64,000 nucleotides of DNA. Source: Giardia intestinalis (lineage: Eukaryota). The notes below the pieces were generated by a model. It saw nothing but the letters and a program-made list of their open reading frames with translations, made no database searches and was not told the DNA's origin. The position numbers and the translations under genes were made by a program. The stretch lies in NCBI GenBank assembly GCA_000002435.2, contig CM018793.1. One strand, written 5' to 3'. Position 1 is the first letter of the stretch, and every line of letters starts with the position of its first letter. Below, in pieces: positions 1 through 64,000 of the stretch.

Positions 1-1658
1 GATTTTAGAACGATGGTTTGATCGATCCCCAGGATAGTTCTTGCTGCCTCAAAGGAAGCCTGGAGGGCATTGATGCGGATTAGAGATGGCTCCCAGACCA
101 TTGCAGACATACAGTCTATCGTCTTCATATCATTATTGATATCCACCCCGTGCCAACAGACTGATCCCTGCTTGATGGCCTGGGAATGCAGTGACCTAAG
201 TTGCGCCAAAATGCATGTAGAATCAAACCCAGCATTTTCACAGAGTGAGTACGGAATAATCTCCAGAGCCTTTGCGATTGCTTCAAAGATCAGCTGATTC
301 TTGCCAGAGATTGTCTTGGCATGCCTGTAGAGCATAGCAGACAAGTACATCTCTATGGAGCCACCTCCTGCGATGAATCTAGGATGTCTGATAGCACGCC
401 TGACAACACAGATGGCGTCATGAAGTGAACGCTCGGATTCTTGAATGAACTGATCTGCGCCACCACGCAGGATGAAGGTACAGGTATTGACATGCTCAAA
501 GTTTGTAAAGTAGTTGAAGCGCTCCACACCCATCTGCTTTTCTTCAAAGAGACCACACCTCTTACCTAAAACAGAATCTGTCAGGTCAGAAACAGCAGAA
601 ATAATGCGAGCACCACTACAGGCACTGATACGCTTCATGTCCTCGTCGAGTACACGGCCTGCGCAGAATACCCTGTGGTCTGCAAAGTACTGCGTCGCCA
701 AGTCTCCAATGGACTTGTTTGAAAGAACAACCGTGGCACCTGCAGCGACAATCTTCTCCAGCTTTCCAAGAATAATCTTATACTCTGCGCTGACAATATC
801 CTTGAACTTCTCTGGATCCGTTAGTCGTATCTCTGCGTTGTCTTTTTCTGCTTGCCACTCTAGTTCAAAGTTGAGGCAGCAAATGACAGGGTTTGCAATG
901 CGCTTAGGTAGCTGCTCGTGTCCCGCATAGGTGAATGTCTTCTTAAACGCCACACCATGCACAAGTTGCGAATCCTGAAGAGCCCCTCCAAGCACTTTCT
1001 TCACCCCAATCAAGGTGTTCGCGTCAAGAATTTGCTTGCTAGATGTCTGGTCCTGTGCATCGTCAATAAGACTCATGACTGCATCCACAGTCATCTTGGA
1101 GAACTGCTCTTTGCATGGTGCAATCAACTTGCTATTCATTGCGGTGGCGGCCAAGGTTTCGAGCTTTTGGCGGAGCTCGTCGTTGAATCCAGTATTTCCA
1201 GGAACATACTCCGGCATATTGACCTCTATTTCTTTTATCTTTGCAATGCACATAGACAAGGCCTCCGACAGAACTCTGATGATAAGCCTGGGATGAACGT
1301 TAACTTCTATCAGCGGCATGCAGGACTTAAGAATACTGCCTGCTAAAACAACCACAGAGGTGGTCCCGTCACCTATCTCGCTGTCCTGCGACTTAGCGAT
1401 ATCGACAAGGCAACGGGCGGCAGGATGAACAATGTCTAAAAGCGTTATTATGGTCGCGCCATCATTAGAGACTGTAGGCTTGCCCTTAGAGACAATTAGC
1501 TTGTCCATGCCCCTAGGCCCCAACGTTGTCTGAAGCACGTCACTGATAGCCACACATGCTCGGATATTGGTCAGAAGCTGGCCCTTCCCTTGTGACGTAT
1601 CCGTGCTATCTTTGAGAAGCAAAATAGTGGGACGCAGACCGAACTTAGGCTGAGCCAT
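1..1658 (-). CDS. CCT7: T-complex protein 1 (CCT/TRiC chaperonin) eta subunit, N-terminal 552 codons; 3' end runs off the window start
   Basis: Hand translation of the minus strand from ATG at 1658 gives MAQPKFGLRPTILLLKDSTDTSQGKGQL...ACVAISDVLQTTLGPRGMDKLIVSKGKPTVSNDGATIITLLDIVHPAARCLVDIAKSQDSEIGDGTTSVV. It has the CCT signatures LGPRGMDKL, GDGTTS and VHPAAK..VDIAKSQD, and the closest match is the eta paralog. The ORF is open to position 1 and is not in the supplied track because it has no stop inside the window. Confidence 0.85.
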   Translation of the reverse strand, partial: MAQPKFGLRPTILLLKDSTDTSQGKGQLLTNIRACVAISDVLQTTLGPRGMDKLIVSKGKPTVSNDGATIITLLDIVHPAARCLVDIAKSQDSEIGDGTTSVVVLAGSILKSCMPLIEVNVHPRLIIRVLSEALSMCIAKIKEIEVNMPEYVPGNTGFNDELRQKLETLAATAMNSKLIAPCKEQFSKMTVDAVMSLIDDAQDQTSSKQILDANTLIGVKKVLGGALQDSQLVHGVAFKKTFTYAGHEQLPKRIANPVICCLNFELEWQAEKDNAEIRLTDPEKFKDIVSAEYKIILGKLEKIVAAGATVVLSNKSIGDLATQYFADHRVFCAGRVLDEDMKRISACSGARIISAVSDLTDSVLGKRCGLFEEKQMGVERFNYFTNFEHVNTCTFILRGGADQFIQESERSLHDAICVVRRAIRHPRFIAGGGSIEMYLSAMLYRHAKTISGKNQLIFEAIAKALEIIPYSLCENAGFDSTCILAQLRSLHSQAIKQGSVCWHGVDINNDMKTIDCMSAMVWEPSLIRINALQASFEAARTILGIDQTIVLK

Positions 1659-1684
1659 GAGGGTGATATTTAAATTTCATTTTA
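1659..1684. promoter_or_regulatory. 26-bp A/T-rich bidirectional initiator region shared by divergent CCT-eta and RNA polymerase subunit genes
   Basis: The sequence agggtgatatttaaatttcattttaATG lies between two head-to-head start codons. Giardia promoters are known to be short AT-rich initiator elements within about 50 bp of the ATG. Confidence 0.5.
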
Positions 1685-2665
1685 ATGAACCCCTCAATTA
1701 AGATCCTTTCGAAGACGGACCTCAAACTAGAACTAGAGATCAGTGGTGTCGACATCTCATACGTCAACGGGCTTCGTAGAGCCATATATGCCGATGTGCC
1801 CACCCTTGCTATCGATATTGTTAAGTTTTTAGACAACAGTACAACCCTCACGGAAGAATTCATAGCGCACCGCTTGGGGCTCATTCCGTTGAGAACGGCA
1901 GGTTCTCTCAGTGCAATTTCCTATTGGTACACTTGCGACGAGGAGCACTCAACAGAGATCGAATGCCGCGAGTGCACATTCAAAGGAACTCTGAACATTT
2001 CTAATGACAGTACTAAAATACGGGTAGTCACGGATAAGGATATAAAGTTCGATCACGGGGGTATCAGTACTCTCAGCAACTATCTAGAGTCGTCTTTTGG
2101 AGCAGCAGAGACGCCGAGCATCCCCATTCTGAAGCTAGCACCTGGCGAATCCATCAATGCCCTTCTCTATGCACGCAAGGATAGGGGGAAGATTCATGCC
2201 AAATGGTGCCCTGCAGCCTGTGTGGTCCTCCGACCTCTGGCCAGGATCATTCTGTGCGATGAATTTGAAAGGCTCCCACAGCAACACAACGACGTTGCAA
2301 GAACATACATTAGTGAGACGTGCCCCAGGAATGTCTTTACTATTGAAAACCGTCGAGTGGTTGTCAAGGATTCCAATAGCTGCATCTTTTGTAATGATTG
2401 CTTCAATATTCCGATTTCCCTGGGCGAACAGGGCGATAATGCCAATACAATCTGGCATCCAGCGTTGGTTACTCAGCAGCCAAACGCATTCTACTTTAGT
2501 ATAGAATCTAATGGCAGTATATCAGCCTATGATATCTTCCTGATGGCGTGTGATGAAATCAGTGCACGTGCAGATGAGATCCTTGCTGCGGCGACGAGTG
2601 TCTTCCAGGTTTCTGCAAAGGCCGACAACGTGATTATGTCCATTGAAGATGACTCATTAACATAA
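1685..2665 (+). CDS. DNA-directed RNA polymerase subunit of the Rpb3/AC40 (RpoD/alpha-like) family
   Basis: The 326-aa product carries GLRRAIYADVPTLAIDIVKFLDNSTTLTEEFIAHRLGLIPL, the conserved dimerisation motif of Rpb3/AC40. It also has a zinc-loop-like C-x9-C-x2-C segment and a KIHAKWCPAA motif. The start has an ttttaATG initiator context. Confidence 0.65.
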   Translation: MNPSIKILSKTDLKLELEISGVDISYVNGLRRAIYADVPTLAIDIVKFLDNSTTLTEEFIAHRLGLIPLRTAGSLSAISYWYTCDEEHSTEIECRECTFKGTLNISNDSTKIRVVTDKDIKFDHGGISTLSNYLESSFGAAETPSIPILKLAPGESINALLYARKDRGKIHAKWCPAACVVLRPLARIILCDEFERLPQQHNDVARTYISETCPRNVFTIENRRVVVKDSNSCIFCNDCFNIPISLGEQGDNANTIWHPALVTQQPNAFYFSIESNGSISAYDIFLMACDEISARADEILAAATSVFQVSAKADNVIMSIEDDSLT

Positions 2666-5600
2666 ATGTCTAGGTATATACGGTGAACAATATGGCGAAT
2701 GTTAATGGTATTTATTCTTTCCCCTGTTTCATTTAAAAAGGATATGTCAATGTGTGAGATTGCAGAATAATGTTATTGTACACAAACAACATTTTATCGG
2801 GTGGAGGTACTAAGCATAGATCGGATCATCATTAGACTGTTCAAGTAAACTACCCGGCTGAGTCGTCCCTCAAAGTGGCCTTTCATTGAATCTTAGCCCA
2901 CCATTCGGCTCTGGTGAGGAAGAGAACCTCTTAATTTACTCTCTGCTTCACCGAGGCGGCCGCCCGCTGCTGCCCGAGCATCTCCGTGAGGATCGCCGCT
3001 CCTCGCGATGCCTCTAGGGTTCCTTCCTTCCTCTGGCTAGCTTGGGGCAACCATCGTCTGGCACCTGGGTGACCACACACTATCTCAGGGCCTGCTGTCG
3101 ATCACGGCGATCTGGCTTCCACGTGGCCCTGGTGCTAGTTCTCCGTGACGAGAATCGCACGCCATGAGCCTCGGGTGTCCACCCCGTTCCTCGGGGTGCC
3201 TCTTCATCTCCCCATGACGTGAATCATCGACCCTGCTGTCGGAGGTGCGCTCCACGTACGCCTCCATCTTGGAGTCATAGTACGCATTCGTGGATGCCGA
3301 CGGAGTACTCCCATGCGTTGTGTCGGGGGAGAAGTATGGCCCTCCTGCTCATGGATCGCAGTGCACTCTTGCAGGCGGTCCGTCACCCAGCACGAGACCG
3401 TGTCGACGCCCATCCTGTGCAGTGCATCTGGCTCAGTGACGTGTGGGCTGGTCCATCTGCACAGCACACCTGGGGTGATGCTTCGGTCTGTCGAGGCGTC
3501 GGTCCAGGACCACCTCTCTGAGAGGCGTCGTCTGAGGCACCAAGAGCGATTAGGACCGGTTCACCGAAGTCGGCTTGCTCGGTAGCCGGCACCCGCCTAC
3601 TCGGGGGTGTCAGGCACTGCCAACTGCTGTGGCAGACCCCTGGCAGGTGGCCCGGGCCACCACTCTTCGGTGCAGGCAGGATCAGCCCGCCTCTGTCAGC
3701 CAAGCACCCCAGGGGCCGACTTGCCTGTCGAGGGATTCACATGGGCCGCGTGTGGGTCCATCCCGGCCAGCACGGCGAGTGATTAGTGCCATCACTGACT
3801 TCAGGCTCTCTGCCGCCTTGGGGGCTCCTTGAGACCGGCCAGGAAGGAGGCCCCCTGCCCCTCCGTGCTCCTGCACCCGGTGGTGACCGTCGAGCCATGT
3901 TGCTTCGCCGGGCCTGTCGCTTCTGTGACTGCCCCGTCGCGTCGCTGTCGTCGGCACGGGCAGTGAGCGGGGCATCTCCTTCAGCTCCTGGTGAGCAGGT
4001 TCTGTCCCCCGCAGCACAGAAGCATGCGCAGGGCCCCGAGGGATCGAGCCCAGGGGTGCAGCGCGTCGCAGCCGGAGGAAGGCCCCGACGCAGCTCCTCG
4101 GGACGGGGCATACTCGCCTGGCAGAGGCCGTCTACTGTTGGAATGTTCGCTATGTCGAGCAAGACCGCTGTGTTCCATCAGTCTGCGCCTCTCTGCGCCA
4201 TGCAAATGCCGCCCATGTGCAGTCGGTGGAACGCAGTCTGCTCGGTCTCAAGGAAGACCAGTGTCTGGGTCTCCAGGGGACTCGGAACTGCCTTGTGGAG
4301 CGCATCATGATAATCCACCGATTGCACTTGCCCTGCCTCGTCCTTGGGAAGAGGGAAGAACAAGAGTTTTTCTCCCGTCGAAGTCGCTTGACACTCACCT
4401 TCGAACTCTGGATCTGGATCTCGGTTGGTGAACGAGCGAGGGACTTGCCCAGGGAGGCGGTGGCTCGCATGAGAGACCACTCAGATAGCAGGCGACAGCC
4501 CCACCCCGGCTAAAAAACTTGAGGCAGCCGTTGCACCCGCCGCCCTCAGGACAGAGTTTCTGCATGCATGGCTAGCTGCCCTTGCCAGTTCGGTCTACTG
4601 GTCCGGTAGTCTGAGGACCCTCTGCCCCGCTCTCTGGCGTACGATGCATCGCAACTGCTCATACGGGTAAGCAGCGTGAAAGAGGAATTGCATGTGCAGA
4701 CAGCGTGTTGTGCTCGTCTCAGAGGCCCAGGGCTTCTAAAGGCGAATTGCTGTGCTGAGCCACACGCCTCATTGCCTTGCGCCGGTGACTGCCTCCACCA
4801 CCGTCTTCGTTGCACTTGGGCTGTGCCTGCCCAGCAGACTGAGCAGAGATTACAGAAGCTTCTCTAATAATGCACACACGCCGCATAAGGTCTGATGGTA
4901 GAATGGACACCGCCTGTTTGAGCTATCTGTTATCAGTGAAGAATAGCACCAGAGATGCTTCTGTGTAAGCATGGGGTCTTCGCACCTGTCCCCTATCAGC
5001 TATAGCGACAGCTATATATCCAGAAAGGTCCTGCAGAGCGCTCCACCGTCTTTCAAGGTGAGACATGAGCTCCACACCTATGGCTAAAACAGAACTCTGT
5101 ACACCAACTGTTGTAAGCCTCATGTGATAACTGGTCTGTATCATAGTCAACTTACTAAGCATCTATACACTTGTTTGGATGCCCGTTGCTGGTTTTAGAC
5201 GGACCTGCGAAGAGGCTTGCCTTTGTCCGCATTGACCTAGTGGTATCTAGTCTTGGTGACAGGCTTCAAGGAAGGAGGATGTTATTTGGGTACATAGAAG
5301 GCTACTCGTGTACAAAGATCCTCGAGAAGCAAATTTAGACAAAGAAGATGGAGAAAGCCAGGGAGCCCACTCTGTAATAGGATGACTAGGTATAGACCCA
5401 TATTGCAATAAGGACACACGTGAGTCCCTCTGGCTTCTAGCCGTGGAAAATCGTGGAGTCTGCGGACGACTTGGAGGCTGATTTGATTTTGTGCATTTGT
5501 AGCGAGGCAGAGGCTTCTGGATACTCAACTGTTCCGAAGTCGAGGGAGCTCGTTTCCTCTCCATACGTAGCGCAAGACCCTATTGTAGAGGTATACGGTG

Positions 5601-7384
5601 CACACCAATATCAGTCAGCGTGTTTGCTACTCAGCAGTTCCTCAGTTGCGTCTTTCCGCAGTAGACGAGCCACCGGATGATGCTCCCACAATCCACACGA
5701 TTAGCTTTATAGTGCTCTGTAGATGGCCATCCACCCTTACCAGAGGACGACTACACGCATTACGCAGTTTGAGGTACTTGCCAATCGAGGTGGCATAGTC
5801 AGCTCTTGCCCGCTCAAGCTAGACCTCAACCACCTTGCCAACTACATTCCAAGTCACGGTGTTTATAGATGTCCACCTCAAGTCTGCAAGGTGCATCCCA
5901 CGACTGCACAGCGCGGATAGAAATCCTTGCCTGTTATAAGAGGCGCCAACCAGTTTACTGCATCTGGATATCCCTTGTGCGCCCAACAGAGACTTAATGG
6001 ATCACATTGCTGTGCACACCAGCCTCTCTGCTCGCGAGCTGCTTTAGGGCTCTCTCATTGTCTCGCCTCCACATGGTTGTCAGACTACCAAGCACTTTGT
6101 AACGTCAGCTGATCACCCGAGATATCAAGCTTTCGTACAGCGGGTTGCTCAATGTGACACGAAATCTAGAGGGCACTGACGTTCCTAGCTTGCTGTCCAT
6201 ATAGCACTATCATCAATCTTCAGTCCAGTTGACCAGCACACAGTCCGTTCTCTGGCCAGCCAACCGGGCCTAGTCTTGCTGGTAGACTTTCGAGCATAAG
6301 AGTATCCCCTGACAGCGGTGGCCACGCTGTGTACATTGCCCGGATGATCACTCTTGGCAATGGCTCCAGGACCTGGGCACCCCAGACCAGAGGGACGACA
6401 ACGGCCCAGTTCGTCTACGGCTCCACTATCCCTTAGTTAGCATGGAGTGTGGCAGCCCAGATAGCGCTGGCCGTCCGGTATCACCTTTTCTCCGGTGCGC
6501 GGGGGTAGCCCTCGTGTGAGAGGCGCTGTGATATGTTGGCTGGAGCCGGTCAGGCGAGCGGGACCACCGCTCTAGAAGTGCTGGCACATCATTGCGTGTC
6601 CGAAGGCATGCCCACCTCAGTGGGACCATCCCAGATGAGGACGGACGGGCACCGGTTCCTAGATGGGCCTGCGACCGGCGAGGGACAGTCTTTAAAGACG
6701 ATCGGCCGGCAGAGCCCTTCAGTGGCATAGGAGTCGACAGGGGGCAGGCTTATCGACGGTCTGCGGTGCAACCAGGTTAAGTCGTATGACAGACGGACAT
6801 CCATCCGTTCGCGGTGGGCATGTTGCGTGTCCCTAAGCAGAGGGGGCAGTCGTAGTGAGTCGCGATAGAACACGCAGCCATCCTCCACGGGGCATCGCTC
6901 CTGCCGGGCCTCAATGTAGGACCTCGACGAGCAGTGTCTGAGGCATCTGCTTGTGATGACCCGTGGCTCGGGCTGCTGGACATCGCACGGCCGGCTCCAT
7001 CGGGTCGCTGGTCAGGCATCCAGGAGAACCTAGGAGTTCCTTGGCAGACCTTGTGACTGGCACAGCAGGAGAGCTGGTCGCCAGGAGACCATCACATCAC
7101 AGTGAAGAGCTAGACAGGCCACCGTGTAGCAGTTATCATGTGATGCGCCTTGCAATGTAAAGGAGGAGATCTGCACTGATCGATCCATCTTCATGGCCGG
7201 CTAGTTACATGGGACCCGGGGATGGCAGGCCATGAGACTGGAATCAGCACGCTCCCACCTCTCAACGCAGACCCATGTGGAGGCCCTCCCTGCCAGTGTG
7301 TTATGCAGCACAGGCAGATGCCACGAAAGGACGGACTGACGAGCGAAGTTGCTATATCCCTGTGTAACAGAGCGTCGAGCCACA

Positions 7385-9166
7385 ATGTTCTACGCAGTTT
7401 TGCTGATTGGCCTCATGCTCGAGATGGCATGGGCAGCGCAAGCCGGAGACGAATGTGAGGAGGTAACTGGCAGTGAACCCAATACTTGCAAGACCTGTAG
7501 CGCCGTCATCAACGGCAAGAAGTACTGCTCGCAGTGCAACGACACTGGGAATTCTAATTCCGGTGGCGCCCCGACAGACGGAGTGTGCTCAGCAGACAAT
7601 AACGAGTGCAGCCAAAAACAAGATGGGAAGTGTACACAGTGCGCTAATAAATCCTTCATGTACAAGGGCGGATGCTACAAGGATAGCCAGGCACCTGGCA
7701 ACACGATGTGTGAAACAGCAACTGATGGAGTGTGCACGCAGGCTAAGGCTGGGTACTTCCTACCACCCGATGCTGATAGAGATAATGCACACCAATCGGT
7801 CATACCATGTGGAGATGTTGAAGAAGTGTTGGTTGGAAACAGCCACAAGTACAAGGGCGTGCTGCACTGCAAAGTGTGTGATGCACCCAAAGCAGCAGCA
7901 AGTGATACTAATCCTGTGCCTGCCACGTGCACAACCTGTGAGGACGGGTTCTTTGGCCCCACTTGTGAAGCATGCCAAGACGAGAATTGTGCTACGTGTG
8001 CCGTAACAGGCAATAACAAGTGCAGTAAGTGTAAAGGAACTGGTACTAAGACATATCTGAAAGTGGACAGTGGCAGCACAGGCACGTGCGTCGAAGCATC
8101 TGGATGTACAGCGGCTACGTTTCCAAAGGTCGATGAACAACAGGGAAACAAGTGCGCTGCATGTAATAGTGTGCCAGATGGTGGAATCGCTAATTGTGCG
8201 ACGTGCAGTCTGCTCACTCAAGGATCTAGAGCCGCCCCTTTGGTCACATGCTTGACGTGTGAACAAAATAAGTATCTCACTCCAGAAAAGAATGCGTGCT
8301 TAGATACCTGCCCTGCTGGAATGTATGCCGTTAGTGGCGATAGCGGCAATGTTTGTACCCCCTGCCACGAGTCATGCGCAAGCTGTAGTACTAATGCAAA
8401 AACGTCGTGTACGGCTTGCTACCCTGGGTATGTGCTAAGCAAGGGCGACGATGGAGCCACCGGCACATGCATCCCAGAGTGCACGGGAAGGTATGCAGAG
8501 AATTGCGCAGACGGGCAGTGCACGGCCGTCGTTGGGGGCTCCAAGTACTGCAGCAAGTGCAAGGCCGGATACGCCCCAGTGGACGGCGTCTGTGTGTCGA
8601 CAACGACAAGGGCAGCACTTGGATGCACCCCGGGTGACGGAGTATGTACTGCGTGTACAGGTTCATACTTCCTGCAGTCTGGCGGGTGCTATCAGTCGAC
8701 AGCATACCCAGGTAACACATTATGCAGTAGTGCTCAGAACGGACAGTGTCAGACATGTGCAGCCAATGGACAAAGCCCAGCCGGAGGAAAATGTCCGGAA
8801 TGTTCTGAGGGCTGTGCAAAGTGTGGGGCTAGCAATTCGGATGTTTGTACTGAATGCTATTCTGGATATTATAGAACTGGTACTGGTAAGTGTTTCAAAT
8901 GTGCAGCTGATAGCGATAATGGAATAGTTGGTGTGCCTAATTGCGTAAGCTGTGCTCCTCCATCTAATGGTCAAGGATCTGTCATCTGCTACATAACGCG
9001 ACAAGAGACTGACGATGGCACCGGCGGAGACACTGGAGGAGACAGCATGAACAAGAGCGGCCTCTCCACGGGTGCCATCGCGGGGATCTCTGTGGCTGTG
9101 GTCGTCGTTGTGGGGGGCCTCGTAGGCTTTCTCTGCTGGTGGTTTATCTGCCGTGGAAAGGCGTAG
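7385..9166 (+). CDS. vsp: Variant-specific surface protein (VSP), 593 aa, apparently intact
   Basis: The product has a signal peptide MFYAVLLIGLMLEMAWA and about 12% Cys arranged as repeated CXXC. It has GGCY motifs (KGGCYKDSQAPGNTMC, QSGGCYQSTAYPGNTLC). The C-terminal TM is GAIAGISVAVVVVVGGLVGFLCWWFI followed by the invariant CRGKA. An AGTAAAC poly(A) signal lies at 9179..9185. The track ORF starts at a TTG at 7349, and the first ATG is 7385. Confidence 0.9.
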   Translation: MFYAVLLIGLMLEMAWAAQAGDECEEVTGSEPNTCKTCSAVINGKKYCSQCNDTGNSNSGGAPTDGVCSADNNECSQKQDGKCTQCANKSFMYKGGCYKDSQAPGNTMCETATDGVCTQAKAGYFLPPDADRDNAHQSVIPCGDVEEVLVGNSHKYKGVLHCKVCDAPKAAASDTNPVPATCTTCEDGFFGPTCEACQDENCATCAVTGNNKCSKCKGTGTKTYLKVDSGSTGTCVEASGCTAATFPKVDEQQGNKCAACNSVPDGGIANCATCSLLTQGSRAAPLVTCLTCEQNKYLTPEKNACLDTCPAGMYAVSGDSGNVCTPCHESCASCSTNAKTSCTACYPGYVLSKGDDGATGTCIPECTGRYAENCADGQCTAVVGGSKYCSKCKAGYAPVDGVCVSTTTRAALGCTPGDGVCTACTGSYFLQSGGCYQSTAYPGNTLCSSAQNGQCQTCAANGQSPAGGKCPECSEGCAKCGASNSDVCTECYSGYYRTGTGKCFKCAADSDNGIVGVPNCVSCAPPSNGQGSVICYITRQETDDGTGGDTGGDSMNKSGLSTGAIAGISVAVVVVVGGLVGFLCWWFICRGKA

Positions 9167-9178
9167 ATGTACTTAGGT

Positions 9179-9185
9179 AGTAAAC
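9179..9185 (+). promoter_or_regulatory. Giardia-type poly(A) signal AGTAAAC (AGTRAAY) 13 nt after the vsp stop; mirrored at 11925..11931 (-)
   Basis: This is an exact match to the reported Giardia polyadenylation consensus, at the expected distance from the stop codon. Confidence 0.5.
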
Positions 9186-9681
9186 GCGTCACTGTATATG
9201 GCTTATTACACTATGCTGCTGGGGCTATCTGAGTGTGGCCCAGAGATTGTGCGGGTGGACCCGCTCCTTCCTGGCCAGTTCAGAGACGAGGGTTGAGTAT
9301 GGATAACATAATGAAAGAGTCCTCTTCAGTGACACATCCAGAATCTGGGCATTCCTCGCCGCTCCATGAGGATATGCTCTGTCTGGATGTCCATGCCGAT
9401 CTGCCTTGGATTCAGGCCTTCTCGCAGGCTCTCTGCTCTACCGGTGGCGCCTCTCCATGGTCTGCCGCCTTGGTGGGTGAAGCTCCGATCGCTGTCTTTT
9501 TTAGATGCTCCCGTCTGTCAGGGGCTGCCCTCGGGCTCTCCGCTGGCTGGGCCCTCGGTGTCCGCCCGGCTGTGGTTCTGGGCAGTGCTCTACAGTCGCG
9601 GTCACGCAGGTCTCAGTGGGCCAGCTGGTGGGTGGGGCGGGGGTTGATGGGGCGGTGGGACTGGAGGGGACCGGGTGGGGG

Positions 9682-11428
9682 GTGTTCGTATGTGCCCCTG
9701 GGTCCGGTGGGCCATCGGGGTGGTGGGTGGGGTGATCCCCACTCTGTTTGCTAACGTAATTGTGTCTGATCTCCAGCCTTCGTTGCACTCCCCGAGACAG
9801 AGGCACCGACGATCGTGTCGTGTCCCCCTGACTGAGTGCCTCCCTTGGCCCCTGCATGTCTCAGGCAGTACTGCTGCTCTGTCTGGCTGGTGCATGAGTG
9901 TCGAGGCAGGCCATCGCAGTCTCTCCTGCTACTCCTTGATGCTCTGTGCGGGTCTGCTGAGCCCCTGGCATGCCCTGTCCAGTGCCTCGACGGTAGTTCG
10001 CCTCGGGCCAGCAGGGGCATGGATGAGCCTGTGGATGGGATGGGGTTCTCTCATGCCTCTAGTGTGATGGCCCAGAAGACTGGCACGGTGGGGCACCGGT
10101 GACTGCACTGTCCCCGTGGTCAGCTGTGCTGCTCCTGGTGGGTCCTTGTTGTGGAGCGCTGTGTATCATCCGTAGGCAGGGGTAAGCCATCCCTGGTCTC
10201 AGGATGCTCTATCATGCAGAGAGGAGCACGCTGAGGGTCACCCACACCTCACCTGCTGTGCCCGCTCGGAAGTTCCTGATGTGATCCACCAGGACCTTGA
10301 CACCTCTCGTGGCTCTGATGACCCCTCGGGGAGAGCCGGGGTGTCCTATGCCAGGGAGGCGTGCACCTTCCTGCATGAGCTGGGCCATCCACTGCACTGC
10401 CTCCAAGGAGGTCTGCTATGAGAGGCAGTGGGATGATCGACAGCCCCAGAGTGCGGTGGAGGGTGCTCGTGGTCGTCTCTGTGATCGGGCATCACTCATG
10501 ATGGTCAGTCCTGTGCCTGTGTGGTGCTCAGAGGCCACCTGTCTGCCTCATCGCCTGCTGGACAGCCGGGCCTCTTGTGGTGTCCGAAGATCTCCTCACT
10601 CCTCTGGCTGCTGCCCCCTCTGGTCATCGATGGAGGCCAGCGGAGTCTTCGGTGAGTCTGGTGCCTGCCTGGGTGTCATGGGGGCTGGCAGCTGTCAGGG
10701 CTCTGCCACTGCTCACCTGCCTGGAGTGTGCCTCCCTTGGGCCTGCTCTACTGTGCTGCGTGAGTCCTCTGGCTTCCTATCAGGCCCTGATTGTGAGGGT
10801 GACCCCACCTGGCCTTCTGATGCCCCTGTGGATGAGCATGGCAAGGTGTCTGGCTGGGGATCTCTAGTGCCCGTGTCTGTTGCTGCCTCTCGGGTGCTCG
10901 GGTGGCTGTCTGGGGATCTCGTACGGGGCACAGTCAGCGTGTCCCGAGCAGACTCCGGTCCTCTCTGGGTCCACACAGTCTGTCCGTGTGTGGATGGTCC
11001 TCCTACACTCATGTCCATCTGTGCACACTGTCACTCAGCCTCGAGAGCAGACCAGTGCAGTCACCAGGGTCGCTGTCAGAGGGAGTCGTCTGCCACTACC
11101 ACTGTTCGAGCAGACTCTACAGCTCAGGCTGGCTGCTGTGCACCCTCATGGCAGGGATACTTGACTCCCCTTGGTCATCCTCTCTGCCCCGGTGTGCACG
11201 GCTCCTTCGGGTGGCCTCTGGTGAGTCTGCACTGGGAGGCACAGAAGAGCAAAGGCAGTCCTTGCTGGCACCACTCTCCGGCTCCTGAGGGTTGTCTGGG
11301 TGGAGGCACTCACAGATCACGAGCACACAGAGGGATGAGTCACAAGGGGACAGCCCCCAGTCACCACAGCTATGATCACCCCAGTCTATCGAGTGGCCAG
11401 GGGCATATACAGACACCCCCCATCTCAG
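9682..11428. other. Unique 1.75-kb centre of the palindrome; GC-rich, plus strand strongly A-depleted, no credible coding potential
   Basis: This segment is not mirrored in either arm. The 403-aa ORF 10297..11508 translates to a Cys/Ser/Pro/Gly-rich string with no domain-like features. It exists only because an A-poor strand rarely forms stop codons. Confidence 0.6.
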
Positions 11429-14400
11429 CCCCCACCCGGTCCCCTCCAGTCCCACCGCCCCATCAACCCCCGCCCCACCCACCAGCTGGCCCACTGAGAC
11501 CTGCGTGACCGCGACTGTAGAGCACTGCCCAGAACCACAGCCGGGCGGACACCGAGGGCCCAGCCAGCGGAGAGCCCGAGGGCAGCCCCTGACAGACGGG
11601 AGCATCTAAAAAAGACAGCGATCGGAGCTTCACCCACCAAGGCGGCAGACCATGGAGAGGCGCCACCGGTAGAGCAGAGAGCCTGCGAGAAGGCCTGAAT
11701 CCAAGGCAGATCGGCATGGACATCCAGACAGAGCATATCCTCATGGAGCGGCGAGGAATGCCCAGATTCTGGATGTGTCACTGAAGAGGACTCTTTCATT
11801 ATGTTATCCATACTCAACCCTCGTCTCTGAACTGGCCAGGAAGGAGCGGGTCCACCCGCACAATCTCTGGGCCACACTCAGATAGCCCCAGCAGCATAGT
11901 GTAATAAGCCATATACAGTGACGCGTTTACTACCTAAGTACATCTACGCCTTTCCACGGCAGATAAACCACCAGCAGAGAAAGCCTACGAGGCCCCCCAC
12001 AACGACGACCACAGCCACAGAGATCCCCGCGATGGCACCCGTGGAGAGGCCGCTCTTGTTCATGCTGTCTCCTCCAGTGTCTCCGCCGGTGCCATCGTCA
12101 GTCTCTTGTCGCGTTATGTAGCAGATGACAGATCCTTGACCATTAGATGGAGGAGCACAGCTTACGCAATTAGGCACACCAACTATTCCATTATCGCTAT
12201 CAGCTGCACATTTGAAACACTTACCAGTACCAGTTCTATAATATCCAGAATAGCATTCAGTACAAACATCCGAATTGCTAGCCCCACACTTTGCACAGCC
12301 CTCAGAACATTCCGGACATTTTCCTCCGGCTGGGCTTTGTCCATTGGCTGCACATGTCTGACACTGTCCGTTCTGAGCACTACTGCATAATGTGTTACCT
12401 GGGTATGCTGTCGACTGATAGCACCCGCCAGACTGCAGGAAGTATGAACCTGTACACGCAGTACATACTCCGTCACCCGGGGTGCATCCAAGTGCTGCCC
12501 TTGTCGTTGTCGACACACAGACGCCGTCCACTGGGGCGTATCCGGCCTTGCACTTGCTGCAGTACTTGGAGCCCCCAACGACGGCCGTGCACTGCCCGTC
12601 TGCGCAATTCTCTGCATACCTTCCCGTGCACTCTGGGATGCATGTGCCGGTGGCTCCATCGTCGCCCTTGCTTAGCACATACCCAGGGTAGCAAGCCGTA
12701 CACGACGTTTTTGCATTAGTACTACAGCTTGCGCATGACTCGTGGCAGGGGGTACAAACATTGCCGCTATCGCCACTAACGGCATACATTCCAGCAGGGC
12801 AGGTATCTAAGCACGCATTCTTTTCTGGAGTGAGATACTTATTTTGTTCACACGTCAAGCATGTGACCAAAGGGGCGGCTCTAGATCCTTGAGTGAGCAG
12901 ACTGCACGTCGCACAATTAGCGATTCCACCATCTGGCACACTATTACATGCAGCGCACTTGTTTCCCTGTTGTTCATCGACCTTTGGAAACGTAGCCGCT
13001 GTACATCCAGATGCTTCGACGCACGTGCCTGTGCTGCCACTGTCCACTTTCAGATATGTCTTAGTACCAGTTCCTTTACACTTACTGCACTTGTTATTGC
13101 CTGTTACGGCACACGTAGCACAATTCTCGTCTTGGCATGCTTCACAAGTGGGGCCAAAGAACCCGTCCTCACAGGTTGTGCACGTGGCAGGCACAGGATT
13201 AGTATCACTTGCTGCTGCTTTGGGTGCATCACACACTTTGCAGTGCAGCACGCCCTTGTACTTGTGGCTGTTTCCAACCAACACTTCTTCAACATCTCCA
13301 CATGGTATGACCGATTGGTGTGCATTATCTCTATCAGCATCGGGTGGTAGGAAGTACCCAGCCTTAGCCTGCGTGCACACTCCATCAGTTGCTGTTTCAC
13401 ACATCGTGTTGCCAGGTGCCTGGCTATCCTTGTAGCATCCGCCCTTGTACATGAAGGATTTATTAGCGCACTGTGTACACTTCCCATCTTGTTTTTGGCT
13501 GCACTCGTTATTGTCTGCTGAGCACACTCCGTCTGTCGGGGCGCCACCGGAATTAGAATTCCCAGTGTCGTTGCACTGCGAGCAGTACTTCTTGCCGTTG
13601 ATGACGGCGCTACAGGTCTTGCAAGTATTGGGTTCACTGCCAGTTACCTCCTCACATTCGTCTCCGGCTTGCGCTGCCCATGCCATCTCGAGCATGAGGC
13701 CAATCAGCAAAACTGCGTAGAACATTGTGGCTCGACGCTCTGTTACACAGGGATATAGCAACTTCGCTCGTCAGTCCGTCCTTTCGTGGCATCTGCCTGT
13801 GCTGCATAACACACTGGCAGGGAGGGCCTCCACATGGGTCTGCGTTGAGAGGTGGGAGCGTGCTGATTCCAGTCTCATGGCCTGCCATCCCCGGGTCCCA
13901 TGTAACTAGCCGGCCATGAAGATGGATCGATCAGTGCAGATCTCCTCCTTTACATTGCAAGGCGCATCACATGATAACTGCTACACGGTGGCCTGTCTAG
14001 CTCTTCACTGTGATGTGATGGTCTCCTGGCGACCAGCTCTCCTGCTGTGCCAGTCACAAGGTCTGCCAAGGAACTCCTAGGTTCTCCTGGATGCCTGACC
14101 AGCGACCCGATGGAGCCGGCCGTGCGATGTCCAGCAGCCCGAGCCACGGGTCATCACAAGCAGATGCCTCAGACACTGCTCGTCGAGGTCCTACATTGAG
14201 GCCCGGCAGGAGCGATGCCCCGTGGAGGATGGCTGCGTGTTCTATCGCGACTCACTACGACTGCCCCCTCTGCTTAGGGACACGCAACATGCCCACCGCG
14301 AACGGATGGATGTCCGTCTGTCATACGACTTAACCTGGTTGCACCGCAGACCGTCGATAAGCCTGCCCCCTGTCGACTCCTATGCCACTGAAGGGCTCTG

Positions 14401-17400
14401 CCGGCCGATCGTCTTTAAAGACTGTCCCTCGCCGGTCGCAGGCCCATCTAGGAACCGGTGCCCGTCCGTCCTCATCTGGGATGGTCCCACTGAGGTGGGC
14501 ATGCCTTCGGACACGCAATGATGTGCCAGCACTTCTAGAGCGGTGGTCCCGCTCGCCTGACCGGCTCCAGCCAACATATCACAGCGCCTCTCACACGAGG
14601 GCTACCCCCGCGCACCGGAGAAAAGGTGATACCGGACGGCCAGCGCTATCTGGGCTGCCACACTCCATGCTAACTAAGGGATAGTGGAGCCGTAGACGAA
14701 CTGGGCCGTTGTCGTCCCTCTGGTCTGGGGTGCCCAGGTCCTGGAGCCATTGCCAAGAGTGATCATCCGGGCAATGTACACAGCGTGGCCACCGCTGTCA
14801 GGGGATACTCTTATGCTCGAAAGTCTACCAGCAAGACTAGGCCCGGTTGGCTGGCCAGAGAACGGACTGTGTGCTGGTCAACTGGACTGAAGATTGATGA
14901 TAGTGCTATATGGACAGCAAGCTAGGAACGTCAGTGCCCTCTAGATTTCGTGTCACATTGAGCAACCCGCTGTACGAAAGCTTGATATCTCGGGTGATCA
15001 GCTGACGTTACAAAGTGCTTGGTAGTCTGACAACCATGTGGAGGCGAGACAATGAGAGAGCCCTAAAGCAGCTCGCGAGCAGAGAGGCTGGTGTGCACAG
15101 CAATGTGATCCATTAAGTCTCTGTTGGGCGCACAAGGGATATCCAGATGCAGTAAACTGGTTGGCGCCTCTTATAACAGGCAAGGATTTCTATCCGCGCT
15201 GTGCAGTCGTGGGATGCACCTTGCAGACTTGAGGTGGACATCTATAAACACCGTGACTTGGAATGTAGTTGGCAAGGTGGTTGAGGTCTAGCTTGAGCGG
15301 GCAAGAGCTGACTATGCCACCTCGATTGGCAAGTACCTCAAACTGCGTAATGCGTGTAGTCGTCCTCTGGTAAGGGTGGATGGCCATCTACAGAGCACTA
15401 TAAAGCTAATCGTGTGGATTGTGGGAGCATCATCCGGTGGCTCGTCTACTGCGGAAAGACGCAACTGAGGAACTGCTGAGTAGAAAACACGCTGACTGAT
15501 ATTGGTGTGCACCGTATACCTCTACAATAGGGTCTTGCGCTACGTATGGAGAGGAAACGAGCTCCCTCGACTTCGGAACAGTTGAGTATCCAGAAGCCTC
15601 TGCCTCGCTACAAATGCACAAAATCAAATCAGCCTCCAAGTCGTCCGCAGACTCCACGATTTTCCACGGCTAGAAGCCAGAGGGACTCACGTGTGTCCTT
15701 ATTGCAATATGGGTCTATACCTAGTCATCCTATTACAGAGTGGGCTCCCTGGCTTTCTCCATCTTCTTTGTCTAAATTTGCTTCTCGAGGATCTTTGTAC
15801 ACGAGTAGCCTTCTATGTACCCAAATAACATCCTCCTTCCTTGAAGCCTGTCACCAAGACTAGATACCACTAGGTCAATGCGGACAAAGGCAAGCCTCTT
15901 CGCAGGTCCGTCTAAAACCAGCAACGGGCATCCAAACAAGTGTATAGATGCTTAGTAAGTTGACTATGATACAGACCAGTTATCACATGAGGCTTACAAC
16001 AGTTGGTGTACAGAGTTCTGTTTTAGCCATAGGTGTGGAGCTCATGTCTCACCTTGAAAGACGGTGGAGCGCTCTGCAGGACCTTTCTGGATATATAGCT
16101 GTCGCTATAGCTGATAGGGGACAGGTGCGAAGACCCCATGCTTACACAGAAGCATCTCTGGTGCTATTCTTCACTGATAACAGATAGCTCAAACAGGCGG
16201 TGTCCATTCTACCATCAGACCTTATGCGGCGTGTGTGCATTATTAGAGAAGCTTCTGTAATCTCTGCTCAGTCTGCTGGGCAGGCACAGCCCAAGTGCAA
16301 CGAAGACGGTGGTGGAGGCAGTCACCGGCGCAAGGCAATGAGGCGTGTGGCTCAGCACAGCAATTCGCCTTTAGAAGCCCTGGGCCTCTGAGACGAGCAC
16401 AACACGCTGTCTGCACATGCAATTCCTCTTTCACGCTGCTTACCCGTATGAGCAGTTGCGATGCATCGTACGCCAGAGAGCGGGGCAGAGGGTCCTCAGA
16501 CTACCGGACCAGTAGACCGAACTGGCAAGGGCAGCTAGCCATGCATGCAGAAACTCTGTCCTGAGGGCGGCGGGTGCAACGGCTGCCTCAAGTTTTTTAG
16601 CCGGGGTGGGGCTGTCGCCTGCTATCTGAGTGGTCTCTCATGCGAGCCACCGCCTCCCTGGGCAAGTCCCTCGCTCGTTCACCAACCGAGATCCAGATCC
16701 AGAGTTCGAAGGTGAGTGTCAAGCGACTTCGACGGGAGAAAAACTCTTGTTCTTCCCTCTTCCCAAGGACGAGGCAGGGCAAGTGCAATCGGTGGATTAT
16801 CATGATGCGCTCCACAAGGCAGTTCCGAGTCCCCTGGAGACCCAGACACTGGTCTTCCTTGAGACCGAGCAGACTGCGTTCCACCGACTGCACATGGGCG
16901 GCATTTGCATGGCGCAGAGAGGCGCAGACTGATGGAACACAGCGGTCTTGCTCGACATAGCGAACATTCCAACAGTAGACGGCCTCTGCCAGGCGAGTAT
17001 GCCCCGTCCCGAGGAGCTGCGTCGGGGCCTTCCTCCGGCTGCGACGCGCTGCACCCCTGGGCTCGATCCCTCGGGGCCCTGCGCATGCTTCTGTGCTGCG
17101 GGGGACAGAACCTGCTCACCAGGAGCTGAAGGAGATGCCCCGCTCACTGCCCGTGCCGACGACAGCGACGCGACGGGGCAGTCACAGAAGCGACAGGCCC
17201 GGCGAAGCAACATGGCTCGACGGTCACCACCGGGTGCAGGAGCACGGAGGGGCAGGGGGCCTCCTTCCTGGCCGGTCTCAAGGAGCCCCCAAGGCGGCAG
17301 AGAGCCTGAAGTCAGTGATGGCACTAATCACTCGCCGTGCTGGCCGGGATGGACCCACACGCGGCCCATGTGAATCCCTCGACAGGCAAGTCGGCCCCTG

Positions 17401-18175
17401 GGGTGCTTGGCTGACAGAGGCGGGCTGATCCTGCCTGCACCGAAGAGTGGTGGCCCGGGCCACCTGCCAGGGGTCTGCCACAGCAGTTGGCAGTGCCTGA
17501 CACCCCCGAGTAGGCGGGTGCCGGCTACCGAGCAAGCCGACTTCGGTGAACCGGTCCTAATCGCTCTTGGTGCCTCAGACGACGCCTCTCAGAGAGGTGG
17601 TCCTGGACCGACGCCTCGACAGACCGAAGCATCACCCCAGGTGTGCTGTGCAGATGGACATAGCCCACACATCACTGAGCCAGACACACTGCACAGGATG
17701 GGCGTCGACACGGTCTCGTGCTGGGTGACGGACCGCCTGCAAGAGTGCACTGCGATCCATGAGCAGGAGGGCCATACTTCTCCCCCGACACAACGCATGG
17801 GAGTACTCCGTCGGCATCCACGAATGCGTACTATGACTCCAAGATGGAGGCGTACGTGGAGCGCACCTCCGACAGCAGGGTCGATGATTCACGTCATGGG
17901 GAGATGAAGAGGCACCCCGAGGAACGGGGTGGACACCCGAGGCTCATGGCGTGCGATTCTCGTCACGGAGAACTAGCACCAGGGCCACGTGGAAGCCAGA
18001 TCGCCGTGATCGACAGCAGGCCCTGAGATAGTGTGTGGTCACCCAGGTGCCAGACGATGGTTGCCCCAAGCTAGCCAGAGGAAGGAAGGAACCCTAGAGG
18101 CATCGCGAGGAGCGGCGATCCTCACGGAGATGCTCGGGCAGCAGCGGGCGGCCGCCTCGGTGAAGCAGAGAGTAA
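11429..18175. repeat. Right arm of large inverted repeat (6747 bp), mirror of 2936..9681
   Basis: Every six-frame ORF of the left arm recurs on the opposite strand (for example 3085..3267- equals 17844..18026+, and 7349..9166+ equals 11944..13761-). The only differences seen are a micro-divergent patch near 3415..3480 versus 17630..17695 and one SNP at 5626 versus 15484. Confidence 0.9.
11944..13725 (-). CDS. vsp: Variant-specific surface protein (VSP), identical copy of 7385..9166, convergent with it
   Basis: The predicted protein is identical to the left-arm copy. The mirrored AGTAAAC poly(A) signal lies at 11925..11931 on the minus strand. Confidence 0.9.
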   Translation of the reverse strand: MFYAVLLIGLMLEMAWAAQAGDECEEVTGSEPNTCKTCSAVINGKKYCSQCNDTGNSNSGGAPTDGVCSADNNECSQKQDGKCTQCANKSFMYKGGCYKDSQAPGNTMCETATDGVCTQAKAGYFLPPDADRDNAHQSVIPCGDVEEVLVGNSHKYKGVLHCKVCDAPKAAASDTNPVPATCTTCEDGFFGPTCEACQDENCATCAVTGNNKCSKCKGTGTKTYLKVDSGSTGTCVEASGCTAATFPKVDEQQGNKCAACNSVPDGGIANCATCSLLTQGSRAAPLVTCLTCEQNKYLTPEKNACLDTCPAGMYAVSGDSGNVCTPCHESCASCSTNAKTSCTACYPGYVLSKGDDGATGTCIPECTGRYAENCADGQCTAVVGGSKYCSKCKAGYAPVDGVCVSTTTRAALGCTPGDGVCTACTGSYFLQSGGCYQSTAYPGNTLCSSAQNGQCQTCAANGQSPAGGKCPECSEGCAKCGASNSDVCTECYSGYYRTGTGKCFKCAADSDNGIVGVPNCVSCAPPSNGQGSVICYITRQETDDGTGGDTGGDSMNKSGLSTGAIAGISVAVVVVVGGLVGFLCWWFICRGKA

Positions 18176-18488
18176 CTGGATTGGAAAGCATGACTTCCTC
18201 ACCGAAAAAGACCGAATTCGTCTGAATAGTATACGCACAAATAAATCATCTGGCCACCATTCACCATAGTAGACGTGCAATGCACTGGGAGAACACAGCT
18301 TTTGCCTTCTGTATATTTGAGCTACTCTGTGAGTAGATCCCTTCCATGCATAACTACTCCACTTGATTCGGTTAGTTATACCCTAGTAAAACGCCCTTTC
18401 ACCATACTTGGCTCTAGGCACATGATCACAACCAAGGCTTTATAACTTCAAAAGTTAAGGATAGAGTAAAGTTACTTTTGGCTTTGAG

Positions 18489-19052
18489 ATGGATGAATAC
18501 GATAATCTAGTGAAGCTTCTCACTTGTAACACTAGCGCGGACTCGTCTTCACAACTACAAAAGATATCGACAAGGCAACAGGAGTCAGTTCAAAGATTGG
18601 GCCAAAGATCGACGCCAAAACCGAAATCCTTGCCGGAGCAGGAAGATCCTATGAAGGAGTGCACATTCCACCCCCAGATTATTAGTCAATCGAAAGATTA
18701 TGTGCACAAGGAAAAAGATCCTCATCTCCGTCTCTATGAGCAAGCAAAACAGAAACAAGAAACACTGAATCGAAAGATGGAAGAAAAGAAACTTCAAGAG
18801 GCCATTGAAAAAGAGAACGAGAGGCCCACTTTTCAGCCTGTCCTAATTTCATCCTCTAAGTCGAGACATAGAGCAGAGCGAGACGCTTTTAATGCCCTGT
18901 ATAACGACGCCATAAAGCAGAAAGCCAAAAGAGATGAGCAGGCCATAACCTTTACGACAATTGACACATTTAAGCCGAAGACGCATACAAGAGCCTTTGA
19001 TCGCGAATCAACTATTCAAACCATAGTTGATCAGCTTTCGAACCTGCACTAG
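18489..19052 (+). CDS. Hypothetical protein, 187 aa, Lys/Glu-rich, probably coiled coil
   Basis: It starts at an ATG and has a low-complexity but balanced protein-like composition. Its 3' end overlaps the convergent neighbour by 45 nt. Confidence 0.45.
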   Translation: MDEYDNLVKLLTCNTSADSSSQLQKISTRQQESVQRLGQRSTPKPKSLPEQEDPMKECTFHPQIISQSKDYVHKEKDPHLRLYEQAKQKQETLNRKMEEKKLQEAIEKENERPTFQPVLISSSKSRHRAERDAFNALYNDAIKQKAKRDEQAITFTTIDTFKPKTHTRAFDRESTIQTIVDQLSNLH

Positions 19053-20849
19053 CACCACAATACTAATAGATATCAATATGAAAATCATTATGCACAGGGA
19101 AGTTGATTGGTAGGAAGTCGATTTAGTTGCATTGTTCAGAGGTTCAGAAGCTGGAGGCATCTGCGGGGCAATGCATGAGTACATCTTGGCATTAGCAATA
19201 ATGGAAGCGGGTCCAGCCAAAGAGCTGTGTGCAGATATGTTTGATAATTGATTAAAGGCCACAGCTCTAACTGGGGTTATCAGCTCAGAACCAGGAGTCG
19301 GTGTAATCAATTTTTGGACTTCTAGGTCTCCTTCATCTCCTATGGTGAGCATCCTTTGCTGATCATTTGACGACTGTTGACTGTGTAGCTCGCATAAATA
19401 CTGGTGAATAGTTGCTACTTTTGGTTGCATTCTTAAGCAATCTTTTAGACAAGCTGCCCTATCCCTTACAGCAAACGGCAGAGAGGTGGAACACGAACCG
19501 ACAGTAAGACAGATCTCGATATCTCCGTCATCCTGAGTGGCTAACATAGTGCATGTATCCTTTGAAAGAATCAGGCAGTATGCATGCGTCTTTTCTATAG
19601 CCAGTAGCTTACATTCAATAGGTACCCAGATAGCATTCTTGGAAGTGGACAAAGACTTGAACTGCTTTCCGGGAACAACTACACGATAAGGGTGCTTTCC
19701 CCTAGACTTTCGCACTACGAAGATGTGAACTCCAGATGCTACTTTTGCACACACTACTGCTTGAAATGTGTCTGTCAACGCGCACCGGAGGAATTCCAGT
19801 TCATCTGTTCCAGTCACTCCAGTCACTTTGGCTATCGTTTGCTTCACAAAGGCGCTTCCAACAAATACGCAGAGACTACGTGCATCAGCACCCACAAAAA
19901 CTCCATTTCTATATGCGAGTGCACAGTTTTTGGACAGTTCGACGAGACTGATGCAAGGAAGATTTGGCCGTGTGCATTGAACGACATCGGGGCTGGTATC
20001 TTTTGTGCTGTATTGGTAGACCCTAGCACCTAACCTTTCCGTTAGATAATACTTTGTTTTTTCAGACTTAACTGGAACCCACAGATTAGACAGGGGTTGT
20101 GCAGCATACTCAGCTGTTTCGAGCTCATTGTCTGTTTTGAATTGAATAATTAGTGTGTCTGTACCATTGTCTTCTTCTAATATAACTGATAGAACTGTGC
20201 CTGGAACGGGAATTCGCGCCGGACTGTTTGTTACCTCGCCTAAATAATGCAAATAAACAACCCCGTAGGAGTGGGATTGAGTTACAGATGTACTTGCTAA
20301 AGACTCGTTCATTGGTGAGTAGTTACAAAGAGTAGCTACGTGTTGAGCCGTAATAGATAAGAATGGCTCCAGCGTCTCATCTACTTCCTTTTCAATGGGC
20401 ATAGTAAGAAGCGGTTTGAAGCTGTTTGTCCTGCCAGAGAACTCGATCAATACTATATCTTTCCTGGTGAGAAATGCAGTAACCAGTGTTCGACTTGCTC
20501 CCTCTGCGCAACCGTGGCAACGGACGAGTGGAGTAGTAGCAAAAAAGTGCATATCGACAAGCCCGGAAACAACGTAGTGTGCCGTAGCAAAGCATGTGAA
20601 GTTGGCTTGAAACTGTGCAGTAACCTTTCGTGTGCTAATATCGACAATCCAAAGCATGTCATCTCTTTGCGAAACAACTAGAACAGTCTCTTTCCAAAGT
20701 GATATCAAGTTGCCTGGGGAGGAGATGGGCGGTTTCAGATTGCACAAATCTAGAACTACTTCAGTCGTACTCAGAGAGGACGGGGTGCAGTAGGTAGTGA
20801 CTGCGAGCTCTTGCGTAGCTACATCATAATACACTGTAGCAGCTTGCAT
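19008..20849 (-). CDS. Hypothetical membrane-anchored protein, 613 aa, with a CX5R phosphatase-like motif (LVRCHGCAEGASRT) and C-terminal TM helix
   Basis: The ORF is long with an ATG at 20849. The CAEGASRT segment fits the C-x2-G-x2-R-[ST] motif of PTP/DSP active sites. The C-terminal segment LCIMIFILISISIVVLVQV is hydrophobic. Confidence 0.5.
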   Translation of the reverse strand: MQAATVYYDVATQELAVTTYCTPSSLSTTEVVLDLCNLKPPISSPGNLISLWKETVLVVSQRDDMLWIVDISTRKVTAQFQANFTCFATAHYVVSGLVDMHFFATTPLVRCHGCAEGASRTLVTAFLTRKDIVLIEFSGRTNSFKPLLTMPIEKEVDETLEPFLSITAQHVATLCNYSPMNESLASTSVTQSHSYGVVYLHYLGEVTNSPARIPVPGTVLSVILEEDNGTDTLIIQFKTDNELETAEYAAQPLSNLWVPVKSEKTKYYLTERLGARVYQYSTKDTSPDVVQCTRPNLPCISLVELSKNCALAYRNGVFVGADARSLCVFVGSAFVKQTIAKVTGVTGTDELEFLRCALTDTFQAVVCAKVASGVHIFVVRKSRGKHPYRVVVPGKQFKSLSTSKNAIWVPIECKLLAIEKTHAYCLILSKDTCTMLATQDDGDIEICLTVGSCSTSLPFAVRDRAACLKDCLRMQPKVATIHQYLCELHSQQSSNDQQRMLTIGDEGDLEVQKLITPTPGSELITPVRAVAFNQLSNISAHSSLAGPASIIANAKMYSCIAPQMPPASEPLNNATKSTSYQSTSLCIMIFILISISIVVLVQVRKLINYGLNS

Positions 20850-20955
20850 AGATATATTTCTTTTTGTACGAAATCTATTAATCTACGAAATGTAAATGTT
20901 TATACGAATATAAGGTTCGCACTTGGGTAGGATAGTGGGCAAGAAAAAAATATCA

Positions 20956-21573
20956 ATGAGTCATGCAATGGCAGATGTAATTGTTAGCCAGCAAATGGAG
21001 ATCGTGAATCCCATGTCGCCCAATGCGGCCAAATGCTCCTGCAACTGCCATCGTGCCCAAATCGTGTCACCGGACTCTCAGCAAATCAAAATGGTCTGTG
21101 AAAACTGCAGCATCCGCCACAACATCGACCGTAGCATAAACGACGTGAATGTGCGTGGACTCGAAGTCACCGACCTGGGTCAGCTCTGCCAGCTACTCAG
21201 CCAACTGTCCACAGTTGGAGACGTCTCTCACGAGTCCCTGATGGAATTCTATAAGTGTGTCAAAGCGAGTGACAGACACATTGTTGCTGTGATTGAAAAC
21301 ATGGACAATCAGATCATCGGCACCGCGACTCTTCTTGTCGAGCCCAAGCTCTTACACCAGGGAAGCTTTGTGGGCCATATCGAGGACGTGGTCATTGACA
21401 AAAAGTATCGCGGCCTCGGGCTGGGCAAGCTCCTAATCACCCATCTGGTCCTGAAGGCGCACCGTGCAAATTGCTATAAAGTGATTCTAGACTGCAGCGA
21501 CGAGAACGTCGGGTTCTATGAAAAGTGCGGCTTAGAGCATCACGGAAACTGCATGGCCATTTACTTCCATTAA
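20956..21573 (+). CDS. GNA1: Glucosamine-6-phosphate N-acetyltransferase (GNA1-like GNAT), 205 aa
   Basis: GHIEDVVIDKKYRGLGLGKLLI plus NCYKVILDCSDENVGFYEKCGL align closely with yeast/human GNA1 (GHIEDIAVNSKYQGQGLGKLLI, GCYKIILDCDEKNVKFYEKCGF). The first ATG is at 20956 with an aaaaaaatatcaATG initiator, and the track start at 20923 is TTG. This enzyme belongs to the UDP-GalNAc cyst-wall precursor pathway induced in encystation (established knowledge). Confidence 0.8.
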   Translation: MSHAMADVIVSQQMEIVNPMSPNAAKCSCNCHRAQIVSPDSQQIKMVCENCSIRHNIDRSINDVNVRGLEVTDLGQLCQLLSQLSTVGDVSHESLMEFYKCVKASDRHIVAVIENMDNQIIGTATLLVEPKLLHQGSFVGHIEDVVIDKKYRGLGLGKLLITHLVLKAHRANCYKVILDCSDENVGFYEKCGLEHHGNCMAIYFH

Positions 21574-21766
21574 TATTTTACACGTTCGATTTAAGCAGCA
21601 ATGGGAGTGAATACTAAACTATGATTCCACGAGCGCCCTGAGGTAGACCGCTGAATGCATTGTTGAATAGCAGGAAAGATATCAAAAAGACAAGGCAGTC
21701 GTTACAAATCTTCTGTTTCATTAATAAAAATTACTCTACTTTTATCCTGAATTCGGTACTACAACC

Positions 21767-24700
21767 ATGACCAAGGGCATCACGACCATCAAATTCCGAT
21801 CATCTGTCAATCGGATCAGGGGCCCATCTGGTCGTTCTATTATCAATGGATATCATATCCTCAGGGAGCTGGGATCTGGCACAGAGTCCTCTGTACGCTT
21901 AGGACAGTCTCTACAGTCTGGGACGCAAGTGTCTGTCTACTTTCAACCCTTAACAGACTCCAGGAAAGGCTTTACTGGTTATAATGGAAGGTTTAATTAC
22001 TTTCAATTACTTGATAAAATTAACGTGCACGCTATACCAGGCACTCGCAGAGTCCTAGAAATATGGTACAATAAAAACTCGTGTATCCAGTTACACAAAC
22101 TACTTGTATGTGCTGGTGTGACCTTCATCGACAGCCTCTATGATACCACAGCCCCTCTAGGAGACACTGACTCAACAATCGCGCGAACCTTATTTTTGGT
22201 TGTTGAATACTGCAGCAACAGCGGCATTCAGCCCATCGTCGGGCAGCTCCACTACTCTGACTACATAAGCTTTTCTCGCAGGCTTTCCTACACCATCTAT
22301 AGCTTGCACAAAATAGGAATTATTCATAAAGACATTAAGGTTGATAATATTCTGTTCAATGAGAAACATTTGCGTCACAACGAGTTATTTTATGCCGAGG
22401 AGCACCCCCTCAGTGTAGATCCTTATCTGATCGACTTTGGTATAAGCATCGATTTAAGCTTACTAAATACAAAGATAATAACATTCGACACGATGCTACA
22501 AGGGATTGGCAGATTGCTCACGAAGGATCTAGGTCAAGTTACCACCTTAGAATGGTTTGACATAGAGGGCCCTGTGTATGCAATTTTAACAAAAAACGAA
22601 CGCGTTGAAAGGCTTATTGAGATTGTCATGTATTACATTAAGCATTTTTTCACAATAGAAAGCCTCAGAATTCTTGCAGACCCACTAATATCGAGCAATG
22701 AGAAGTTTATCACCAACAAGAATGGAACAATTGCATATTTACCACCTGAACTAAGTTGTGAAGACCTACACACTTCAATCTGTGATCGTCCAGGCTCTAC
22801 TATAAAGACACATGAGCAAGCTACATGTGCTCTTGCGGAGGTCTCTGTCCTCCCACGGTGTTCTACCCATCCACGCTGCAACAGCTTTAAGTTTAACAGA
22901 GACACTAGGTCTTGCAATCTATGTACTAGACACGAAACGTCAAGCCACGAAGAAGATGCTCTTGAGAGTGATCATATGGTTTCCCAGGCGACTCTCATCA
23001 AAAGTACTATTACTTTGTCGACGACTGCTAAGGAGTCGTCCAAGGAATTCTCTAGTACATTCAGAAAGATCTCTGCTTCTAACTCATTCTATGCTATCTT
23101 GCCCTCACCAGTTGATGTGTGGTGTTTTGGGGTGACCATCCTTTACATTATGATTGGCGCCGCACGCACAGAACCGTTGTATCGGCGAAGCAATGATGTG
23201 CTCGCCATTTCACAGCATCTTACCCCATTTACAACGGATCTACTCTGTGGATGCCTGGCACTGGACCCCGTTGAACGGTATACGGCAGAGGATATATCTA
23301 GACATCCCCTCTATGTGGGCTACCGTGTGAGCTATGAGGAAGACAATCTGACTACCTATGTCTCCAGCATAGCTGAGTACCGCAGACTGTTCGGTCTCCC
23401 ACCATGCTCTGAAGAAGGATTTGCAGATGAGGCGAAGGCCCCCATTGAAGATGACCTGGAACAGACAACAGGAAATGCTCTAGAAAACTACCATCAATAT
23501 ATTGTAAGGACACGTAGGAAAACAATCATATCGAATAACAAAAAACATATTCGCAGAGCATCTCTCTCCTCATTGGAGTCTGTCTTTCATGAGCACATCT
23601 TCAAAGATGTCTATACAGATGATACCATTCTGATGGCTCTTAAGCTACACAATTCAGATGTGCTTGCAGACCCTTGGATAAGCTCTGTACTTCTACAATT
23701 GGATTTAACCGCAATTTCTCTCCAAGTGCGCAACAGTATGGTACGATATCTCCACCCACAAGATTCCCCTAACAGCAGATCATATCTAGTTCCAAAGTTC
23801 TTTGATTTGGCACATACCCTTGGCAAGAGTCAATCAATCAGTCAAGGACTACTGTCCATGAGGCTGAAGTCTCTGACTTACCTTGCCACGCGCTTATTGG
23901 AGACGACGGTCTATCATAACAGCTATACTGACTTCAAGAAGCAAATTATGCCTGAGCATGTCCGTGGCTATACACATTGCGGGAGCCTTGTTCCCTGGGT
24001 GGCTGGGGCTTCTGCAGACGGTCAGGAGTGGGCTCGGTACCGCAGGTGCTGGGGCACAAGAGCCTCGGAGCAAGGGAGTATTTGTACCGAGTTGTTCTTG
24101 TTTTCGTCTGAGCGTTTATCCACCTTAACTTTGTCGTCCTCAGAATCTTCATCACCATCGATTGACAATATCAATCAGATAACCTTAGAGTTCAGCTCTC
24201 AAGGGGGTATGTCTTTTGCTGGAACACCTATTGAACCGTCATATTATCACTTAGCAAGAAACCAGTTACAATCACTACCAAAGGATGTTTCTATTTTCGG
24301 CGTACAGAGCACCTTACAGGCCGAACTTTCATATAGGGATGTCACAGAAGATGAGATCTCATCGTCTCAGTGTAAAATTACCGAGGAGAGTATCCTGACT
24401 GCACAACCAACAACTACATACACCGCGGACACAACCTTCGTATCTGAAACTCCTGGGACGTTTCATGAGTCTCATGACACGTCTCACGACTTATTTCCCC
24501 TGGGGCTTGCAACACCGTCCGAGCATCACATCATGGATCCGAAAATGTTTGCCACTCAAATCGTGCAGCCCCCATCCTGTGACCTGCTCAGTCACAATTT
24601 GCAGCTTCTTGATAAGACACTGGTCAGCCACAAGGTCGTAGCAGGACACCACCACACTAATAATTCATTACGGCGGTTTAAAGATACTCCTTTCAAAAGC

Positions 24701-27700
24701 TCTAACTTGATCAGTGTGGTAAAGCTTACGACGGCTAAGCCACCCAGTACTGGTAGTTATCAGTGTTCACAGTACCCTTTGTCAAAGGAACCGCCAGACA
24801 AGCATACCACAAATGAGTCAGCACACAAAAGATACAAAAGGAGCAATCTTCTCTTGGCCTCAACCGCGCGAACACTGAGAATGCATAAAAGTTATACTGC
24901 GAATTATCCTACCTACGATAATTGTCAGATCACTACAGATACAAGTACACTTTGCAGAGAACAGCCCGGAGGTTTTCAGATACAGAGAGAGCAGCCACAA
25001 CACACAGATGCCCTTGAATCAAAGTCCACACAAAGTACTTCTGTCTCTTTAAACATTCATATAGGGGGCAACGAGTTAGTATCTTTCCAGAGTCCATGCG
25101 TTCATCAGATTGGCAATATATCAATGCACAGTTCGTTTGAAAGCACAGATGTAGACGATGCCGTGCCGTACAAATTACGTAGCAACATCTTCAATTCGAA
25201 TACTAAGTTACCTGATATTAAAGTTGCTACCGAAGCAAATACACGGATGCGCTCATCGCTAGAGGATCCTAATTCTTTGATCAAGACTCGATTATGGGAT
25301 AAGAAGAAAATGGAAGAAAACTCCAATGCAACTGCCTTCGCACTGCATCACAACGCTAAGCACCCATCGCTGAGTGCACTGAGCACAACTAGAACCCTTC
25401 GCTATCAATTGCGAAATGCAATTGGGACAAAGGCAGACCACACTCTAGAGGTCTGTGGAAAAGTAGCGAATGCTGTTGTGCCGATCACAGCCAAACGAGT
25501 ACAATTCCATTGCCAGAGGAGGTACGCGCTGTTCAAGAAATCGCTTCCAAAGAAACATAATCCGCCGTTGAAGGTCTCTGTTGTTCTGAAAGCATCTACA
25601 ATAGACGAACAGAGCCAGGACGGCCAACAACCTTTCTGTCATCAAAATCCAGCAAGCACGTCGTCCTCAATATTAATGGTTAGACCCATTACCAACACAG
25701 CCATATCTCTCCAAACCAGCGACTCAACCACAACAACAGCAAGTACTGATGTTAAGTCCGTACAACTGCAAACACAAAGCAAAGTCTCCTCTAGTCTCAG
25801 GAAATCTCTGCTCACAAGCTCTGTTAACTGCGAAACATTCGATGTGGATACATCTACTACGACGGATTTTGAAATAGCTGGTTATAATGCCGCTTCTGGT
25901 ATCGAAAGGGACAGTCTAGTCCCCATTTCATCAGACATAAACGCCTCTCCAGCTATCGTTTCATCAGGAGCTTATACATCCGTTCTTACTTATGATACTC
26001 CAGTTCACGAACTGAACGATAAAAGTACCCATACTAAAATGACATCAACACTGTCTCATGACAACAGTCTTGTGGAGACAACTGGCGACGAAGAGCCTGC
26101 GAATATAGATCCAAGTACCTTGTCACAGACAGAGCCACGTTCGCTCAACTATCCCAAGAGCAGTTCAAAGCCTGTTTTATTGAATTTTCCAAATGTTCAG
26201 CCAACAATAGCGGACTCGGTAGATGTTCATGAGGCAAACCCTGCATATTCTGTTGGTATTCCGCCGAAACATGTCCATCAATTACATCATTGCCAGCACG
26301 CCAGAAGCATGCTCCAACTAGAGGTTCAGAAAGATAAGCAATTACAAGATGGAACGGACCTAAATATTATGCCAAATTCAGATAGCAATCACCAGGGAAA
26401 TAGATCTACGGTATTAGTGCCAACGGAACTAGCAGACAGATCTATACGTTTCTCAATGCAATGCACACATAAGCATTTCGTTAATGTCCTTAAGCGACGG
26501 AGTCGTGGTTCTAATCTTGCCCAGTTTCTCTTCAAGGAATTGGAGGTGCAGTATCCAATGGAGTCGCAGCTGCTGGCACCGAAACACTTTGACCTTTCGA
26601 CAAAAATATTCCAAGATACCACCACATCTGAGGAGACGTTTAGTAGCTCCAACCAAGATGACAGCCCAATGCCACTACCCAACTTTCTCTTCCGCTCCAG
26701 GACCCTTAATGCACTCATAGACTTGTCTGACATAGAAAGTTTTGATGACCCACATCTCACCAAGTGTTTCTCTGCCCAGAAGACCAAAAGATTAAGCTCT
26801 GCTTTGCAGAGTAAGGATTCTGCTCTCAAGGACAGAAGAGCCTCCAATTTTAGTGGGAATATATTTGCATCTAAGTGGCTCCATAACAATGTAACCACTA
26901 TACCAACTCTTCCATTAGTATCTACCCGTAACTTGGGGATAATCGAAAAGACTTTCATAGCGGAGGGAGCAGGCTCTTTAGACGGTTCGAAGCTAATTAG
27001 AATTAATCGGTATGACGCCAACAATTCCAATTTAAAGGAGGCTGCGTCTTATTTGCGGAATGCATGCACGTCGAATATCACAGAGCAGGATACCAATAGG
27101 CTTCGTCCATTCACTTATGAAGTTAGTGACACGAATAATGACGAAGCTAGCAATGAGAAACCCGCTACATCCACAGAACTATGCACTTTGCCTTCTTGCC
27201 AGTCAACCGGGGCTAATGACAATGTTAAGTGCTTCGAAGATAATCCTCAATTGAATGCATCAAAAATGCTGGACGCTAACCAACGGCACAGTATAGATAT
27301 CTCAGTAGACATATTAGATAGCTGCGAAACGTCTGACAAGAAAACTATTGGGGTGGATGAGTTGATGATACAGGCGATAAGTCCTGGAAATTTAGTGGAA
27401 CCGATAGATTTCCACAGGAACGGGTCTTTGTTGCTGCCAGACAGTGTCTTATCAGCAGGGTATACCCCGCAAACTGGAGATGAAGCAATATCATTCATGA
27501 ATCAGCAGACACCACACGGCCTTGAAGCAAGCACAGTTAGTTACATAGCTAAGGACTCGATAAATAATGATGTTTGCTGTTTGACGGTAGCTGAAGATAA
27601 TGAGGAGTTTCTATCTAAGTCAGATGAGCCATATACACCGACAAAAGAAAAGCAGGAGAAAAAGCGTCTGCCGGTGGCTCTCTCCAACAAGCTAGGCCAG

Positions 27701-28366
27701 GGAGACGTGTGGAAAAAGTGTGCTCAAATATCAGCCATAAGCTGCATAGACTCGCAGTCAATATTAGAAACTAAATGGCGAATACCAGACACCAATCCAA
27801 AGAACATTGGAGACACAAGAATAGTTCTGCCTACCGTGACAAGCAGCCCCTTAGCAAAGTACGTACAAGGACTGCCACGCTTTCTCAATAGATTTTTTCC
27901 GTTTTCTTTCACTCAGTCCCTCTTCAGTTCCGCAGCTAACGCACCGTATAGGTTATCTGGGTTGTTTTTTGCACATTACTACACTTATATGCTTCCTCAC
28001 GTCATTGAGCCGCTAGATATGTTTGCCAAACATGACCTCATGGAGGTGTCGCGAGAATATGAGCTGAGCTTAAGCGTGGACAGCGCACAAGAGACAGTAT
28101 TCGTCCCTGGCATCAATAATCCAGCTCCGAAAGCTCTGGTGGGGTCTTGTCGTACGATGTCTAATAATAAGGTTCTCAGATCCGCGGAAGCAGCTGTGAA
28201 AAAGCCGCCAGCTAGAACCTTGAACAATCTGAAGCTGACTGATTTTAGTGAGCTGTTCAATGACGTCAATGCAGACGAAGAGACCCACATATTGGAACTA
28301 GAAGCTAAGGATTCGCAATACGAAGGAAGCGAGTTCTTAATGGAGGATTATGATTCTGGCGTGTGA
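21767..28366 (+). CDS. Protein kinase, 2199 aa: N-terminal Ser/Thr kinase domain followed by about 1800 aa of low-complexity Ser/Thr-rich sequence
   Basis: It has a Gly loop LGSGTESSV, a catalytic loop IIHKDIKVDNILF and a DFG-equivalent IDFGIS. It starts at an ATG. Confidence 0.75.
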   Translation: MTKGITTIKFRSSVNRIRGPSGRSIINGYHILRELGSGTESSVRLGQSLQSGTQVSVYFQPLTDSRKGFTGYNGRFNYFQLLDKINVHAIPGTRRVLEIWYNKNSCIQLHKLLVCAGVTFIDSLYDTTAPLGDTDSTIARTLFLVVEYCSNSGIQPIVGQLHYSDYISFSRRLSYTIYSLHKIGIIHKDIKVDNILFNEKHLRHNELFYAEEHPLSVDPYLIDFGISIDLSLLNTKIITFDTMLQGIGRLLTKDLGQVTTLEWFDIEGPVYAILTKNERVERLIEIVMYYIKHFFTIESLRILADPLISSNEKFITNKNGTIAYLPPELSCEDLHTSICDRPGSTIKTHEQATCALAEVSVLPRCSTHPRCNSFKFNRDTRSCNLCTRHETSSHEEDALESDHMVSQATLIKSTITLSTTAKESSKEFSSTFRKISASNSFYAILPSPVDVWCFGVTILYIMIGAARTEPLYRRSNDVLAISQHLTPFTTDLLCGCLALDPVERYTAEDISRHPLYVGYRVSYEEDNLTTYVSSIAEYRRLFGLPPCSEEGFADEAKAPIEDDLEQTTGNALENYHQYIVRTRRKTIISNNKKHIRRASLSSLESVFHEHIFKDVYTDDTILMALKLHNSDVLADPWISSVLLQLDLTAISLQVRNSMVRYLHPQDSPNSRSYLVPKFFDLAHTLGKSQSISQGLLSMRLKSLTYLATRLLETTVYHNSYTDFKKQIMPEHVRGYTHCGSLVPWVAGASADGQEWARYRRCWGTRASEQGSICTELFLFSSERLSTLTLSSSESSSPSIDNINQITLEFSSQGGMSFAGTPIEPSYYHLARNQLQSLPKDVSIFGVQSTLQAELSYRDVTEDEISSSQCKITEESILTAQPTTTYTADTTFVSETPGTFHESHDTSHDLFPLGLATPSEHHIMDPKMFATQIVQPPSCDLLSHNLQLLDKTLVSHKVVAGHHHTNNSLRRFKDTPFKSSNLISVVKLTTAKPPSTGSYQCSQYPLSKEPPDKHTTNESAHKRYKRSNLLLASTARTLRMHKSYTANYPTYDNCQITTDTSTLCREQPGGFQIQREQPQHTDALESKSTQSTSVSLNIHIGGNELVSFQSPCVHQIGNISMHSSFESTDVDDAVPYKLRSNIFNSNTKLPDIKVATEANTRMRSSLEDPNSLIKTRLWDKKKMEENSNATAFALHHNAKHPSLSALSTTRTLRYQLRNAIGTKADHTLEVCGKVANAVVPITAKRVQFHCQRRYALFKKSLPKKHNPPLKVSVVLKASTIDEQSQDGQQPFCHQNPASTSSSILMVRPITNTAISLQTSDSTTTTASTDVKSVQLQTQSKVSSSLRKSLLTSSVNCETFDVDTSTTTDFEIAGYNAASGIERDSLVPISSDINASPAIVSSGAYTSVLTYDTPVHELNDKSTHTKMTSTLSHDNSLVETTGDEEPANIDPSTLSQTEPRSLNYPKSSSKPVLLNFPNVQPTIADSVDVHEANPAYSVGIPPKHVHQLHHCQHARSMLQLEVQKDKQLQDGTDLNIMPNSDSNHQGNRSTVLVPTELADRSIRFSMQCTHKHFVNVLKRRSRGSNLAQFLFKELEVQYPMESQLLAPKHFDLSTKIFQDTTTSEETFSSSNQDDSPMPLPNFLFRSRTLNALIDLSDIESFDDPHLTKCFSAQKTKRLSSALQSKDSALKDRRASNFSGNIFASKWLHNNVTTIPTLPLVSTRNLGIIEKTFIAEGAGSLDGSKLIRINRYDANNSNLKEAASYLRNACTSNITEQDTNRLRPFTYEVSDTNNDEASNEKPATSTELCTLPSCQSTGANDNVKCFEDNPQLNASKMLDANQRHSIDISVDILDSCETSDKKTIGVDELMIQAISPGNLVEPIDFHRNGSLLLPDSVLSAGYTPQTGDEAISFMNQQTPHGLEASTVSYIAKDSINNDVCCLTVAEDNEEFLSKSDEPYTPTKEKQEKKRLPVALSNKLGQGDVWKKCAQISAISCIDSQSILETKWRIPDTNPKNIGDTRIVLPTVTSSPLAKYVQGLPRFLNRFFPFSFTQSLFSSAANAPYRLSGLFFAHYYTYMLPHVIEPLDMFAKHDLMEVSREYELSLSVDSAQETVFVPGINNPAPKALVGSCRTMSNNKVLRSAEAAVKKPPARTLNNLKLTDFSELFNDVNADEETHILELEAKDSQYEGSEFLMEDYDSGV

Positions 28367-28615
28367 CCTCAGGTATTTCAGGATCGGAGCTTGGAGGTCT
28401 TTAACTTACAATGGAAGTGGTACTTGGCTCAGACTTGTTCGTACTTATGGAACTTTAATTTTTTGCCCTGAGGATTGCGTACTCAGTACGAACTGTTTGC
28501 CTGCTCAGGCAATCACCCCGGATATAAATTTTAGTTAATCTGTGATTGATCAGCTGCTTGACCGAATGTCTTCTGCGGTCCAACTCTCATTACCGTCAGG
28601 GACGATAAAATCCAG

Positions 28616-29572
28616 ATGCTCCTGTGTGCCACGTGCATGGAGTCGCGCGGAGGACCACAGACTCTAGAGATGGAGAATGGCAAGCACTCATGCAGTGTAT
28701 GCACCAAGCTGTTTCAGCGATACCGGGTCTATCAGCCGGAGAGATGGAGCACCTCTCTGCCTACTGCCATGTGCCGCGACTGCGCAGCTGCAAGACAATG
28801 CTGTCAAGTATGTTATTGTGATCTATCAACATTGATGGTCAACAGAGTTTACAGCAACACAGTCCCGCCCGGTGGATCATTTCTGCAAGCAGATGTGAAT
28901 GCAGACACGCTCCAAAAGCGCTATGAAGGACCCTTTTTGCAACACATGCAAGGATTCATACCTGTCTTTGTGTGTAGGATGACTTTGGTGGATCTTCGAA
29001 GTGCCAATGAAGAGCTGGTAAAAGAGGTGTGCAGTAATCTTTGCATCATGAGGTCTTTGATTGATCAAAGAGCGTCTAGCAGCACAGCAGAGAATTGTGC
29101 GGACCACACGACCATGCACATGACGATTAGTTTGTCCTCTGAGCAGCGGAGTGCATTCTTTCTGGACATCCCTCCAACGTGTGCCAGAATACGAGCATAT
29201 ATAGATCAACTCAGCGGGATGTTCAAAGAGATGCAGCGCATAGTAGCAGCTCAGCGCCTTCGCTTGGCCAATGTCTTCGGAGCCTTCGCAGATTTTGCTT
29301 ACGAGCCATTAGAGTTAGAGGAGTCCACAGCTACAGGAAAGCAGTGCAAATCTGACCTTCAATATGAGCATACAGAAAATGCACGAGTGATGAAGATAGA
29401 AGTGATTGTTATTGAACACAACTCATTTTCTTTGGAGCTCGTAATAAAAAGTGCCTTTCTCGCGGAGCTCATGTGCCTTCTAAAGGTGTACACTGAAGTG
29501 GATGCTATACTAGAAATAAGTGTGGACAACATTAGCGAGAAAGCTACTCTAGATAGTCAAATTCTCCGGTAA
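28616..29572 (+). CDS. Hypothetical protein, 318 aa, Cys-rich N-terminus (possible zinc-binding CxxC..CxxC..CxxC)
   Basis: It starts at an ATG with an aaaatccagATG context. Its 3' end overlaps Mnd1 by 29 nt. Confidence 0.45.
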   Translation: MLLCATCMESRGGPQTLEMENGKHSCSVCTKLFQRYRVYQPERWSTSLPTAMCRDCAAARQCCQVCYCDLSTLMVNRVYSNTVPPGGSFLQADVNADTLQKRYEGPFLQHMQGFIPVFVCRMTLVDLRSANEELVKEVCSNLCIMRSLIDQRASSSTAENCADHTTMHMTISLSSEQRSAFFLDIPPTCARIRAYIDQLSGMFKEMQRIVAAQRLRLANVFGAFADFAYEPLELEESTATGKQCKSDLQYEHTENARVMKIEVIVIEHNSFSLELVIKSAFLAELMCLLKVYTEVDAILEISVDNISEKATLDSQILR

Positions 29573-30155
29573 TTCCAAGCGCGGTAGAGACAGTCTTCTT
29601 GTCCATTTGCAATTTAGTCAGCATATATTTTTGCAAGCAGAAAATGTTGTCAGTCCATAGATTTGCTTCCTGTTTCGCAATATCTGTATAATTTCGTAGC
29701 TTCTGTGCAACGTCTGGATCGTTCTTAAGCAGATCGCGGAAGGTGCCTCGCTGCTCCTCTAGCTTCACCTGTAGTGCCAGTTTTTCTTTGAGCAGCGAAG
29801 ATCGTTCTTCTGTCTCCTCGCGGCCAACCTTCAGCTCCTCAATTCTTGCCGTCGCTTTATCTATAAAATTGGTTTGCTCCTCTAGTGCCTTCTGTAGACG
29901 GGCAAGCTCTGTGCGTGCAGCCTGAGAGCGCTTGGAAGCAAAGCACCAATAATAGGTACTGGCCCCTATCTTGTCCGTGTCTACAAGGTCCTCATTCACG
30001 AGGGCCTGGAGGACATTCTTAATGACCATTGAGGAGATTCCTGTGGGCTTGGAAAGGGTTTCGATGGTCTTATTGGAATATATTTCGCCTCTCTTGAGCA
30101 TTTCTTCCAGCAGTCTCTCTTTTTTCTCATCCAAGGATGTGCCTTTGGGTGCCAT
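29544..30155 (-). CDS. MND1: Meiotic nuclear division protein 1 homolog (Mnd1), 203 aa
   Basis: It is collinear with human MND1: GISSMVIKNVLQALVNEDLVDTDKIGASTYYWCFASK versus [37 protein letters not shown]. Further matches are VGREETEERSSL versus IGRCETEERTRL, ANLWTDNIFCLQKY versus ANRWTDNIFAIKSW, and GITGEFDYLE versus GIPEDFDYID. Confidence 0.85.
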   Translation of the reverse strand: MAPKGTSLDEKKERLLEEMLKRGEIYSNKTIETLSKPTGISSMVIKNVLQALVNEDLVDTDKIGASTYYWCFASKRSQAARTELARLQKALEEQTNFIDKATARIEELKVGREETEERSSLLKEKLALQVKLEEQRGTFRDLLKNDPDVAQKLRNYTDIAKQEANLWTDNIFCLQKYMLTKLQMDKKTVSTALGITGEFDYLE

Positions 30156-30341
30156 TTATTTCTCCTTTCTACTGCTTCTAGTAGAGCAAAGGATCGAAGA
30201 AGGGCAAGAGGGGCTGACTGTACACAGGTAAATACCAATTTCTGGGCCGATATGCCCACTTTTGAGGTCAGCTGTTACTGGTCTAACATCCCCTCTGCCA
30301 GGGATCTTCTTTAATTATTTGGATGAAAAATAGCAAAACGA

Positions 30342-33300
30342 ATGCCTCTCCTCAATGGGTTCCCCCTTACACCAGTAACCGAGACCATTCAAGCAACTTC
30401 CTCCAGTCTTTTTAGCATTCTCCTCACGAACGATTGCTTCTCATCCTACTCCGACTACATCACTAGGGTTCGCCAGCTTCAAAGCCCACTCTTTCAGTGT
30501 GTTACTACTATGGCTACCGGCCTCAGCTATCCGGAGGCGTTAACCAGCGAGCTGAGAGCTATCCATACCATCAGGCGCTTGCCCTCCTTTATTATACTCC
30601 ACTTCATACCGCTACTCGTGAACAAGGCCATGTCCAGTTACCTACTCCCTCTTCTTCTGCTCCCTACCGGTGAGAACGCCACGATAGACGAGTCTAAGCG
30701 TCGATATTTCTGTCAAATCAAAGAGCTGTACCATGAATGTCTCCACAACCTTCCATTCGTCGGAGAGCCCGTTCTTCTTTCTAATAAGCGCATTGGTATC
30801 ATAGTTCATGGATCAAACCTTTTTTCCGCAGCATTTGAAAGCCCCCAGGGCCAACAGGCCACTCTAAACTGCTCGTCAGCCGAGTATTGCGTTGCAGTGG
30901 AGATATCTGGATCTTGGGCCATAAGTTACATGAGGGATGTTGAGTCTGTCCTGGGTCACCAATTGAAAGATGTGATTGACTCTCTTGATGAGCCGTGCTT
31001 CACCTACACAGATGAAGATTCTGGGCTAGATCTGTACATCTTAAAAGAGGGGTCTTATGCCAGGTACACAGTAACGTATGATGATGGTGATGCCTCTCTT
31101 TTTGACTCTCCATCCGTCTATCCCTTGACAGCCTCTCAGTTTGAATACCTTTGCCTTTTGCTCAGATACTTCTTCAATAGCAAGGGAGCTATTCCACCCG
31201 AAGTATACCAAAAACTCCTTACCCTGGTTGATCACATTAATTTGAAAATAGGAGCAGTCAAACAGTCTGTTCAAGCTCAGCTGAACAAGTGCACAGACAT
31301 TAAAGATATAAAAAGCGTGTTTTCTTCCAAAGGACTTGACACCACAGGAATTCTCGAGCTATACATGTGCATCCTTGACGTTCATGCTACTATTCAACCA
31401 GTTCTTACGACCTTTCAGACCGATTGGCTATTTGACTCATGGAACAGAGCAATACACACTCTCTACCCACTACGGCCAGATAACAATCTGCTGGAGCTGA
31501 TTGCAGATAGAAACATGTTCAAGTCACAGGTCATGGGTGCAAACGTTTCGGTCGTAGGAAAGGTTAGCAGCTATGAGATTGACGGCCAAAAATTTTTTAT
31601 TGATGATTCCTTGGCTCTTTGCGAAGGTGAGCGTCGTATCCCTATTCGCATTTCCTTCGTACCGGATCCGCACGGCGCCGGATTGAAAAAATATCTTGAT
31701 ACTAAAAATAAAATAAAGCGACAAGATAACACATCTTCTTCGCAAGATGAGAGTGAGTCCATAGACATTCTGGTAACACCTTCTCGACGGGACTCTTCCG
31801 GCAGAGGCTCACGAGACCCCACTGGCAAGAAGAACACCGCACCATCTACTAAGCCTGTGCATGGTGAGCAAGATAATACTAATGATAACGATGACAACGA
31901 CGGGCCTTATGATTCAGCTGTCATGGACACCGCCACATCCTCTGGTGCCAAGCGATCTGGCGAAAAGACGAAAGGGAAGAGGGCGCCTAATGGCTGTCGA
32001 ACTATTAATGGGGAAATTGTTCGGCTCAAAGACCAAGTAACTATGGAGGTCCAGCCCGAGTGCATGCAACTTCAATCTCGCATCATGCTCAAAGATGATA
32101 TGGACATCATCGACTGCCCCCACAACGAATCCAAGCGCGCAGCTATCTTGCTCCATGAGCCTCTTGATAGACTAGTAAGTAAGGTTGATGACTCTGACTA
32201 TGAGGATATCACGGAGCTGAGTGCTATGTTCAAGACAGCAGACAAAACATCCGGGCTCTGCCAGATTCTCTACCCGCGTGGTGAGGACATTCAGGCGTTA
32301 TACACAAGTGTTAAGGACATGCCTTCCCATTTGTTCCAGTTAAAGTACAAGTACACAAGACCGCCTGACACACCACTCTATGCACCGTTTCGAGATGACA
32401 GTATCAATAAAGACAGCATATCAATGTCCCTGCTGATGACGGTCTGGGCGTTTTTGCAAGCTAACACGCTTTTTCTAAAGCTGCCCTTTATCAGTCTTGA
32501 AGATTTTTCTGATGCTCTCGATGTCACAGATCAGTTTGGTTATAAACGTCAACTGCAGTACCGGTCTTTAACTCCTGAGGAGCTTAAGCAAGCTGAGGAG
32601 GAAGATATTAAGGAGTATTATTTTGAGAAGTACCACTTGACAGATAAGAAAGACCAATTGGCTTCAACCTTTCCGGTGTTTAATGGTGATTTAATTTCTC
32701 CAATACTATATCTTGTTATGAGTCGGTTGGTCTCTCTTCTATACGATGGAGAAGAGGAGATTGTAGATGAAGTTCCTTATGAATATACACGAAAGACCTC
32801 ACTGGTACGGAGAACAGTATCAACATCATCAACAACATCAGCAACAGTAGTAAGAGCTGCCACGGCAGCGGATGCGATCAGCCGAAGCCCCACAGAGTCC
32901 GCTGGGTCTGCTACGGAGATCTCCACTGCACATGAAAACGTGAGCAGTGACGATCTGTCGTCGGGTGCTGATAATAAGCAGTCGCAAGAGGGCACCAAAA
33001 GCACTGAGTACTCGTACTATGAAACTGAGTATTCGTCAACAGAAGATGATATCCATGAGCAGCTGGAGAAAAAGAAGCCTCCGCCAAAAGCGGTAAAGAA
33101 GTCCCCCAAGTCGACGTCTAATGTATCTGTCCGTGTTTCTGGACAAGCTAACTCGAGGACCCCTCGGAAAGGACCAGCATCTAATAGTATCAAATCCAAA
33201 CGGAACACACAAGTCTCCGATGACTCAGCAGACGAGTACAGCGGCGAATATAGTTATACAGATTATACATACTCCGATGGCGAAGAAGAAACGTCATATT

Positions 33301-35651
33301 CTACTACGGATAACGTGGGCAGTTCACAGAGATCGGACCAGCGGACTACTGGGAAAAGAAGGATAGCAAACGCAAAGGAAAGGTCTAGTCGCAGTGGGCG
33401 CCTGAGCACACGATCAGAAGACCAAGGCTCTGAAAACCGAACAGAGGGCTACTACTGTTCAACGGATATAAGCTATACAGATGAGTGGGATGACATTGAT
33501 GGAAGCAAAGATACTTACTGGTATGACCAGGCTTTGCGGTATCTTCTGTCTCGCATCAACGAAAGTGATAGATTTACTGTCATTCTTCGGATTCTTCCCA
33601 TCTTTTTTAAACTGAAAATCAAATACCACAAACAGTTAGAGAAGGTTGCCTCAAACCTTTTAAGGGCTATTCTTTCAGCTATGTCTACTGACAACCTTCT
33701 AGCTGCCATTTTGAACGAGTGTATTAACCCCATAAGATCATATAGCAATGAAGAGAAGCAAGAAGCCATAGAGTTTGTCAGACAAATAGCTCTTTCAAGA
33801 GAAGAGCGTGCGAAGGAGCGCGAGGCAATCACAGTGCGGCAAAAGGGCAAGAGGACGCTGCGTATGTCGAAGAGCTCTAAGTACAGATCCAATAGTGCAC
33901 AGATAGCATTCAAAGACAGCCTTGCGGACTTCTTCGTCCTTCTACAAGAGTTAAGTGCGTACGGGAAAACCATTGAACAGCAACAAGAGTTACAGACATT
34001 TCCGCATGACGCAGATGACTATGGTATAACAGACATTGACCAAACCGCAGAAGAAGACCAGGAGACGAACACTATTGACTTCAAGCCGCCGACAAGCGTT
34101 GGGTCAGGGCAAGACACTGCTCCAGAGGAGCCTAAGCTAAAGAGAACCCGTGCAAAGGACCGCTTCCTTGAGTATATGCCGCACGTGCCATCCGCTTTAC
34201 TTAGTATTGCTCCTAGCTTGCATATGAGTGTCTGCATTATAGCCAGCTACATCCTGGAAAACGTCTACTTCATATTATTCCTGAAACGCCTCTTACAATA
34301 CTTGCATTTTTCAAGAGCAAAACAGAGACCTGCAGACTACACGCCATCACATATCCGTTTCCACCAGCTCAGTGTACAGGAAAAGCTAGAATTACTTAAC
34401 TATTTCATTCACCAGGTGTCAGAGACAGAAAACTATCACATTTACCAAGCCCAGGAACAATCGTACAGTGATTCCATAGAATCTATGTCGAAGGAGCTTG
34501 AAAGCGCACTATGTCTGCACTTTTTGAAGACCCGCAGAGAAACACGGAAGCATGAGCTTGATGGGCACAAGCATAAGTATGAGGAAAAGCTGAACGAAGC
34601 CAGGGATCTGTGTCTTGAGAAGGCTAAGATCGTCAATACCAAGTGGAAAGAGTTTGCAGAGCTAATTGGCGTTACTACAAAGAAGCTAATTGATGCTAAT
34701 TTAGTGTTTGAAGAGCTGGACGCAGACGGTTTAAGCGCTCTATCGGTCGACGATCCTGTCGCATACCAGAAATACGCTGGGTTCCAGACTCCAGAGCATG
34801 TCGATACCTTGAAAAAGTTGATGGACACTAAGGGTGGTACGGTAACCTTGGCAAATCAACAGATACGAGGTTTCAATATGCACTTGATACGTGCCATAGG
34901 ATCGTGCACCTCTGCGCTTAACAAATACAGAGAGTTAAAAAGAGTAGCCATTAGCAATCAGAAGTTCAATCATTTGTATCACGAGCGATTGGATTACCAG
35001 CAATTCAAGGCCCTTCACATCATGATCAACGCAGAGATGGATAACAAGATGTGCGCATTAGACACAGCGGACATCCACACTGATTGGTACATGAATCAGT
35101 TCTTTCTGCTTCCCGCAGAGTACGGATATTTGACAACTGCAGATCTTAATTATATGGTTATGTTCTCTGATGCGTTTATGAAGCGTAACGAGCTTTCATA
35201 CAAATTTAGGATGCTATCTCACAGACAGATGTTGAGGTATGCTGATCAGCTTGGTGCCACGCCGCGGGAGAAGATGCTGAAGGAGTGGGTGAAGCAAATG
35301 GATGGGCTCATCGCCAACTATCGCCTGTCCACTGCCGTCAAGAGCATCATCAGAAAGATGAACACTGCCACGCATGGCTATGAGACCATTCAGAAGATTA
35401 TCGGCACTACAGACATTGACACTGTTAACAGATGGATGGCAGAGTATGAAGAGAGACGCGAAAAATCAGGGGTAGATTCGGCCCAGAAAACAGAAAAGTA
35501 CACTACAGAACGCATAATGAAGCGGATGGAGCAGATGGGTGTCCCCAATTTCTCAACCAAACGAGCTTACCTCACATCTATCGCTGGAACACTCCGGTTG
35601 TCCCACCACGGGATACACTCGTTTCTTAAGCACGATGCATCCGCACTCTAG
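30342..35651 (+). CDS. Large hypothetical protein, 1769 aa, with an acidic Ser/Tyr/Asp/Glu-rich low-complexity core
   Basis: It has an uninterrupted ORF from an ATG with aaaacgaATG context. The composition is balanced outside the 32800..33480 low-complexity stretch. No domain is recognised. Confidence 0.6.
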   Translation: MPLLNGFPLTPVTETIQATSSSLFSILLTNDCFSSYSDYITRVRQLQSPLFQCVTTMATGLSYPEALTSELRAIHTIRRLPSFIILHFIPLLVNKAMSSYLLPLLLLPTGENATIDESKRRYFCQIKELYHECLHNLPFVGEPVLLSNKRIGIIVHGSNLFSAAFESPQGQQATLNCSSAEYCVAVEISGSWAISYMRDVESVLGHQLKDVIDSLDEPCFTYTDEDSGLDLYILKEGSYARYTVTYDDGDASLFDSPSVYPLTASQFEYLCLLLRYFFNSKGAIPPEVYQKLLTLVDHINLKIGAVKQSVQAQLNKCTDIKDIKSVFSSKGLDTTGILELYMCILDVHATIQPVLTTFQTDWLFDSWNRAIHTLYPLRPDNNLLELIADRNMFKSQVMGANVSVVGKVSSYEIDGQKFFIDDSLALCEGERRIPIRISFVPDPHGAGLKKYLDTKNKIKRQDNTSSSQDESESIDILVTPSRRDSSGRGSRDPTGKKNTAPSTKPVHGEQDNTNDNDDNDGPYDSAVMDTATSSGAKRSGEKTKGKRAPNGCRTINGEIVRLKDQVTMEVQPECMQLQSRIMLKDDMDIIDCPHNESKRAAILLHEPLDRLVSKVDDSDYEDITELSAMFKTADKTSGLCQILYPRGEDIQALYTSVKDMPSHLFQLKYKYTRPPDTPLYAPFRDDSINKDSISMSLLMTVWAFLQANTLFLKLPFISLEDFSDALDVTDQFGYKRQLQYRSLTPEELKQAEEEDIKEYYFEKYHLTDKKDQLASTFPVFNGDLISPILYLVMSRLVSLLYDGEEEIVDEVPYEYTRKTSLVRRTVSTSSTTSATVVRAATAADAISRSPTESAGSATEISTAHENVSSDDLSSGADNKQSQEGTKSTEYSYYETEYSSTEDDIHEQLEKKKPPPKAVKKSPKSTSNVSVRVSGQANSRTPRKGPASNSIKSKRNTQVSDDSADEYSGEYSYTDYTYSDGEEETSYSTTDNVGSSQRSDQRTTGKRRIANAKERSSRSGRLSTRSEDQGSENRTEGYYCSTDISYTDEWDDIDGSKDTYWYDQALRYLLSRINESDRFTVILRILPIFFKLKIKYHKQLEKVASNLLRAILSAMSTDNLLAAILNECINPIRSYSNEEKQEAIEFVRQIALSREERAKEREAITVRQKGKRTLRMSKSSKYRSNSAQIAFKDSLADFFVLLQELSAYGKTIEQQQELQTFPHDADDYGITDIDQTAEEDQETNTIDFKPPTSVGSGQDTAPEEPKLKRTRAKDRFLEYMPHVPSALLSIAPSLHMSVCIIASYILENVYFILFLKRLLQYLHFSRAKQRPADYTPSHIRFHQLSVQEKLELLNYFIHQVSETENYHIYQAQEQSYSDSIESMSKELESALCLHFLKTRRETRKHELDGHKHKYEEKLNEARDLCLEKAKIVNTKWKEFAELIGVTTKKLIDANLVFEELDADGLSALSVDDPVAYQKYAGFQTPEHVDTLKKLMDTKGGTVTLANQQIRGFNMHLIRAIGSCTSALNKYRELKRVAISNQKFNHLYHERLDYQQFKALHIMINAEMDNKMCALDTADIHTDWYMNQFFLLPAEYGYLTTADLNYMVMFSDAFMKRNELSYKFRMLSHRQMLRYADQLGATPREKMLKEWVKQMDGLIANYRLSTAVKSIIRKMNTATHGYETIQKIIGTTDIDTVNRWMAEYEERREKSGVDSAQKTEKYTTERIMKRMEQMGVPNFSTKRAYLTSIAGTLRLSHHGIHSFLKHDASAL

Positions 35652-35735
35652 CTGCACGAGCTTCACCAAAATAATGTCAAGGCGATTTCTTGATAAATGC
35701 TCGAAGTTGCCAAAGATTGTTAAAAAAAGGTTTAA

Positions 35736-37079
35736 ATGGCCAATAGAAAGTGGTTTGCAGCTGCAGATGACGGGGATTTGGATTACATTTTGCTCCACTA
35801 CAATGAAATGGTTGGGAAACAGGATTCTCAGTTCCTAGATAGAACAGCCCTGATGTTTGCAGCCAACCGGGGCCACTATGAGATCTGCGAAATCCTAGCT
35901 CTTGGAAAGCCTAGTGAGGTCGGAATACTTAACCGCAGAGGGAATACTGCCTTGCACTTTGCCGCCTCCAACGGATATGTGAGAATAATTACTATGTTAG
36001 CTCCTCTTGAGGCGCGTGTGAGAAATGAAAATGGAGACACTGCGCTCACGCATGCCATTCTGAACGGCCATGCTGAAGCAGTAAGGGCTCTGATACCATT
36101 TGAGTTGGACTTGGTTGGTTCCGAGAACAAGTCTCCATTAGAGCTAGCCAAACAGCTAGGAAATCAAGAAATAATTCACATTGTCCAGACAGCTTTGTCT
36201 GAGCCTAGTCCGGCTATCTCCTACCCCGCTCCCCAGCTCTCTCACCGGCATCCGACTGTTCCTCCACTTGAGGAGCAGATTGGCAAAGAACATGTCATCA
36301 AGGATCTTTCACCCGTTATGAGCTATAGCAAGGATCGAGCTGCGCCTAAGCCGGAGGCACAAGACCTAGCATTATTCCGCTCAGCGGAGCATTCTATTGG
36401 CCTCAGCACGGCTCTGCCGCAGAACGCAGGTAGCACCTCACTATCAACACCAATAAATAGTGCCGACAGCAGCGCAGCAGGAAGCTACATAGACTCCTAC
36501 CAGTTGGTTCGGCCAACGCAACTGTTCGACAGGTCGACCGCTTCTCAGCGGTTAACAAGCTCGTTTACTGTTCCGTCGGTACTAGCAAAGTCCCAAAGTG
36601 CACAGCAAGACACTTTTTACCTGAACATCAGTGCAAATTATAGCTTTACCAAAGAGGAAGAGTCTGAGTACCACTCGTTAATGTCCCGGACTAGCGTATT
36701 AGAGAAGGCGAACAAGCAGCTCCGGGCGAAGAACGCCGCTCAGGTAACTAGGATTATGGACTTGGAGGACCGTAATGCAACCCTCACTAGTCTTTTAGAA
36801 ACGCTGATGAAGCCGGACTCTTATGCAGAAGAGTTCCGGCTGGATCAAATGATAGACGAACCTGTCAAAGGTAAGGACGCAGGGAAGACCGGTCGCCGAC
36901 CAGTGCCCAAAAAAAGATCTGATGAACCAATTAGCATAGAGGAGTCCCGCCTCATCCGGGAGGAGATCAAAGCTCTTCGTAAGGAAAACAAGGCTCTTAA
37001 AGACTGTCTGAGAGAGTTTTCTGAGAAATTTGACGCCTTTATGTTATCAACTGGGGCGGGCTTTTATACTACAGAATGA
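35736..37079 (+). CDS. Ankyrin-repeat protein (Giardia protein 21.1-like) with C-terminal coiled coil, 447 aa
   Basis: It has tandem ankyrin motifs (TALMFAANRGHYEICEILA, GNTALHFAASNGYVRIITML, GDTALTHAILNGHAEAVRALI). The start context is ggtttaaATG. Confidence 0.75.
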   Translation: MANRKWFAAADDGDLDYILLHYNEMVGKQDSQFLDRTALMFAANRGHYEICEILALGKPSEVGILNRRGNTALHFAASNGYVRIITMLAPLEARVRNENGDTALTHAILNGHAEAVRALIPFELDLVGSENKSPLELAKQLGNQEIIHIVQTALSEPSPAISYPAPQLSHRHPTVPPLEEQIGKEHVIKDLSPVMSYSKDRAAPKPEAQDLALFRSAEHSIGLSTALPQNAGSTSLSTPINSADSSAAGSYIDSYQLVRPTQLFDRSTASQRLTSSFTVPSVLAKSQSAQQDTFYLNISANYSFTKEEESEYHSLMSRTSVLEKANKQLRAKNAAQVTRIMDLEDRNATLTSLLETLMKPDSYAEEFRLDQMIDEPVKGKDAGKTGRRPVPKKRSDEPISIEESRLIREEIKALRKENKALKDCLREFSEKFDAFMLSTGAGFYTTE

Positions 37080-37234
37080 GGGTGGAAAATGGAAGGAAGT
37101 TGACATAATGCTTCTCTTGCTAGCACAGAGACAACGCGGTTCTGGCAGATTCGCAGAAGGGCGTGCGTTCCCTGCGCTCTTCCCGGCGCCGCCGGATTTA
37201 GAATCAAAAAAATTAATTCGGCAGACGAGCAGAC

Positions 37235-39205
37235 ATGGTGCTGGCGTTTAGCGTTAAGCTTTTGGACTTCCAGCCCGTGCCTGTTTCTGGGAGCTTCTCA
37301 GTGGCAGATAGCGGGATGCAGTTCAATTCTACGAATGCTTCGGTAAGCCTCGCCATCTCCTGGTCGATAATTAGGTCCATCGTGATCGGTGAGATAGGAA
37401 AACGAGAGCGTAGTGGCCCATTCCTCGAGCTGTCGGTTTACATAACAGATAATCTGAAGCAGATGTATACATTTTCAGCCATACCTTTGACTGAGAAAGA
37501 GAGCCTGCTGAGCCTGCTTAGGAGCCATCTTGGCGATAGCTTTCCCATTCTTGATCGTCGCTATGTGACCACCGGCTGGAACTGGGGTTCCTTAGCTGTT
37601 TCAAGCGCTGCCGTCAGCTTCATTCCCAACTCTGTCTTCCTCACGGAGTCTAACGCCTCGCGCACAAATCTTGCCAATAATGAGGACGTTGCTCCCGTTG
37701 GTGGCGAGGAGGGATCTTCTGCAAGCGAAGATAGCGAAGCAAGTCAGATCAGTGAGGACCCTGTAGAGGACCTTTACTTCCATATACCGACGACTATGGT
37801 GGACGACCTCAAGAGTCTAGGGGCAAGAGAGATATCTTTGACCCTTCAGGGTAAGACTTCTGAGACAAACGCCCTCATGTCGGTCAAAGAGGTTGTTTTC
37901 ACAATTCCCGATAAGCAAATATGTAAGCAGATGTATGACCGCCTCATGCACGTTGTGGATACGCGGGCAAGTGGAAGGATCGTTAGTGTTCCGGAGTTGA
38001 GTGTTTTTACCAGCAAGTCCAGCAAGTTCACTCTAGAGGTTAATCTACGGTCGTTCAGGTTCTTCTCTTGGAACAATAACTATCACAGACTTCCTGATAC
38101 CATCACCAAATACTTCTTCGTCGAGAAGCCTAGCTATAGTAGTGAGTCTGTCGAGTATTTCTTCGTCATTATGTTTACACAGGGTAATGGGTTTGTAAAG
38201 GGTCTGGATAGCATCTGCATGCTTTTGCCACAGCGAAAGCTCACGCGAGAGATCATTCTTCCAAGAGATCCTGACATCGCGGATTCCTTGCTCCAGGAGA
38301 TGTTATGCGACAACCCTAGAACGTACGACGAAGATAATCCGCCATACGGTCCATATAGTTTGCTGTCTGCCCGAACTACTGGAATCCAAACCCACGGAGT
38401 AAGCTACGAGGCCGACCGGCATATTGCTGTGTTTAATGGCGTCGAGACATACATGGTGATACCTCGCCTATTCCATTATCTCACGCCGAAGAAGAGCTTC
38501 GTTTGCACAGAGCACTCTCAGACCTGTCTTGATAAGAAGATCTACAGCTCGATAACGTACAGCTCCATCCGTATCCGAGAAGGGTATGGCGGACACTCGA
38601 CTTATCCGTGCGTGGAATGCAAGAATCGCGTGACTCAACAAAAGACTGTCTACCTTTATTTCCTTGACAAGCGCCAGGGCCTTTTGATGCTTCCTTACGC
38701 GACGATCTACATCCCCTACACTAGCATCAGTAGAATGACGCTGGAGAACGATACTTCCAGAGGGGCCACCGGCAAGAAGAATCCTGTGAAGCTGGTGGTG
38801 TCGACAGCTGGAATCGTGCACGAGTTCACATCTATAGACCGGGATCACTGCGACGTCATAGAGCAGTATCTTCGCGGCTGTGGTGTCGCTATTAGTGTTT
38901 CGTTACAGGCCTCAAACAGGGGCCATGGAGGCATGTTTGGGGACTTGGACATGGATGAAATGGGCAGCGATGATTCCGATGACGCTGACTTCGAGGCTGC
39001 GCCAGACTCGAGTAGCGGTGAATACACCGAGGATTTGGAAGAGATTAATTCCGACGAGTCGGAGGTTGGCGAGAATCACGATCACGAAGTCCAAGCTCTT
39101 AAAGCTCGCACAGAGCGGACGAAGAAGCGGGCGATATTTGAATGTTATGCAGACATTCGCTCACAGGACTGCCTGCTGGCTGTGCCAAATCCGTCGTCCT
39201 GGTAA
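37235..39205 (+). CDS. Hypothetical protein, 656 aa, acidic C-terminal tail
   Basis: It is a long ORF from an ATG with no recognisable domain. Its stop lies 11 nt before the next gene's ATG. Confidence 0.5.
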   Translation: MVLAFSVKLLDFQPVPVSGSFSVADSGMQFNSTNASVSLAISWSIIRSIVIGEIGKRERSGPFLELSVYITDNLKQMYTFSAIPLTEKESLLSLLRSHLGDSFPILDRRYVTTGWNWGSLAVSSAAVSFIPNSVFLTESNASRTNLANNEDVAPVGGEEGSSASEDSEASQISEDPVEDLYFHIPTTMVDDLKSLGAREISLTLQGKTSETNALMSVKEVVFTIPDKQICKQMYDRLMHVVDTRASGRIVSVPELSVFTSKSSKFTLEVNLRSFRFFSWNNNYHRLPDTITKYFFVEKPSYSSESVEYFFVIMFTQGNGFVKGLDSICMLLPQRKLTREIILPRDPDIADSLLQEMLCDNPRTYDEDNPPYGPYSLLSARTTGIQTHGVSYEADRHIAVFNGVETYMVIPRLFHYLTPKKSFVCTEHSQTCLDKKIYSSITYSSIRIREGYGGHSTYPCVECKNRVTQQKTVYLYFLDKRQGLLMLPYATIYIPYTSISRMTLENDTSRGATGKKNPVKLVVSTAGIVHEFTSIDRDHCDVIEQYLRGCGVAISVSLQASNRGHGGMFGDLDMDEMGSDDSDDADFEAAPDSSSGEYTEDLEEINSDESEVGENHDHEVQALKARTERTKKRAIFECYADIRSQDCLLAVPNPSSW

Positions 39206-39216
39206 TACAAAAGTAA

Positions 39217-40410
39217 ATGGATAAACGCGATCTTTCCGCCATTCAGAGTCAGCTGGAGTCCCTGTTCGCCAAGTATAATGCTACGAAGGAGAAGCTTGCA
39301 GAGACGACGGCTGAACTGGAGGTTATACGAACCCAGCACGCAAGCAATGCACGGAAACTGACCATGTCTCGTCAGCAGATAGAGCGGCTGTCCACCGAAC
39401 GATGCGCCCTGCAGAAGGAAAATGATAGGCTAAAGCAGTACACAGGAAAGATGGAGACTAAATTGTCTCTCGCAGCTCAGCAAAGCGGGCTAGCAACTGC
39501 GATAGAAAAGCAATCTTCTCTAGAAAGGCAACTTGCAGCCCGTAATGCCCGGATTGAAGAGCTTGAAAGTGTCATAGAAGGATTGAAGAAGGAGATTAGA
39601 ATCACAGTCAGTGCCCTTACCATGAAGGAGGAGGACTGGGGTTTGCGATCAAATGGCAGTAGGGTAAGCAAGCATAGTTGCGCAGAACAGCTTAAGACCA
39701 GTTTGCTCAGAACAATAGCGGCACTGAAACATGAAACCGACGCGTTCCAACTTCAGCTTGCAGAAGAAGAACGGCGTACTGCGAGTCTCCAAAAGAACCT
39801 CTCGGCTGCTCAGGCAGAGGTGGAATCGCTAACTGCACGATGCGCTGATGCCCAGTTGGCTTATGACCAGCTCTACATCGATTATGAACAGTTGATGGAC
39901 AAGCTCGGAGAAGACAACAAAGAAAAGGACAAAGTAAGCGAACTACAGAGGACCATTAAAACCCAGGGCAGGGAACTTAAGGGGTTTATGGCCATGTTCG
40001 ATGGTAGAGGATCCAAGGATGCAGCAGTGGAGCTAAGTGTGCTCAGAGCTAAACTTGATGAGGTAGAAAGAATAGCAAACAGTGCGGAGCTTACCAAGGC
40101 AGAGTTTGCAGCCCGGTGTACTAGCCTTCAGTCAAAGGTCACAGAACTAGAGAGCGCCAGAGCAGAGGTCAAGGGAGAGGTGACAGGGCTTCGGGGGAGA
40201 GTCGCCCAACTCACTGCTGAGCTCACGACATACAAGCAGATTAACAAGGAGCTTCAAGGAAAGCTTGATCGGTACGTATCGTATGCGGATGCCAACGCAG
40301 CGCTCCTCCAAAAACTCCACGAATACGAAGAGGAAATTTCGAAGCTCACGAAGCAGAAAGCAGACCTGCAGCGGGCGTTAATTAATAACGCTCGAGGGCA
40401 GCACACATAA
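39217..40410 (+). CDS. Coiled-coil protein, 397 aa
   Basis: Heptad-like Leu/Glu/Lys/Arg/Gln-rich sequence runs throughout, e.g. LESLFAKYNATKEKLAETTAELEVIRTQ. The start context is aaaagtaaATG. Confidence 0.55.
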   Translation: MDKRDLSAIQSQLESLFAKYNATKEKLAETTAELEVIRTQHASNARKLTMSRQQIERLSTERCALQKENDRLKQYTGKMETKLSLAAQQSGLATAIEKQSSLERQLAARNARIEELESVIEGLKKEIRITVSALTMKEEDWGLRSNGSRVSKHSCAEQLKTSLLRTIAALKHETDAFQLQLAEEERRTASLQKNLSAAQAEVESLTARCADAQLAYDQLYIDYEQLMDKLGEDNKEKDKVSELQRTIKTQGRELKGFMAMFDGRGSKDAAVELSVLRAKLDEVERIANSAELTKAEFAARCTSLQSKVTELESARAEVKGEVTGLRGRVAQLTAELTTYKQINKELQGKLDRYVSYADANAALLQKLHEYEEEISKLTKQKADLQRALINNARGQHT

Positions 40411-40428
40411 ATTACTGTTTACTTTTCT

Positions 40429-40725
40429 CTAATCCGTCTGGGGCTTTTGTATGACCACCATCAGATATCCCTTATCGGGCGCCAGAAGTAGTTCGTACTT
40501 CTTGGACCGAAGCCTCAGGAGACGCAGCTCGTCAGATGGGTCGATCCCTGTGATCAGGGACTTGCCTTTCATGACCAAATGCGAACATATGCCAGCGTAG
40601 ATTGTGGCCTGCTCCTCATCTAGGGATGTTCTGATGGGTATTCCATCCGAGTTAATAATGATAACACCTTCTACGCCCTTTTTCGAAGAAATCCGCTTTA
40701 TAGTTTCGTCGAGCTCCGAGGCCAT
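40429..40725 (-). CDS. DYNLRB: Dynein light chain Roadblock/LC7 (DYNLRB), 98 aa
   Basis: MASELDETIKRISSKKGVEGVIIINSDGIPIRTSL...IDPSDELRLLRLRSKKYELLLAPDKGYLMVVIQ aligns end to end with human DYNLRB1 ([29 protein letters not shown]...[33 protein letters not shown]). The track ORF 40429..40938 carries a 71-codon non-homologous upstream extension, so the start was placed at the internal ATG at 40725. Confidence 0.8.
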   Translation of the reverse strand: MASELDETIKRISSKKGVEGVIIINSDGIPIRTSLDEEQATIYAGICSHLVMKGKSLITGIDPSDELRLLRLRSKKYELLLAPDKGYLMVVIQKPQTD

Positions 40726-41222
40726 CCAAACTTTTGTCTCAGGATGTTGCTTATGAATTACAAGTTGTGAATTTTCCACAAAAGTATTGTGATTAGTGCA
40801 CAAATGGTCACGAGAAAATGAGAAATATGGGCAGACAGGGGCGGGGCGTGAAGATAGAACCATGCCAAAGATTAATAGGACACTAATGTTGAATAGGTTA
40901 GTGTCTCGGCGTCCTGCAGTATACTTTTTCAGAAGCAATAAAACCTCGCAATCTAAAAGCTGGGCTGAAAACTAAACGACCCGAGTGATCGCCTTCTAAC
41001 CTTGGAAAAGAAAAGAGCTGTCTTCCCACGCCGCCATATCTGCTGCATTTACTATGACTTGTCGGACCACAGCTTATCAAACATAGCTTGTCAAAAAATG
41101 GTAATACCGGATACCAGCCAAAAAGCTAGAAAGTGCAGAGGACATGCCCCCTTCGCTAAAGGTAGCATGTGTGTTTTGGGCTTTTTTAACTTGCCCAAAA
41201 AAACTTCCGTCCAGCTTTAAAA

Positions 41223-42179
41223 ATGTATTTAAGAGAGGGCTTCGATGTGCACACACTTACCGACCGATCCGATTATAGTATCCTCTCGGAGCTCGTAGAT
41301 GGGTCTCCTGCTATCCCCGCCTACAGCGACAGCGAGATAGACGCATCGGTGTACCACAGCTTCTCATTCGATTACCCGCGATCCTACTCTTCTGTGTTTG
41401 GGCAAGGAACAGACTTCCTCGAGTTCAAAGAGGTCACAAGAACGGTCGACGACGGGATCTATGACCCCGCAGTCCTGCTCGATCACACCGTGGACCCCTG
41501 CCTGGCCACTGATCTGCCCTACTCCAACTACGGCCACAACCCTGCAAGTACCGGTATCAGTGTCAATACCTTGTATGCCAGAGACCAGCCTCCAGGATCG
41601 CGCAGCACCACGACCCTCTCGCCTTCCATGATTAGAACTGAGAGCTCATCTAGGATCTCTGCAGCCACCCCGCCGGTCCCCACGCTTCTGCGGTCTATCG
41701 ACTCCATAAGCAACTTCACTTCACTTCCCACTCTGGCACAGCCAGCCACTGCAAAAGCTGCTACAAAGCCTGAGGCCGCCGATGTGAAGCCCGGGACGGA
41801 GACTAAAGCTCGACCCCCTCCCAAGTCGTCTGTGCCGGCTCCGCTGCAGATGAAGAAGCCGGTAAAGCATGCGTCCCGCTCTCTGAACAACAAGTCTCAG
41901 TACAAGTTCCCAGGGACTCCCGAGGTGCTGAAACGCTCCATCCAGCTGATCTACCGTGCCTTGCGAGAGCTGAGGCCTGCTGCCAAAATTCCCGGGAACG
42001 TGATGGACTCTCTTGCGCAGCGAGCGGACACACACGTCTACATCCTCGCGCAGGACAGGAGGCTCTTCCACTGGCTCGAGACAGAGCACCCCAAGGACGT
42101 GATTCAAGCGCTCCTAAGAATCGAGGGCCTGGACAGCGAAATGAAGTCGAGGCTGGCGGCGCTTTTCGCTGGCAATTGA
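41223..42179 (+). CDS. Hypothetical protein, 318 aa, Ser/Pro/Thr-rich middle
   Basis: It is an ORF from an ATG with ctttaaaaATG context, and no domain is recognised. Confidence 0.45.
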   Translation: MYLREGFDVHTLTDRSDYSILSELVDGSPAIPAYSDSEIDASVYHSFSFDYPRSYSSVFGQGTDFLEFKEVTRTVDDGIYDPAVLLDHTVDPCLATDLPYSNYGHNPASTGISVNTLYARDQPPGSRSTTTLSPSMIRTESSSRISAATPPVPTLLRSIDSISNFTSLPTLAQPATAKAATKPEAADVKPGTETKARPPPKSSVPAPLQMKKPVKHASRSLNNKSQYKFPGTPEVLKRSIQLIYRALRELRPAAKIPGNVMDSLAQRADTHVYILAQDRRLFHWLETEHPKDVIQALLRIEGLDSEMKSRLAALFAGN

Positions 42180-42553
42180 CTAGTCAATTGAACGTGAATC
42201 GGTAAGCTAAAGAGAAGTGAATTATATGCGATACGAGCGCGTCGCAGAGGCGCCTGCCTCGCTCTGGCAGCGATTTTATGCTGAGTGGGGAATGGTTACA
42301 ATCGACAGTGACGGCATTTTTTAATTAATTGATGATCCCAAGGACCTGTAGACGTCTACGGCCATATTATGAATCCAAGGTTTATGAGCTTGCACGTTCG
42401 CAGAAATCGCTGAACACAAACATCGAGAGGAACAAAAGTGCCACAGAGTCAGTAACACGGACGTAATCTAAACAAACTGAGCAGGAAGCCGTCGTTTCTT
42501 TCCAACTTAAACGCCCTGTAATTTTTCAGGACAACAATTTTATAGTTCAAAAA

Positions 42554-43714
42554 ATGGCATCCAGCACGCACTCAGGCAATCTGCTGGGAGTCCAGCTCGG
42601 TGGCTCCCTCGCAATCTTGGCAGTCGGTGTGTGCGGGTCCTTCATTCCTTACATGCTTGTTAAATGCAGGTCGTCAGACAAGGCCTTGCTTTATTTAAAT
42701 GCAGGTTCTGCTGGGATCCTCCTGGGCGCTGCATTTATACATATGGTTCCCGAAGCGACTGGGAAGCTTGATGCTCTTCTGGGCGGCTTCCCCCTGTCCT
42801 ATTTCTTATTCTGCATCGGTCTCTTTCTCATGATTTGGCTCGCAAGGATAGGCGGTCATCCGCATCCGCACGTCAACCCCCGCATCCATCCGGATTGCAA
42901 CGTGTGTATGCAGCCCTCCATCTTGCATAATGCGCAGACACAACTTTACAGTGGTAACGACCACGGCCACGAGCACAAGGATACCGTCTCCCTCCAGGCC
43001 CACGGAGCCTCCAGTGCGGCTGCAGTCGCAACCTCAGCTTCAGTGGTCATGAGTGTCGGTTCTACAGACGCACTCGTTGATTGCAGCTCGTGCAACTGCG
43101 AGATTGGTCAGTGCAAGGAGTGCGATCAAAGCTATTTTCTGAAGGTTGACCCTGCTTGCGAGCAGCATGTGCACTGCACCGGTGCTGATAGAAAGCTTTT
43201 TAAATGCAAACAGTTGCGATCCGTTCTATTGCTCTTGCTGGGCCTTTCTGTGCACTCGTTCACTGCAGGGCTATCTCTTGGCTTCACGCAGACAGTGGAC
43301 CAGGCCGTCGGTATCTTTCTTGCCATTATCCTTCACAAGTGGTGTGAAACGTGCGCTCAGTCTTTGTCCGGCATACGTAACGGGCTTTCCATGAAGACTA
43401 ATGCTGCTGTCACAGCGGCACTTTCTCTCGTTACTCCTGTGGGCGCTTGGATCGGGATCCTTATCCAGTCTACGAATGGTGGTGCCACAGATTCTATCAT
43501 ATTCGACTACATCAGCGACGCGCTCATAATGTTTGTTGCGGGGACGTTCGTGCAGATTATTTTCGAAGAGATTCTTTTGAACTACGTTCCTGCAGAGACT
43601 GTTCATGGCCGAGACACCGCCTGCAGCATGACCCTTCGCGTTCTTACTATGCTCCTGGGCTTTGCCTTTATGTGCTGTGTCTCTGTCATCGAGGGGGTCG
43701 TGGGGGAGAAGTGA
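42554..43714 (+). CDS. ZIP (Zrt/Irt-like) family metal-ion transporter, 386 aa
   Basis: It has multiple TM helices and the ZIP signature HSFTAGLSLG (H-x3-[DA]G-x2-LG) in a TM segment. There is a His-rich loop (GHPHPHVNPRIHPD...GNDHGHEHKD) plus a conserved FVAGTF-type helix. The start context is caaaaaATG. Confidence 0.8.
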   Translation: MASSTHSGNLLGVQLGGSLAILAVGVCGSFIPYMLVKCRSSDKALLYLNAGSAGILLGAAFIHMVPEATGKLDALLGGFPLSYFLFCIGLFLMIWLARIGGHPHPHVNPRIHPDCNVCMQPSILHNAQTQLYSGNDHGHEHKDTVSLQAHGASSAAAVATSASVVMSVGSTDALVDCSSCNCEIGQCKECDQSYFLKVDPACEQHVHCTGADRKLFKCKQLRSVLLLLLGLSVHSFTAGLSLGFTQTVDQAVGIFLAIILHKWCETCAQSLSGIRNGLSMKTNAAVTAALSLVTPVGAWIGILIQSTNGGATDSIIFDYISDALIMFVAGTFVQIIFEEILLNYVPAETVHGRDTACSMTLRVLTMLLGFAFMCCVSVIEGVVGEK

Positions 43715-43749
43715 CAGACGTCTTCTCTATCCATTCAATCGTCCATCCA

Positions 43750-45372
43750 ATGGAACCTAAAAGTGAATTATTGACATTAAGCTGGTTCTATTGGCCTATG
43801 CGTTTTCACTGCCGCTGCATAGAGAAGATGTGCCGCAATTTTGTCTTCGGCTCTCCGATACCGCTTCTGTCCGTCAGTAAAGCGTGGAACATCTTGAATG
43901 ATGTCTATCAGTTTGGAGGGCTCAACGATCACATTCTTCAAGCCGCCCGTGACAGCTGTTTTATAACACGCTTCACAGCAGGCACATTCCAGGCCTTCGC
44001 CCAGGCCGTCCAGAGAAAGGAGGCCGCAGCCTATTGGATAATTAGAGTCTATAAAGGCCACGACTCTTACACTCTCAGCTCTACCATCGAAGTGAGACAC
44101 AAAGGAGAAGCAGCCGCGCGTTTCTCTATGATCTGTGACATCTCGCACAGCTACATACAAGCTAGGTCTGCATTCGACGTCCCTCTCGCATGTGACAAGT
44201 GCATCGCTGAATTTGCAGACAAGCGAATGGGGGCACCTGCACTGATCTCGTGGTCTCCTCGATGCACTGTATTTAGAGCTGTTCCTCAAACGCTTCGCGG
44301 AACGTTTCAATCTCCTGCCAATCGACTGTCCACGAGTCCTCCAAGTCCAGCCAAGGCACTGGTTAGTAAGGGTGTTATTGTTCTAACGCCGCGTTCTCCA
44401 GAATCTCGCTCTGTCCCAGCACCATCCCACAGAATCCCATCTCCTCAACCATATACGTATAGATATGCTCTCTGTGCACGTCCTTCGTCTTTTGAGCAAT
44501 CACCTAACAGAGACACTGGCATGTACATTGGTATGCCGCAATCTGACTCCAGAGATGGCGAAGAGGTCCTCAGGCCTATCTTTCCAGTTTCCTGCCGAGC
44601 CATGGTTGATGAATACAGCTACTATTCTTCTATGTACTGCGTCTCTGCGTCCTACATGTTTTCATCTCTGGATGTTTTAGGAGAGCTGGTTTCTGACCGT
44701 GTCCTCACCGACATATCTGACTTGATGGATCCAATTGCGAAGGAAGCGCAGGATTTCGAGCTCTCGTTTACCGACTTATTTACTGACTCAGAAAGCACGG
44801 AATGCGTAAGCACAAGCACAGAAGGCGATAAGAGCAGTAGGGATGATATTAGCGAAGATGACATTAGCGAAAGTGGGAAGCAGGAGGAGCATGAGACAGA
44901 ACCTCCTTTAAAGCAGCAGGAAAGGGGGGACGCAAACAATAGACTCTTCGCTGATAACATTAGAAGGGCTAATGGAACTAATAAGGCTGCACGGATGGCA
45001 TCGCAGGTCCTAAAACGTATAGAGAACATGAACTCTGTGGCCCCAGGGGCAAGTGGGGACAGTCAGGTGGACAGTAATGAGATAGTGCCTATCGTAGGAG
45101 AAGCCGTAGAAAAGATCGAAGAGACGGCAACGGACAAATACATTCGCTCAATGCCTCTACACTATCCTATACTGGCCATTCCGTGCCCCGATTCTAAACC
45201 CTATGACTCCGGACAGCATCTTCTGTCGCCATCTTCTGGTACATCCTCTCCAGCCAAAGGACAAAGGCTTTCAGACTCATCCAAGGTCTATAACCACAAA
45301 ACGTTCATGAACCTCGAAGACCTGGTGCAGCACTTCTGCTCTTTAATTGTGGCTGGGAAGATAGATAAATAA
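43750..45372 (+). CDS. Hypothetical protein, 540 aa
   Basis: The first in-frame ATG is at 43750, 35 nt after the ZIP stop. The track ORF start at 43447 is a TTG and would overlap the ZIP gene by 268 nt, so it was rejected. Confidence 0.5.
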   Translation: MEPKSELLTLSWFYWPMRFHCRCIEKMCRNFVFGSPIPLLSVSKAWNILNDVYQFGGLNDHILQAARDSCFITRFTAGTFQAFAQAVQRKEAAAYWIIRVYKGHDSYTLSSTIEVRHKGEAAARFSMICDISHSYIQARSAFDVPLACDKCIAEFADKRMGAPALISWSPRCTVFRAVPQTLRGTFQSPANRLSTSPPSPAKALVSKGVIVLTPRSPESRSVPAPSHRIPSPQPYTYRYALCARPSSFEQSPNRDTGMYIGMPQSDSRDGEEVLRPIFPVSCRAMVDEYSYYSSMYCVSASYMFSSLDVLGELVSDRVLTDISDLMDPIAKEAQDFELSFTDLFTDSESTECVSTSTEGDKSSRDDISEDDISESGKQEEHETEPPLKQQERGDANNRLFADNIRRANGTNKAARMASQVLKRIENMNSVAPGASGDSQVDSNEIVPIVGEAVEKIEETATDKYIRSMPLHYPILAIPCPDSKPYDSGQHLLSPSSGTSSPAKGQRLSDSSKVYNHKTFMNLEDLVQHFCSLIVAGKIDK

Positions 45373-45704
45373 TTTACAAAAAAATTGATTACATGCAGAA
45401 GTCTTATCAAGAAGTTGGTTTGTACGCTGTGTCCAGCTAACAGTCCGTGGTGGCGAATAATACAGTACATGAACATACACTTACCAGGGCAGGTGTTTCT
45501 CGGCTTGTTTTCGCTGTTTACTCTCTGATTTGTGCTGAAAGCTTACCATCCCACGCCTAATTAGAGGAAATTAAATGCAAAAAACGTTCTGTTTTTGGGC
45601 AAAACCTTGGTAAGAAATGTTGCGAAGCACAAGACTTTGGTTGGAGGTCAAACCGATCGCATGGCTCGTCTTATCGATGGAACTAAAAGACCTCATTTTA
45701 AAAA

Positions 45705-47456
45705 ATGTCAATTGATGGGGGAACCACCGCAAGATCTACAAGTCAATTGGAGGGTACTGACTATTGTGGCAGAAGCACTAGGGAATCCTCGCACAGTAGC
45801 TCTAGTCATCACCAGAGTACACGCAGTAGAAAGGGCGTTGCCCCCTGTTCTATGATAGATAACAAACACAAAGGCAGGTTGTCTGCGCAATCCTTGGCTT
45901 CCATGCGGCGGAGGGGGTCAGAGAGCTCGTCGAGACTTAATGGAAGAGCTCCCAGCTCGTCGTATTCCAGGGATCATCACATCTGGACTGAAAAAGAAGT
46001 CAAAGAATTCTATACGATTCTGGTGAGATGGGGTTCGTTGCAGTTCAAGAAAATCTCATCTGTTCTTCAGCCCGACGAGGAAGGATCAAGCACTCGCTTT
46101 AAAAATAAGTGGAATGGAGAAAAGAAGAGAGCAATTATTCGGAGGCCTACGTATGATTGCAGAACTCTGATCATCTCTGTGATCAATGACTATATCGCAC
46201 TGCTTTTCGATTCCTCCCCTGGTCCTGTTGTTGGCCAGGAAGAGCGGGAAAGGCTCGCATCTTGGATAACTGATTTGATTGCCACTCTGCCTCTGGACAC
46301 AAACAAAAACACATCTCACCAGGTTACCAAACATGTAGTAGATGTATACAATAAATTCTTCAACTATAGAACCAAGCTCGACATGCTTCGGTGCCTCTAC
46401 GCGGACAACGGACTGACCCAACCACTCGAGCATGTCACTCTGGGGCCTGCACAGTCGTCACCCCCAGTTGTGGGTGCCAACCCCATGCAGCTTTCCGCTC
46501 CTCTAGCTATGTCTTTGTCTCCCCAGCTGCAGGTCCAACCAGCTATGCCCGCTCTGGATCGGTGCGGTGTTGCACCCGAGAATCCACAGTATCAGCATCA
46601 GCAACAGATACTAGCGAATGCCTCGCCTTGCTTTAATGTCAGCCTGCAAAACTCAGCGCAGCAGACGCTCACAAACCACGTATCCTCCGTCCTTGTCCAA
46701 CCAATCTGGTCACTCAATACCGCAGAAGGAGTCGCTATCCAGAACCCCTGCCTTATACAGTCTGCTAATGGCCTGATTCTTGCGCAGGACCTCACCACTC
46801 TGCCTAACAGTGACCTGATAGCGCAGCTAAGGAACATGCTTGGGATGCCGCAGTATAGCAATATAGCCCAGATGCCATTCAACGTTCACCAACCCGAAGG
46901 AAGGGAAGCAATCATCAAAGCTATAATAGAGCAAAACGAACGGGTAAATGCCCAGCTTCGGCAGCAGCTTGTCTATCAACCAGTTTATCAACATCTGCCA
47001 CAATTCATCTCTATCTCTGCACCGGTTCTCCCAACTGTGACATACAGAGATGTTGAGTCGCCTCCTCAGGTGACGATCTGCCTTGCCAATGCACAGAGAG
47101 CTGCTGACTTGGAGACAGTCAATGCAGTTGACGCAGTGGCTGTGACCCTGCCGCAACAAGGACAGATATTTTGCGAGTCCGTCCCAGCACACCCTGCGTC
47201 AACTTTCTCCATTAACAACGTTTCATCCGAGACTATCAGTCCGCGTCTAGTTGACCCTAGATTAGCTAGTTCTGCTGGCCTGGAAACACGGATGCGGAGT
47301 CCAGACATGCTCGCAGTTTCTTCGGCCTCTCCAGCTCCCTCGATAGATGGAAGTTTTAGCAGTAAGGATACCCCAGTTGAAATAAGCGATTCTTCTGGAA
47401 AGATAAGGCCAACGATATCGGCATCTCTCGAATCAACAGGCCCTTCGTTGCCATAA
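45705..47456 (+). CDS. Hypothetical protein, 583 aa, with a possible single Myb/SANT-like repeat near residues 93-140 and Gln/Pro-rich C-terminus
   Basis: It has a ttttaaaaaATG initiator. HIWTEKEVKEFYTILVRWGSLQFKKISSVL...KNKWNG shows the regularly spaced Trp/aromatic pattern of SANT/Myb domains. The domain call is weak. Confidence 0.45.
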   Translation: MSIDGGTTARSTSQLEGTDYCGRSTRESSHSSSSHHQSTRSRKGVAPCSMIDNKHKGRLSAQSLASMRRRGSESSSRLNGRAPSSSYSRDHHIWTEKEVKEFYTILVRWGSLQFKKISSVLQPDEEGSSTRFKNKWNGEKKRAIIRRPTYDCRTLIISVINDYIALLFDSSPGPVVGQEERERLASWITDLIATLPLDTNKNTSHQVTKHVVDVYNKFFNYRTKLDMLRCLYADNGLTQPLEHVTLGPAQSSPPVVGANPMQLSAPLAMSLSPQLQVQPAMPALDRCGVAPENPQYQHQQQILANASPCFNVSLQNSAQQTLTNHVSSVLVQPIWSLNTAEGVAIQNPCLIQSANGLILAQDLTTLPNSDLIAQLRNMLGMPQYSNIAQMPFNVHQPEGREAIIKAIIEQNERVNAQLRQQLVYQPVYQHLPQFISISAPVLPTVTYRDVESPPQVTICLANAQRAADLETVNAVDAVAVTLPQQGQIFCESVPAHPASTFSINNVSSETISPRLVDPRLASSAGLETRMRSPDMLAVSSASPAPSIDGSFSSKDTPVEISDSSGKIRPTISASLESTGPSLP

Positions 47457-47722
47457 CCTTCATTACCATAATATCCTGATCATCTTTCTAAAAATTTCTG
47501 TAAGGAGTGTGCAATCCATGTAATAGACTCACTGATCTTTTCGTTCAGATTTTTATCTAGAATTGCCCATAATTTTTAATCTTTAATCTTTAGTGGTCAG
47601 TATGCTTTAGTTATATCTTATAGCTTTTTTAGCTGCTCTTTTGTCCTTTGCTCTCTTTCGGTGTTAGTTTCCTTGCCCGTTTCCGATTGATTTGCGTTTC
47701 CATTTTGCTTTCCAATTAAAAA

Positions 47723-49312
47723 ATGGCCGATGTTTCATTTCTTGAGCCATACAAAGAGCTGTTGGTCTCAGATGATATTATTAGCAACGCTGACGAACTA
47801 GACCTTGTGGTTTTACCCTTGTATGACGAATCGGATGCAAAGTACTATCGCAACATCATTGAGGGTTTCTGCAGAATGCAGGAGTATACAGACTTTTGGA
47901 AGACGATGAAGGTTTTGCGTAACCAGGTCTTTGCCCTGACGAAGAAGTGCGACCCAACCAAAGAGGACATTCTTTTCCCAAAAGATAGTCTCGTCTTCCC
48001 TTCCAGTCTCCTAGACCCTATGCGGTCGTGCATGACCCCAAGGTTTCCTAACGTGCGCTTCAAGAACCTCGACGGCACCGCGTCTTACGTCATACAATTG
48101 ACCGACCTTACTACATGGGGAAACGCTGCAAGCCAGTGTAATGGAGCTGCGCTTGTCAAAAACAGTGTAGATACAGTCCCTGCCCCGATATTTAAAATTA
48201 TCGACGGTAAAGCAACGCACTGGAGGACAGGGGACTACCTACCAGAATACATGACAGACGCCCTGTTTCTTCTTGACGAAGCGCGAATCAGTGTTAGTAC
48301 CGTGGAGAAAGAAAGTTGTGGTGTCGATGACCTTGATTCTCCTCTCTTTGTTGGCGGTGAACTTCACTACCGTATTGTTCTCACAGTTAACAAGCTCTGC
48401 TCCGAAAATCGTATGTTTGAAGAAAGCTATGGAGTGGCTTGCATAGGGTCGTTCTGCCTAGAATCGTCTGAATTGATAAGGCCCAACACAATTGTCAAAA
48501 TGGATGATGGGGTATATGTAGCTACACTCTCACCAACAGACAAAGATGACTTGGCTCACTTTCAAATCTCTCTAACAACGAGTAGTATTGCGCTGTTGAG
48601 AACTGTCCCAGTACTGTCTGACGCACCATCTGCCGGGATAGATGGCAAGGGTATTGACATAGAGATATTAGACTCAATCCCATTGAATGGGTCACTATAC
48701 CACATGGCCATCATTGCAGGCTCAAGTGCTCCTAGGAACATACTCCCGTCCAGAAAGGTGGATCTCAAGATTGCCCTACGCCCTTCAAAATCCGTTGAAC
48801 CTCTACCAGTGAAAGACTTTATGATTCAGGATACAATATCAATGTTCAAACACTCAGATATAACGGAGGTTTTAAAGTACGGATGCGGTCACTACATGAC
48901 TCCAAACTATGGAGCGCAGCTTCTTCGCTTGCCCGTGGAGTGCTTCTTCGGTACTGGTATGTGTGCGACTTCACAGCATATTCGCCTGACAGTGCATGTG
49001 ATTGCCCTGATGCTGGCTTTAATTAGTGTTATAATAATGCTCGTGTACATTGTGGGAAAACTGATAGCAATTAGACGATTGAAGGCAGCATCACGAAAGC
49101 AGGAGGCTGACACCGGGATTGTCCTGCGTCACAGCGTTACAAAGACCTCTAGAAGCGCTCTAAAAAGGGTTGTCCGAGAGAGCCAACGCATACATGCCAA
49201 CCACTTGGATCGGAAAAGAATGGCTCTCAAAGCAGCTATATCCAATGCAGGACCAATGAGCTTACGGGACGCTTCAGCGATTTTGGATGTATTTTCGCTG
49301 AACAATCAGTAA
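47723..49312 (+). CDS. Hypothetical type-I-like membrane protein, 529 aa, single C-terminal TM helix
   Basis: It has a ccaattaaaaaATG initiator and a hydrophobic stretch VHVIALMLALISVIIMLVYIVGKLIAI near the C-terminus. Confidence 0.5.
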   Translation: MADVSFLEPYKELLVSDDIISNADELDLVVLPLYDESDAKYYRNIIEGFCRMQEYTDFWKTMKVLRNQVFALTKKCDPTKEDILFPKDSLVFPSSLLDPMRSCMTPRFPNVRFKNLDGTASYVIQLTDLTTWGNAASQCNGAALVKNSVDTVPAPIFKIIDGKATHWRTGDYLPEYMTDALFLLDEARISVSTVEKESCGVDDLDSPLFVGGELHYRIVLTVNKLCSENRMFEESYGVACIGSFCLESSELIRPNTIVKMDDGVYVATLSPTDKDDLAHFQISLTTSSIALLRTVPVLSDAPSAGIDGKGIDIEILDSIPLNGSLYHMAIIAGSSAPRNILPSRKVDLKIALRPSKSVEPLPVKDFMIQDTISMFKHSDITEVLKYGCGHYMTPNYGAQLLRLPVECFFGTGMCATSQHIRLTVHVIALMLALISVIIMLVYIVGKLIAIRRLKAASRKQEADTGIVLRHSVTKTSRSALKRVVRESQRIHANHLDRKRMALKAAISNAGPMSLRDASAILDVFSLNNQ

Positions 49313-49721
49313 TCATCATCACACCTAGTGCATAAACCGCGTAAAGTGCGTAAACTTTTGCCTTTTGTGAATAAAATGCCACTTCCTACGAATTCAGAGA
49401 CCCGGAAGCCCGTTGATGCATGAAGCATCCAACCGATTGGGCTGATATTTCATAAGCCTAAATGTTGATAGTATTTAAATTGGTTTTTGTAAACAAAATT
49501 GCCAAAAGCATTGGAAATTTGACTACAAGCTGCTTGAATTCGGAGAGGAGTTACACTACCCTCTGCGTATGCGTTGTAGATTTTCTGAGCGGAAGGTGCG
49601 GAGAAGCAGGTGTGCGTCGAGTATGCCAGGAGCAGGCTTGCTATTTGCGGGGCTAAGGGCGCATGCAGCAGCTCGTTTAAGAGATGCATTCACTCACGTT
49701 CGTGGATGCTTCCATTTTAAA

Positions 49722-51245
49722 ATGTCCCTGCCTCTTTACCCTGCGTCTATCCTAAATCTGCGCCCTCCCTTAGTATTGTATTTGAATAAAATAATCTACC
49801 GATTGCCAAAGTGGGCCTTCGTTCCATACACATTGATTTGCGTGACTTCCACCTTGTTACTATCTGAGAACAGTACTACTATTCTGCCTTATTGGTTTCA
49901 TTGTCCCACTGCACTCCTATTGCACTTTTTCTTTGTGGTTATCTGTTGGACATGCATCTTAGCCTTTAACCTATGTATATTTGTGATCTTGCGTTGTGCA
50001 CACCACGACAAGAGCAGTTCACTTCTTTTGTATTTATCTCTGCTCTGTCACTTCACTGGCACTAGCTGTTTTAGAGCGCACACTGCCAACCACTCGTGCT
50101 CAACCCTTCACTCATCCGCCTCTCAACAACTGTATCAGGATCTGGTCACAGAGGAAACAACCGATGACTTCGGAGCAGGAGATGAAGTCTATGACAGCAA
50201 TGCATCTGTCTCAGTGTCAACGACCAGTACGGCTAAGAAGTCCACACCCAGTTCTCGGTACAACGCGCGCAGAAAGAATAAAGGACTACTTACCACGACA
50301 ACCAAAAGCGAAGCAATATGGATCGAATTGGAATTAGAACGGTATCCAAGGGTGTCAGCACCGCTCGACGAGGAAGACTCACTGGACAATAGAGACACAG
50401 ACAAGGTAGTTTCCATGAAACCAAATAAGACAGTTTCGGGGTCTTCTCTGGAGTCGGATATGGCAGGGACAGGTGCCGGAGCTCTTTCAAAGGACCACAT
50501 CTTAGCACTGAGTGGCAAGGCTGTAGTTGTCAGTAGCCTTGCTAACATTATACTGACTCCAGAACAAGCAGAGAAAGCAATGAAAGCCAAGAACAAAATG
50601 CTTAAACTTCGTAACTCACAAAAGGACGTTTGTATCTGTAAAGGAAACTGTGGCGCACACTTCTCATTGCCAAGGCAGCGCTATCTGGAATACATGATGT
50701 CCACAGATGAGCTGGGAGAAGTGGTGTTTACTCCGTATTTGGGCGTGGGCGTTGCCCATAAGCATATCCGGATGCCGCCACTAAAGGTCTTTATTGTGGG
50801 GTCCAAAGCTGGTAATAGCAAGGCGAGGCCTGGAAAGACAACCACATCACGGCGGACATCAGACACCAAATTTGTCCCCACACAATTAAAAACTAAGCTC
50901 AGCATAAAAGACTCTAACGAAGAATACAAACAGATTAGCAGGATGGATAAGATAGTACCTTTGGTACCCTCTGTGTTGACGACACCAAACGGGAAACGTA
51001 ACCTGTCACCCGCACCGTTACCCTACACCCACAACAGAAGTCCTGAATGGTCTGACTTGGAAGGAGACAAAGACAGGGATAAGGTGTGCAACAAACAGGC
51101 GGAGCACTCAGGAAAGTATAGCGAATCTGTTGAAAAGCCAAGTACATCTACAAGCAAACGCAGCAGTCACTTTGATAGACGGACCACTGAATGTAATGAT
51201 AAAACCCCTGTTTCCGTCAGTGACTGGGATGATTTGTCTGCGTAG
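49722..51245 (+). CDS. Hypothetical membrane protein, 507 aa (alternative upstream ATG at 49569)
   Basis: The preferred ATG at 49722 has a ccattttaaaATG initiator and is followed by three predicted TM helices. The upstream ATG 49569 is in frame but lacks an AT-rich context. Confidence 0.45.
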   Translation: MSLPLYPASILNLRPPLVLYLNKIIYRLPKWAFVPYTLICVTSTLLLSENSTTILPYWFHCPTALLLHFFFVVICWTCILAFNLCIFVILRCAHHDKSSSLLLYLSLLCHFTGTSCFRAHTANHSCSTLHSSASQQLYQDLVTEETTDDFGAGDEVYDSNASVSVSTTSTAKKSTPSSRYNARRKNKGLLTTTTKSEAIWIELELERYPRVSAPLDEEDSLDNRDTDKVVSMKPNKTVSGSSLESDMAGTGAGALSKDHILALSGKAVVVSSLANIILTPEQAEKAMKAKNKMLKLRNSQKDVCICKGNCGAHFSLPRQRYLEYMMSTDELGEVVFTPYLGVGVAHKHIRMPPLKVFIVGSKAGNSKARPGKTTTSRRTSDTKFVPTQLKTKLSIKDSNEEYKQISRMDKIVPLVPSVLTTPNGKRNLSPAPLPYTHNRSPEWSDLEGDKDRDKVCNKQAEHSGKYSESVEKPSTSTSKRSSHFDRRTTECNDKTPVSVSDWDDLSA

Positions 51246-51284
51246 AGCAGAGTAGCTATGTTGATCTATAATTATGCTCTCTCA

Positions 51285-52877
51285 TTATGCAAAGATAACT
51301 CTATTCTCATCTGTTGGACGGATCGTAGATAACCTGCTCAGCTGGACTTTAAACTCGTCCATTAAGCCAAGCCTCTCTATATAAAGTTCAAACAGGTTCT
51401 TGTGCTCATAAGATGCGCGCTCTATTAGCCCGTCTAGTAATAGATTCAGCAGCTTAAGCAACTCAGTGGGGCTCGAAGACAAGCGGGTCTCGTCCTTGGA
51501 CTCATGCTTTCTGCTAGCAACAAGTGCGCTTATCAAGATCTCTGCAAAGAGGTTAGAGCCACAGAATGCTTGATCACAGTTGTTACAGAACTCCGGTAAG
51601 AGAAACCCGTTTTCGTCGGAAAAGTAGCCTAAAATGTCGTAAAGGATTGCTCTGCATGTCTCCAGCTCACATATGAAGCGCTCGCGAATTTCCTTTATCT
51701 CATTGTTGGTGATGCTTTGTTGTTTGAGCTGGGTCTCTAGACATTGCTCCACCCCCTTAACCTTATATGTGTGGACAGTAGTGGTTGTAAGGAGGTGCTT
51801 AATCTGAAAGAACGTGTTCATAAAGTACGACTGAGCATCATCCTTTATGTTCATCATACTATCTAGTAGTAAAATTATGTGATTGATCAATGTCTGAAGC
51901 ACAATATTGGGTCCAATATTGAATGCTCTGCAGATGGATAGAGCTTCTTCTATGTCGCCTCGCCGAGCCAGGCAGTCAAGGAGCTCTGTGACAGAAAGCT
52001 GAAGCACTTGTGAGGGCCTGCAGCAGCACGACGCCTGATTAACGGAAGCTGCTAGTATAGATATTCCGTCAGACGATATATACCCCCTTCTGCTTGGAGT
52101 CGACAGGTCTGTCATGGCGCTAACCTTCACAAATTCCCGTCTAATCTGCCCAACGGTCCACTCAAACTCGTCCTGTTGAAACAGGTGAAAGTTATCTAGG
52201 ATGACTTCTGCTTCGTGCTTGTTAATATTTGCTGTCTGGACATCTTGTAAAACCGACTTAGCTAGGAAATGCTGGGACTGCTTGGACACTCCCCATTTGG
52301 CTCCCACTATAAAATCGGGCAAGATATTCTTTTTTACGAAGTACGACGCATGCGATAACACCCCAACAATATTCGCAGCTATCGCAAGGGAGCGCTGGGA
52401 CTCTAGTAGCAAATTTCGGATCTCGTCCTCGAGTTGGCTGTTGGCCTTTTCGCCGTCGAATATGTCAGTATCACTTGTTAAAATAATTGCCTGCTCAAGA
52501 CAAAGAGATGCTAGACGCATCATCGCCCCGGAAGCATATTGGTAAGCTCCTTGCTTGAAGAAAAATGAAAAAGCAAGCTTGTAGGCCATTGGCTCTATGG
52601 TTTGCTTGTTCTTCTCAGCACGAATCATAATATAATTATGCACCACGGAGCTCAAAGGCCCCCATGTGCTATCAACTACAAATTTATACAGACGATTAGC
52701 GAGTGCGTAATCCAAAAGGCTGTAGACGTCCTTTATTATTCGTGGTGTAATGTTGCCATTTTCATGACGAAGTGTAGTAAGAACGCCGGCAAACCGGTCG
52801 AAAATCTCCACTTCCATTTTTGATTTTATGTCAGATGACTTCTGATGCCGCAGATATGAAATGGGAGGACTTTCCAT
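51285..52877 (-). CDS. Hypothetical protein, 530 aa
   Basis: It is a long ORF whose first ATG is at 52877, and the track start at 52880 is GTG. It is divergent from IscU across 110 bp. Confidence 0.5.
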   Translation of the reverse strand: MESPPISYLRHQKSSDIKSKMEVEIFDRFAGVLTTLRHENGNITPRIIKDVYSLLDYALANRLYKFVVDSTWGPLSSVVHNYIMIRAEKNKQTIEPMAYKLAFSFFFKQGAYQYASGAMMRLASLCLEQAIILTSDTDIFDGEKANSQLEDEIRNLLLESQRSLAIAANIVGVLSHASYFVKKNILPDFIVGAKWGVSKQSQHFLAKSVLQDVQTANINKHEAEVILDNFHLFQQDEFEWTVGQIRREFVKVSAMTDLSTPSRRGYISSDGISILAASVNQASCCCRPSQVLQLSVTELLDCLARRGDIEEALSICRAFNIGPNIVLQTLINHIILLLDSMMNIKDDAQSYFMNTFFQIKHLLTTTTVHTYKVKGVEQCLETQLKQQSITNNEIKEIRERFICELETCRAILYDILGYFSDENGFLLPEFCNNCDQAFCGSNLFAEILISALVASRKHESKDETRLSSSPTELLKLLNLLLDGLIERASYEHKNLFELYIERLGLMDEFKVQLSRLSTIRPTDENRVIFA

Positions 52878-52987
52878 CACTGGTATGGTCAGATTACAGT
52901 CAGGAATACGTTCAGGCGTTTACACGGAATGGTGCTTACCCGACCTCAAACTCGTGGTTCATAACATCAGCCATAAATTCTAATTTA

Positions 52988-53473
52988 ATGACAAGCCTTC
53001 AGCTCTCTAGCACTTCCCTTTTGCAGTCTGTTGCACGCTTCCTCACAAAGAAGACCAGTTCAGACGAGGTTTATTCTGAGCTAGCCATGCAGCATTACCG
53101 CACGCCGGTTAACATAGGGACCCTTGATGACGATGACGAACATGTCGGCTCCGGTCTAGTCGGCGCGCCTGCCTGTGGTGATGTTATGCGCCTTCAGATC
53201 AAGGTCGGGGACGATGGTAAGATTTCGGAAGCCAAGTTCAAGACATTTGGATGTGGCGCAGCTATCGCGTCTTCGAGCTACGCCACCTCTCTTCTCCAAG
53301 GCAAGAGTTTGGAAGAGGCCTCTCAGATCAAGAATACCGATATAAGTGATAAGCTCGGTCTCCCTCCTGTCAAGCTACACTGCAGCGTTCTGGCGGAGGA
53401 CGCCATCAGACAAGCTATAGACGACTACAAGAGAAAGCGGGGAAGCAAGATACAGGTATCAAAGTCTTCTTGA
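52988..53473 (+). CDS. IscU: Iron-sulfur cluster assembly scaffold IscU (mitosomal type), 161 aa including N-terminal presequence
   Basis: VGSGLVGAPACGDVMRLQIKVGDDGKISEAKFKTFGCGAAIASSSYATSLLQGKSLEEASQIKNTDISDKLGLPPVKLHCSVLAEDAI is collinear with human ISCU, including the three Cys ligands and the LPPVKLHCSMLAEDAI helix. The start ATG at 52988 has a ctaatttaATG initiator and precedes a Ser/Leu/Arg-rich presequence MTSLQLSSTSLLQSVARFL. The track ORF start at 52820 is an upstream extension. Confidence 0.85.
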   Translation: MTSLQLSSTSLLQSVARFLTKKTSSDEVYSELAMQHYRTPVNIGTLDDDDEHVGSGLVGAPACGDVMRLQIKVGDDGKISEAKFKTFGCGAAIASSSYATSLLQGKSLEEASQIKNTDISDKLGLPPVKLHCSVLAEDAIRQAIDDYKRKRGSKIQVSKSS

Positions 53474-53690
53474 TACTGCTGCCTCCTGCTCATCCATCCT
53501 TTGAGTCCATCCCTTATGTCTTCGCACTCGGCTTTCAACCGGGGCGCCTCTTTGAAGAGCGGTCAAGAGCAGGAGCAAGCCTCAATCTGTGCTAAGTGTA
53601 AACAACTTTACCCTTTGCTCCTACCTTTGCTGGCGAGACTACTGTTTACTGATATGTTTTGGCGCGTGGGCAGACACTCGCCACTTATAT

Positions 53691-55262
53691 CTATGACACA
53701 CTCCCGAGCAGATCAACAATCTTCGCATTTATATCTTTTCTTTTCTTCAGTATGTCTGCGTGTGCTCTCAAGTGAGTGGTAAGTTCTACCTTATCATAAC
53801 CAATTCGGCCAAAAACGAACTTGGATATTTCTGTCTCAGAGTTCGCTTTATCAGAGCTATAGAAACGTACGAGCTCGTCGCGGACAGCATTTTCCAAACC
53901 GTAAGAGTTGATGCGGTTGTATACCTCTATTTGCTCAGTGGAAAGGAGGGCATCCTGAGCAAGGAGCTGCTCAAGCTCTTGCTGGCAGATAGCCGTTTCT
54001 GGTCGCGTAGATGAAGACTCGACCATCTCGTTATTCTCCCCGTCGTTGTCGAAGTCCTCCATATAGACAGGTTCTTGGGCACGAGAGGAGATGCTGTGTG
54101 CTTGGGGAGCGGGTGTGTTCTCGGAGCGAGCCTTGGGCTTCTTGCACTGGGGCTTGACCTCTGAGTCAGAGTTCATCTTCACCGAGGCTTGTGCACTCCC
54201 GCGTCCGCGGATGCTGGACTTTGCAGATGCATCTGTAACATCAACTATATCCGTTGTCACCTGAGCATCCGGCACCTTAGATGATATGTTTGTGGCACTG
54301 CCGCTAGAGGTCAGCTTTCCGCGGCTCGCTGCCTTCTTCTGGACAGCCTTGGTAAAGCTCTCTTCGGCCTTTTGTATGGATAACTCGATGTCCTTGGGGG
54401 TTTTAAGATTGAAGAACTTCAACTTGTCTTTAACAATCGGGAGAGCTAAAAGCGTAAAAACATCAGGCCTTCCTGTGGCGTTCATGCGTAGACACCAGTA
54501 GACCAGGTCTCTTAGTGCTTGGCTATAGCAGTCGTCCGGCAGGTCTTCATACTTCCCCTTTAGAATCTTGACGATTAACGAGGCCTGGTTCTTTGCCAGA
54601 AATGGGTGCTTCCCCATGTTCATCAACTCATAGAAAGTAACACCTAATGCCCAGATATCACTCTTTTGGTTATATTTCTCACTTCGACAGATCTCCGGGC
54701 TAAGATAGTACGGAGAGCCAACTAAGGTTTGGGCGAGTCCTTGCGTCTCCTGAAGCTCCTTAGATACGCCCATATCCCCCAACTTTACCAGATATTTTGT
54801 GTAGGGTTTGTCCTTCATGGGCTCGCTGTTCTCTGCAAGAAAGATGTTTAAGGACTTAATATCGCGGTGAATGATCTTCAGAGCATGGATAGAGGCCACT
54901 CCAAGAAGTATTTGACAAATATAGTACCAGCATTCTTCTTCCGTAAAGCGTGTCTTGGTGCTGGTGATCAGATTTCGAAGGGTTCCGCTTCCACAGTACT
55001 CCATGACCATCCAGAGGGTCTCTGTCTCGGACTCGACGAAGGAGTCAAAGTAGCGGACTACGTAGTCACTGTCAATGCGGGCCAAAATGTGGCATTCGCT
55101 GACTGCGGACTCTATCTCCTTCTTCGTGGCTCCAGCCAGACGTATTTCCTTAAGGACATAAACCCTGCTATCGAGCTTTCTCTTGCATTTGTATACCACT
55201 CCATATGATCCCTTGCCAATTTGTCCGAGGATCTCAAAGTCACTGAGGGTGCTATGGGACAT
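53691..55262 (-). CDS. NEK (NIMA-related) Ser/Thr protein kinase, 523 aa
   Basis: It has FEILGQIGKGSYGVVYKCKR, IIHRDIKSLNIFL, LGDMGVS and GSPYYLSPEI. The initiator context is aacattcaaaaaATG on the minus strand. Confidence 0.8.
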   Translation of the reverse strand: MSHSTLSDFEILGQIGKGSYGVVYKCKRKLDSRVYVLKEIRLAGATKKEIESAVSECHILARIDSDYVVRYFDSFVESETETLWMVMEYCGSGTLRNLITSTKTRFTEEECWYYICQILLGVASIHALKIIHRDIKSLNIFLAENSEPMKDKPYTKYLVKLGDMGVSKELQETQGLAQTLVGSPYYLSPEICRSEKYNQKSDIWALGVTFYELMNMGKHPFLAKNQASLIVKILKGKYEDLPDDCYSQALRDLVYWCLRMNATGRPDVFTLLALPIVKDKLKFFNLKTPKDIELSIQKAEESFTKAVQKKAASRGKLTSSGSATNISSKVPDAQVTTDIVDVTDASAKSSIRGRGSAQASVKMNSDSEVKPQCKKPKARSENTPAPQAHSISSRAQEPVYMEDFDNDGENNEMVESSSTRPETAICQQELEQLLAQDALLSTEQIEVYNRINSYGLENAVRDELVRFYSSDKANSETEISKFVFGRIGYDKVELTTHLRAHADILKKRKDINAKIVDLLGSVS

Positions 55263-55470
55263 TTTTTGAATGTTGGGCCAAAACCATAAAGCAGGCCTTT
55301 AAGCATAAAGCCTGAGTCCACATCGGCACACCGAAGGTTGAAAGACGCTCTTATTTACTGCCGTTAATGAATAAATCTGTTGATGAGAAATCTGCTGATA
55401 AGAAGTATAGGGGATTGAGGTGTGAAGGAGTTAGAAAGCCTCCCGGCTCAAGTGAACTTCTTCATCTTCC

Positions 55471-56466
55471 TTACACGTGGAGGATTTGCACCTCATCATC
55501 CACGGTCAAAGCAACCCAATCATGATTTGATTGATTCCAATCTACGGAGTTGATTGGCCCCAGGGGCTCTCCAGATGCCGAAGTCGCCACATACTCCATG
55601 AACGGAGTGTAGGTTCCGGAGCCTCCGTCCCAAATGAGGGCTCTGCCGTCGTTTGCAACACTGACGAAGTAGCCCCCGTGTGAGTCTCGACCCCAACTTA
55701 TTCCATTGATATAGTCTGTGTGACCTTTAAGGCGAGCTAGTGGTTTAACTGTACTCCGAGCATCCAGAAGAATAATATCTGTGCTCTTCTCGCCAAAACA
55801 TGTAATAAAGTTGCTATCGGTTGGTTTGAACTGAGCCCTCAAAATAGCTTCATTACCAGTATAAATTTCATTGGCCACATGCATCCTTCTTCTGTCATAT
55901 AATCTCAGGTTTCCCTCTGCCCCGCATGTAAGAAACCTATTGGGGTCCTTTAATGAAAAGCAGCAGTCAGTGACCGCCCTCTCCTGTGCCACGAAGCGTA
56001 TATCCACTTCCTGTTTGTATATGTCCCACAAGGAAACAGTTGTGTCTAGATTTGCAGTCATTATTATATTAAGCGAGTGTGCACACCAATCCATGGACAG
56101 TATGGGCACGGGCCGCGTCTCATTAACAAGCAACCTGCCGCGAGAACAAAGCTCTGCCCGACCATCGTCCTTTAGATTGTCTATTTCAAAAATTCTAAGG
56201 CTGTCTGATACCGTAGCGATCAGATCAGGATTACTCACATCCTTACTGGGGAGAAACTGTATCTTAGAGAGAGGGTAAACTACCGATGCTGACGCTACCA
56301 CCCTAAAGTCCCGTCTTTCCTTTTGCAAACTAATAATTGAAAACTCATTCGGACACGCATCCGAAATGGTTGATATGGCCAGGCGCATAGGCATATCTGT
56401 CCTACAGGACCACGATAAGCCATATAGAGGCCCGTGTGCAGAGAATGTAAAGCACCTTCCACTCAT
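55471..56466 (-). CDS. WD40-repeat protein of the DCAF7/WDR68/HAN11 type, 331 aa (possible alternative ATG at 56604)
   Basis: It is collinear with human DCAF7: PDLIATVSDSLRIFEID versus PDLLATSGDYLRVWRV. Further matches are MDWCAHSLNIIMTANLDTTVSLWDI versus [25 protein letters not shown] and LKGHTDYINGISWGRDSHGGYFVSVANDGRALIWD versus [34 protein letters not shown]. The track start at 56625 is GTG. Confidence 0.7.
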   Translation of the reverse strand: MSGRCFTFSAHGPLYGLSWSCRTDMPMRLAISTISDACPNEFSIISLQKERRDFRVVASASVVYPLSKIQFLPSKDVSNPDLIATVSDSLRIFEIDNLKDDGRAELCSRGRLLVNETRPVPILSMDWCAHSLNIIMTANLDTTVSLWDIYKQEVDIRFVAQERAVTDCCFSLKDPNRFLTCGAEGNLRLYDRRRMHVANEIYTGNEAILRAQFKPTDSNFITCFGEKSTDIILLDARSTVKPLARLKGHTDYINGISWGRDSHGGYFVSVANDGRALIWDGGSGTYTPFMEYVATSASGEPLGPINSVDWNQSNHDWVALTVDDEVQILHV

Positions 56467-56524
56467 CTGGGGTGCCTGATTTTTTTTAAGCTGGGGACAG
56501 GCATTGAGCACCCTTTCTGAGTGA

Positions 56525-57826
56525 ATGCTTTCAGAACTGGCAGATATCTTTAGTGCGTATAAAGAAGTAGACGAACTCAATAGCATAACAGAGAAGTTTG
56601 GCATACTCGCAGAGCAAGTGGCCACTGCAGGTTTTGGACTTTTCGGAGTGGCTACCCTTCAGGCTATTGCCCAAATCACCATGAAGGTCTTTCATCATCT
56701 TAAGGAAGATGATTCCGAGCGCATGCTCCTCCTTTTGCTCAAGCATGGTCTCCTGACACGAGAAATCCTTATCTATCTTATCTCAAATACTACAACTTCG
56801 CTCACCTCTTTCCTATCTAAGCATATCTCTGACGTACAGCGACTACCACCTCACCAACGGGCCCTTTTACTCAAGTATGCTGCGCTGTCCCACAGATGTG
56901 ATCATCCTCGTCTGGACGAAGACCTCTTCAGAGCCATCAGTCTTCTCTTCATCGGTGGATGCACTGTTGGCCCTCACGCGACTTTGCGAAATCTTTTTCT
57001 AAGTGGGGCGTGTAACCATAAGACGCGCTATGGAGATTGTCTGGGATCTCGACTCATTGATGAGTGTATTGCCGCAGAAACATCTAGAGGTGTGCATTCG
57101 CGCAACATTATACTTAGTTTAACTGAGAACTACTTTCTTGGTACTCATGATAAGCAGGAAAATCGGTCTATACTCGACTCCATATATTTTCTACTAAAGG
57201 ATGCTGATCACGATGGTGTATGGAAGGATATTACCATGTTACCTCCAGTGACCATGTACATAGATCTCAGATCACAAGATAACTTTCATAGACACCTCCA
57301 TCTGCGCTTTATGCAGAATGAGATCAGCATCTATATGTTAGCGTGCGCACTTTCCCATTGTAACGACATTCCAGAAGTAATATCAAATGTATTTTCTAAT
57401 ACATTCACCCTGCTTCCAAGTGATCTCGCCAAATCTGCCGTTATATCGCTTGTAACCAACAGTACTGATGACCTGTTAGAAACTGACTTGAGTACTGCAC
57501 AATCATTGGACAAACTGCTGCTTAATCTGCCAAGTACACTGCAAGGTGAACCAGAGATTAAAAGAATGACGCTACAAAGACCAATTTATCCCACTGACAT
57601 GGCGCCGCTTGAAGATAACAATTCATCGATAGGTAGCATTAACAATCACGTTTTAGAGCAACAAGTCGAAGAAGATTATTCTAGCTTGATTGCGAGTACT
57701 GCAGATGATAGCTTCAAACAGTTCGTCTCTTCCTATCATTATAACTATCTTTTCATAGCAGGAAGCCTTCACGGCCTTGATGAAAACTTCTTTACTGAAG
57801 CCGCTGCCTTCATTTATGCTTCTTAA
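56525..57826 (+). CDS. Hypothetical protein, 433 aa
   Basis: It is an ORF from an ATG, and no domain is recognised. It is divergent from the WD40 gene. Confidence 0.45.
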   Translation: MLSELADIFSAYKEVDELNSITEKFGILAEQVATAGFGLFGVATLQAIAQITMKVFHHLKEDDSERMLLLLLKHGLLTREILIYLISNTTTSLTSFLSKHISDVQRLPPHQRALLLKYAALSHRCDHPRLDEDLFRAISLLFIGGCTVGPHATLRNLFLSGACNHKTRYGDCLGSRLIDECIAAETSRGVHSRNIILSLTENYFLGTHDKQENRSILDSIYFLLKDADHDGVWKDITMLPPVTMYIDLRSQDNFHRHLHLRFMQNEISIYMLACALSHCNDIPEVISNVFSNTFTLLPSDLAKSAVISLVTNSTDDLLETDLSTAQSLDKLLLNLPSTLQGEPEIKRMTLQRPIYPTDMAPLEDNNSSIGSINNHVLEQQVEEDYSSLIASTADDSFKQFVSSYHYNYLFIAGSLHGLDENFFTEAAAFIYAS

Positions 57827-60151
57827 GGAATAGAGGCTTAGCTCTGTATCGGTGGCCTGTTAGATTGCAGATATATTCAGTAGGCTTATACCTTTTCGCT
57901 TCAGAGGCACTGTTGTTGATAACTGGTTATCAGTAAAGTAAATGGGTATGTGTGTGGTAACTGTATGACATAGATGCCTGTCATAGACCTACATGAATGC
58001 CGTCTTGTATCTGGCTGAATGCTCTTTATTGTCTAAGTCGCCTTGTCTGAGCTCTGGAGAAGAAGGACAGTGTTGGTCCATAATAAGGCTTAATAATCTA
58101 GTGGAGCTGTGTGCTCTCATATGTTTTGCAATAAGTCGTGCAGTTTGTGCTCTCCAAGTCCAGTAAGAACAAAGCTTTCGTCCATCATTCTTATAACCTC
58201 TCTATGGTGCGCACGGCGATGACCGCTGTACATGGAGTCAGTGGATTCCACCAGATGCACTTGTAGACTTCACACCTGCAGGAGTCGGAGACTCGGACAG
58301 TCTGTCTCCTCTGTGCTCTGCGGGTTCTCCGGTGTCTTGCAACGCTGCTATCCTGAAAGGTGTCTGGAAGGAGAATCTTCTTGAGCAGCAGGAGCACCAT
58401 GGGGCCACCACTCACAGGCGACAAGCGGCTGCAGTCGGCCCTTCCCTGCGTGTCCCTCGTATGGGCCGCTCCTTATTGCATAACAACGTGTCATGCCGAT
58501 GGGGTGATATCCACTACCCAAACAGGCCGGTAGCGGTCCTGGCTGTCTGAGGCACTGTCCCACTGTGTGTCTTTACCAACGCCGGCCCCACCCATGTGCC
58601 AGCTGCTGCATGGATTCCCTGCTTGATGCGGCCTGCAGGAGGAGTAGAGCCTGTTCTCCTGCTGGGTCACCGCGCATTGCTGGGGGATGCACCGGACAAG
58701 CATCTCGAGTGTCAGACGAACCGGCCGGGGCAGGCACCCGCTCGATAACCTGCCCAGTACGGGCACTGGCCTGTCCTGCCACACAGTCACTCGGGCGGAG
58801 TCTCCGTCACTTCCTGACATTGATCCGTTGAGGGCGAGCCGCATGACCGACAGGAGCAATCGTGCAGCTGGGTCCCGCTGTGCCATCGCTCACGCTTGAT
58901 GAGCTACGTGGCCAACGGGAGACGTGCTGGCAAGGGATTTCCTGGTCTCACCGTGAGTCAGGTCGCTGTCGCCCTTGTTACCTCTACAGCAGCAAGGCAG
59001 GTGCTGGGGATGTTCGTGACCTCAGGCTTGCCAATATCGTCGCGTCCCTGACCTCGGCCTCTGCAGGGGCGTCCTGTAACGGTGTGAGTGAGACCTCCAC
59101 GCACTGTAGCTCCCCGCATAGGGTAGCCCCCCAAAGGTGCACCAGGGCCACTAGCTGCTGCCCAAGGATGTCAGACGGCCACTAGGGGTCTGCTCAGGGA
59201 GCCGCAAGGCAGCACCAGCAGACTGCTCCCAACGGTGGTGCTCTTTACGCTATCGAGACGGAGGCGCCGTTCTTTGTCCTTTGCCTCTGCTGCTGTGTTA
59301 GGGCTTGATCTACCGGGCCTGGCAGGAATAGCGGTACCAGAGGGTGCTACCATAGCAGGCGTCCCGGTGCGTCTTCCGGCAGGATGGATTGCCATACAAT
59401 GGAGAGTGCGATGAAAACCTTGCTGCTTACGGGAAACCAGTTCGGACCGCCTGCGTCTTGGTGTGGCCGTGCTGCCCAGCTGGATCAAGGCAGTCGTCTC
59501 ACTGAAACCCGTCACCTTCACGGGCAGCTTTGACCTCTTTCGTCTTCATGGGAGCAGCTCCCCTGTTCTTATCTACGCGCCATCCTTGTGTATCATAAGC
59601 GCCTCTTTTGCCTCTGGCTGTCCTGCACCACCGCCACATCAACAAGGCGCCTTTGTATGCACTTCGTCCGGCTATAGTAGCATCTCTGGCCATCTTCTAC
59701 CCTTTTGAAAAGAAACGGCAGATTTACTCATGGGCCGCAGAGCAGTCCAAAAGTCAGTGTGACAGCGACACCAGGTGCACTGCTCCCAAGGAGAGACACC
59801 GCCTCAAACCAGCCCTATTGTGTCTGTTTCCCCTCTCCTCCTGCGTACTGCGCCCATGAGGACGCCCGGCTGTGACTAGCATGCCCGTCGCTTCATGTTT
59901 CAGTGGCTGTGCAGTGCTGCTCGTACGAGTATCACGGCTCTGTCCGTACTGGCTGGGCCGTACTGCCCTCGCTATCAACTAGATTCTCCTCGGGATCAAA
60001 GGGAGGCGGCGATCATCAGGTAGTCCAGCCGTTCTTGTCCTGGAGGCCCCTCTCCTCCCCAACAAGCAACTCGACGGGACTGACGTGCCCCTGTGCGGCA
60101 CGCTGGCCAACGCCGAGTTTTTCTTCAAGCAGCATCCAGACGGTCTCAGTG
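57827..60151. other. 2.3-kb GC-rich ORF-poor block (no ORF above about 130 codons in any frame)
   Basis: Only short mutually overlapping ORFs with low-complexity translations occur here, and the composition is similar to the ORF-poor blocks inside the palindrome arms. Confidence 0.4.
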
Positions 60152-61282
60152 CTATTTGTGTGCAGCACGCATCAGCCTGGGCAGCAAAAAGAGGCTGGAC
60201 TGAGGGTCAGCCGTGTTCATCCTGTCACCGAACTGTGCAAGCCTATTCTCCAGTGCTTTAATCATAGCTAGATGTTCCTTACTTTGGTCTTCAAGCGCGT
60301 CGATCTTAGTAGATTTAGTCTTAACATCCTCTTCCAGCAGCGCGATCCTGGCGTTAGCGCCATTCAGCGCAGCCTCCAAGGATCCGCACTTATACTTCAG
60401 CATCACGCACTGACCTCCCAACTCACTAACTGGGATGTCTGCTGTGGTGAGCGTCTCGTGCAGCTCCCTGGCTGTCAGTCTTTCCTCTGGCTCCAGCACG
60501 AATATCCTCTCCAGAACACTCTTTATGAAGCCATCAGTGACACCGCTCAGATCGGGCCTCCACCCGTCGATGAAGACGTCTTTTGGGTCTTTACCTTTCA
60601 GGAAGTCCGGCCTCTTCAAAGTAGTAAGCTCGTAGACGATGACCTCGAGGCTCCACACGTCGGAGGCGGGGCTGGCCTCGTTGTGGAGGAGCACCTCGGG
60701 GGCAACGTATGCCATTATTCCTATGAGAGTGCTCCCACTCCACAATGTGTTCCTGCAGAGGCCGAAGTCGGCGATGACGAAGCGCTCTCCGTCTGCGCTG
60801 ATAAGGACATTGGCAGGCCTGAGATCACAGTGGACGAGGCCTCTAGTGTTTGCTCCATTGACGCTGTGGAGGTAGGCGAGGGCGGCAGCGAGCTGTTTCA
60901 TGACGGAGAGGATCGTAGCGATAGGGATGGGGATCTTCCTTTGTTTGTGCTCGGCGAGGAGGTGCTCGAGGGTACTGTCGTGCCGGTCCGTGACGACGTA
61001 GATGAGGCCTTCGTCCTCGACCACTTGATGGTGCTTGAGGACTCCTGGGTGGGAGAGCTCGGGAAGGGTGGCCAGCTCTAGTTTGATGGTGTCCACGTCA
61101 TCCTTGTCCAGGCCGTCGATGAGGATCTCCTGCACAGCGAGGTCCGGAAAGTCCTTGAGGGAGTAGACTGTCACCATAGTGCTTTCATTAAGCACATCAC
61201 CTAACCGCTCGTGGAGCTCCTTGGAGGTGAACGGTGGGACACTGAGAGTCACCGTTGCAGATCCAGACGAGGCGGCGTACAT
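60152..61282 (-). CDS. Protein kinase-like protein (NEK-type catalytic core, no canonical glycine loop) with C-terminal coiled coil, 376 aa
   Basis: It has GLVHCDLRPANVLI, IADFGL and YVAPEV, followed by a heptad-rich tail. The context is aaaaccaagATG on the minus strand. Confidence 0.65.
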   Translation of the reverse strand: MYAASSGSATVTLSVPPFTSKELHERLGDVLNESTMVTVYSLKDFPDLAVQEILIDGLDKDDVDTIKLELATLPELSHPGVLKHHQVVEDEGLIYVVTDRHDSTLEHLLAEHKQRKIPIPIATILSVMKQLAAALAYLHSVNGANTRGLVHCDLRPANVLISADGERFVIADFGLCRNTLWSGSTLIGIMAYVAPEVLLHNEASPASDVWSLEVIVYELTTLKRPDFLKGKDPKDVFIDGWRPDLSGVTDGFIKSVLERIFVLEPEERLTARELHETLTTADIPVSELGGQCVMLKYKCGSLEAALNGANARIALLEEDVKTKSTKIDALEDQSKEHLAMIKALENRLAQFGDRMNTADPQSSLFLLPRLMRAAHK

Positions 61283-61590
61283 CTTGGTTTTATTTTGGTA
61301 ATCTACCGTTTTGGAAACGATCCGTTTCCACAGGGGTTTGTGTCTACGGATCTGTAGTGACCACTGCTTGCGGAGGACTACTGCATCAGGGGCGAGAAGG
61401 CCACCTGTGCGACTGTTTCACCCATCGGCGTTCCAGTGCTGACTGGGGGCAAGGAGACCTGCTCCCCCTGGCCTCTGCGGAAACGGGTGGTTGTGTGCCC
61501 CACTGACAGCCATCACTTCACCCTAGTGGCTGACCATCCCTTTCCAGAGCTGGAGGGAAATTCTAGTCTACCGTTAGACGTAATCAACAG

Positions 61591-62256
61591 TTAAGCGCGT
61601 TCACTCACAAGCTTCCTGGGCGGCATCCGCAAGTATGGATCTACAATACCCTCACTCTCGAGAAAAGATACTACCTCTGGATGCTGCCATCTATTGGCCA
61701 TATGGATGGCATCTACGCCACTTATGTCCCTCTCCTTCTCTAGTAGCAACTTGACACACTCCAGATGATCATGCCTTGCTGCAAGCACGAGGGCAGTATA
61801 ACCTCTGCCCTTCTGCATGCCGCCCTCAATCTTCAGGAGTAGTCTCACGACCTCGGTACGGCCAACAAGTGCCGCCCACATGAGGGCCGTCCACTCCTCA
61901 CTGTCCCTCATGCCGCCCTCGCACCTCATCAGCAGCTTCACCGCCTCAACGTGTCCAAGCGCTGCGGCGACCATCAGGGCCGTCCCTTCGCGTATTTTTA
62001 CTCTCCCTGCCTTGACAAACCTTGCCACCATCCTTGCCTGATAAGGGATGTAGTGCTTCACCGCTTTCACGTCGTTTCTGCTGGCTGCCTTCATAAGTGT
62101 GGTGACGCCGTCCTCATCCACGCTGCCTTCATCATCCATTTCTGAAGGCTCAGTTGGGTTTACTGCGCCCTCTTCGCTCATGTCCTTCTCTGGCGCGAGG
62201 GGCGGGGCGCAGTCGTGATCCTGAAGGAGTTGACCTGAATCATCCGCAGACGACAT
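61591..62256 (-). CDS. Ankyrin-repeat protein, 221 aa, acidic N-terminus
   Basis: It has repeats such as TALMVAAALGHVEAVKLLM, WTALMWAALVGRTEVVRLLL and YTALVLAARHDHLECVKLLL. Confidence 0.7.
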   Translation of the reverse strand: MSSADDSGQLLQDHDCAPPLAPEKDMSEEGAVNPTEPSEMDDEGSVDEDGVTTLMKAASRNDVKAVKHYIPYQARMVARFVKAGRVKIREGTALMVAAALGHVEAVKLLMRCEGGMRDSEEWTALMWAALVGRTEVVRLLLKIEGGMQKGRGYTALVLAARHDHLECVKLLLEKERDISGVDAIHMANRWQHPEVVSFLESEGIVDPYLRMPPRKLVSERA

Positions 62257-62705
62257 TTTTACTGCGGGTCACATAGAACGCGTGCTTTGTACTTCTAGGC
62301 CCTCATTTACGAGCGCATTCAGAGATTGCATGAGTGGGTTTCGCCTACTATGAAGGAAGACCAAGGGGAGGAGCGCCACTGGTAGATCACCTAGATTGAC
62401 CATACACACCGTACAGAACAACCGAAAAGGCGCCAAGCTCTGGATGCACTAACGGAAGGAATCCCCTCGCTATGCTATTATAACCAGCCTTCGTTTCTAG
62501 ACATGGTTAAGAAATAAGTGAGGTTTGCCCATGCGGTCTTAGGCCATACCCACAGGCGAGGCCCAATAGTACAGTCTTGGAAAGTTGCCAATTATCATGA
62601 GATGGTGTATTGTGACAAGATCTTAATGAGTAATTGCAATTAATCGTGAGGAAAGAGCTTCCACCAGAATAGAAAGTGGTTGAAGTTGCTTTAACCAAAA
62701 TCCTA

Positions 62706-63836
62706 ATGCCTGCCGAAGACGCAAAGAGAACTACTCAATGGTGCTTTTTTGACGTTGACGGAGTGCTAGTCCATGAGTGCGGAGTGGCATATGCGGGGTA
62801 CTGGCTTCAGCTAGAGGCTCTGCGCACGGGAGCAATCCCAGACAACTATATTAAGTTTCTCGAAATACCGGGTGATGTAAAGCGCCAGATCGACTCTCTC
62901 CGTCCCCATGTGAAAGGCCTACACTTCCGAAGAAAGATAGAAAAGATACATGCTTGTCTTGCTGAGGCAGGAGAGTCTGTAGTAGACCCCACGGTCTTGG
63001 ACCCTGTGACGCTCATCAAAGCCGTCATGGAGGCTCAACGGGCTTATATTCAGCACCATTTCCCTCCTGAAAACTACCGCGTTCCCGGCTCTGAAGACCT
63101 ACTGCGGGATCTGTCCAAGAAGTTTTTCATCTGCACTTTGACAGCCAACGACTTTGAACAGACGTCGTGGATTCTTCGATACGTAGGCCTGGATTCATAC
63201 TTTACGGAGCTTCTTTGCTATCGGGCCGAGGCTCCTGGCCTACAGACAAAGGAAGATCTGTTGAAAGACTTCCAAGTTCGGCATCCAGACGTCGACTTTA
63301 CACAGTGCATCGTCCTAGGTGATGGGGTCCCTGATGTTCGCGCTGGGGCTGCCATGGGATGCTTCACTATCGGCATCTGTAAGGATCCCGACGACTTTGC
63401 AAAGCTTGCAGAGGCCAATTTACTGGTTAATGTGGGAGACTACGCCATCATTCCAGCGCGCCTCCAGGCTCACAGGTTTATTGCAGATAGCAGTGGGCTA
63501 ACCTTCACCCCTCGCCACTGCAGCAAGCCGTGCGACCCCGACGCAGACTGCACCGTGGAGTTCTCCTGCCAGCAGAAGAACGCCCCCCAAGAGCTTTCTG
63601 CATGTGTGATCTGGGACATCGCCTGCAACGAGACAGAGACGCCGCTGGGGAGCGTCCGCAGAAGTCCGGAGGCAGCCCACACCTACAGGGTCCAGATTCC
63701 CCTAGGCGGCGCCCCCCGGAGCGCAGTGACCAACGTTGGGATGGTGGTGCTGCGCGACGGGGCCGCCGTCGTCCACAGACAGCTCTTTCGCGTGGCGTAC
63801 GTCGCAGAGAGCGCGGTCGCGCTGCAGCTACTGTGA
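62706..63836 (+). CDS. HAD-superfamily hydrolase, 376 aa, with a GC-rich C-terminal extension of uncertain reality
   Basis: It has HAD motif I FFDVDGVL and motif IV-like LGDGVPDVRAGAAMG. The first ATG is at 62706 with a ccaaaatcctaATG context, and the track start at 62676 is GTG. The last roughly 110 codons lie in GC-rich DNA with ORFs open in several frames. Confidence 0.6.
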   Translation: MPAEDAKRTTQWCFFDVDGVLVHECGVAYAGYWLQLEALRTGAIPDNYIKFLEIPGDVKRQIDSLRPHVKGLHFRRKIEKIHACLAEAGESVVDPTVLDPVTLIKAVMEAQRAYIQHHFPPENYRVPGSEDLLRDLSKKFFICTLTANDFEQTSWILRYVGLDSYFTELLCYRAEAPGLQTKEDLLKDFQVRHPDVDFTQCIVLGDGVPDVRAGAAMGCFTIGICKDPDDFAKLAEANLLVNVGDYAIIPARLQAHRFIADSSGLTFTPRHCSKPCDPDADCTVEFSCQQKNAPQELSACVIWDIACNETETPLGSVRRSPEAAHTYRVQIPLGGAPRSAVTNVGMVVLRDGAAVVHRQLFRVAYVAESAVALQLL

Positions 63837-64000
63837 GCCGGCGGGTTGAGTGAATGATCAGAGAAGCCGTTCGTCAGGGGTCAGACTGGGGCGGCGTAAT
63901 TCTCGTCATGGAGACTGCCTGCCTCACTTTTTTTCTTCCCAAATTGAATTTACAATACTTTTGATTTTATTGTAAAATTTGGGACCAGTGTGCGCATGCA

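What the first reader, a model, noticed from the sequence alone, without database searches (positions are those of the whole stretch)
29544..30155. Intact Mnd1 meiotic recombination gene, tail-overlapping its convergent neighbour
The protein is full length, collinear with human MND1, and has no frameshifts. Mnd1 acts with Hop2 to promote Dmc1/Rad51 strand invasion between homologues. Its retention in an organism with no observed meiosis is part of the evidence for cryptic sex or for cyst-stage nuclear exchange (established literature). The gene shares its last 29 nt with the 3' end of 28616..29572, so the two transcripts must overlap in antisense.
Basis: partly seen in the sequence, partly recalled or inferred. 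Interest (0 to 1): 0.5.

Follow-up and report, generated by a model that had tools for sequence, protein, structure and literature searches.

The report
Known Giardia Mnd1 gene, ordinary overlap
This is the already annotated and crystallised Mnd1 recombination gene of Giardia intestinalis; it is intact and strongly conserved, and its 29-base overlap with the neighbouring gene is normal for this compact genome.

Summary
An uninterrupted 203-codon ORF lies at 29544..30155 (-), and it shares exactly 29 nt with the 3' end of the convergent ORF 28616..29572 (+).

The protein is 100% identical over 203/203 residues to PDB 4Y66 chain A, which is Giardia lamblia WB Mnd1 (GL50803_6626, XP_001708984.1). 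Its heterodimer with Hop2 and its stabilisation of Dmc1 filaments were shown in 2015. It has been in the Giardia meiotic gene inventories since 2005.

- **Selection:** dN/dS among assemblages A, E and B is 0.03-0.04 (bootstrap 0.01-0.09).
- **Inactivating alleles:** the one truncated copy found has homopolymer indels typical of sequencing error.
- **Expression:** published RNA-seq shows basal expression in trophozoites, about a 2-fold rise late in encystation, and a 7-18-fold peak in cysts.

The coding overlap is present in assemblages A, E and B. It is absent, with gaps of 18 and 22 nt, in two other lineages that are probably D and C. The neighbour's tail varies freely. Published data show transcript overlap in 81% of tail-to-tail gene pairs in this genome.

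Verdict: real, correctly identified, already known. The overlap is incidental. Low interest.

The parts
29544..30155 (-). Mnd1 coding sequence, 203 aa plus TAG stop (GL50803_6626 / XP_001708984.1)
   Evidence: ORF list. 100% identical over 203/203 residues to PDB 4Y66_A. Exact match to XP_001708984.1 / E2RTU1_GIAIC, seen on 207 contigs.
29937..30110 (-). Winged-helix (Mnd1 HTH) domain, residues 16-73; dsDNA-binding end of the Hop2-Mnd1 rod
   Evidence: PF03962, E=4e-17, 62.7 bits against a cut-off of 23.5. The structural role is from PMC4402518.
29739..29936 (-). Central coiled-coil segment, residues about 74-139 (leucine zippers LZ1 and LZ2 that pair with Hop2)
   Evidence: Boundaries are inferred from the constructs of Kang et al.: Mnd1(111-203) = LZ2+LZ3wCH and Mnd1(140-203) = LZ3wCH. 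They were not determined independently here.
29550..29708 (-). LZ3wCH domain, residues 150-202 (third leucine zipper with capping helix); the module shown to bind the Dmc1 nucleofilament
   Evidence: PF18517, E=7.6e-14. Exo I protection assays with deletion constructs are reported in PMC4402518.
29544..29572 (.). 29-nt antisense overlap of the two coding sequences (Mnd1 ...TGEFDYLE* against neighbour ...TLDSQILR*)
   Evidence: Mnd1 third codon positions coincide with the neighbour's second positions. The overlap is present in assemblages A, E (L001) and B (L010). It is absent in L004 and L007.
28616..29572 (+). Convergent neighbour, 318 aa, with an N-terminal RBM22/Slt11-type zinc-finger region (probably GL50803_6625)
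   Evidence: PF21369 STL11_N, E=4.5e-8, residues 3-71. phmmer matches RBM22 chains, best E=6.7e-5, residues 2-74. The gene id is inferred from consecutive numbering and table order in PMC8700996 Table S1.
30156..30341 (.). 186-nt divergent intergenic region between Mnd1 and the 1769-aa gene at 30342..35651; presumed shared promoter region
   Evidence: No exact Myb2 site (CWACAG) was found. Promoter function is inferred, not tested.

Best explanation
The locus is the Mnd1 gene of Giardia intestinalis assemblage A (WB), GL50803_6626.

Shown for this exact protein in the literature: it forms a parallel coiled-coil heterodimer with Hop2 (GL50803_17044). Its N-terminal winged helix sits beside that of Hop2 to form a dsDNA-binding face. 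Its C-terminal LZ3wCH module binds and stabilises the Dmc1-ssDNA filament.

Inferred from orthologues in yeast, mouse and human: the complex bridges the presynaptic filament and donor duplex and so promotes strand invasion.

Inferred for Giardia: the gene is under strong purifying selection because homologous recombination is in use. That use is most likely greatest in the cyst stage, given the cyst peak of mRNA, the nuclear fusion and exchange described as diplomixis, and the co-induction with Spo11 and Hop1. A basal role with Dmc1B in trophozoite double-strand-break repair is also likely.

The 29-nt tail overlap with the convergent RBM22/Slt11-like gene is a by-product of genome compaction. 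The neighbour's reading frame simply runs on into the constrained 3' end of Mnd1, and there is no sign of a regulatory role.
For: **Identity**
- 203/203 residues match PDB 4Y66_A, and the sequence matches XP_001708984.1 exactly.
- Both Pfam Mnd1 domains are present.

**Biochemistry (PMC4402518)**
- The protein forms a stable heterodimer with Hop2, the full-length complex was crystallised, and LZ3wCH is sufficient for Dmc1-filament protection.

**Constraint**
- NG86 dN/dS is 0.040 (A-E), 0.028 (A-B) and 0.038 (E-B), with bootstrap 95% intervals within 0.011-0.091.
- YN00 gives 0.05-0.11 across four lineages.
- Full-length orthologues exist in G. muris and other diplomonads and fornicates.
- The only truncated copy is a 1-nt deletion in an A5 run. 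It sits on one 1.9-kb contig that also carries a homopolymer indel in the neighbour and no substitutions.

**Expression (PMC8700996 Table S1, log2 CPM, three series)**
- Trophozoite 5.85/6.07/6.40; 31.5 h 7.07/7.26/6.94; cyst 10.02/9.62/9.24; excyzoite 5.75/6.02.
- The paper's text states that Mnd1 is up-regulated at 17.5 h.

**Overlap is incidental**
- 81% (892/1097) of tail-to-tail pairs in WB overlap at transcript level.
- In this window, crude ORF calls give convergent-pair gaps of -84, -45, -29, 18, 39, 217 and 664 nt.
- The overlap is absent in L004 and L007, where the neighbour ends 18 and 22 nt beyond Mnd1 and lacks the last 11 residues or so.
- The neighbour's tail differs between assemblages (TLDSQILR / TLDSQIPQ / TPNSQNLQ), while Mnd1 keeps ITG[E/D]FDYLE.
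- Synonymous changes in the last 9 Mnd1 codons are as frequent as elsewhere: 2/9 vs 46/203 for A-E and 3/9 vs 73/203 for A-B.
- The two genes have parallel, not opposed, expression profiles.
Against: - No in vivo loss-of-function data for Giardia Mnd1 were found in the papers searched. The cellular process it serves (meiosis, diplomixis or repair) is therefore inferred from expression and from its partners.
- The in vitro work showed filament protection. It did not show D-loop stimulation by the Giardia proteins.
- Whether the encystation RNA-seq was stranded could not be established from the text. If it was unstranded, read-through antisense reads could inflate the similarity between the profiles of 6625 and 6626.
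- Neither gene has a canonical AGURAA poly(A) signal within about 1.6 kb downstream of its stop codon. The real 3' ends, and so the length of the RNA overlap, are unknown.
- The number of codons in the overlap is too small for a statistical test of relaxed or added constraint.
Confidence: 0.88

Rival explanations
1. Mnd1 is retained because Giardia has a conventional but unobserved meiosis (cryptic sex between cells). Hop2-Mnd1 would then act with Dmc1A on Spo11-induced breaks between homologues.
For: Strong purifying selection. Spo11, Hop1, Hop2, Mnd1, two Dmc1 copies and Mer3 co-occur in the genome (PMC2488364). Population-genetic signs of recombination are cited there. Mnd1 is induced along with other meiotic homologues during encystation.
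Against: Meiosis and sexual stages have never been seen. Giardia lacks 8 of 29 inventory genes, including Msh4, Msh5, Rec8 and Rad21. The tagged homologues act in cyst nuclei of a single cell, a process described as non-meiotic. Mnd1 mRNA is also present in trophozoites. Possession of meiosis genes is a weak predictor of sex (PMC4413856).
Confidence: 0.2
2. Mnd1 is kept only for somatic double-strand-break repair. Giardia lacks Rad51, and Dmc1B acts as its substitute in trophozoites. Hop2-Mnd1 would be a general cofactor, and the link to meiosis or cysts would be secondary.
For: Giardia has two Dmc1 genes and no Rad51. Dmc1B is reported to act as Rad51 in DNA-damage repair in trophozoites (Torres-Huerta 2016, cited in PMC5021851). 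Mnd1 mRNA is present at about 60-80 CPM in trophozoites. Hop2-Mnd1 also stimulates Rad51 and works in human ALT cells (PMC4402518 introduction).
Against: The 7-18-fold mRNA peak in cysts and the return to baseline after excystation are not expected for a purely housekeeping repair factor. However, cysts also replicate DNA and show more double-strand breaks, so this argument is weak. Neither GdDMC1A nor GdDMC1B complemented a yeast rad51 deletion.
Confidence: 0.25
3. The 29-nt coding overlap, together with the longer UTR overlap, is a functional antisense module. Convergent transcripts would form dsRNA that Giardia Dicer and Argonaute, or transcriptional interference, use to couple or limit expression of Mnd1 and the RBM22-like gene.
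For: Both mRNAs must contain the shared 29 nt. Both are present at the same stages. Neither has a canonical AGURAA signal nearby, so the 3' UTRs may run further into the partner gene. The convergent arrangement is kept in five G. duodenalis lineages.
Against: The coding overlap is absent in two lineages. There is no extra constraint on Mnd1 synonymous sites in the overlap. The expression profiles run in parallel rather than reciprocally. 81% of tail-to-tail pairs overlap genome-wide, so nothing singles this pair out. The convergent neighbour is not conserved in G. muris or in the lineage of L009.
Confidence: 0.05
4. The overlap is an annotation or ORF-calling artefact. The neighbour's true C-terminus would lie upstream, as in the lineages where it ends ...VDIGN or ...ADIAN, so there would be no real coding overlap.
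For: The last 11 or so residues of the neighbour are absent in L004 and L007 and are poorly conserved among A, E and B.
Against: In A, E and B the frame is open with no in-frame stop before 29570-29572. Translation must therefore run to that stop unless an intron or early polyadenylation intervenes, and no AGURAA signal or other evidence for that is seen. The same 29-nt overlap is found independently in three assemblages.
Confidence: 0.04

Closest known systems
Giardia lamblia ATCC 50803 Mnd1, GL50803_6626 (PDB 4Y66 chain A; XP_001708984.1; UniProt E2RTU1)
   Same: Identical sequence over 203/203 residues. It is the same gene.
   Different: Nothing.
Human and mouse MND1 (partner of HOP2/PSMC3IP/TBPIP)
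   Same: Same length class (203 vs 205 aa). Same order of winged helix, coiled coil and LZ3wCH. 35% identity with a single 1-residue gap. The C-terminal [DE]FDY motif is conserved.
   Different: In Giardia there is no Rad51 orthologue and the only recombinases are Dmc1A and Dmc1B. No meiosis has been observed. mRNA is present in vegetative cells and peaks in cysts, rather than being restricted to meiotic prophase.
Swi5-Sfr1 / Mei5-Sae3 recombinase accessory heterodimers
   Same: Kang et al. report an elongated, kinked, parallel coiled-coil heterodimer with a capped terminal zipper that fits the recombinase filament groove.
   Different: There is no detectable sequence family relationship. Those complexes lack the paired winged-helix dsDNA-binding end. 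The comparison was not tested here.
Overlapping 3' ends of tail-to-tail gene pairs in Giardia and other compact genomes
   Same: Convergent genes whose mRNAs overlap. This was reported for 892 of 1097 mapped tail-to-tail pairs in WB. Two other convergent ORF pairs in this window also overlap in crude ORF calls.
   Different: Here the overlap reaches into both coding sequences (29 nt), not only the UTRs. It is present in assemblages A, E and B only.

Membership tests
Mnd1 (meiotic nuclear division protein 1) family | N-terminal winged-helix / Mnd1 HTH domain (PF03962) | tested here: met
   E=4e-17, 62.7 bits against a cut-off of 23.5; residues 16-73 cover profile positions 2-60 of 60.
Mnd1 (meiotic nuclear division protein 1) family | C-terminal leucine zipper with capping helix (LZ3wCH, PF18517) | tested here: met
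   E=7.6e-14, 51.9 bits against a cut-off of 26.1; residues 150-202 cover profile positions 3-55 of 55.
Mnd1 (meiotic nuclear division protein 1) family | End-to-end collinearity with animal MND1, about 200 aa, without extra domains | tested here: met
This agrees with the published 35%/57%. Hits to Tribonema and other eukaryotic Mnd1 proteins cover 100% of the query.
Mnd1 (meiotic nuclear division protein 1) family | Stable heterodimer with Hop2 | not testable with these tools
   Shown experimentally for this exact sequence by co-expression and the crystal structure 4Y66 (PMC4402518). The Hop2 gene (GL50803_17044) was not looked for in this window.
Mnd1 (meiotic nuclear division protein 1) family | Binds and stabilises the Dmc1/Rad51 presynaptic filament and stimulates strand invasion | not testable with these tools
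   Exo I protection of Dmc1-bound ssDNA by Giardia Hop2-Mnd1 is published. D-loop stimulation by the Giardia proteins was not reported in the sections I read.
Mnd1 (meiotic nuclear division protein 1) family | Gene under purifying selection (functional retention) | tested here: met
   dN/dS is 0.028-0.040 by NG86 with bootstrap intervals of 0.011-0.091, and 0.05-0.11 by YN00. There is no credible inactivating allele.
Regulatory natural antisense (convergent) transcript pair | Overlap conserved among related lineages beyond what coding constraint explains | tested here: not met
   The coding overlap is absent in L004 and L007. There is no deficit of synonymous changes in the overlapped Mnd1 codons.
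Regulatory natural antisense (convergent) transcript pair | Reciprocal or otherwise coupled expression attributable to the overlap | tested here: inconclusive
   The published profiles of GL50803_6625 (inferred neighbour) and 6626 run in parallel. Two further adjacent genes share the same pattern, and the strandedness of the library is unknown.

The most novel reading that the evidence does not exclude
The convergent pair Mnd1 / RBM22-like gene lies inside a run of four adjacent genes (GL50803_6624, 6625, 6626, 16427) whose mRNAs all peak in cysts. This run could be a co-regulated cyst-stage chromatin or transcription domain. Within it, the antisense 3' overlap, with no canonical poly(A) signal on either side, could produce dsRNA that feeds the Giardia Dicer/Argonaute pathway and tunes recombination-factor dosage at the stage when nuclei fuse.
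Probability: 0.04. Interest if true: 0.45.

Novelty: already known. Interest (0 to 1): 0.08.

Why it matters
The gene matters as part of the long-standing argument that Giardia inherited, and still uses, the meiotic recombination machinery. It is also the source of the only full-length Hop2-Mnd1 crystal structure. All of that is published.

This re-examination adds modest material:
- Explicit dN/dS values showing very strong constraint across assemblages.
- Evidence that the single truncated copy in public assemblies is a sequencing artefact.
- Evidence that the 29-nt coding overlap is confined to assemblages A, E and B and places no detectable constraint on Mnd1.

None of this opens a new question.

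Tried and rejected
- **Poly(A) signals.** I looked for canonical Giardia signals (AGTRAA) to predict the two 3' ends. There are none on either strand between 27913 and 33573. Only one-mismatch variants occur: AGTATA at +36 and AGTGTA at +53 after the Mnd1 stop, and AGAAAA at +70 after the neighbour's stop. The 3' ends therefore cannot be predicted.
- **Measured 3' UTRs.** I searched the supplements of PMC9014877 and PMC3610916 for GL50803_6626. It is not in the held text.
- **Myb2 sites.** I looked for an exact Myb2 site (CWACAG) upstream of Mnd1 to explain encystation induction. There is none in 30101..30400.
- **Carpenter et al. 2012.** I tried to read PMC3383261 for Mnd1 tagging and localisation. 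It is not held. My recollection that Mnd1-GFP is seen in both trophozoites and cysts is unverified and I did not use it.
- **Direction of the overlap change.** I tried to polarise the gain or loss of the overlap. G. muris and the lineage of L009 have a different, co-directional downstream neighbour. The published tree places C+D apart from A, E and B, with A closer to E than to B, so one change in either direction fits and the direction stays unresolved.
- **Identity of L004 and L007.** Their assignment to assemblages D and C rests only on the run accessions ERR3333379/82/83 matching the sample order in PRJEB32663. It is unverified.
- **Saturated comparisons.** NG86 dS is saturated for A-L004 and E-L004 in Mnd1 (reported as -1) and the calculation fails outright for three neighbour-gene comparisons involving L004. 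Those pairs rely on YN00 or are omitted.
Full report
**1. Observation**

The six-frame ORF list shows an ATG-initiated ORF of 203 codons at 29544..30155 on the minus strand. A convergent 318-codon ORF lies at 28616..29572 on the plus strand.

Reading the bases confirms that the Mnd1 stop is TAG, at 29546-29544 on the minus strand. The neighbour's stop is TAA at 29570-29572. The two coding sequences therefore share exactly 29 nt, 29544..29572. The frames are offset so that Mnd1 third codon positions coincide with the neighbour's second positions.

**2. Identity**

- Pfam finds both diagnostic Mnd1 domains in the expected order: Mnd1 HTH (PF03962, E=4e-17, residues 16-73) and LZ3wCH (PF18517, E=7.6e-14, residues 150-202).
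- A search of PDB sequences returns 4Y66 chain A, named Mnd1, identical over all 203 residues with E=3.9e-128.
[quoted passage not shown] Its authors name the gene GL50803_6626 and report 35% identity and 57% similarity to human Mnd1 (PMC4402518).
- An exact-sequence look-up finds the protein as XP_001708984.1 / UniProt E2RTU1, 'Mnd1 [Giardia intestinalis]', on 207 contigs.
Agreement with the published figures supports both the recalled sequence and the collinearity claim.

The window is therefore G. intestinalis assemblage A (WB-like), and the gene is a known, annotated, structurally solved gene.

**3. What the protein does**

Shown for this exact protein (PMC4402518):
- It forms a stable heterodimer with Hop2 (GL50803_17044).
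- The complex is a curved rod of three leucine zippers. Two juxtaposed winged-helix domains sit at one end and a capped helical bundle (LZ3wCH) at the other.
- In exonuclease I protection assays, constructs retaining LZ3wCH (Mnd1 residues 140-203 with Hop2 144-231) protect Dmc1-bound ssDNA as well as wild type. Constructs lacking it do not.

Inferred from orthologues: the complex bridges the Dmc1 or Rad51 presynaptic filament and the donor duplex, and it stimulates D-loop formation.

The 29-nt overlap falls in the last nine codons of this Dmc1-binding module. That stretch includes the [DE]FDY motif, which is conserved from Giardia to human.

**4.

I retrieved the orthologous loci from several lineages:
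- Assemblage E, strain P15 (L001-L003).
- Assemblage B (L010 and L011).
- Two further G. duodenalis-complex lineages: L004-L006, with 88% amino-acid identity, and L007, with 89%.
- G. muris (L008) and a relative of it (L009).

All encode uninterrupted proteins of 202-203 aa.

| Comparison | Gene | Method | dN/dS | Bootstrap 95% interval |
|---|---|---|---|---|
| A-E | Mnd1 | NG86 | 0.040 | 0.011-0.091 |
| A-B | Mnd1 | NG86 | 0.028 | 0.012-0.045 |
| E-B | Mnd1 | NG86 | 0.038 | 0.015-0.073 |
| Four lineages, pairwise | Mnd1 | YN00 | 0.05-0.11 | not computed |
| All computable pairs | Neighbour | NG86 | 0.16-0.29 | not computed |

The neighbouring gene, at the same synonymous divergence, is five to eight times less constrained than Mnd1.

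The 90% cluster contains one truncated member, P0016 (129 aa). Its contig, L012 (1883 nt, one Logan assembly), is identical to the window over about 900 nt apart from two homopolymer indels. One is a 1-nt deletion in an A5 run of Mnd1. The other, in a T5 run of the neighbour, is a 2-nt deletion with one substituted base. That pattern points to a sequencing or assembly error, not an allele.

Relaxed constraint and inactivating alleles, the stated refutation conditions, are therefore not found.

**5.

This has already been published. The encystation time course of Rojas-Lopez et al. (PMC8700996) states that Mnd1 is up-regulated at 17.5 h. Table S1 of that paper gives log2 CPM for GL50803_6626 in three series:

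| Stage | Series 1 | Series 2 | Series 3 |
|---|---|---|---|
| Trophozoite (0 h) | 5.85 | 6.07 | 6.40 |
| 31.5 h encystation | 7.07 | 7.26 | 6.94 |
| Cyst | 10.02 | 9.62 | 9.24 |
| Excyzoite | 5.75 | not sampled | 6.02 |

The gene is thus expressed at a basal level in vegetative cells. It rises about 2-fold late in encystation and 7-18-fold in cysts, then returns to baseline.

Other papers summarise Poxleitner et al. 2008 as showing that GFP-tagged Dmc1(A), Spo11 and Hop1 localise to cyst nuclei but not trophozoite nuclei, at the stage when nuclei fuse and exchange DNA. I could not read the primary papers.

Giardia lacks Rad51 and has two Dmc1 paralogues. Dmc1B is reported to act as the Rad51 equivalent in trophozoite DNA-damage repair. 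Purifying selection on Mnd1 is therefore compatible with three uses: cyst-stage recombination (diplomixis), cryptic meiosis, and somatic repair. The cyst peak favours a cyst-stage role on top of a basal one, but the sequence alone cannot separate them.

**6. The overlap**

*Distribution.* The convergent arrangement with the same neighbour is conserved in all five G. duodenalis-complex lineages sampled.
- The coding overlap of 29 nt is found in A, E and B. In B the neighbour ORF is intact at 305 aa.
- In L004 the neighbour ends ...VDIGN*, 18 nt beyond the Mnd1 stop. In L007 it ends ...ADIAN*, 22 nt beyond.
- The run accessions (ERR3333379/82 and ERR3333383) fit the sample order of the dog-assemblage project PRJEB32663, so L004 is probably assemblage D and L007 probably C. 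This is unverified.
- The published tree puts C and D in one clade, apart from A, E and B, with A closer to E than to B. G. muris lacks the convergent neighbour. The direction of change is therefore unresolved.

*Lability of the neighbour's tail.* In A, E and B the neighbour carries about 11 extra C-terminal residues: SEKATLDSQILR, NGKITLDSQIPQ and SEKATPNSQNLQ. These vary wherever Mnd1 has synonymous changes, while Mnd1 keeps ITG[E/D]FDYLE.

*Constraint on Mnd1.* Synonymous differences in the last nine Mnd1 codons (2/9 for A-E, 3/9 for A-B) match the gene-wide rates (46/203 and 73/203). The neighbour's tail therefore imposes no visible constraint, although the numbers are small.

*Genome-wide context.* Franzen et al. 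mapped 3' ends in WB and found transcript overlap in 892 of 1097 tail-to-tail pairs, which is 81% (PMC3610916). The median 3' UTR is 59 nt (PMC9014877). In this window, crude ORF calls give convergent-pair gaps of -84, -45, -29, 18, 39, 217 and 664 nt.

It describes the normal state of this genome.

*Co-expression.* The published profiles of GL50803_6625 (inferred to be the neighbour from its numbering and its place in the table) and 6626 are nearly superimposable. That argues against mutual antisense repression. However, I could not establish whether the library was stranded.

*Poly(A) signals.* Neither gene has a canonical AGURAA signal. None occurs on either strand between 27913 and 33573, and only one-mismatch variants lie downstream of the two stops. 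About 40% of Giardia genes likewise lack AGUAAA or AGUGAA. The true extent of the RNA overlap is unknown.

**7. Comparison with what is known, and novelty**

The locus is not merely a member of the Mnd1 family. It is the family's structural reference protein. Every sequence-level defining feature tested here is met, and the biochemical ones are published for this exact sequence.

The regulatory antisense reading fails the conservation test and is not supported by the expression data. Nothing here lies outside known systems.

**8. Verdict**

The new items are minor. They are the explicit dN/dS values, the dismissal of the one truncated copy as an artefact, and the restriction of the coding overlap to A, E and B with no detectable constraint. 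Interest is low.

Noticed in passing
window 2936..9684 and 11426..18175: A large, essentially perfect inverted duplication. The arms 3451-9684 and 11426-17659 are 6234 nt and 100% complementary. They continue, after a one- to two-base interruption in each arm, as 2936-3449 and 17662-18175 (514 nt, 99% complementary). A 1741-nt spacer separates the inner arms. Each arm carries a 593-aa ORF (7385..9166 + and 11944..13725 -) and a 137-aa ORF. This could be a recent palindromic duplication or an assembly feature. I did not identify the genes.
   Followed up: partly
window 28616..29572 (+): The convergent neighbour has only the N-terminal zinc-finger part of the spliceosomal RBM22/Slt11 family. STL11_N matches at E=4.5e-8 over residues 3-71, and phmmer matches RBM22 chains of spliceosome structures at E=6.7e-5. 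No CCCH finger or RRM was detected in residues 80-318. It may be a reduced RBM22/Slt11 orthologue in an organism with very few introns. Its dN/dS is 0.16-0.29.
   Followed up: partly
window 21767..35651 (four adjacent genes): In PMC8700996 Table S1, four genes listed consecutively all rise through encystation and peak in cysts. GL50803_6624 goes from 7.07 to 11.83 log2 CPM, 6625 from 5.70 to 10.75, 6626 (Mnd1) from 5.85 to 10.02, and 16427 from 5.96 to 9.84. The next gene, 6672, is flat. If the ids map to the 2199-aa kinase, the RBM22-like gene, Mnd1 and the 1769-aa gene, as their order suggests, this is a small cluster of neighbouring genes with the same cyst-peaked profile. The mapping and the strandedness of the library are unverified.
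   Followed up: partly
window 27913..33573, both strands: There is no canonical Giardia poly(A) signal (AGTAAA or AGTGAA) in this 5.6-kb stretch, which spans three gene ends. The window as a whole has 63 matches, as expected by chance.
   Followed up: partly
L012 (Logan SRR26410991 contig), positions about 1035 and 1370: The only truncated Mnd1 in the 90% cluster (P0016, 129 aa) is caused by a 1-nt deletion in an A5 run. The same contig has a second indel, in a T5 run of the neighbour gene (two bases deleted and one substituted), and no other difference from the window over about 900 nt. This is most likely sequencing error.
   Followed up: yes
window 18489..19052 (+) / 19008..20849 (-); 52835..53473 (+) / 51285..52877 (-); 55471..56604 (-) / 56525..57826 (+): Crude ORF calls show other coding overlaps: one convergent (45 nt) and two divergent (43 and 80 nt). 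These may reflect over-long ORF starts or real overlaps. I did not examine them.
   Followed up: no
window 30342..35651 (+): The 1769-aa gene divergent from Mnd1, 186 nt away, has orthologues carrying a WAC_Acf1_DNA_bd (PF10537) hit. It is a possible chromatin-remodelling accessory factor that may share a bidirectional promoter region with Mnd1.
   Followed up: no
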